From positions 1 to 16,961 of IMG/VR virus record IMGVR_UViG_3300029947_000044: 16,961 bases of DNA; one strand, 5' to 3'. Made by a program: the position numbers and the translations under genes. This DNA is from a virus. Under the pieces are notes generated by a model. The model made no database searches. It was not told the origin of the DNA and worked only from the letters and a program-made list of their open reading frames with translations. Positions 1 to 16,961 of this stretch are shown piece by piece; positions within the stretch are counted from its first letter, which is position 1, and every line of letters starts with the position of its first letter.

Positions 1-81
1 GGAACACCATATCGTCGTTCTTCCGTTGGCTGCGCAAGAGCGGCAGGCGGTCGGACGATCCGAGCCTGGACGTGCCCAGGG
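1..81. repeat. Terminal overlap, left copy (identical to 16881-16961); signature of a circular or concatemeric assembly
   Basis: Read directly: ggaacaccatatcgtcgttcttccgttggctgcgcaagagcggcaggcggtcggacgatccgagcctggacgtgcccaggg occurs at both ends. Confidence 0.95.
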
Positions 82-602
82 TGAAGAAGCCCCACGCGCA
101 TCCCAGGCCATGCCCGGACCGTTACATCGCGGCGGCGATGGAGAAGGCCACTCCGTCGGAAAAGCTCATGATCCGGCTCGCGGCCGAGTGCGGCCTTCGG
201 CGCGGAGAGATCGCCCGCGTGCACAGCGACGACGTGGTGGCCGACAGCGTAGGCCGGTCGCTTATAGTGCGCGGCAAAGGCGACAAGCAGCGCATCGTGC
301 CGCTGCCGGACGATCTGGCCGCCGTCGTGGCGGCCGCGGACGGCTATCTGTTCCCCGGCCGGTTCGGCGGGCATGCCGAGGAGTCCTACATCGGGGACCA
401 CATCAGCCATCTGCTGCCGGACGGGTACGCCGCGCACACGCTGCGCCACCGGTTCGCAACCACGGCCTACGCCGCCACACACGACCTGTTCGTGGTCGCG
501 GAACTGCTCGGCCATGAGTCCGTGGAGACCACGGAGCATTACGTGGCGATGCCGGATGGACGTCTGAGGGAGGCCACGGCGGCCGTCCGGCTCGTGGGCT
601 AA
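1..602 (+). CDS. int: Tyrosine recombinase / phage integrase, C-terminal catalytic part. It continues the ORF that starts at 16652; the whole protein is 276 aa.
   Basis: The frame starting at base 3 reads NTISSFFRWLRKSG... with no start codon and matches the frame at the right end. Catalytic signature is present: R (AECGLRRGEI), K (VRGKGDKQR), HxxR (AHTLRHRFAT), H (LLGHESVETT), Y (TEHYV). Stop TAA at 600-602. Confidence 0.9.
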   Translation, partial: NTISSFFRWLRKSGRRSDDPSLDVPRVKKPHAHPRPCPDRYIAAAMEKATPSEKLMIRLAAECGLRRGEIARVHSDDVVADSVGRSLIVRGKGDKQRIVPLPDDLAAVVAAADGYLFPGRFGGHAEESYIGDHISHLLPDGYAAHTLRHRFATTAYAATHDLFVVAELLGHESVETTEHYVAMPDGRLREATAAVRLVG

Positions 603-1486
603 TCCTCCTCCGCCTTTATGGTGATGTGCAAGCTGTCGAGCTTGTCGGCCACGGCCTTCTTGACGGTTTCCGCAATCTGGTCAGGATCAGCGCCAAGGCT
701 TTTGGCCATGGCGTCCACGGCCGCCGAGAGCGCTGTGATCTGCGCGGTGAGCTGTGGGATCATGGTGTCATGGATGCGGATCACGTCGCTGGTGGCGTCG
801 CTGATGATGTCCCTTGCCGGTCGGCCGTTTGGCAGCTTGTGCAGCCATGCGCCGTTGGTCATGCCGGTGTCGTGCAGGGCGAAAACGTCCTGGATTGCCG
901 GTGACAGGCAGTCGCGCACACATGAGCCGTTCGGCAGCTTGTGCGTCCAGATCCTCATGATGTCTTCATCGGTCAGTGCCATTTCTTTTCCTTCCAGTAG
1001 GTTGTTTGCCTTATCGATGACCTGCTGATAAGGCAGGCCGTTGGGCGCGAGATCCGGGCATGCGGCGTGGTCGGTTCCGGGAATCTCCCGGTGCAGCCAC
1101 ACGTTGCCCTTCAGTCCGTCGTGCCACAGTTTTTTCCACCCGTAACGGCGCGCGATGTCGGCGCAGAGGCGCGCGCTTGCGTCGATGCATGCCTGGGTGC
1201 AGACCGCACCGTTGGACATGCCGCCCTCGTGCTCGATGCTGATGGTCGAGTTGTTCGATACGTAATTCGCATCGGAGTAGCTGCCGTCACGCTCCGAAAC
1301 GTATTGGTGGATGGTGCCGTCGGCGCCGATGCCGTAGTGGGCCGAGGCTTGACTGGCGCTGTTGGCGAACGTCGAATCGGTGCCGGCGAGGTATCCGACC
1401 ATGATGTGCAGTGTGATGTGGGTGACGCCGTAGCCGTTCCGTCCCGTGTAGTGGTTCGGGCTTCCCTTCCAGACGATCCCGTTCAT
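599..1486 (-). CDS. Endolysin: N-acetylmuramoyl-L-alanine amidase (Amidase_2/PGRP-type) with a C-terminal two-copy repeat and a helical tail
   Basis: 295 aa. Motifs THITLH, SAHYGI, ISIEHEGG and HREI...DHAACPD are typical of the Amidase_2 Zn site. The C-terminus carries two HKLPNG..RD...DV...HDT repeats. It is the last gene of the late operon and has an ATGA overlap with the holin. Confidence 0.88.
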   Translation of the reverse strand: MNGIVWKGSPNHYTGRNGYGVTHITLHIMVGYLAGTDSTFANSASQASAHYGIGADGTIHQYVSERDGSYSDANYVSNNSTISIEHEGGMSNGAVCTQACIDASARLCADIARRYGWKKLWHDGLKGNVWLHREIPGTDHAACPDLAPNGLPYQQVIDKANNLLEGKEMALTDEDIMRIWTHKLPNGSCVRDCLSPAIQDVFALHDTGMTNGAWLHKLPNGRPARDIISDATSDVIRIHDTMIPQLTAQITALSAAVDAMAKSLGADPDQIAETVKKAVADKLDSLHITIKAEED

Positions 1487-1887
1487 CGGCCGTTTTCCTT
1501 GCTGCTGCGGAAGAGCGAGAGGATCGGGCTGTCATGGAGTTCCGGATTGATTTCCGACAGATTCTCGATGACGCTCGCCACTTCGGTCAGGACGATGTAG
1601 ACGCAAGTCGGGATGATGATCGGCACGGCGAAACCCATATCGAGGACCCGCTGGCCGTGTTCCAGAATCTCGCCCAAGGCCACGATCATGACGAACGAGA
1701 TCTTGTGCCAGAGTCCATCCCTCATTTTCTCGCTGCTGACGTCGTGGGCCTTCACGGCCTTGGCGAAGCCGGTGAGAAAGTCCATGACGACCATGATGCC
1801 GACGATGCAGAGCGCCGCTATTTCCGTTTTGTCCAATTCCTTTTCTCCTATCTTTCGATGCGCCACGCGAGAATGGCGCTGGTCCAT
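1483..1887 (-). CDS. Holin (Phage_holin_4_1 / toxin-secretion-lysis holin family)
   Basis: MDFLTGFAKAVKAHDVSSEKMRDGLWHKISFVMIVALGEIL...VYIVLTEVASVIENLSEI matches the family pattern (DxxTG..kA...k.SS..g..G..kK; E..SI.EN). The protein has hydrophobic helices and sits directly upstream of the lysin. The true start is probably TTG at 1836, preceded by AGGAGA, which would remove the 40-nt overlap with the tail gene. Confidence 0.8.
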   Translation of the reverse strand: MDQRHSRVAHRKIGEKELDKTEIAALCIVGIMVVMDFLTGFAKAVKAHDVSSEKMRDGLWHKISFVMIVALGEILEHGQRVLDMGFAVPIIIPTCVYIVLTEVASVIENLSEINPELHDSPILSLFRSSKENGR

Positions 1888-2495
1888 GTGTTCTTCTTGT
1901 AGGCGATCGTGCCCCTGAAGGCGCGAAAGAAAATCTCATCCTGGGTGATGGTGAACCCGGTGGCCGGGGCCGCCGTCGAGAGGTTATCGACGCCGGAAAC
2001 GTTGATGTCGATGCCCGCGGCCGGCCGGATGCCGGCGGGGATCTTGCAGATTCCCGTGGCCAGCCACGCCGTCATGTTCCAGTCGCCGCCGGTGCGGATG
2101 ACCTTGATCGGGCAAACGATGAGGCTGCCGGCACGTCGCGGATAGGCGGCGATGCTGAAGTCCGGGTGGCCGAATTTCAGTTCCGGCACGGCCATGTCGG
2201 TCGCGGTCATGAGCTTGACCCATGCCGAGCCGGTCCAGACATACGCGCCGTTGTTCGTGCTGGTCGTGTCGGCGGTGACATAGCCGGTCTGGCCGGTGAT
2301 GCCGGTGGTCTGCGCGAGCGTGGCGAGGGTGGTGGCGATGACGGGTTTGACGCCTTCCGGCGTGCTGCGCTTGTCCACCTGGTCGAGCGCCGTCTCGAAC
2401 GTTTCGGCCATGCTCTTGAACGAGTCCGGCGCGGATGATACGAGGTCTGAGCCTTCCGGGTACGAGAGGCCGAATATCGGTGTTGTGGCTGTCAT
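1848..2495 (-). CDS. Minor tail protein / probable tail fibre or receptor-binding protein (215 aa)
   Basis: The real start is ATG 2495, with an ATGA overlap on the upstream gene. The upstream part of track ORF 1848..3581 is out-of-frame R/P-rich noise. The N-terminus MTATTPIFGLSYPEGSDLVSSAPDSFKSMAETFETALDQVD resembles the conserved N-termini of actinophage minor tail proteins. It is the last tail gene before lysis. Confidence 0.6.
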   Translation of the reverse strand: MTATTPIFGLSYPEGSDLVSSAPDSFKSMAETFETALDQVDKRSTPEGVKPVIATTLATLAQTTGITGQTGYVTADTTSTNNGAYVWTGSAWVKLMTATDMAVPELKFGHPDFSIAAYPRRAGSLIVCPIKVIRTGGDWNMTAWLATGICKIPAGIRPAAGIDINVSGVDNLSTAAPATGFTITQDEIFFRAFRGTIAYKKNTWTSAILAWRIER

Positions 2496-3994
2496 GCTGT
2501 GGTTGTTCCTTTCGTTTGGTCGATTGTCTGGATCATGGACAGGTCGCAGATGTGCAGGTCGAGAATCTGCCAGGCGAGGTCGGGCAGGTCGGCCCATGTG
2601 ATCTGTTTGGTCAGGAGCGGTCGGAGCGCGGCCAGCGTCGCTTCTTGGGTGAGTGTGGGCGTGCCGTCGCGCCACCGGTATCGGAGCGTGCCGCCGATGG
2701 TCGTGATGGGGCCGGTGAAGGCGGGGCGTCCGTCCGAGCCGGTCAGCATCGAAGCCTTGGCCTTGACGATGAGGAACGGGCCGGACGGTGATGCTTTGTA
2801 AAGCCATGGCAGGCGGGCGGGGTCGATGCGCGTGCTGTTGAACGTGACGGTCTCCGGTACCATGCGCAAGTCGTGCGATTCGAGCCATTGCGCGATGTTG
2901 GTGCGGTCGGCGTCGGTGACGGTGGAGGTCTTGCCGCTGTTCCACACGCCGCCGGACTCGTCCACGGCGAGCATGTCGGAGTCGAGGGTGAGGCTCTTCT
3001 GCGTGGCGGTCAGCTGCGCGGGGAGCCGGTTCTGGTCGCCCATCGTTATCTCCACGTCGTCGAACGAGAGCTTGCCGTTGTCGGCCTTGACGCGTTTCGC
3101 GTTGATGACGACCTGCGTGATCGGTTCGGTGATGCTCAGATCGGTCGCCGCCTCGATGTCGGATGCCGAGAGCGCCTGGCGGGTCTCGCCGTCGGTGAGG
3201 ATCGTGAGGGTGCCGTCCGTGGACAGGTGCACGGCTATCGGGTCGGCGAGGCACAGCGGGCGGAGGGTGGACGTGCCCCCGTCGTATGTCTCGTGCCATT
3301 GCGGGAGCCGTGGCCCGGCGGTGAGCCGGTGCAGCAGGTCGAGCTGCGATGGGTGTTCCGATGCCGTGTATGGTGCGACGCTTGCGGGCAGGGCGAGGCC
3401 GTCCAGTTGCGCTTCCGGCGCTCCCTGCGCCTTGGCGCGCCGGTTGAGTTCCGCAAGCCGTGCCGACGGGGTGCCTATCCAGTGCGCGCCGTTCCATTTC
3501 GCGGCCGTGTCGGTCGGCCCTTGGGATTGCAGTCGCTTCCACATGGCCATCCTCGATGTGGCGGTGAGTTCGAGCAGCCATGAGCCGGTGGCCGTGGGCG
3601 AGACGGTGCCGCCGGTGGAGACGGTGCCGGCGAACATGGTCTCGGCGGGCGAGTCGGGCGAGTCGGGCGAGTCGGGCGAGTATGCGCGGTGCAGCGAGTC
3701 AAGGGTGATGCGCAGGTCTTCCCATGCGCCCATCGATGGTTGCAGGTCCATCCATCGGGGCTGGTTGGAGAACTGGACGATCGCCTTCATGCCGGCGAGT
3801 GTCAGTGCCTGGCCGGCGAGCCGGCCGGTCTTGTCGCGCAGGGTGAACGTCATTACGGCCGGGTCGGGCTGTTCGTCGATGGAGTCGCTGCCCCATTGGA
3901 TCGTGAACGAGTCCAGGGCTGCGATGTCCTTGGCGGCGTCGTTCACCGGCGTCCACCCGTCGCCCGTGTCGATGAGCATAAAGCATTGCTGCAT
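2492..3994 (-). CDS. Minor tail protein (distal tail / baseplate-like, 500 aa)
   Basis: Start ATG 3994 with a GAGGAGG RBS, 1 nt after the tape-measure stop. The position immediately downstream of the tape measure fits. The N-terminus (FTIQWGSDSIDEQPDPAVMTFTLRD) is siphovirus distal-tail-like. It contains an SPD x3 repeat. Confidence 0.65.
   Translation of the reverse strand: MQQCFMLIDTGDGWTPVNDAAKDIAALDSFTIQWGSDSIDEQPDPAVMTFTLRDKTGRLAGQALTLAGMKAIVQFSNQPRWMDLQPSMGAWEDLRITLDSLHRAYSPDSPDSPDSPAETMFAGTVSTGGTVSPTATGSWLLELTATSRMAMWKRLQSQGPTDTAAKWNGAHWIGTPSARLAELNRRAKAQGAPEAQLDGLALPASVAPYTASEHPSQLDLLHRLTAGPRLPQWHETYDGGTSTLRPLCLADPIAVHLSTDGTLTILTDGETRQALSASDIEAATDLSITEPITQVVINAKRVKADNGKLSFDDVEITMGDQNRLPAQLTATQKSLTLDSDMLAVDESGGVWNSGKTSTVTDADRTNIAQWLESHDLRMVPETVTFNSTRIDPARLPWLYKASPSGPFLIVKAKASMLTGSDGRPAFTGPITTIGGTLRYRWRDGTPTLTQEATLAALRPLLTKQITWADLPDLAWQILDLHICDLSMIQTIDQTKGTTTA
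3647..3681. repeat. In-frame 9-bp tandem repeat (gggcgagtc, about 3.9 copies) encoding SPDSPDSPDSP in the 500-aa tail protein
   Basis: Read directly: gggcgagtc gggcgagtc gggcgagtc gggcgagt. Confidence 0.95.
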
Positions 3995-3995
3995 G

Positions 3996-5864
3996 TCAGG
4001 ACCTCCTCGCGTCGTAATCGGCCAGAAGCCGTTTGATGGCCTTGGCGGTGCCGTCCTTGTCGATGACCTCGCCGGTGATTTCCACATTCCAGGTGTTCGT
4101 GACGGCCGGCCGGTCGACGGCAGTGGCGGCCGCGACGTTGAGCGGCATGGTCGCGAGGCGACGGTTCGCGCGATTGATGGCGGTCTCGACGTTGTCGTCG
4201 AAACCGGTGGTCAGGCCTTGCGCGAAGCCGGTCATGATGGCTTTGCCGTGCGGGACCAGGAGTCGACGGTCGTAGCTGATCGGGCCTTTGTGCGCGCTGA
4301 TCCAGTCCGTGATGCCGCTGATCCAGCCGGTCACGTTGTGCCACATCGATTTGAGGCCGTTGAGAAATCCGCTGATGATGCTTGAACCGGCGTTGTAGAG
4401 CAGGTTGCCAGCCCCGGCGAAGAAGCCGCTTATCGTGCCTGGTATGCCTCGAAACCATGAGACGACGCCGTTCCAGGTGTTGCGTGCGCCGTTCGCCGCG
4501 TTGTTGAAGACGCCTGTGATGGATCTGCCGAGGCCGGAGAAGAAGCCGGAGACGTTTTGCACGCATCCGGAGAGGAAACTGGTGAAGCTCGACCAGATGG
4601 CCTTTCCGGTGTTGGTGCAGGTGAAGAAGTATGTGAGGCCGGCCACCAGCGCGGCGATGAGGGTGATGACGATCATGATCGGGTTCGCGTTCATGACGGC
4701 GTTGAGGAGCGCCTGTGCGGTGGCGGCGAGTTGCATCGCGGTGGTGACGGCGGTCACGACGCCGACTGCAGCGCCGACGGCCGCGACGAGTGGTGTGACG
4801 AGGTCGGTGTTCTGGCTGATCCAGTCGCCGGCCGTTTTGAGCCATCCGCCGACGGTTTGCGCTGCTTGAGAGACGGTGTTGAGCACGTTGCCGAAGGTCA
4901 CGCCGGCGGGTTGTCCTCCGGTCATGGCGTTCACGACGTTCATGATGCCGTCCCACAATGATTGGAGTCCGGTGCCGACGGTTTGCGCGGCGTTCTGGAG
5001 CGAGGTGAAGGCTCCGGTGTCCTTGACCTGTGTGAAGAAGGTCTTCAACCCCTGCACGCCGGTCGTGGCGAGGTTGGTGACTGCGGTCGCGGCGGCGTTG
5101 ATGCCGCCGGTCACGGCTGGTTTGAAGAGGTTGAAGGCGTCTGTCAGTCCGCCGGTCACGGCGGCTTCGAGGTTGCCCATCGCGCCTTCGATGGTGCTTG
5201 TGGAGGTCGCGGCCTGTTTCGCGACGTCGGTCATGCCGATGTCCATCAATGCCTGATTGAACTCGTCGGCCGTGATTTCGCCTTTCGCCATGGCGTCGCG
5301 GAAGTTGCCGGTATACGCGCCGTTTTTGAGCATGGCTTCCTGGAGTTTGCCGGATGCGCCCGGAATTGCGTCCGTCAATTGGTTCCAGTTTTCAGTGGTG
5401 AGCTTTCCGGCTCCGGCGGTCTGTGTCAGAACCATGGCCACGCTTTTGAAGCTGTCGGCGTTGCCGCCGGCGACGGCGTTGAGGTTGCCTGCCGCTTCGG
5501 TCAGTTCCATGTAGTTGCCGATGCCGTTGGCGGCGAGCTGCGCGGTGGTGTTTTGGATGTCGTCGAGCCCGTACACGGTGTCGTCGGCGTATTTTCGTGT
5601 TTCCTTCGCGGCGGCCTGCACTGCTTTGGTGTCGAGGCCGGCGAAGCTCATGGTGTTCACGAATTTGTCGGTGCTGTCCGACATGTTGACGACGTCGCTT
5701 GCGAAGCCTTTGACGGTGTCCCACAGCGCGGTCACGCCTTTCACGGCCAGTCCGCCGAGAGCCGTGCCGAAGGCGGCGGCTTTGGTGGTGGTCTTCTCGA
5801 AGGCTTTGACGGCGTCGTTGGCGTTGCCGGTGATGCGCACGCTCATGATCGCGCTGTGTGACAT
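3996..5864 (-). CDS. Tape measure protein (622 aa)
   Basis: Largest ORF in the window. It is Ala/Gly/Thr-rich and helical, with a central hydrophobic block (LVTPLVAAVGAAVGVVTAVTTAM...IMIVITLIAALVAGLTYFF). It follows the G/GT chaperone pair. Confidence 0.9.
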   Translation of the reverse strand: MSHSAIMSVRITGNANDAVKAFEKTTTKAAAFGTALGGLAVKGVTALWDTVKGFASDVVNMSDSTDKFVNTMSFAGLDTKAVQAAAKETRKYADDTVYGLDDIQNTTAQLAANGIGNYMELTEAAGNLNAVAGGNADSFKSVAMVLTQTAGAGKLTTENWNQLTDAIPGASGKLQEAMLKNGAYTGNFRDAMAKGEITADEFNQALMDIGMTDVAKQAATSTSTIEGAMGNLEAAVTGGLTDAFNLFKPAVTGGINAAATAVTNLATTGVQGLKTFFTQVKDTGAFTSLQNAAQTVGTGLQSLWDGIMNVVNAMTGGQPAGVTFGNVLNTVSQAAQTVGGWLKTAGDWISQNTDLVTPLVAAVGAAVGVVTAVTTAMQLAATAQALLNAVMNANPIMIVITLIAALVAGLTYFFTCTNTGKAIWSSFTSFLSGCVQNVSGFFSGLGRSITGVFNNAANGARNTWNGVVSWFRGIPGTISGFFAGAGNLLYNAGSSIISGFLNGLKSMWHNVTGWISGITDWISAHKGPISYDRRLLVPHGKAIMTGFAQGLTTGFDDNVETAINRANRRLATMPLNVAAATAVDRPAVTNTWNVEITGEVIDKDGTAKAIKRLLADYDARRS

Positions 5865-5867
5865 TTG

Positions 5868-6304
5868 TCAGTCCTTTTGTGTTTCGTCGTTTTCCTTGAG
5901 CAGGGCGGCGATGCCGGTGCCCCAGTCGGCTTCGTCGGCTTCGTTGCGCCATTGCCATGGCGTGCCGCCGAAGCGGCTTGCCAGGAGGAAGGAGAGCCGG
6001 CCGAGCGAGCCTTGCGGCCACTCGGCTAGTCCGTAGGGTTTTCCGAATCGTCCTTGTTGGTTTCGGTCTTCTTGACGACGTCGAAGGAGGCGACGGTGTC
6101 GAGCCAATGGTCGAAGTCCGGGAGCGTGCGGCCGGCCATGCGGAGCGCCGCGTATGCCGCGTATGCGCCGCAGCGCACGGGAGATTCGGTGATGGAGCCC
6201 CAGCCGGCTTCGATGGCGTGCGCCTCGGCCTTGCAGGTCGCTCGCATCGTGATCGGTACGATTTCGGTGTCGCCGGTCGTGTAGGTGATTTGGGTGGTTG
6301 CCAT
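5868..6304 (-). CDS. Tail assembly chaperone G-T fusion made by a programmed -1 frameshift (about 145 aa)
   Basis: The -1 frame stays open from the slippery site to 5868 (...PYGLAEWPQGSLGRLSFLLASRFGGTPWQW...ETQKD). The slippery heptamer lies 3 codons before the G stop. This is the conserved siphovirus arrangement. Confidence 0.6.
6026..6304 (-). CDS. Tail assembly chaperone (G-like, 92 aa)
   Basis: Start ATG 6304 in a TAATG overlap with the upstream gene. It is small and acidic, sits directly upstream of the tape measure, and its 3' end overlaps a -1 frame ORF. Confidence 0.7.
   Translation of the reverse strand: MATTQITYTTGDTEIVPITMRATCKAEAHAIEAGWGSITESPVRCGAYAAYAALRMAGRTLPDFDHWLDTVASFDVVKKTETNKDDSENPTD
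6035..6041 (-). other. Canonical X_XXY_YYZ -1 slippery heptamer A_AAC_CCU
   Basis: The minus strand reads GAA AAC CCT in the G frame. A -1 slip gives AAA CCC and enters the T frame. Confidence 0.6.
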
Positions 6305-6690
6305 TATTTGCCTTTCACTTGTTCGAGTGTTTTGTCGATGAATGCCTGGTAGATCTGCGTCCATTGCGCTTCGGTCGATGCGACGCCGTTGTTGACGAAG
6401 AGCCGCGGCTTGATGCGGCGTTTCGGCCAGCCGTAGTTGACGGGGCCGGCGTATGGCACGGCCTTGCGGCCGGCGCGGATGACGCCGGCTCGTTTCGTCG
6501 CGCCGACGCGGAGCGATCCGGCGAGTTTGCCGGTCTCGCCGCGTGGCGCGAGGTTTCGGACGGCGGGCAGGGCGGTTTGAGCTGCCTCGCGGTTCACTTC
6601 CTTCAGGTCGTTCATGTCCGCGCCGGCCTTGCGCATCGTCTGCACGAAACGTTTCTGGCCGACGACCATCAATGCCTTGTCAGCCATCAC
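6304..6690 (-). CDS. HK97 gp10-like head-tail joining / neck protein (about 127 aa)
   Basis: APRGETGKLAGSLRVG...GRKAVPYAGPVNYGWP...PRLFV matches the gp10-family pattern (ap.dTG.L..Si.v...v.YA..vEfG...p.f). The start is GTG 6690 or ATG 6687, overlapping the upstream stop. Confidence 0.65.
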   Translation of the reverse strand: MMADKALMVVGQKRFVQTMRKAGADMNDLKEVNREAAQTALPAVRNLAPRGETGKLAGSLRVGATKRAGVIRAGRKAVPYAGPVNYGWPKRRIKPRLFVNNGVASTEAQWTQIYQAFIDKTLEQVKGK

Positions 6691-7100
6691 TCACCCGCGT
6701 AGGCCGTGTGCGCGACGTTCGTGACGGCGAAGCTCAGGTCGTTCGTGTTCTGTGATTTCACGTCGCCGCCGATGGCGATCGGCGCGACGGTGACGTTGAA
6801 GGTCCACTGGATCTTGCCGGTCTTGTTCGGCACGAATTGGGCGGGGAGTGTCTGGCCGGCATGGTCGAAGAGCCAGACGGCCAGACCGTTCTCGCTGAAA
6901 TCGTCGCCGACGGTGCCCTCGAACGTCCATGTGGTCGTGGTGTTCGTCTCCTCGCTGCCGTCGAGGTAGGTGGTGGGGTCGTCGCTGCTGTTCGACGGGT
7001 TCAGTTGCGCCTTGGTCAGGTCGGCGCTGAAGTCCCTGCCGTTGTCGGTGTCGGTGATTTTGAAGATGCCTGGGCCGAGCGTGCGGATTTTTCCGGCCAT
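6687..7100 (-). CDS. Major tail protein (137 aa)
   Basis: GGAAGGA RBS. The beta-rich sequence begins MAGKIRTLGPGIFKITD..., typical of small siphovirus tube proteins. It lies upstream of the chaperones. Confidence 0.55.
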   Translation of the reverse strand: MAGKIRTLGPGIFKITDTDNGRDFSADLTKAQLNPSNSSDDPTTYLDGSEETNTTTTWTFEGTVGDDFSENGLAVWLFDHAGQTLPAQFVPNKTGKIQWTFNVTVAPIAIGGDVKSQNTNDLSFAVTNVAHTAYAGE

Positions 7101-7114
7101 GGTTATGGTCCTTC

Positions 7115-7501
7115 CTATGATTCTGATTCTGTTTCTTCGATTTCCAAAGCGTTCAATGTGACCTGGTAGGCGGCGAGCGTGCCGCTGCCGGCCAGGCTCC
7201 AGCTCGCGGGCGTGGCCTTTTGGAGGTTCAGGCCCTTGCCGGCGAGTCGGTCGAGCGCGGCGAGGATGTCATCGATGGCCGATGACTGCGTGGCCGGCGT
7301 TCCGGCGATGACGTCCAGCGTCCATGTCGGTGTCGGAGGTCCCCATGTCGCCCACTCCACGGTCGGGGGTTCGATGAAGACCGCGACTTTGCCGGCCGTC
7401 GGGCGGACCAGCTGCGCGTCGATGCTGACGCTGCTCACGAGTCCGTCGAGCATGTCGGTGAGCGTGTCCATGAGCGCGGCGCGTTGTTCCTGGATGTTCA
7501 T
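7115..7501 (-). CDS. Head-tail connector component (tail-terminator or stopper-like, 128 aa); function uncertain
   Basis: ATGA overlap with the upstream gene. It sits between the gp6-like adaptor and the major tail protein. No diagnostic motif was recognised. Confidence 0.4.
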   Translation of the reverse strand: MNIQEQRAALMDTLTDMLDGLVSSVSIDAQLVRPTAGKVAVFIEPPTVEWATWGPPTPTWTLDVIAGTPATQSSAIDDILAALDRLAGKGLNLQKATPASWSLAGSGTLAAYQVTLNALEIEETESES

Positions 7502-7830
7502 GCGATCACCATTCCCCCGGTGAGCACGCCGGCGGCGCGGAGTTTAGGCCAGACCGAGCGGAGCGGGTCGGTGGAGATGCGGAAAGGTTCCACGGTCGAG
7601 TCGCCAACGTCCATGACGCCGAGGCGCGCGTCACGCATGTTGAACAGGTCGGCCGCGCAGGAAACGATGCAGTCGGCCAGCAGATCGTCATCCACGGTGG
7701 CGGTGCCGACGGCGCGTGCGACGTATTGGCGTGCGGCCGCGAGTTTGACCGTGAGTCTGTCGTCCTCTCCGGCCGGAACGCCAACCTCGTCGCGGAGCCG
7801 TTGCATGAGGGTGTTGTCGGCGATCATCAT
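7498..7830 (-). CDS. Head-tail adaptor (phage gp6-like connector, 110 aa)
   Basis: ATGA overlap with the capsid gene stop. The N-terminal pattern (ADNTLMQRLRDEVGVPAGEDDRLTVKLAAARQYV) is typical of gp6-like head-tail connectors. It lies directly after the capsid gene. Confidence 0.6.
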   Translation of the reverse strand: MMIADNTLMQRLRDEVGVPAGEDDRLTVKLAAARQYVARAVGTATVDDDLLADCIVSCAADLFNMRDARLGVMDVGDSTVEPFRISTDPLRSVWPKLRAAGVLTGGMVIA

Positions 7831-9386
7831 GCCGTCGCGAACTTCACCGGGATCAAGCCGTCGGCATGGGTCGTGGCTACGGCCATGTACCCGTAGACGC
7901 TGTAGCTGTTGGTCAGTCCCGTCACGTCCCCGTCCGTCAGCTGTGCGGGGCCGCCGGATTCCCAGATGGTCACGGCTGCCGGGTCGATGAAGCTGGCCAG
8001 ACCGGCATCGGCGTTCGGCAGAAGCACGACCGGGACTCGCATGAATGTGCCGGCCACGCCGGTAAGGTCGAAGCTGCCGATGGTGTCCGAGCCATCGCCG
8101 CTGAGATTAAAGAAACGATCACCGGTGTCCTTGAGTTTCACGAGCGCCTTGAGCACGTCTTTGGAGACCGCGAGGCGGGTCAGCGACACGTTTCGGGTGT
8201 CGGCCAGTTCGGACGCGTCGATGATGAGTGACACCCAGTTGTCGATGGTCATTTTCGCCAGCGACGGCGCGTCGAGCTTGTTGGCGTCATGCGCCGCGTC
8301 ACGCTGCGCCTTGATCTCCGCGTAAAGGTGGTCGCGGACGGCCTTTTCGGTGGCTTTCGCGTAGGCGTTCTGCAGTGCGCTCAGGGCGGTGTTGAGCATC
8401 GGCGTGGTGGACCGTTCGATTGTCTGGCGGGACAGGGTGGTGTAGCCGCCGTAGGTGTTGATGTCGGCCGTCTTGGTGCCGAAGGCGACTTTGCCGAAGG
8501 AGAGCGCGGAGCCTTCGGTCTCCTGTTTGCCGACTGCGGTGGTGTCGGAGGTCACGACATGGTATTCCATGCTCATGCCGGTTGCCGGGAGCGTGTCATG
8601 GGTCAGGAGTTGGGAGACCTTGCGGCGGTCCTCGATGAGTTTGAGGTCGTCGGCGATCCATGTGGCGGTGTTGCCGGTGTCTTTGACGGAGATCAGGTCG
8701 CGGCATTCCTTCATCACGTTCATGGCCTGTTCGTCGCCGCGTGCGAGGGCGCGCAGGTATTCGCCGTGGTCCCGGTACATGCCGCCGATGGCCGTGGGGG
8801 CGGTTTTCGTTCCCATCTTGCTGATTTCGGCCTTGATGCCGCGCTGTTCCTCCTGCATGGACTGGATCAAGTCCATCATTTCTTCGGTGCTTTCCATGTT
8901 TTCCTTTCTTTGTTCCACGGTGGCCGAAGCCGATTTGGTCATTTTCGCGTTCTGATAGGCTGGCCAGCTTACGATGCTGGTTTCGAGCAGGCGGACCTTT
9001 CTGCGGTGCGTGATGCCGTCGCGGTCCTTTGCCGATTCGATGGGGATGAAGCCGACAGAGAAGCTGTCGATGGCTCCGTCGCGGATCAGGGTCATCGCGT
9101 CGCGGCCTCGGGTGGTGTCGCTGATTCGCGCGGTGATGCGCAGTCCGTCGTCCGTGCTTTCCGCCTTGGTGATGCGGCCGATGGTCTCGCCGTGTTCAAA
9201 GCAGAGTTTTGCTTCGTCGATGCCGTCGAAGACGCAATCGCGGTCGAAGGTCTCGGCTCCGTCCCAGGTGTCGATGATGTCGCCGAAAGGCACTGCGATG
9301 CCATCGACGATGGAATCGCCGTCAGCGGTGTCGGCAGAGCGGAGTTTCAGGCCTTTCCATGTGATTTCACGTTTTTCGATGTTCAT
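7827..9386 (-). CDS. Fused HK97-family prohead protease (S78) + scaffold-like linker + HK97-fold major capsid protein (519 aa)
   Basis: Residues 1 to about 155 carry prohead-protease motifs (FEHGETIGRI; DGAIDSFSVGF; ETSIVSWPAYQNA). Residues from about 160 to 205 form a charged coiled-coil (EEMMDLIQSMQEEQRGIKAEISK). The remainder resembles an HK97-type capsid C-terminus. No separate protease or capsid ORF exists between the portal and the connectors. Confidence 0.8.
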   Translation of the reverse strand: MNIEKREITWKGLKLRSADTADGDSIVDGIAVPFGDIIDTWDGAETFDRDCVFDGIDEAKLCFEHGETIGRITKAESTDDGLRITARISDTTRGRDAMTLIRDGAIDSFSVGFIPIESAKDRDGITHRRKVRLLETSIVSWPAYQNAKMTKSASATVEQRKENMESTEEMMDLIQSMQEEQRGIKAEISKMGTKTAPTAIGGMYRDHGEYLRALARGDEQAMNVMKECRDLISVKDTGNTATWIADDLKLIEDRRKVSQLLTHDTLPATGMSMEYHVVTSDTTAVGKQETEGSALSFGKVAFGTKTADINTYGGYTTLSRQTIERSTTPMLNTALSALQNAYAKATEKAVRDHLYAEIKAQRDAAHDANKLDAPSLAKMTIDNWVSLIIDASELADTRNVSLTRLAVSKDVLKALVKLKDTGDRFFNLSGDGSDTIGSFDLTGVAGTFMRVPVVLLPNADAGLASFIDPAAVTIWESGGPAQLTDGDVTGLTNSYSVYGYMAVATTHADGLIPVKFATA

Positions 9387-10486
9387 TGTTCGTCTCCGTT
9401 TCCGATTGTCGGCAGTCCTTCCTTGCGACGCACGTCGTCGATGGTGAGGAATCCCGCTTCGATTGCCGTCTTGTAGGCGCTGTAGCGGTCGCTCATGTTC
9501 GCTCGTTGGGAGCTGTCCCAGTCGAATTTTGCGGTGCGGCCGCGGGGCAGGAGCCTGTTGAAGATTTCCTCGATCTCGCCGGTGTAGGCGGCGAGCGTGT
9601 AATCCGCGAATTCGATCCAGCTTTGCTCAATGTTCGAGTAGGTGATGTTCGACCCGTCGACGGCGGCGAGCATGATGCTTGCCGGTATGCCGAGCAGGCG
9701 GGCGATCTGCGTGGTGTCGAATTTCTGCGTTTCAAGGAATTGCAGGTCGGCGGGCTTCATGTCGAGGGGCACGTATTCCAGTGCTTTGCCGAGCACTTTG
9801 ACGTCGCCGGCGGTGCCGTCGCTTTTCCAGGCTTCCTTCGCCTGCTGTGCGGTTTCCTTCGTGATGTTCTCGGTGGTGCGTAGGTAGCCTTTGAGGTTCG
9901 ACCCGTCTGTGAAGAATCGGGCCTTGTAGTCGCGTGCGAGGCGTGCGCCCTCGATTTCCTCGCGTGCCGCGGAGATGGGGCCGAGTCCGCGCAGACGACC
10001 GGGGACGTTGAGGAATTTGCTGTGCACGATGTCGTTCGGCGTGTAGGCATGTCCGCTGTAGGAGAATCGCAGGTCTGGGCGTGCCGGATCGTCGCTTTCG
10101 TCTTTGACGGTCACGTATTGCGGCGGCAGGACCTCGCACGTCACGATCTCGCCCTGCCAGTCGCGCACGATGCGGGTGAAGGCGTTGCCGTCGAGCACAA
10201 GCGAGGCCACGATGTCGGCGATGAAGTCGCGGCGGGAGCGTGAGACGTCCGGTTGCAAGACCAGCGGGCTCACGTCCGGCAGGTCGCGGCCTCCGCGCTG
10301 CTCGACTATCGGCAGGCCGGTGATGGCGGTCTGCAACACCTGCACGCCGCGAAACACGGTGGACAGTTGGAGCGGTTCGCTGTCCGGGAGACGTGACGGC
10401 GGTTTGACGCCTTCCGGCATGTCAGTGCCTTCCGTGCCGCGCGTGAGCACGCGGCCGGCGAGCTTCATGCGTTGCCAAATGTTCAT
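9383..10486 (-). CDS. Portal protein (HK97 family, 367 aa)
   Basis: It lies between TerL and the protease-capsid gene, with an ATGA overlap on the latter. Size and sequence character fit Phage_portal family proteins. Confidence 0.8.
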   Translation of the reverse strand: MNIWQRMKLAGRVLTRGTEGTDMPEGVKPPSRLPDSEPLQLSTVFRGVQVLQTAITGLPIVEQRGGRDLPDVSPLVLQPDVSRSRRDFIADIVASLVLDGNAFTRIVRDWQGEIVTCEVLPPQYVTVKDESDDPARPDLRFSYSGHAYTPNDIVHSKFLNVPGRLRGLGPISAAREEIEGARLARDYKARFFTDGSNLKGYLRTTENITKETAQQAKEAWKSDGTAGDVKVLGKALEYVPLDMKPADLQFLETQKFDTTQIARLLGIPASIMLAAVDGSNITYSNIEQSWIEFADYTLAAYTGEIEEIFNRLLPRGRTAKFDWDSSQRANMSDRYSAYKTAIEAGFLTIDDVRRKEGLPTIGNGDEQ

Positions 10487-10508
10487 GTCGCCGACGATAT
10501 GGCCGTGG

Positions 10509-10566
10509 GTCTGTCATGGCCAAAAAAATTGTGACAATCGGTGACAGACGGTGACAGACGGTGACA
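10509..10566. repeat. Four GTGACA boxes with exact 10-bp phasing (10531, 10541, 10551, 10561), an A7 tract (10522-10528) and an inverted copy GTCTGTCA (10509-10516)
   Basis: Read directly: gtctgtcatggccaaaaaaattGTGACAatcgGTGACAgacgGTGACAgacgGTGACAcg, located in the 82-bp TerL-portal gap. Confidence 0.9.
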
Positions 10567-10568
10567 CG

Positions 10569-12002
10569 TCAGAAGATTTGCAGGGCTCCGTCGGCAGGCA
10601 GGTGGTGCGCGCCCCAAGAGGCCAGCATGGATGATTCGATCGGCGAGGTCAGTCCGGTGCTTCCGCGTCGTGTGACGCGCCATGCGTCGCCGCTCCATGT
10701 GCGCGCGCAGTTGGCCGCGCTTGCGTCGAGTTCGGCATCGGAGGCGTGGCGGATCAACCCGTTCTGCAGTCCGCTGACGAATGCCTGGCCGACGGCGAGG
10801 TAGTCGGATGATTGCATGGCGATGAAGTCGATCAGCGGGTCGCCTGCTTCGTCGGTCATGGACGCGAGCCGGTCGTGCAGGTCCGCGTTCGGTCCTTTGC
10901 CGTCCATGACCAGGGGAGCGTGATAGGCGTCGCAGATTCGCATGATCTCGGCGGGTGCCATGCCGGTTCCGTCCAGGACTTCGAGCAGCTGGACGGTCAC
11001 GGTGCCGTCATGGTCGAGGATCGCGGCCGAGATTGACGTGTGCGTGGCGTCCACATCGACGGCCGCGGCGATGACGATGCGTCTGCCGTCGATCTGGTCG
11101 GGTGTGATCGGCGTGGCCGATGTCGATTGCCAGAGGGCTTCTGGTATGACGCGCTCGGCCACGCCGTTGTCGCGGCGGTTGCCGAATGCGCGAGCCCAGC
11201 CGGCTTCGTTGCCGGCGAACTGCTCGCGGAAGTCACGGAGCTGTCGCGCGTCCCAGAGCAGGCCGGCGGCGGGATGCCATTTCAGAATCGTCGCGAAGTC
11301 CTCCGGGTCGGCGTCTTCCGGGATGCCAAAGTCGAACCAACATGTCCGTCCCGGCACGTTGCCGGCGCGGAATGAATCGAGCAGGCCGTTGAGGAAAGTG
11401 GAGTCGGCGGTGCCTTCCGTCGATGTGATCCAGATCTGCGGTTGCACTCCGGTGAAATGGAGGCGAGTGTTCATCGTCGGTGCCATGCCGTCGAGGATGA
11501 GCTTGCCGGTCTCATCGTCCAGGCTGAAAGCCTCATCGATGGTGAATTTGTCCATTTGCGTGCCGTGCCCAGCCACCTTGGTGACGGCGAGAGGGCAAAT
11601 GAAGCTGCCGTTGCGAAAACGTTGCTCCATGCCGCCGTTGGAGAGCCGCGGTTTGAGGGCGAATGGGGCGAGCGCCGACTTGGAGAGCTGTTGTACGAAG
11701 TCCTTGAAATGCTTTTCGGCGTCCTTGCCTGTTTGCGCGAGGTAGTAGATCTTCCGGTCGGAGCCGAGCAGGGCATTGCGGGTGTCCTCCGTGTCGATGA
11801 GGGTGCTCTTGCCGCATTGGCGCGGAGTGGACAGCACGACGCGGTCGTAGAAATATGTGCCGGTGGCCGGGTCGATTTCTCCGGCCACGTCAGCGACGTA
11901 CCGTTGCCATGGCAAAAGCGGTTTGCCGAGCATTTCGGCGGTGCGGGCCACCATGCCGCCGTCGGTCGGCCGTGATTCGTCACGTTTCGTGCCGCCACGC
12001 AT
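10569..12002 (-). CDS. terL: Terminase large subunit (about 477 aa)
   Basis: Walker A-like STPRQCGKST followed by a C-terminal nuclease-type region, in canonical position. Start is ATG 12002; the alternative is GTG 12014 overlapping the TerS stop. The upstream part of track ORF 10569..12104 overlaps TerS. Confidence 0.88.
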   Translation of the reverse strand: MRGGTKRDESRPTDGGMVARTAEMLGKPLLPWQRYVADVAGEIDPATGTYFYDRVVLSTPRQCGKSTLIDTEDTRNALLGSDRKIYYLAQTGKDAEKHFKDFVQQLSKSALAPFALKPRLSNGGMEQRFRNGSFICPLAVTKVAGHGTQMDKFTIDEAFSLDDETGKLILDGMAPTMNTRLHFTGVQPQIWITSTEGTADSTFLNGLLDSFRAGNVPGRTCWFDFGIPEDADPEDFATILKWHPAAGLLWDARQLRDFREQFAGNEAGWARAFGNRRDNGVAERVIPEALWQSTSATPITPDQIDGRRIVIAAAVDVDATHTSISAAILDHDGTVTVQLLEVLDGTGMAPAEIMRICDAYHAPLVMDGKGPNADLHDRLASMTDEAGDPLIDFIAMQSSDYLAVGQAFVSGLQNGLIRHASDAELDASAANCARTWSGDAWRVTRRGSTGLTSPIESSMLASWGAHHLPADGALQIF

Positions 12003-12010
12003 GGGCACGT

Positions 12011-12331
12011 TCACTTGTTGGCCTTCGCGTCGGCGATGAAGCTGGTGAGAGTCGGGTCGAGCTGAGGCTGTTCCGGATACATGGCTTTGAGTTCCTGGAA
12101 CCACGTCAGCAGAGACGTCATGTTGCGGCTGATTTCACGGCCTTTGCTGTTTTGACTGTCGATGTTCCTGGCGATGGACAGCATGGACTTGCAAATATAA
12201 GTCGCTTCTGGCGTCAGGGTCTTCCCGTCGATGAAGCTTTTGATGAGATTCATGGTCGCGGCTTCCTGGAGTCCGGCGGTGCCATACGGGTGTTCGTATT
12301 CCTCGAATCCTTCCAACATTCCTTGATTCAT
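12011..12331 (-). CDS. Probable terminase small subunit (106 aa; 121 aa if GTG 12376 is used)
   Basis: A small ORF immediately upstream of TerL and abutting it. ATG 12331 has an AAGGA RBS; GTG 12376 has none. No diagnostic motif was found, so the call rests on position. Confidence 0.5.
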   Translation of the reverse strand: MNQGMLEGFEEYEHPYGTAGLQEAATMNLIKSFIDGKTLTPEATYICKSMLSIARNIDSQNSKGREISRNMTSLLTWFQELKAMYPEQPQLDPTLTSFIADAKANK

Positions 12332-12436
12332 GTTTCGTTTTCCTTGGTTTTCCAACGTTTTCACGCTTTTTTGCACGGCTCTGGGGGGAGAAAAGACTGG
12401 GCGCGGGGTCTCGCTTTGGATTGATTCTTTAAAAAA

Positions 12437-13156
12437 TCACCAGCGCGGACGCGCCGTCGTCGCCGTCGGCGGGATGGTGCGCAATCCGAGGGCGGCGAGG
12501 CGCCTTCGTCGCGTCTGCTGACGTGCCTCCACGTTCTCTTGAGAGAGACGGAGCGAGTACCACTGTCTCACCAGCCTGCGATACAGTTCGTTCCGCGCAC
12601 GCGCCATGCTTTCCTCGTAGCCCGGGTCGAGGATATGCAGGTCGTAGTCGAGTGCGATCCATTCGGCGAGCATGTGCGGATGATGGCGGCTGGTAGGGAT
12701 GGTGCGTATCAGCCATACGTCTATCGGGTCGCTGCTCCTGGCGAAGTGGCGGTAGGCGGCTGACCATGCCATCGCCACGGCGCGACGCTGTTCCATGTCA
12801 TCGTCGTCGATGTTGAGCGCGGTGGAGAGCGCTGACCATGACACGACTGGATCGGTCGCCTTGGCGTGCTCGGCGATGTAGTCCACTGCCTCGCGGTCAC
12901 ATGAGCCCGGTGGACAGACGATCATGTGCAGTCGAGCGCCATAGCCGAAGAGCACGCGGTCCTGCCGGCTCGCGTTGCAATGCTTGCAGGCGCGGCGGAT
13001 GTTCGGCACGGTGTCCTTGCCGCCGGCGCTGAACGGGATGATGTGGTCATCCTCGGTCGCCTTGACTGTGCATCCCGGCATCTCAAGCCAGCACCGGTCG
13101 CCGTATCGTGCGATGACCTCGCTTCTGATACGAGGATTGATTGTCTGTCTTCTCAT
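12437..13156 (-). CDS. HNH endonuclease with a C-terminal domain of unknown function (239 aa)
   Basis: Start ATG 13156 with a GAAAGGAAAGG RBS and an ATGA overlap on the upstream gene. HNH motif: CWLEMPGC...DHIIPFSAGGKDTVPNIRRACKHCN. It is adjacent to the terminase genes, as in HK97-like cos phages. Confidence 0.85.
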   Translation of the reverse strand: MRRQTINPRIRSEVIARYGDRCWLEMPGCTVKATEDDHIIPFSAGGKDTVPNIRRACKHCNASRQDRVLFGYGARLHMIVCPPGSCDREAVDYIAEHAKATDPVVSWSALSTALNIDDDDMEQRRAVAMAWSAAYRHFARSSDPIDVWLIRTIPTSRHHPHMLAEWIALDYDLHILDPGYEESMARARNELYRRLVRQWYSLRLSQENVEARQQTRRRRLAALGLRTIPPTATTARPRW

Positions 13157-13347
13157 GCCTTTCCTTTCGCTCGTTGCGTCAAGATCCATCCGTTCACGTC
13201 CTGCTCGGCATAGCGGATTGCATTGCCGATTCTGATTGGCGGTGGTCCGATGATTGGGATTGACTGCCGCCATCTGATTAGCGTCCTTTCGCTGACGTTC
13301 AGGCGTTCCGCGGTTTCCGCCGTGGTCAACATGCGGATGCGCGTCAT
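13153..13347 (-). CDS. MerR-like/excisionase-family HTH DNA-binding protein (64 aa)
   Basis: LTTAETAERLNVSERTLIRWRQ...IRIGNAIRYAEQDVNGWI is the HTH_17/Xis pattern. ATGA overlaps occur at both ends. Confidence 0.65.
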   Translation of the reverse strand: MTRIRMLTTAETAERLNVSERTLIRWRQSIPIIGPPPIRIGNAIRYAEQDVNGWILTQRAKGKA

Positions 13348-13544
13348 GCCTTGGCCTTGGCTCTGAGCAGTGCGGCGATCTGTTCCATCTTCGCGGCGAC
13401 TATCGGCCAGTCGGCTTTCGCTATCGGCCCCCAGTAGAGTTGCGGGCCGCTCGGGCTTTGCGAGATCTGGCCAATCTGCAGGTCATCCGGCTGAGGGGTC
13501 TTGTGGTCCTCGATGTCCAGTGCAATGCGAATCTGCGGTTTCAA
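13344..13544 (-). CDS. Hypothetical protein (66 aa, TTG start)
   Basis: Stop-start coupled with both neighbours (TTGA and ATGA). Composition looks protein-like. No recognised domain. Confidence 0.55.
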   Translation of the reverse strand: MKPQIRIALDIEDHKTPQPDDLQIGQISQSPSGPQLYWGPIAKADWPIVAAKMEQIAALLRAKAKA

Positions 13545-13867
13545 ATCAGTGTTCCTTCTTTATACGTGTTCTTCTTTGTTTGTTTTGACCGGTAGGGCGT
13601 CCAGCTCGTCGCCCACTTGCGGAAGTCGCGGCAGTCGATGCGGAACGCGCCACATCGATATATCGGCAATCCCTGCGATTTGAGAGCGAGTACCGCGTAG
13701 ACGTTCGGTTCGTTCAGCGCGTGCACGATCTGCCAGATTTCGATGTCGGTCCGTTGATTGTTCGATGCGATTCGGTCTACCGCATCGGCGAAGCCGAGCA
13801 TGAGCTGTTGGCGTGATTCCGCTGGATAGTGCAGGACTTCGCTCAGGGATGGCTTAATCGACGACAT
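13541..13867 (-). CDS. Hypothetical protein (108 aa)
   Basis: An ORF in the operon frame with a 14-nt overlap on the upstream gene. No recognised domain. Confidence 0.6.
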   Translation of the reverse strand: MSSIKPSLSEVLHYPAESRQQLMLGFADAVDRIASNNQRTDIEIWQIVHALNEPNVYAVLALKSQGLPIYRCGAFRIDCRDFRKWATSWTPYRSKQTKKNTYKEGTLI

Positions 13868-14135
13868 AGGCCCACATTCCGCACCATTTCGCGAGTGGTT
13901 TCAGCAGAGCGTCGGAATCGTACATCTTGCCGCCTGTAGGCGATTTGTAGACGGGTTTCGGAGCCTTGCCGAACGCGAGCTTGAGAGCGAGCTGGAGCTG
14001 GTTGTCGTTCAATCCGGACGTCTTCAGGAGCTGTTGACGTGACGTGTTCGCTTTTCGTTTAATGTTCCCATCAATCATCGGGAGACTGAGTGCGATCTGT
14101 GCCTTGAGTTTCTCGGGGAATGTTGCTCTACTCAT
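13854..14135 (-). CDS. Hypothetical protein (93 aa), possibly DNA-binding
   Basis: ATG 14135 is preceded by GGAAAGGATGGG. It is basic and helical (SRQQLLKTSGLNDNQLQLALKL). It is the first gene downstream of the non-coding repeat region. Confidence 0.6.
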   Translation of the reverse strand: MSRATFPEKLKAQIALSLPMIDGNIKRKANTSRQQLLKTSGLNDNQLQLALKLAFGKAPKPVYKSPTGGKMYDSDALLKPLAKWCGMWAYVVD

Positions 14136-14204
14136 TTCCCATCCTTTCCGTAGATTTCGGTTGGTGAAAGCTTGAGAGGTCAAGACCTAGAATCAGTCGA
14201 AGAA

Positions 14205-14390
14205 GATTCCCGGCCGAGAATTTCGGCCGAGATGGTCAACTGATTCCAAAGGTCTCGTTTCGGTCGGAGCCGCGCCGTCGATAACAAGAGCGGCCGAAGC
14301 CGCCGGGAATGGTCCCCAATCAGACCACGGCCGAAGCCGCCTATGGTCGCCCGATTCCGCCTTAATCGACGGCCTGAAAGGGTCGGGAGC
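14205..14390. repeat. Iteron-like cluster of short direct repeats in a region of about 320 bp that lacks convincing coding sequence
   Basis: CGGCCGAGA occurs twice (14211, 14224). The 14-mer CGGCCGAAGCCGCC occurs twice (14291, 14328), each copy followed by (A/T)ATGGTC. ATGGTC also follows the second CGGCCGAGA copy (14224). GATTCC occurs three times (14205, 14242, 14353). Confidence 0.7.
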
Positions 14391-14502
14391 TAAACTTCGT
14401 CTCTCAAATAGCGCGATAGCCACGCGCCTGGCGTTACCGGTCGCTAACCCGGCTCAGCGGTGGCAGGGGTACGCCATACGCCCCATAAGCCGTTAAGTTT
14501 TG

Positions 14503-14619
14503 TCAGTCTTCGTTCGTTAGGAAGTCGCCCAGACGAACAATCGCGAGCACCAGCCCCAACATGACAAACACGAAGGGGCTTAGCAGAATCAGCAGCACGG
14601 TCTGAACAAAGCGCCTCAT
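14503..14619 (-). CDS. Small hydrophobic (single-pass membrane) peptide, 38 aa
   Basis: Not in the ORF track because it is under 60 aa. Sequence: MRRFVQTVLLILLSPFVFVMLGLVLAIVRLGDFLTNED. Its ATG overlaps the upstream stop as ATGA (14616-14619). Confidence 0.5.
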   Translation of the reverse strand: MRRFVQTVLLILLSPFVFVMLGLVLAIVRLGDFLTNED

Positions 14620-14768
14620 TCCTCGAAGCATCGCGCGACCTGCCTTTCCAAGTCCTCAAGCTGGATGCCGTTGAGCGGGACGCGCAAGGTCATGCCGTCC
14701 TCCGTCTCCACGATCAGCTCGAAGAAGCAATCCTTCTTGCCTGGCACACGCCTTGCCGTGACAGTCAT
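14616..14768 (-). CDS. Hypothetical protein (50 aa)
   Basis: Only the last 50 codons of track ORF 14616..14981 look protein-like (MTVTARRVPGKKDCFFELIVETEDGMTLRV...). ATG 14768 forms an ATGA overlap with the upstream stop. Confidence 0.55.
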   Translation of the reverse strand: MTVTARRVPGKKDCFFELIVETEDGMTLRVPLNGIQLEDLERQVARCFEE

Positions 14769-15001
14769 TCCTGTGTCCCTTCCCATTCGCGGCGGGCACG
14801 CCGCGCGTGCGTCATCGCCTTGTTGATTGAGGCCTTCATCTTTTGAAGGTCGCCCATGTCCAAGCCATCGAACCCGAACGTGCTTCCGGCCACCTTGATG
14901 TGGCAGGCGAAGCGGTAGGGGTTGCCGCCGGTGCATTCCGACGGGTCGATGTCCTGCACCTGGAAGTAATTGCTGGTGCATTCCGGATCAAAAACGCTCA
15001 T
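14765..15001 (-). CDS. Hypothetical protein (78 aa)
   Basis: AAGGAG RBS 7 nt upstream of ATG 15001. Protein-like composition. No recognised domain. Confidence 0.7.
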   Translation of the reverse strand: MSVFDPECTSNYFQVQDIDPSECTGGNPYRFACHIKVAGSTFGFDGLDMGDLQKMKASINKAMTHARRARREWEGTQE

Positions 15002-15108
15002 TTCACTGCTCCTTGATTCATGGATGGACGGTTAGGCCCCTTCCTCCGCAGCGATAGGCTTGTAATCGCACAAACCAAACCTTTCAAACAACGAAGGAAG
15101 GAAGAGTA

Positions 15109-15705
15109 ATGAGTGACGAAACCACATTTAGATTGATGGGCATGAACAAAATTCTTGAATGGCTGTCCGCAGATTGGTGGAATGGCCTCGGAGTGATCCT
15201 GGCAATCGTCGGCGTTCCTAGCCTGTTCACCATCATTCGGGATTTCGTGTGTAAAGTCCACCACACAGACGACGAAGAGACTGAACCGATATCCAACGAG
15301 CAGATAGACGCCATGCTTCCCGCAACAACGCCGGCAACTCACAAGCCGCCTATGCCGCCCAAGTTCAGAATCGACATCGACGAAAGCGGGGCGTGCTTCG
15401 TCCTCACCAACATCGGAGGCCCTGCGCGTAACATCTCCGTGTTTGCCGAAGCGGTCGAGGGAACCTACACGAACACATGGAACAACTATCTTGGAAGAAC
15501 CGACAGCAAACCATGGGCGCTGTCCGACTTTCATTTCTTCAACATTGAACTGCCGAAACTGCGCGAGGAGCGACAGCAAGGCGGCACCACATTCTTTGAC
15601 GGACACGTGGAGGACGGGGACGGCAAAGCCCATTACCCCATCAAATTCACCATCGTCTGGGACGGATGCCCTGAACCCGTGGAGATCATTGAAACCATCA
15701 ACTAA
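15109..15705 (+). CDS. Membrane-anchored protein (198 aa), moron-like; candidate superinfection-exclusion or defence function
   Basis: Strong RBS (GAAGGAAGGAAG). N-terminal TM helix (WWNGLGVILAIVGVPSLFTII), a Pro/Thr linker, then a beta-rich domain. It runs opposite to the surrounding early operon, and the local region is AT-richer. The antisense track ORF 14998..15840 is Cys/Arg-rich noise. Confidence 0.7.
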   Translation: MSDETTFRLMGMNKILEWLSADWWNGLGVILAIVGVPSLFTIIRDFVCKVHHTDDEETEPISNEQIDAMLPATTPATHKPPMPPKFRIDIDESGACFVLTNIGGPARNISVFAEAVEGTYTNTWNNYLGRTDSKPWALSDFHFFNIELPKLREERQQGGTTFFDGHVEDGDGKAHYPIKFTIVWDGCPEPVEIIETIN

Positions 15706-15898
15706 CATCCGGGGCCTCCGTAATCCGGCCCGACAACGCTTTGCCAAGCTCGTCGCGCAATGCTTCGGCCTCGGAACGATCCAGAGGAACAACGAGGTTC
15801 CCCACAGAACCGGCACGCGAGAACTCGACGAAGAACACATCAGGGCAATGCGCCAGACGGCTCACATGCACCGACACACGTTCCACGCCAGCCATCAC
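15698..15898 (-). CDS. Hypothetical early protein (about 65 aa)
   Basis: Stop-start coupled to the cro-like gene (GTGATG at 15893-15898). Its 3' end overlaps the convergent plus-strand gene by 8 nt. Confidence 0.55.
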   Translation of the reverse strand: MMAGVERVSVHVSRLAHCPDVFFVEFSRAGSVGNLVVPLDRSEAEALRDELGKALSGRITEAPDVS

Positions 15899-16131
15899 GC
15901 CACCTCCAAAGGCTCTCGGCCGAGCACGAAATCAGTGGAAACGTCGAAGAAATCGGCGATACGCGACACATCACGCAAGGTGAAATTCTTCAGGCCGCGA
16001 AGCTTGTTCGACAACGCTTGCTCACTCATTCCTACAGAATCTGCCAGCTCTCGCTGCGTGACGTGATTTGCACGCAGTCGGCCGCGGACCTGCTTGGCGA
16101 TCGTACGCTGCTCCTGAATTACTAAACTCAT
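15895..16131 (-). CDS. Cro-like Xre-family HTH regulator (78 aa)
   Basis: HTH_3 pattern (VTQRELADSVGMSEQALSNKLRG). It is divergent from the repressor gene and is the first gene of the long minus-strand operon. Confidence 0.8.
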   Translation of the reverse strand: MSLVIQEQRTIAKQVRGRLRANHVTQRELADSVGMSEQALSNKLRGLKNFTLRDVSRIADFFDVSTDFVLGREPLEVA

Positions 16132-16215
16132 AGTGAATTATTTAAGCACATGGAAACCGTTGAGTGATAACTTAGGCGTGTCGCACAAACTAAACCAATG
16201 GTTTATAATTGCGGT
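16132..16215. promoter_or_regulatory. Divergent switch region with back-to-back, apparently leaderless promoters and a palindromic operator candidate
   Basis: TATAAT at 16204-16209 ends 7 nt before the A of ATG 16216. On the minus strand a TAAATAAT box (16137-16144) ends 6 nt before ATG 16131. A perfect 15-nt palindrome TAAACCAaTGGTTTA (16191-16205) overlaps the plus-strand -10 box. AGTGA(A/T)(T/A)A occurs twice (16132, 16162). Confidence 0.5.
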
Positions 16216-16626
16216 ATGTCAACAACTATGATGCCGAAACCGCGACTGGACAAGCAGCAGATTGCGGTGGCAAATATCAAACTGCTGCTGGACGTTTCGC
16301 ATAGCAAAAAGAAGGATCTGGCCGAATACCTGGGCAAAGTACCTCAGTCGTTGTCGAAGATGCTTCAGAATAAGCAAACGTGGTTCTTTGAGGATATGTG
16401 CAACGCCGCCGATTTCTTCGGCGTTGGCCTTGAGACATTGGTGAGAACCGATTTAACGCCAATGAAGGCCGAGCAGATATTAAAAAACCGCCGTTCCGAT
16501 AATGGGAACGACGGTCAACTAGTAGCGGGGCATGGATTTGAACCATGGACCTCTGGGGACACCAGAGGTCCATGGTTCAAATCCATGGGACTTCTGAGCT
16601 TATCCAAGCTCATTTTAGCGGCCTGA
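16216..16626 (+). CDS. Xre-family HTH repressor, episomal (full-length) form, 136 aa, ending ...LSLSKLILAA
   Basis: HTH (KKDLAEYLGKVPQSLSKMLQNKQ) and a C-terminal helix motif ADFFGV shared with the cro-like protein (ADFFDV). Residues 106-123 are encoded by the tRNA-like palindrome. The track start at 16198 lies upstream of the -10 box, and the ORF from it reads across that box, so ATG 16216 is preferred. Confidence 0.75.
   Translation: MSTTMMPKPRLDKQQIAVANIKLLLDVSHSKKKDLAEYLGKVPQSLSKMLQNKQTWFFEDMCNAADFFGVGLETLVRTDLTPMKAEQILKNRRSDNGNDGQLVAGHGFEPWTSGDTRGPWFKSMGLLSLSKLILAA
16523..16556 (-). other. Candidate attP common core: tRNA gene 3' half (variable loop, T-arm, acceptor CCCCGCT, discriminator A) read on the minus strand
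   Basis: The minus strand reads CCAGAGGTC-CATGG-TTCAAAT-CCATG-CCCCGCT-A. Only this arm continues into a plausible acceptor stem with an A73 discriminator. It is adjacent to int. The anticodon is absent, so tRNA identity cannot be called. Confidence 0.6.
16531..16587. repeat. Perfect 26-bp inverted repeat with a 5-nt spacer (ggaca), built from a tRNA variable-loop + T-arm sequence
   Basis: catggatttgaaccatggacctctgg (16531-16556) is the exact reverse complement of ccagaggtccatggttcaaatccatg (16562-16587). Each arm contains a CATGG-TTCAAAT-CCATG T-arm. Confidence 0.95.
16595..16616 (+). terminator. Weak hairpin + T-tract (tGAGCTT-atcc-AAGCTCa-TTTT) between the attP palindrome and int; possible attenuator
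   Basis: A 7-bp stem with a 4-nt loop, followed by TTTT. It lies inside the last codons of the repressor ORF. Confidence 0.25.
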
Positions 16627-16651
16627 ACAATTCGGGGGTGCATGATGGATC

Positions 16652-16961
16652 ATGAGAAACAAGATCAGCGCACCGGTCCCATGGCGCAGAAGCATCGAAG
16701 GGTGGACTGACACCCTCAGGGCGGCCGGCCTATCAGCACAGACAATCAAAAGCCGTCGATACAAGATGGTCCATCTTGCGACGCTGTTCATGCCTTCGGG
16801 TCCCACGGACGTGACCACGGAGCAGATCGTGCAGGTGTTCGCAAGGCAGCAATGGAAACCGGAGACGCGCAAGGCGTACCGGAACACCATATCGTCGTTC
16901 TTCCGTTGGCTGCGCAAGAGCGGCAGGCGGTCGGACGATCCGAGCCTGGACGTGCCCAGGG
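16652..16961 (+). CDS. int: Tyrosine integrase, N-terminal (SAM-like/core-binding) part; continues at base 1 of the window
   Basis: ATG 16652 is the first start after an in-frame stop at 16643. It reads MRNKISAPVPWRRSIEGWTDTLRAAGLSAQTIKSRRYKMVHLATLF...QWKPETRKAYRNTISSFFRWL. There is no stop before the window end, and the frame matches 3..602. Confidence 0.88.
   Translation, partial: MRNKISAPVPWRRSIEGWTDTLRAAGLSAQTIKSRRYKMVHLATLFMPSGPTDVTTEQIVQVFARQQWKPETRKAYRNTISSFFRWLRKSGRRSDDPSLDVPR
16881..16961. repeat. Terminal overlap, right copy (identical to 1-81)
   Basis: Exact 81-nt identity with the window start. Confidence 0.95.

What the first reader, a model, noticed from the sequence alone, without database searches (positions are those of the whole stretch)
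15895..16961. attP lies inside the repressor ORF, whose episomal form ends in an ssrA-like ...LILAA tail: candidate integration-dependent immunity switch
**Seen in the sequence**
- The cro-like gene (minus strand) and an Xre repressor (plus strand, 16216-16626) are divergent.
- int starts 25 nt after the repressor stop, on the same strand.
- The only tRNA-derived (attP-type) sequence in the genome, 16523-16587, sits within repressor codons 103-124, downstream of the HTH domain.
- The full-length ORF terminates in LSLSKLILAA.
- The contig is in the circular attP form, so this is the 'viral' version of the gene.

**Established knowledge**
- In mycobacteriophages BPs, Brujita and Charlie (Hatfull laboratory, 2013) attP is located within the repressor gene.
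- Integration there truncates the repressor and removes a C-terminal ssrA-like degradation tag. Only the prophage-encoded form is stable and confers immunity.
- C-terminal LAA is the classic ClpXP/ssrA degron ending.

**Inference**
- The same logic probably operates here, where the lysis-lysogeny decision depends on whether integration occurs.
- This phage is a much smaller, 16.9-kb genome with a tRNA-derived attP.
- The size relation would be similar (136 aa, falling to roughly 105-115 phage-encoded residues).
- If the host is not a mycobacterium, this would be a new lineage carrying such a switch.
Basis: partly seen in the sequence, partly recalled or inferred. Interest (0 to 1): 0.9.

Follow-up and report, generated by a model that had tools for sequence, protein, structure and literature searches.

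The report
Bifidobacterium phage integration-dependent repressor switch
This small Bifidobacterium phage has its chromosomal attachment site inside its repressor gene, so integration cuts off a degradation-tag-like tail; the reading is well supported, but the same design was already predicted for close relatives in 2018.

Summary
The window is a circular 16,880-bp phage. It has a divergent cro-like gene, a 136-aa XRE-type repressor (16216-16626) and an integrase starting 25 nt after the repressor stop.

The 3' part of tRNA-Met lies antisense inside repressor codons 102-114 (core 16520-16557). A contig from another sample is 100% identical to the window over 10.3 kb up to base 16557, then runs into tRNA-Met. 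About 40 related prophages show the same junction next to metA. All encode a repressor ending ...WTSGL*, whose stop codon comes from the tRNA anticodon loop.

Excised forms carry 19-24 extra residues. Of 25 distinct tails, 17 end in L-[A/T/V]-A, although they use two reading frames.

This is an integration-dependent immunity cassette. Its integrase is 42% identical to that of mycobacteriophage BPs.

It is not a new lineage. Mavrich et al. 2018 predicted this switch for ~18-kb tRNA-Met prophages of B. breve, and Gordonia phages of similar size also have it. Proteolysis remains untested.

A side finding may be new: a conserved hairpin made from the tRNA-derived core and an inverted copy of it.

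The parts
15895..16131 (-). cro-like gene (78 aa), transcribed divergently from the repressor
   Evidence: ORF listing. Pfam HTH_3 at E 7e-9. It shares the ADFF-V motif with Rep, seen as inverted repeats I3 and I5. The role as Cro is inferred from position only.
16132..16215 (.). 84-bp cro-rep control region, with a TATAAT at 16204-16209 six nt before the rep ATG (suggesting a leaderless rep mRNA) and ACTAAAC repeated at 16121 and 16189
   Evidence: Read directly from the sequence. The region is conserved in prophages L003 and L010. The strict sigma-70 scan found no promoter, so promoter function is inferred.
16216..16626 (+). Episomal (viral) form of the repressor gene: 136 aa, with a helical HTH domain at residues 11-95, a disordered region at residues 95-136, and the ending LILAA
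   Evidence: Sixty-four homologues, some carrying PF01381/PF13443 or named XRE regulators. AlphaFold model and Foldseek hits to SinR, P22 c2, 434 and lambda cI HTH domains.
16486..16516 (-). Terminator-like hairpin plus T-run on the minus strand, directly downstream of the tRNA 3' end and lying inside the rep linker codons. It is a candidate phage-supplied terminator for the reconstituted tRNA-Met.
   Evidence: Terminator scan. Its position relative to the tRNA 3' end was read. Function is inferred.
16520..16557 (-). attP common core: the 3' part of tRNA-Met (anticodon-stem 3' strand to acceptor end) antisense to rep, covering codons 102-114 (...VAGHGFEPWTSG)
   Evidence: Identity with attR of prophages ends at 16557. 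It matches 37 of 39 bases of the published Bb423phi2/689b-1 core. The attL of L014 shows the left boundary.
16531..16587 (.). Perfect 26-bp inverted repeat with a 5-nt spacer. The left arm lies inside the core; the right arm (16562-16587) is phage-only and encodes RGPWFKSM of the tail.
   Evidence: RNA fold of 16500-16660, dominated by this hairpin: -73 kcal/mol, z -7.6. Across 11 distinct relatives 93% of cells pair, 4 pairs show compensatory changes, and loop length varies from 5 to 15 nt.
16558..16626 (+). Viral-only tail codons 115-136 (DTRGPWFKSMGLLSLSKLILAA) plus the stop codon. The LAA codons are at 16615-16623. On integration this segment is separated from rep and stays upstream of int at attL.
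   Evidence: Orphan tail segments sit at attL in L013-L017 and L022.
16652..16961 (+). Tyrosine integrase, 5' part (276 aa in all; continues at the window start)
   Evidence: Pfam Phage_integrase at E 6e-19. It is 42% identical to BPs gp32 over 278 aa, E 5e-62.
1..602 (+). Tyrosine integrase, 3' part. Bases 1-81 duplicate the window end. The C-terminus is ...AAVRLVG.

Best explanation
The region is the int-rep-cro cassette of a small temperate Bifidobacterium siphovirus, captured in its excised circular form. It is built as an integration-dependent immunity switch.

**Shown**
- The attP common core (16520-16557) is the 3' part of tRNA-Met, antisense inside the repressor ORF.
- Integration at the tRNA-Met beside metA splits the gene after codon 114.
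- The prophage gene then reads one host codon (Leu) and stops at a TGA supplied by the complement of the tRNA anticodon loop, giving a 115-aa protein.
- The 22 tail codons ending LILAA stay upstream of int at the other prophage end.
- The cut and the tail lie in a region predicted to be disordered, outside the HTH domain.

**Inferred, from the BPs paradigm and from conservation of the tail end**
- In the free phage, the promoter upstream of rep (probably giving a leaderless mRNA) transcribes rep and int together.
- The 136-aa repressor is recognised through its C-terminal LAA-like tag by ClpXP or a similar protease and does not accumulate, so lytic genes stay on.
- If the integrase acts first, the truncated stable repressor is made, shuts off the cro-side promoter, and int is cut off from the rep promoter.
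For: - **Circular attP form:** 81-nt terminal repeat.
- **Gene order and domains:**
- **The same phage seen integrated:** L011 is 100.000% identical to window 6228-16557 over 10,330 bp, then continues as tRNA-Met.
- **Many prophage junctions:** 40 loci have the core followed by the intact tRNA-Met remainder, with metA and the ATP synthase operon next to it where the flank is held. Hosts were identified by exact MetA matches as B. adolescentis and B. pseudocatenulatum. Other homologues are named B. longum and B. catenulatum.
- **Prophage form of the protein:** 62 representative proteins end WTSG+L. P0095 is the exact prophage form of this window's repressor.
- **Tail conservation:** 17 of 25 distinct long tails end L-[A/T/V]-A, although the middle of the tail is read in two frames (FKSM versus VQIH) and differs in sequence.
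- **Tail kept in lysogens:** orphan tail-coding segments remain open and LAA/LTA-terminated upstream of int at attL in six loci, five of them titled Bifidobacterium; L013 is a contig binned as Dysosmobacter.
- **Structure:** the tail and cut site are disordered and the HTH domain is intact.
- **Link to BPs:** the integrase is homologous to BPs gp32, E 5e-62.
- **Published precedent:** the same prediction for the same phage group (PMC6109161). The mechanism was shown experimentally in BPs (PMC4557955, PMC3694055).
Against: - No experiment exists in Bifidobacterium. Degradation, the identity of the protease, and the activity of either repressor form are all inferred.
- Some common tails end LTA or LVA rather than LAA.
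- The Bifidobacterium tmRNA tag could not be retrieved for comparison.
- The repressor has no detectable sequence similarity to BPs gp33 beyond the tRNA-encoded GFEP motif.
- The integrase lacks the ~65-residue C-terminal extension of BPs Int, and its end (VRLVG) is not a clear tag.
- An HTH_17 (excisionase-family) ORF at 13153-13347 could be an Xis, which BPs-type systems lack.
- Mavrich et al. saw no excision or induction of Bb423phi2 with mitomycin C.
Confidence: 0.78

Rival explanations
1. The architecture is real, but the tail is a neutral by-product. The attP simply happens to overlap the end of the repressor gene, both forms work equally well, and immunity does not depend on integration.
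For: - Most of the tail is just the translation of the inverted tRNA-like arm.
- LTA and LVA endings occur.
- The integrase has no clear tag.
- There is no functional evidence in this genus.
Against: - The last residues, which lie outside the palindrome, converge on L-[A/T/V]-A in 17 of 25 distinct tails, in two reading frames and with unrelated preceding sequence. This includes a variant with a different 46-aa tail ending YVLAA.
- The orphan tail segments stay open in lysogens from six loci, five of them titled Bifidobacterium.
- The same design is functional in BPs.
Confidence: 0.12
2. The selected feature in 16531-16587 is the nucleic-acid hairpin, not the peptide. As an mRNA hairpin or DNA cruciform between rep and int, it would control int expression, rep mRNA fate or recombination, and the tail would be secondary.
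For: - A 26-bp perfect stem; the fold of 16500-16660 that it dominates has z -7.6.
- Compensatory changes at 4 pairs across relatives, with loop length varying from 5 to 15 nt.
- No comparable palindrome at the BPs attP.
Against: - It cannot explain the conserved LAA end, which lies 9 codons beyond the stem.
- Several relatives carry 1-3 mismatches in the stem.
- Palindromes can homogenise themselves without selection.
- The sample is small (11 distinct sequences) and the arms were aligned by hand.
- This reading is compatible with the main explanation as an added layer; only the exclusive version is scored here.
Confidence: 0.07
3. The attP-form contig is an assembly artefact, or comes from the junction of tandem prophages rather than a free circular phage, so the long repressor would never be made during infection.
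For: Tandem prophages that regenerate a full-length tailed rep do exist inside chromosomal scaffolds (L006, L007).
Against: - The window closes on itself with an 81-nt overlap at unit length.
- Many independent 16-18 kb contigs from different samples carry tailed forms.
- Any excision or infection must pass through this form.
Confidence: 0.03

Closest known systems
tRNA-Met-integrated small prophages Bb423phi2 and 689b-1 of Bifidobacterium breve (Mavrich et al. 2018, Sci Rep 8:12772, PMC6109161)
   Same: - Same host genus and the same attB (tRNA-Met next to metA).
- Same common core: the window matches 37 of 39 bases of TGGTAGCGGGGCATGGATTTGAACCATGGACCTCTGGGT.
- Similar genome size (16.9 versus 18.2 kb).
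- int at attL and rep at attR.
- A predicted viral repressor with an extra ssrA-like C-terminal tail.
   Different: - The window is a naturally recovered excised form, whereas the published viral allele was reconstructed in silico.
- The tail here is 22 residues (DTRGPWFKSM...LILAA). The published extra length of 18 residues fits the YPRGPRSKPMPRLILSLAA type.
- The nearest lysogens found here are in the B. adolescentis and B. pseudocatenulatum group, not B. breve.
- Nucleotide identity to Bb423phi2 could not be measured because its sequence is not in the collections on hand.
Integration-dependent immunity of mycobacteriophages BPs, Brujita and Charlie (Broussard et al. 2013; PMC3694055, PMC4557955)
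   Same: - A three-gene int-rep / cro cassette with attP inside rep near its 3' end, overlapping the antisense of a tRNA 3' end.
- A viral repressor of 136 aa, by coincidence the same length as BPs gp33, and a shorter prophage form.
[quoted passage not shown]
- An integrase 42% identical to BPs gp32.
   Different: - The repressors show no detectable sequence similarity.
- Truncation removes 21 residues net, not 33.
- The window integrase lacks the N- and C-terminal extensions of BPs Int and has no clear tag.
- The BPs attP has no extended palindrome.
- A possible Xis-like HTH_17 ORF is present here.
Small-genome temperate Gordonia phages of cluster CW (Jeanie, McGonagall, GMA5, GRU3; Pope et al. 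2017, PMC5559632)
   Same: A ~17-kb siphovirus genome with a tyrosine integrase and a tRNA-derived attP (37 bp) inside the repressor gene, described as carrying integration-dependent immunity.
   Different: - The attB is tRNA-Lys of Gordonia terrae, not tRNA-Met.
- No repressor similarity was found in the phage collection.
- The window's portal is closest to 17-kb lytic Microbacterium phages, at 40% identity.

Membership tests
Integration-dependent immunity system (Broussard et al. 2013) | Compact cassette: int and rep adjacent on one strand, cro divergent, short control region between rep and cro | tested here: met
   cro-like gene 15895-16131 (-), rep 16216-16626 (+), int from 16652 (+), and an 84-bp intergenic region. 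The feature is as described in PMC3694055.
Integration-dependent immunity system (Broussard et al. 2013) | attP lies inside the repressor ORF near its 3' end | tested here: met
   The core 16520-16557 covers codons 102-114 of 136. The prophage junction is at 16557|16558 in L011, which is 100% identical to the window, and in 40 related loci.
Integration-dependent immunity system (Broussard et al. 2013) | Prophage-encoded repressor is shorter and lacks the C-terminal tail of the viral form | tested here: met
   115 aa (...WTSGL*) versus 136 aa. The only tailed copies in chromosomal scaffolds are at tandem-prophage junctions.
Integration-dependent immunity system (Broussard et al. 2013) | Viral repressor ends in an ssrA-like tag | tested here: met
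   It ends LILAA, and 17 of 25 distinct tails in relatives end L-[A/T/V]-A. This is a sequence-level test only. The host's own tmRNA tag was not available.
Integration-dependent immunity system (Broussard et al. 2013) | Tag-dependent proteolysis makes the viral form inactive; only the truncated form confers immunity | not testable with these tools
   This needs protein stability and immunity assays. It was shown for BPs (PMC4557955) but never for a bifidophage.
Integration-dependent immunity system (Broussard et al. 2013) | Integrase also carries a C-terminal degradation signal | tested here: inconclusive
   The window Int ends AAVRLVG. Relatives end RLAA (L018, L019, L021), RLAV, TLAG and TLQA. 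It lacks the ~65-aa C-terminal extension of BPs gp32.
Integration-dependent immunity system (Broussard et al. 2013) | No xis, cII or cIII | tested here: inconclusive
   The ORF at 13153-13347 (-) matches HTH_17, the excisionase-type HTH, at E 3e-10. Its role is unknown. No cII- or cIII-like hits were seen among the ORFs scanned.
BPs gp33 / gp32 protein families (homology) | Repressor homologous to BPs gp33; integrase homologous to BPs gp32 | tested here: not met
   Rep versus gp33 gives BLASTP E 8.5, with only the tRNA-encoded GFEP motif aligned, so this half is not met. Int versus gp32 gives 42% identity over 278 aa, E 5e-62, so this half is met. The system works like BPs but shares only the integrase by descent.
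tRNA-Met / metA-site small bifidoprophages (Bb423phi2, 689b-1; Mavrich et al. 2018) | [quoted passage not shown] | tested here: met
   tRNA-Met (CAT) is followed by an HTS/MetA gene in L002-L005 and L010. The window core matches 37 of 39 published bases.
tRNA-Met / metA-site small bifidoprophages (Bb423phi2, 689b-1; Mavrich et al. 2018) | ~18-kb genome with int next to attL and rep next to attR | tested here: met
   The circle is 16,880 bp. attL with int is seen in L013-L017 and L022. attR with rep is seen.
tRNA-Met / metA-site small bifidoprophages (Bb423phi2, 689b-1; Mavrich et al. 2018) | Nucleotide or protein similarity to Bb423phi2 or 689b-1 themselves | not testable with these tools
Functional tRNA gene (ARAGORN 'tRNA-Gln' 16522-16610, minus strand) | Full cloverleaf that matches the tRNA covariance model | tested here: not met
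   Rfam gives no tRNA hit at E<=1 in 16300-16800, only sub-threshold generic hairpin matches. The sequence is a tRNA 3' fragment plus its inverted copy.

The most novel reading that the evidence does not exclude
The long hairpin formed by the tRNA-derived attP core and its phage-only inverted copy (16531-16587) may be a functional element of the switch, not a relic. It is conserved with compensatory changes and a variable loop across Bifidobacterium phages, and it is absent from BPs.

One possibility is a double-stranded RNA structure in the rep-int transcript. Cleavage or ribosome stalling there would set int expression or truncate the rep mRNA. Another is a DNA structure that this small, arm-domain-less integrase needs for recombination.

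Either would add a nucleic-acid layer to integration-dependent immunity that has not been described.
Probability: 0.25. Interest if true: 0.5.

Novelty: new member of a known kind. Interest (0 to 1): 0.25.

Why it matters
The switch is a minimal lysis-lysogeny circuit in which site-specific recombination itself makes the decision.

This window and its relatives show the design is widespread in gut Bifidobacterium. Hosts seen here include B. adolescentis, B. pseudocatenulatum, B. longum, B. catenulatum and B. angulatum, plus several animal-associated species.

They also supply natural excised genomes that confirm the viral repressor allele, which had only been reconstructed in silico. This gives ready-made constructs for testing the switch in a genus where no temperate phage is yet tractable.

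The finding does not open a new question by itself.

Tried and rejected
- **Repressor against the phage collection:** a tblastn search of 50,697 GenBank phages found no match. A whole-window megablast found only short tape-measure hits to Microbacterium phages, so no isolated close relative is on hand.
- **Homology to BPs gp33:** none was detected.
- **Broussard et al. 2013 (PMC3557535):** the paper is not held. Its features were taken from PMC3694055 and PMC4557955 instead.
- **Host tmRNA tag:** no tmRNA gene is present in any fetched locus, and a literature search gave nothing specific.
- **Promoter scan:** the sigma-70 scan found no promoter in 15850-16961. The TATAAT before the rep ATG was read by eye and fails only the -35 criterion.
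- **ARAGORN 'tRNA-Gln':** rejected as an artefact.
- **Possible counter-examples:** P0096 and P0104 are tailed repressors listed on contigs of 374 and 233 kb. P0096 was resolved as a tandem-prophage junction. P0104 was not looked up.
- **Palindrome as the recombinase core (two inverted binding sites round the crossover):** rejected for two reasons. The spacer varies from 5 to 15 nt. The published attL/attR difference at the T-stem base places the crossover on the tRNA 3' side of that base.
- **Right arm as a second usable attP core:** considered and rejected. It lacks the acceptor-stem bases, and none of the six attL junctions uses it.
- **L001:** the core is followed by unrelated DNA, with no tRNA. 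This remains unexplained.
Full report
**1. What is in the sequence**

The window carries an 81-nt terminal direct repeat, so it is a 16,880-bp circle. It encodes a small siphovirus:
- an amidase and a holin;
- a tape-measure protein;
- a fused prohead protease and capsid protein;
- a portal, a terminase and an HNH endonuclease.

The portal is closest, at 40% identity, to 17-kb Microbacterium phages.

The flagged region holds three genes:
- a 78-aa HTH_3 protein on the minus strand at 15895-16131 (E 7e-9);
- after an 84-bp gap, a 136-aa ORF on the plus strand at 16216-16626, ending LSLSKLILAA;
- 25 nt further on, a 276-aa tyrosine integrase that starts at 16652 and wraps to base 602.

A TATAAT box lies at 16204-16209, six nt before the rep ATG. 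This suggests a leaderless transcript, and the box is conserved in related prophages. The strict promoter scan did not call it.

Pfam alone does not assign the 136-aa protein. Three results place it among phage-repressor-type HTH proteins:
- Homologues at 40-45% identity carry PF01381/PF13443, and others are named XRE regulators of B. longum and B. catenulatum.
- An AlphaFold model has a confident helical domain at residues 11-95 and a disordered region at residues 95-136.
- All its best PDB matches are Cro/C1-type domains such as SinR, P22 c2, 434 and lambda cI. The E-values are weak, but target-normalised TM-scores reach 0.81.

**2. The tRNA-derived block**

- 16520-16557 is the reverse complement of a tRNA 3' part, running from the anticodon-stem 3' strand to the acceptor end.
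- 16562-16587 is an inverted copy of 26 nt of it. The two form a perfect palindrome with a 5-nt spacer.
- ARAGORN's 'tRNA-Gln' call is an artefact, because Rfam finds no tRNA there.

**3. Where the phage integrates**

A protein search returned 64 repressor homologues. Fetching their contigs gave direct junctions.
- In L002-L005 and L010 the repressor gene is the last prophage gene. It runs into a minus-strand tRNA-Met (CAT), followed by metA (HTS) and the ATP synthase operon.
- Exact MetA matches name the hosts as B. adolescentis (L010) and B. pseudocatenulatum (L003).
- L011, from another sample, is 100.000% identical to window 6228-16557 over 10,330 bp. It then continues TTATGAGCCCAGCGAGCT, the rest of tRNA-Met. 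This window's own phage is therefore seen integrated, with the junction at 16557|16558 after codon 114.
- Across all fetched loci, 40 have the core followed by the intact tRNA remainder. Another 11 have the core plus GTTATGA followed by other DNA, apparently a second element at the same tRNA. L012, counted with that class, in fact ends inside the tRNA remainder.
- Every one of these encodes ...GHGFEPWTSGL*. The Leu and the TGA stop are the complement of the anticodon loop (TTATGA).

The other prophage end was found with the integrase. In L014 (B. angulatum MAG), L015 (B. biavatii), L016, L017 (B. phasiani), L022 (B. cebidarum) and L013, the order is host DNA, the core, the spacer, the inverted arm, an open tail-coding segment ending LAA or LTA, and then int.

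**4. Two forms of the protein**

- Among the proteins collected, 62 representatives end WTSG+L. P0095 is the exact prophage form of this window's repressor.
- Excised-form contigs of 16-18 kb carry long tails.
- Of 25 distinct long tails, 13 end LAA, 3 end LTA and 1 ends LVA. The remaining 8 are singletons that look like frameshifts, deletions or other junctions.
- The middle of the tail is the inverted arm read in either of two frames (…FKSM… or …VQIH…). The sequence between the arm and the end also differs, yet the end converges on (I/S)L(A/T)A.
- A variant keeps only 17 nt of the core and has an unrelated 46-aa tail. It still ends YVLAA and is followed by int.

This is the strongest available evidence that the terminal residues are selected.

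P0096 looked like a counter-example, because it is a tailed repressor on 137- and 374-kb scaffolds. There the tailed rep of one prophage is followed by int, the lysis genes and the tail genes of a second, non-identical prophage. The junction between tandem prophages regenerates an attP-like site.

**5. Mechanism**

*Shown*
- The attP lies in the repressor gene.
- Integration swaps a 22-residue LAA-terminated tail for a single Leu.
- The swap lies in a disordered region outside the HTH domain.
- int is separated from rep, and therefore from the rep promoter, in the prophage.

*Inferred*
- The tail is a ClpXP-type degron.
- The long form does not accumulate.
- Only the integrated phage makes stable repressor.

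The inference rests on experiments with BPs. There gp33-136 is degraded through its tag, gp33-103 is stable and active, an A135E change raises lysogeny, and an integrase mutant cannot lysogenise (PMC4557955, PMC3694055). It also rests on the tail conservation described above. Confidence in the full mechanism is about 0.78.

**6. Comparison with what is known**

*Mycobacteriophage BPs (L159)*
- The repressors are not detectably similar (E 8.5). The only aligned stretch is the tRNA-encoded GFEP motif.
- The integrases are 42% identical over 278 aa (E 5e-62). The recombination module is therefore shared by descent, and the repressor at most shares a fold.
- The window integrase lacks the N- and C-terminal extensions of BPs gp32. 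Its end, VRLVG, is not a clear tag, although relatives end RLAA, RLAV or TLAG.
- An HTH_17 ORF at 13153-13347 could be an excisionase, which BPs-type systems lack.

*Bifidobacterium prophages (Mavrich et al. 2018, PMC6109161)*
- The paper describes Bb423phi2 and 689b-1, ~18-kb B. breve prophages at the tRNA-Met beside metA with a 39-bp core. The window matches 37 of 39 bases of that core.
- No excision or induction of Bb423phi2 was seen with mitomycin C.

*Gordonia phages (Pope et al. 2017, PMC5559632)*
- About half of the Gordonia phages with tyrosine integrases have the same design. This includes the 17-kb cluster CW phages, whose tRNA-Lys attP lies inside the repressor gene.

The window is a new member of a described group, in a described host genus.

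**7. What this analysis adds**

(a) Natural excised genomes confirm the viral allele that had only been predicted, and the same phage is seen in both states.

(b) The group spans many Bifidobacterium species and at least nine tail types.

(c) The prophage stop codon is donated by the tRNA anticodon loop.

(d) A minus-strand terminator-like hairpin with a T-run (16486-16516) sits directly after the tRNA 3' end, inside the repressor linker codons. The phage apparently supplies a terminator for the tRNA it reconstitutes.

(e) The hairpin at 16531-16587:
- As RNA, the 161-nt stretch 16500-16660 folds at -73 kcal/mol, z -7.6, and the hairpin is its dominant element.
- In 11 distinct attP or attL sequences, 93% of cells pair and four pairs show changes on both sides. 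No shuffle of 500 reached the observed covariation score.
- The loop varies from 5 to 15 nt.
- The published attL and attR cores differ at one T-stem base, CCTTGG versus CCATGG. L014 has CCTTGG paired with CCAAGG in the right arm.
- It follows that this base is phage-derived at attL. The crossover therefore lies on the tRNA 3' side of it, plausibly in the T-loop, and the stem is maintained within phage DNA.
- BPs has no such palindrome.
- More distant relatives (integrase 57-58% identical; L018, L019, L021) have tRNA-Met in the sense orientation directly upstream of int. They have no palindrome and no LAA-ending frame. The right arm may therefore descend from an older attP orientation.
- Whether the hairpin acts as RNA, as DNA, or is only a self-homogenising relic is open. 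The sample is small and the arms were aligned by hand.

**8. Verdict**

Function is untested. Novelty is low, because the same switch has already been predicted for this phage group.

Noticed in passing
window 16531-16587; L014 9871-9927; L015 9870-9936; L006, L007, L017, L022, L116, L148, L149: The attP core and an inverted phage-only copy form a long hairpin that is conserved across relatives. Four pairs show compensatory changes and the loop varies from 5 to 15 nt. BPs has no equivalent. Function is unknown.
   Followed up: partly
window 16486-16516 (minus strand), T-run 16476-16485: A terminator-like hairpin sits immediately downstream of the tRNA 3' end, embedded in the repressor linker codons (KNRRSDNGNDGQ). 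Relatives with the linker KTAAP..GNGGQ appear to keep a hairpin there. It looks like a phage-supplied terminator for the reconstituted tRNA-Met.
   Followed up: partly
L003 10396-10402; L010, L011 and about 50 other loci: The stop codon of the prophage repressor (TGA), and its last residue (Leu), are the complement of the tRNA-Met anticodon loop (CTCATAA read as TTATGAG).
   Followed up: yes
L006 and L007 (scaffolds of 137 and 374 kb): Two non-identical prophages sit in tandem. The junction between them regenerates an attP-like site and a full-length LAA-tailed repressor for the upstream phage, so a double lysogen would make both repressor forms.
   Followed up: partly
L100, L103, L106, L115, L117, L119, L122, L127, L137, L140, L141 (just after the core): In 11 loci the core is followed by GTTATGA and then unrelated DNA of at least three kinds, instead of the rest of tRNA-Met. 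This suggests other integrative elements stacked at the same tRNA. The repressor still ends WTSGL*.
   Followed up: no
L160 3290-3470 (also L161, L162; 16.1-kb contigs): This variant phage has the same repressor N-terminal domain but keeps only 17 nt of the tRNA core. An unrelated 46-aa tail ending EDYVLAA follows, and then int. Its attB is unknown.
   Followed up: partly
L019 9829-10000; L021; L018: These more distant relatives (integrase 57-58% identical; B. imperatoris, B. olomucense and a contig binned as Collinsella) have an intact tRNA-Met in the sense orientation directly upstream of int. A terminator hairpin follows the tRNA, and there is no palindrome and no LAA-ending frame. This is the opposite attP orientation.
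   Followed up: partly
window 1-602 (Int C-terminus); L013-L022: Integrase C-termini in the group are short hydrophobic ends: VRLVG, VRLI, RLAV, TLAG and TLQA, with RLAA in L018, L019 and L021. They might be weak degradation tags, as reported for BPs Int.
   Followed up: partly
window 13153-13347 (minus strand): A 64-aa ORF matches HTH_17, the excisionase-type HTH (E 3e-10), just upstream of the HNH and terminase genes. It is a possible Xis, which BPs-type systems lack.
   Followed up: partly
window 15109-15705 (plus strand): A 198-aa ORF with no Pfam match lies on the opposite strand to the surrounding early genes. It is present in L011 and L012 but replaced by a smaller gene in L010 and L006-L009. 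It may be a variable accessory gene expressed from the prophage.
   Followed up: no
L001 640-1260 (start of a 623-kb scaffold): Here the core is followed by unrelated DNA (SRVVS* ending), with no tRNA detected and an Abi_2 gene nearby. This could be a scaffold join, a rearrangement or a secondary site. It remains unexplained.
   Followed up: no
P0023 (B. reuteri DSM 23975, 252-kb contig) and P0034: These repressor homologues have C-termini (…WGRRGLNPGPGDYESHALTD) that appear to read antisense through most of a different tRNA gene. This suggests the same repressor family paired with another tRNA attB.
   Followed up: no

Follow-up and report, generated by a model that had tools for sequence, protein, structure and literature searches.

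An inverted second copy of the attachment core within the repressor gene of a bifidobacterial phage with integration-dependent immunity

The immunity cassette and its attachment site

The window analysed here, a 16,961-nt stretch of viral DNA, is a complete circular phage genome in its excised form, with a unique length of 16,880 bp and a terminal overlap of 81 nt (window positions 1–81 are identical to 16881–16961). The genes of the cassette and the tag encoded at the end of rep are as follows.

15895–16131, minus strand: divergent gene for a Cro-like HTH protein, with PHROG transcriptional-regulator matches down to 3e-11.
16198–16626, plus strand: rep, encoding the viral form of the immunity repressor (142 amino acids), which reads through both arms of the palindrome and ends in SLSKLILAA before the stop codon.
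16609–16623, plus strand: codons for LILAA, an ssrA-like C-terminal tag seen in the translation and confined to viral-form Rep.
16652–16961, plus strand: 5' part of int, which runs over the circular junction to window position 602 and encodes a 276-residue arm-less tyrosine integrase.
82–602, plus strand: 3' part of int, following the 81-nt terminal overlap; Int ends in AAVRLVG.

The rep product gives a weak match to a PHROG repressor (E = 6.5e-4), and the C-termini of the Rep homologues in relatives are all LAA or LTA; no contig encoding the window Rep is on record in the look-up. The int gene is co-oriented with rep and follows it after a gap of 25 nt. Its product is placed in the BPs/Brujita clade, with 41% identity to the BPs-type and Gordonia GRU3 integrases and 32% identity to that of Brujita, and the C-termini of the integrases are hydrophobic (RLVG, RLAV, ILGA and LLSA) and not LAA. 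A Pfam search run on the close homologues L029 and L003, and not on the window Int itself, assigned the Phage_integrase catalytic domain to residues 121–260 and returned only weak SAM-like core-binding matches for the remainder. The locus shows adjacency of rep and int, a divergent cro-like gene, a core within the rep open reading frame and an Int that lacks an arm-binding domain, as in an immunity cassette.

Between the body of rep and the tag codons lie the attachment core and the palindrome.

16486–16516, minus strand: intrinsic terminator found by terminator scan (a 12-bp stem and then TTTTTT), inside the rep coding sequence.
16522–16557, minus strand: attP common core, 36 bp that are identical to nt 39–74 of the initiator tRNA-Met of Bifidobacteriaceae and read in tRNA sense on this strand.
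16531–16556, unstranded: left arm, the antisense of tRNA nt 40–65, belonging to the true core.
16557–16561, unstranded: spacer GGACA, which would form the hairpin loop; the tRNA-identical core block ends with its first base, 16557.
16562–16587, unstranded: right arm, which repeats the core segment in inverted orientation and reads in tRNA sense on the plus strand; GGGACTT follows it, and no acceptor end.
16596–16611, plus strand: small second hairpin GAGCTT-ATCC-AAGCTC, then ATTTT, from the RNA fold and inside the tag-coding region.

The core was identified from a context table of 120 viral contigs, from host genomes and from an ARAGORN call of tRNA-Met(cat) on L210. The host gene that it matches, a tRNA-Met(CAT) bearing the features of an initiator, occurs in more than 120 Bifidobacteriaceae species. 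The tRNA identity block reaches 39 bp in relatives, and a 39-bp common core at tRNA-Met has been described (Mavrich 2018; PMC6109161). With rep upstream, int downstream and the 36-bp tRNA block between them in a circular genome, the naming of this site as attP in the initial annotation stands. The phage supplies the rebuilt tRNA gene with a terminator, the one at 16486–16516, which lies a short way 3' of the tRNA-derived core; hairpins are found at the equivalent place 3' of the core in Barebow, GRU3 and SallySpecial.

At the rep-proximal junctions the same rep frame ends in GHGFEPWTSGL, with the TGA stop codon supplied by the antisense of the anticodon loop. The sequence CCAACGCCTCAGG belongs to another rep allele, whose 3' end it forms, and not to a host flank. 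In the tag framework for integration-dependent immunity (PMC9262239, PMC3694055), integration removes the tag from the repressor; the two ends of the rep frame predict this same loss for the phage described here, and a proteolytic role of its tag is presumed. The phage is a temperate 16.9-kb phage of a Bifidobacteriaceae host with integration-dependent immunity.

An inverted-repeat search recovered 16531–16556 and 16562–16587 as arms of 26 nt that are 100% complementary around the 5-nt spacer GGACA, exactly as first read from the letters, and only one further inverted repeat (17 nt at 88%) within 16000–16961. A perfect 26-nt inverted repeat is not a chance occurrence, as by our estimate about 1e-10 would be expected per ~1 kb. 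Each arm matches tRNA nt 40–65, which agrees with its earlier description as a tRNA variable loop and T arm, and is made up of four anticodon-stem bases (CCAG), the variable loop AGGTC and the T arm CATGG-TTCAAAT-CCATG. The acceptor continuation CCCCGCT-A, likewise noted before, follows the minus-strand copy only, and it is this copy that matches the real host tRNA-Met(CAT) gene. As DNA, the palindrome hairpin has a folding energy of −32.8 kcal/mol (z = −11.7), and it dominates the RNA fold of 16470–16670 (z = −8.7). The small hairpin at 16596–16611 is kept only in the subfamily with 5-nt spacers and lacks the features of a terminator. Hosts without the prophage carry the plain tRNA and no palindrome, and the arms are not a copy of sequence flanking attB; the palindrome pattern had no match among the species-representative genomes that were scanned.

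Conservation and covariation of the arms

The right arm is kept across the whole bifidobacterial phage clade, in which Int identity falls to 46%, and is present in every sampled Int lineage but one nested lineage (Q). Its mean pairwise identity is 0.86 versus 0.40–0.55 in the flanking coding sequence, and while int is saturated at its four-fold sites (mean identity 0.43), the right arm is still identical to the tRNA arm at 20–25 of 26 positions. A test of arm retention gave P = 5e-5 to 2.5e-3 in seven of eight lineages and 0.07 in L038. Constraint on the encoded peptide is ruled out as the cause, as the arm is read in two frames, as RGP(W/R)FKSM where the spacer is 5 or 14 nt and as QR(S/N)(T/M)VQIH where it is 12 nt. 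The unpaired stretch between the arms spans 3–16 nt of unrelated sequence in relatives (nominal spacers between 26-nt arms of 5, 6, 8, 12, 13 and 14 nt), and the arms themselves extend over 21 to 32 nt. Hairpins of −47 to −71 kcal/mol are predicted in all arm-bearing lineages and none in the lineage without the arm, and the folding energy shows no consistent strand preference across lineages.

The armless lineage Q accounts for seven of the 46 Int-seeded loci, one of them from an isolate. It shares Int clade and core with the others, and its Rep would end in WALVD, so that the recognisable tag is gone. As this lineage is still common, and as cultured relatives with the same type of immunity do without the arm, any function of the arm must be dispensable. 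Inspection of eight cultured relatives showed that the arm is not general to the BPs/Brujita Int clade: an adjacent inverted core copy is missing from BPs, Brujita, Wizard, Barebow, SallySpecial, GMA5 and Rahul, and the first five of these have no significant extra core copy at all. The second arm is, as proposed in the initial annotation, an extra inverted copy, and relatives that use other tRNAs have none. GRU3 carries a perfect 77-nt tandem copy of its core, so duplications of the core do occur in this phage group.

Covariation of the arms was analysed in 51 haplotypes, 17 flanked by rep and 34 not flanked by rep. Seeding by the exact tRNA arm had hidden other perfect palindromes, and sampling seeded by Int revealed many of them. 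Four arm pairs changed on both sides in strictly Watson–Crick fashion, with pair 15/43 seen as A.T, T.A and G.C; a double change (TT/AA) and, in L332, an inserted base pair add to this. The covariation score was 0.050 versus 0.017 ± 0.007 in shuffled data, and none of 500 shuffles scored as high. Not a single G.U-type intermediate between the arms was present among the haplotypes. Pairing is thus conserved with compensatory changes; the wobble tolerance and strand specificity of an element acting as RNA were not observed, and in excised forms the one-sided substitutions do not keep wobble pairing on the mRNA strand. Because the two halves change together across relatives, base-pairing is what is preserved: it is the complementarity of the arms, and not a peptide or a fixed protein-binding sequence.

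The arms also differ between the excised and the integrated state. The left arm equals the tRNA in 15 of the 17 rep-flanked haplotypes and is variant in 28 of the 34 with a non-rep flank, where 23–24 of the 34 palindromes are perfect (Fisher p = 1.6e-6). Perfect palindromes are hence frequent at prophage junctions and rare in excised genomes, in which the right arm usually has one to three mismatches, in most cases including one in mid-stem. The window is one of these rare cases, an excised-form genome with an already perfect palindrome, and its closest excised relatives carry A or C at right-arm position 12. Avoidance of a CCATGG restriction site was ruled out as the source of the hotspot at position 12 (12 observed versus 15.7 expected). 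In a provirus derived from an isolate, the L039 end is a normal tRNA and the L338 end is a perfect 28-bp palindrome with three non-tRNA bases. The covariation and its dependence on state together argue that complementarity is maintained, most likely by copying from arm to arm at the DNA level, to which strictly Watson–Crick compensation without G.U states points first. Copying of this kind would require no selection on RNA. Such templating could proceed by quasipalindrome template switching or by gene conversion. In excised genomes the left arm must stay identical to the tRNA because it rebuilds the tRNA on integration; at the int-proximal junction it would be an orphan tRNA fragment that appears in most cases to have been rewritten so as to complement the phage arm exactly.

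The persistence of the structure only at the int-proximal junction, which had been anticipated from the window alone, is borne out by the junctions: both arms are retained there next to several distinct host flanks, and at the rep-proximal junction a single arm leads into the true tRNA. Segregation of the variants delimits the site of exchange.

16550–16557, unstranded: CCTCTGGG, antisense to tRNA nt 39–46 and putative crossover (overlap) region, which is the innermost part of the left arm and adjoins the spacer.

These positions are invariant in 51 of 51 haplotypes and the tRNA identity block stops there, and left-arm positions 1–19 segregate with the 3' flank (rep or host) and not with the side of the spacer and right arm. 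Judged by this pattern, Int probably crosses over in the 7–8 bp that adjoin the spacer (CCAGAGG, tRNA nt 40–46). A crossover at the centre of the palindrome is ruled out by a spacer without identity to attB, and one in the T loop is disfavoured by variants at nt 47–58 that segregate with the 3' flank. The second arm served as the crossover site in none of 179 junctions, and a scan for a full tRNA gene with variant nt 51 gave composite junctions only.

Possible roles of the palindrome

The function that we prefer for the palindrome, with less than even confidence, is that of an integration-sensitive hairpin. A long hairpin would form in transcripts that cross attP. On integration the rep transcript would lose both the LAA tag codons and the right arm. 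The whole hairpin would remain directly ahead of int, out of reach of the ribosomes on rep that would otherwise melt it, and could there insulate the directionless integrase from read-through. The hairpin would in this way form a nucleic-acid layer over the known proteolytic switch. A hairpin in the rep–int mRNA, as suggested in the initial annotation, is possible, with the Watson–Crick compensation pointing first to copying of DNA. Int alone sets the direction of recombination, and int must therefore be silent in lysogens (PMC3694055). A fuller version, rather unlikely in its entirety, is that the attP core also serves as an arm of a regulatory hairpin, so that recombination would by itself rewire an RNA/DNA structure: integration would take the hairpin and the tag codons out of the rep transcript and leave a complete hairpin just upstream of int, which chromosomal replication would then perfect as the orphan tRNA fragment is rewritten. 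If this were true, retroregulation would be built into the attachment site, and excision would return a host initiator-tRNA gene with an edited T-stem.

Doubtful in its own right, yet nearly as likely as the integration-sensitive hairpin, is a palindrome without any function: a self-perpetuating quasipalindrome descended from one ancestral inverted duplication of the core. The duplication would have been trapped in a sequence-unconstrained linker between the Rep body and the LAA tag, in which out-of-frame deletions would be lethal to lytic growth. Its similarity to the tRNA would be held only by repeated templated correction from arm to arm, with the left arm reset to the tRNA by phage selection and by the host copy at each integration. 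Strict Watson–Crick compensation with multi-base patches, an inserted pair and no wobble intermediates is consistent with this, as are the fast short-term change (integrases that are 94–97% identical differ at three to four arm positions), the variable extent of the arms, the sporadic occurrence of perfect states in separate lineages (the window, L130 and L332), the loss of the arm in Q without obvious harm, its absence from relatives in other genera and the precedent of the tandem duplication in GRU3. However, right-arm variants (A or C at position 12; AA at positions 8–9) persist across deep lineages, and therefore there is no efficient correction toward the tRNA. Other arm positions are conserved over saturated divergence, suggesting purifying selection, and the loss of the arm in Q coincides with the loss of the tag, hinting that the arm belongs to a regulatory module.

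A role of the right arm as a second or accessory binding site for the integrase, at which the arm-less Int would bind the inverted copy as a pseudo-core with extra protomers, is improbable. Since Int has no arm-binding domain, any extra site must resemble the core, and the right arm does hold a full copy of the putative strong half-site together with the overlap sequence and lies on the int side in every member. However, the putative half-site (arm positions 8–19) is the most variable part of an arm whose ends are invariant, and there is no conservation beyond CCATG. Moreover, the three forms of pair 15/43 occur among near-identical integrases, the orphan arm changes toward the phage arm instead of being kept tRNA-like, and the distance from copy to copy follows the spacer (3–16 nt). 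The Q lineage, the five cultured phages without an extra core copy and the 179 junctions likewise speak against such a site. A binding sequence of constant form and spacing, expected of such a site wherever this Int clade uses this attB, is not what is observed. For the same reasons, namely the variability of the half-site, the changing spacer, the nested lineage without the arm and one pair that takes three base-pair forms, the extended symmetric core for Int binding suggested in the initial annotation is disfavoured.

An assembly artefact, either a fold-back chimera or bubble-popping that makes an imperfect palindrome look perfect, is very unlikely. The window is known from its assembly alone, its exact sequence is unmatched in the viral and metagenome collections searched and its closest excised relatives differ at right-arm position 12. 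On the other hand, its flanks are unique and coherent, the rep frame is open to the LAA tag and is followed by int, and perfect palindromes are frequent at junctions. With 81 nt, the assembly overlap is longer than the palindrome (57 nt), which single k-mers would therefore span. About 50 haplotypes from many data sets share the architecture, as does the isolate-derived provirus (L338/L039), which runs counter to the fold-back origin that had been considered for the structure.

A tRNA-like gene, a Rep operator or an intrinsic terminator is barely tenable: the 89-nt tRNA-Gln(ttg) called by ARAGORN at 16522–16610 on the minus strand has an 'anticodon arm' that is the reverse complement of the T arm, two acceptor mismatches and no Rfam tRNA match at E ≤ 1, with ARAGORN silent on the longer perfect palindrome of L130; the dyad near rep that recalls an operator contains CCAGAGGTCCATGG, which with up to three mismatches occurs genome-wide only in the two arms and in one chance-level match and is therefore not an operator shared with the rep–cro region; and the palindrome, with the tail GGGACUUCUG and no U-tract, was unflagged by the terminator scan, no plus-strand intrinsic terminator or promoter being found there.

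Relation to known systems and biological meaning

Integration-dependent immunity cassettes of the BPs, Brujita and Charlie type were reportedly described by Broussard et al. in 2013. This form of immunity is documented in the mycobacteriophages BPs, Brujita and Charlie and in Gordonia phages of cluster CW (PMC9262239, PMC3694055). These phages share with the window a rep–attP–int operon, a divergent cro and a tRNA-derived core in the 3' end of rep. The BPs-type cassettes further share the -LAA tag of viral Rep that is removed by integration, a hairpin 3' of the tRNA fragment and a small arm-less Int (32–42% identical), whereas they have one core copy and the clade of the window has added an inverted one.

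The closest described phages are Bb423phi2, 689b-1, Bl-1 and Bbr-1, prophages of ~18 kb at tRNA-Met in B. breve and B. longum (PMC6109161). They have in common with the window the host family, the tRNA-Met target, a genome of ~17–18 kb and a predicted ssrA-like tag on Rep, and by the published description the window almost certainly belongs to this group. The text of PMC6109161 contains no 'palindrom', 'hairpin' or 'stem-loop', and its sole 'inverted repeat' concerns IS30. Covariation of the arms and rewriting of the orphan fragment are not described in that paper, on whose text the comparison with the group is based.

Several systems outside this group resemble parts of the structure. The sib site of phage lambda, demonstrated by experiment, is an RNase III site downstream of int and beyond attP. 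It has in common with the palindrome that a long hairpin close to att changes its connection to a lysogeny gene on integration, and expression would thereby differ between phage and prophage. Unlike sib, the palindrome is situated within rep, upstream of int, has the core as one of its arms, and its processing is hypothetical. Quasipalindrome template switching, studied by Ripley and by Lovett mainly at hotspots in laboratory genes, makes imperfect inverted repeats perfect, with one arm serving as template for the other; these strictly complementary changes may extend over several bases and may include insertions or deletions. Unlike these laboratory cases, the process would recur here in nature on an orphan tRNA fragment, where only its footprint is observed. 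Accessory recombinase elements, such as the third FRT element and DR1 and DR2 of integron attI, are core-like, conserved and fixed in spacing, and P1 and P2 sites in the Brujita attP have reportedly been described by Lunt and Hatfull (2016); unlike the FRT, attI and Brujita elements, the arm in the window covaries with its partner at free spacing. The attP of CTX-phi is likewise a pair of inverted site copies able to fold into a hairpin, formed by dif-like sites and used by XerCD. CTX-phi is a single-stranded DNA phage in which the hairpin is the substrate, whereas the phage described here is a double-stranded DNA tailed phage with ordinary attL- and attR-type junctions.

In conclusion, integration-dependent immunity is by repute the simplest genetic switch of phages, consisting of one core in rep, a proteolytic tag and a directionless arm-less integrase. 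What is new here is that an abundant clade of Bifidobacterium phages of the human gut adds a second, inverted copy of the core, the complementarity of which is actively maintained: at dozens of independent junctions, a host-derived tRNA fragment appears to have been rewritten to match phage sequence. The pattern of segregation provides a testable map of the crossover (CCAGAGG, tRNA nt 40–46) for an integrase family of interest for genome engineering. Without a function, the palindrome would still document, with unusual clarity and in nature, how template switching perfects palindromes; with one, it would be a new nucleic-acid layer of control that is switched by integration, and would explain how a directionless integrase is kept silent in lysogens.

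The attachment site and its palindrome

Nucleotides 1-81 of the window are identical to 16881-16961, and the window therefore represents a circular assembly of a complete genome with a unique length of 16,880 bp and a GC content of 61%. The elements around the attachment site are listed below, and the remaining genome, which resembles cultured phages only faintly at the DNA level, is a structural operon on the minus strand. The hexamer CTCGAG is absent from the whole window, where a Markov model expects 5.2 occurrences, suggesting that the phage avoids a host restriction system of the XhoI type; CCATGG (12 occurrences, 15.7 expected) is not depleted.

Elements of the immunity cassette
15895-16131, divergent from rep: Cro-like HTH gene with PHROG matches
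16198-16626, plus strand: rep, the immunity repressor gene; 142-aa HTH-type protein, open through both arms, C-terminus ...SLSKLILAA
16486-16516, minus strand: intrinsic terminator, 12-bp stem then TTTTTT, within the rep coding sequence, 6 nt past the tRNA-derived core
16641-16654: small dyad CATGAT-GG-ATCATG, overlapping the int start codon as well as a short ORF that starts upstream of it with ATG at 16642
16652-16961 plus 82-602, plus strand: int, tyrosine integrase of 276 aa, spanning the circular junction

The PHROG repressor match of the rep product is weak, and 25 nt separate the rep stop from the int start. In two close homologues of this Int (L029 and L003), a catalytic domain and a weak match to a SAM-like core-binding domain are all that is seen, which leaves no room for an arm-binding domain. 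At the position of the small dyad, other subfamilies carry different small dyads.

A repeat search confirmed the initial annotation in that 16531-16556 (left arm) and 16562-16587 (right arm) are exact reverse complements of 26 nt each, with GGACA between them. The last kilobase holds one further inverted repeat (17 nt, 88% match), and a chance origin of the perfect repeat is excluded. The single-stranded DNA fold of the element reaches -32.8 kcal/mol (z = -11.7), and the RNA fold of 16470-16670 is dominated by the palindrome hairpin (z = -8.7).

The arm 26-mer, which corresponds to tRNA nt 40-65, occurs once per contig in more than 120 IMG/VR contigs, most commonly within a complete tRNA, CGCGGGG...CTGGGCTCATAACCCAGAGGTCCATGGTTCAAATCCATGCCCCGCTACCA, that ARAGORN identifies as tRNA-Met(CAT). 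Its three G-C anticodon-stem pairs and mismatched first pair are features of initiator tRNA. This target is conserved across more than 120 species of Bifidobacterium, Gardnerella, Alloscardovia and relatives; in B. ruminantium (L158/L177) two copies lie about 300 bp apart, and B. pullorum subsp. gallinarum LMG 11586 (L139) likely holds a prophage remnant, in that a rep-side phage flank lacking an intact rep ORF comes after the tRNA. Identity between window and tRNA extends over 36 bp (16522-16557, minus strand) and in relatives over 39 bp, in agreement with the 39-bp core of the ~18-kb B. breve prophages at tRNA-Met (PMC6109161). The left arm therefore lies within the attP core proper, and the right arm supplies a further copy in inverted orientation. 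The 89-nt tRNA-Gln that ARAGORN places across the element was rejected as an artefact, its 'anticodon arm' mirroring the T arm and its acceptor carrying two mismatches. No tRNA match to the element was found in Rfam, and ARAGORN made no tRNA call on L130, a separate human-gut assembly whose flank matches B. pseudolongum and whose palindrome, longer than that of the window, has perfect 32-nt arms extending into the acceptor stem.

The reading of the element as attP was right, with a tRNA-identical core in rep and int next to it, and the system is a known one. The layout is that of integration-dependent immunity, in which the core lies inside rep within a rep-attP-int operon, the viral Rep carries a -LAA tag, and one arm-less Int both integrates and excises, its level deciding the direction (PMC9262239, PMC3694055, PMC4557955). 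The prophage Rep is predicted to end in ...GHGFEPWTSGL*, with a stop codon from the antisense anticodon loop, and exactly this ending was found at rep-proximal junctions. Mavrich et al. had proposed such immunity for bifidobacterial tRNA-Met prophages, and their text makes no mention of a palindrome, hairpin or stem-loop at attP (PMC6109161).

The Int of the window shares 41% identity with BPs-type and Gordonia GRU3 integrases and 32% with Brujita Int. BPs, Brujita, Wizard, Barebow, GRU3, SallySpecial, GMA5 and Rahul each carry a single antisense tRNA fragment in rep, that of GRU3 being duplicated, and none of these eight phages has an adjacent inverted core copy at its rep-int junction. In GRU3 (NC_030935; L125:668-821) the duplication is a perfect 77-nt tandem direct repeat of the attP core region in or after rep; it occurs in GRU3 alone among the eight, the related GMA5 and Rahul lacking it, and looks like a recent attachment-site duplication. 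Barebow, GRU3 and SallySpecial have hairpins equivalent to the terminator at 16486-16516 in the corresponding position; that of the window is presumably phage-supplied, serving the rebuilt tRNA gene and lytic read-through.

Conservation of the right arm and the lineage without it

Arm-seeded and Int-seeded searches recovered the palindrome architecture in many contigs, with nominal spacers of 5, 6, 8, 12, 13 or 14 nt between 26-nt arms and unrelated outer flanks. The bifidobacterial integrases group into a single clade, in which identity drops as low as 46%, and comparison across it showed that the right arm is kept in every sampled Int lineage except a nested one, termed Q. Across subfamilies, mean pairwise identity is 0.86 for the right arm versus 0.40-0.55 for the adjacent coding sequence of rep and int. 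Although int has reached saturation at its four-fold degenerate sites (mean identity 0.43), 20-25 of the 26 right-arm positions match the tRNA arm; a neutrality test gave P = 5e-5 to 2.5e-3 in seven of eight lineages and 0.07 in the eighth (L038). The right arm is translated in two frames, as RGP(W/R)FKSM or QR(S/N)(T/M)VQIH, and its conservation is therefore at the nucleotide level. In the relatives compared, every viral-form Rep terminates in LAA or LTA. In a 12-nt-spacer variant (L055:4493-4541), the spacer has one additional T, which puts a TAA stop immediately past the core, at the contig end; the viral Rep of this variant would lack the whole tagged extension.

The Q lineage (L014, L030, L032, L077, L117, L317-L323) has the clade Int and the same tRNA core, and makes up seven of the 46 loci recovered by Int seeding, including one isolate locus. 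Directly past its core stands GGCTAAACCACCTTGGATATATCC, with no inverted copy. Its reconstructed viral Rep would end in ...WTSGAKPPWIYPDYWALVD, lacking an LAA-like tag, and the lineage may therefore have left integration-dependent control.

At many rep-proximal junctions (e.g. L010, L020, L107, L353 and L115:8240-8330), the arm abuts not the tRNA 5' half but that of a second, unrelated element, which has tRNA identity from the anticodon loop onward (GGGATCATAAC...) and an 18-bp perfect palindrome, GTCGTCAACGTTGACGAC. This abutment indicates tandem occupancy of one tRNA gene by two kinds of element.

Arm covariation and integration state

Among 51 distinct haplotypes sampled via the Int protein, the arms are perfect over their full length in 22 and over fixed 26-nt arms in 25; this sampling ruled out the window as the sole perfect palindrome, an impression that came from seeding with the exact tRNA arm. 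Two-sided changes include left CCtTGG with right CCaAGG, left CCgTGG with right CCaCGG and left ATGttCC with right GGaaCAT, and contig L332 has one base inserted on each arm. Over 17 distinct arm combinations, four pairs are altered on both sides, pair 15/43 occurring as A.T, T.A and G.C, and one-sided G.U-type states number zero. The covariation score is 0.050 versus 0.017+-0.007, with 0/500 shuffles as high. What is maintained is complementarity between the arms, and neither a peptide nor a fixed recognition sequence.

Left-arm state by left flank
Rep flank (excised attP form): exact tRNA 15/17; variant 2/17; perfect over 26 nt 3/17 (window, L332, L328)
Host or other non-rep flank (int-proximal junction): exact tRNA 6/34; variant 28/34; perfect over 26 nt 24/34

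Arm state splits by left flank (Fisher p = 1.6e-6), and of the two exceptions with a Rep flank, L328 in fact carries a flank that resembles host DNA. In an isolate-derived provirus with both ends recovered, one (L039) is a normal tRNA and the other (L338) a perfect 28-bp palindrome, its left arm differing from the tRNA at three positions.

Int probably crosses over within CCAGAGG (tRNA nt 40-46; window 16550-16557), adjoining the spacer, because these positions are invariant in 51/51 haplotypes and mark the end of the tRNA identity block, left-arm variants at positions 1-19 follow the 3' flank (rep or host) and not the spacer and right-arm side, and three composite junctions place a variant nt 51 beside a host or rep flank with another element on the opposite side. 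On this model, the left arm of the phage itself would become part of the working tRNA and so would have to stay tRNA-identical, and the displaced host 3' fragment at the int-proximal junction would be an orphan, overwritten to match the phage arm. We infer that this upkeep occurs at the DNA level, one arm being copied from the other, because compensation is strictly Watson-Crick, in multi-base patches and with one inserted pair, and because conversions of these kinds turn up repeatedly, next to at least eight different host flanks. Strictly complementary, patchy and recurrent arm conversion is the signature of quasipalindrome template switching. Some int-proximal junctions (L283, L314) have G at position 15 of the left arm but A at position 12 of the right arm, a mismatch that looks like the scar of an earlier C-type-arm prophage later replaced by an A-type phage. 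Contigs L291 and L303 retain the spacer, right arm and int, with unrelated DNA in place of the left arm right up to ...GGGGATA, possibly through a deletion or rearrangement that ended at the edge of the putative crossover region.

Possible roles of the hairpin

The reading that we tentatively adopt is a functional hairpin acting through pairing, favoured because the right arm is conserved long-term even though variants clearly escape erasure. Integration necessarily strips the rep transcript of the right arm and of the tag codons, and leaves the full hairpin just 5' of int, outside any translated ORF; Int is directionless and has to be silent in lysogens (PMC3694055). Hairpins of -47 to -71 kcal/mol are present in all lineages except Q, which has none and lacks a recognisable tag too. 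A function-less palindrome in an unconstrained linker, perpetuated by self-templating, is only slightly less probable; it is favoured by the absence of wobble intermediates, the dispensability of the arm and its absence in other genera.

An extended symmetric core for integrase binding, as the initial annotation envisaged, or an accessory integrase site in the right arm, is improbable: arm positions 8-19, which would form the half-site, vary more than any other part, three different base pairs occupy one position among near-identical integrases, arm spacing varies, conservation ends at CCATG with varying sequence beyond, the Q lineage has the same Int clade and core without the arm, and the second arm is the crossover point in 0/179 junctions. 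An assembly artefact as the source of the second arm is hardly credible, since a fold-back chimera would run on as reverse complement, whereas here both flanks are unique and rep is open to the tag, about 50 haplotypes drawn from many datasets, isolates included, show the same architecture, and the palindrome (57 nt) is shorter than the assembly overlap (81 nt) and hence spanned by single k-mers; the T at 16573, the sole base making the window perfect, does rest on this one assembly.

In conclusion, the kind of system is known, namely integration-dependent immunity at bifidobacterial tRNA-Met, and the inverted, co-varying second core copy, together with the way in which the orphan tRNA fragment is rewritten at prophage junctions, appears to be a hitherto undescribed part of it.
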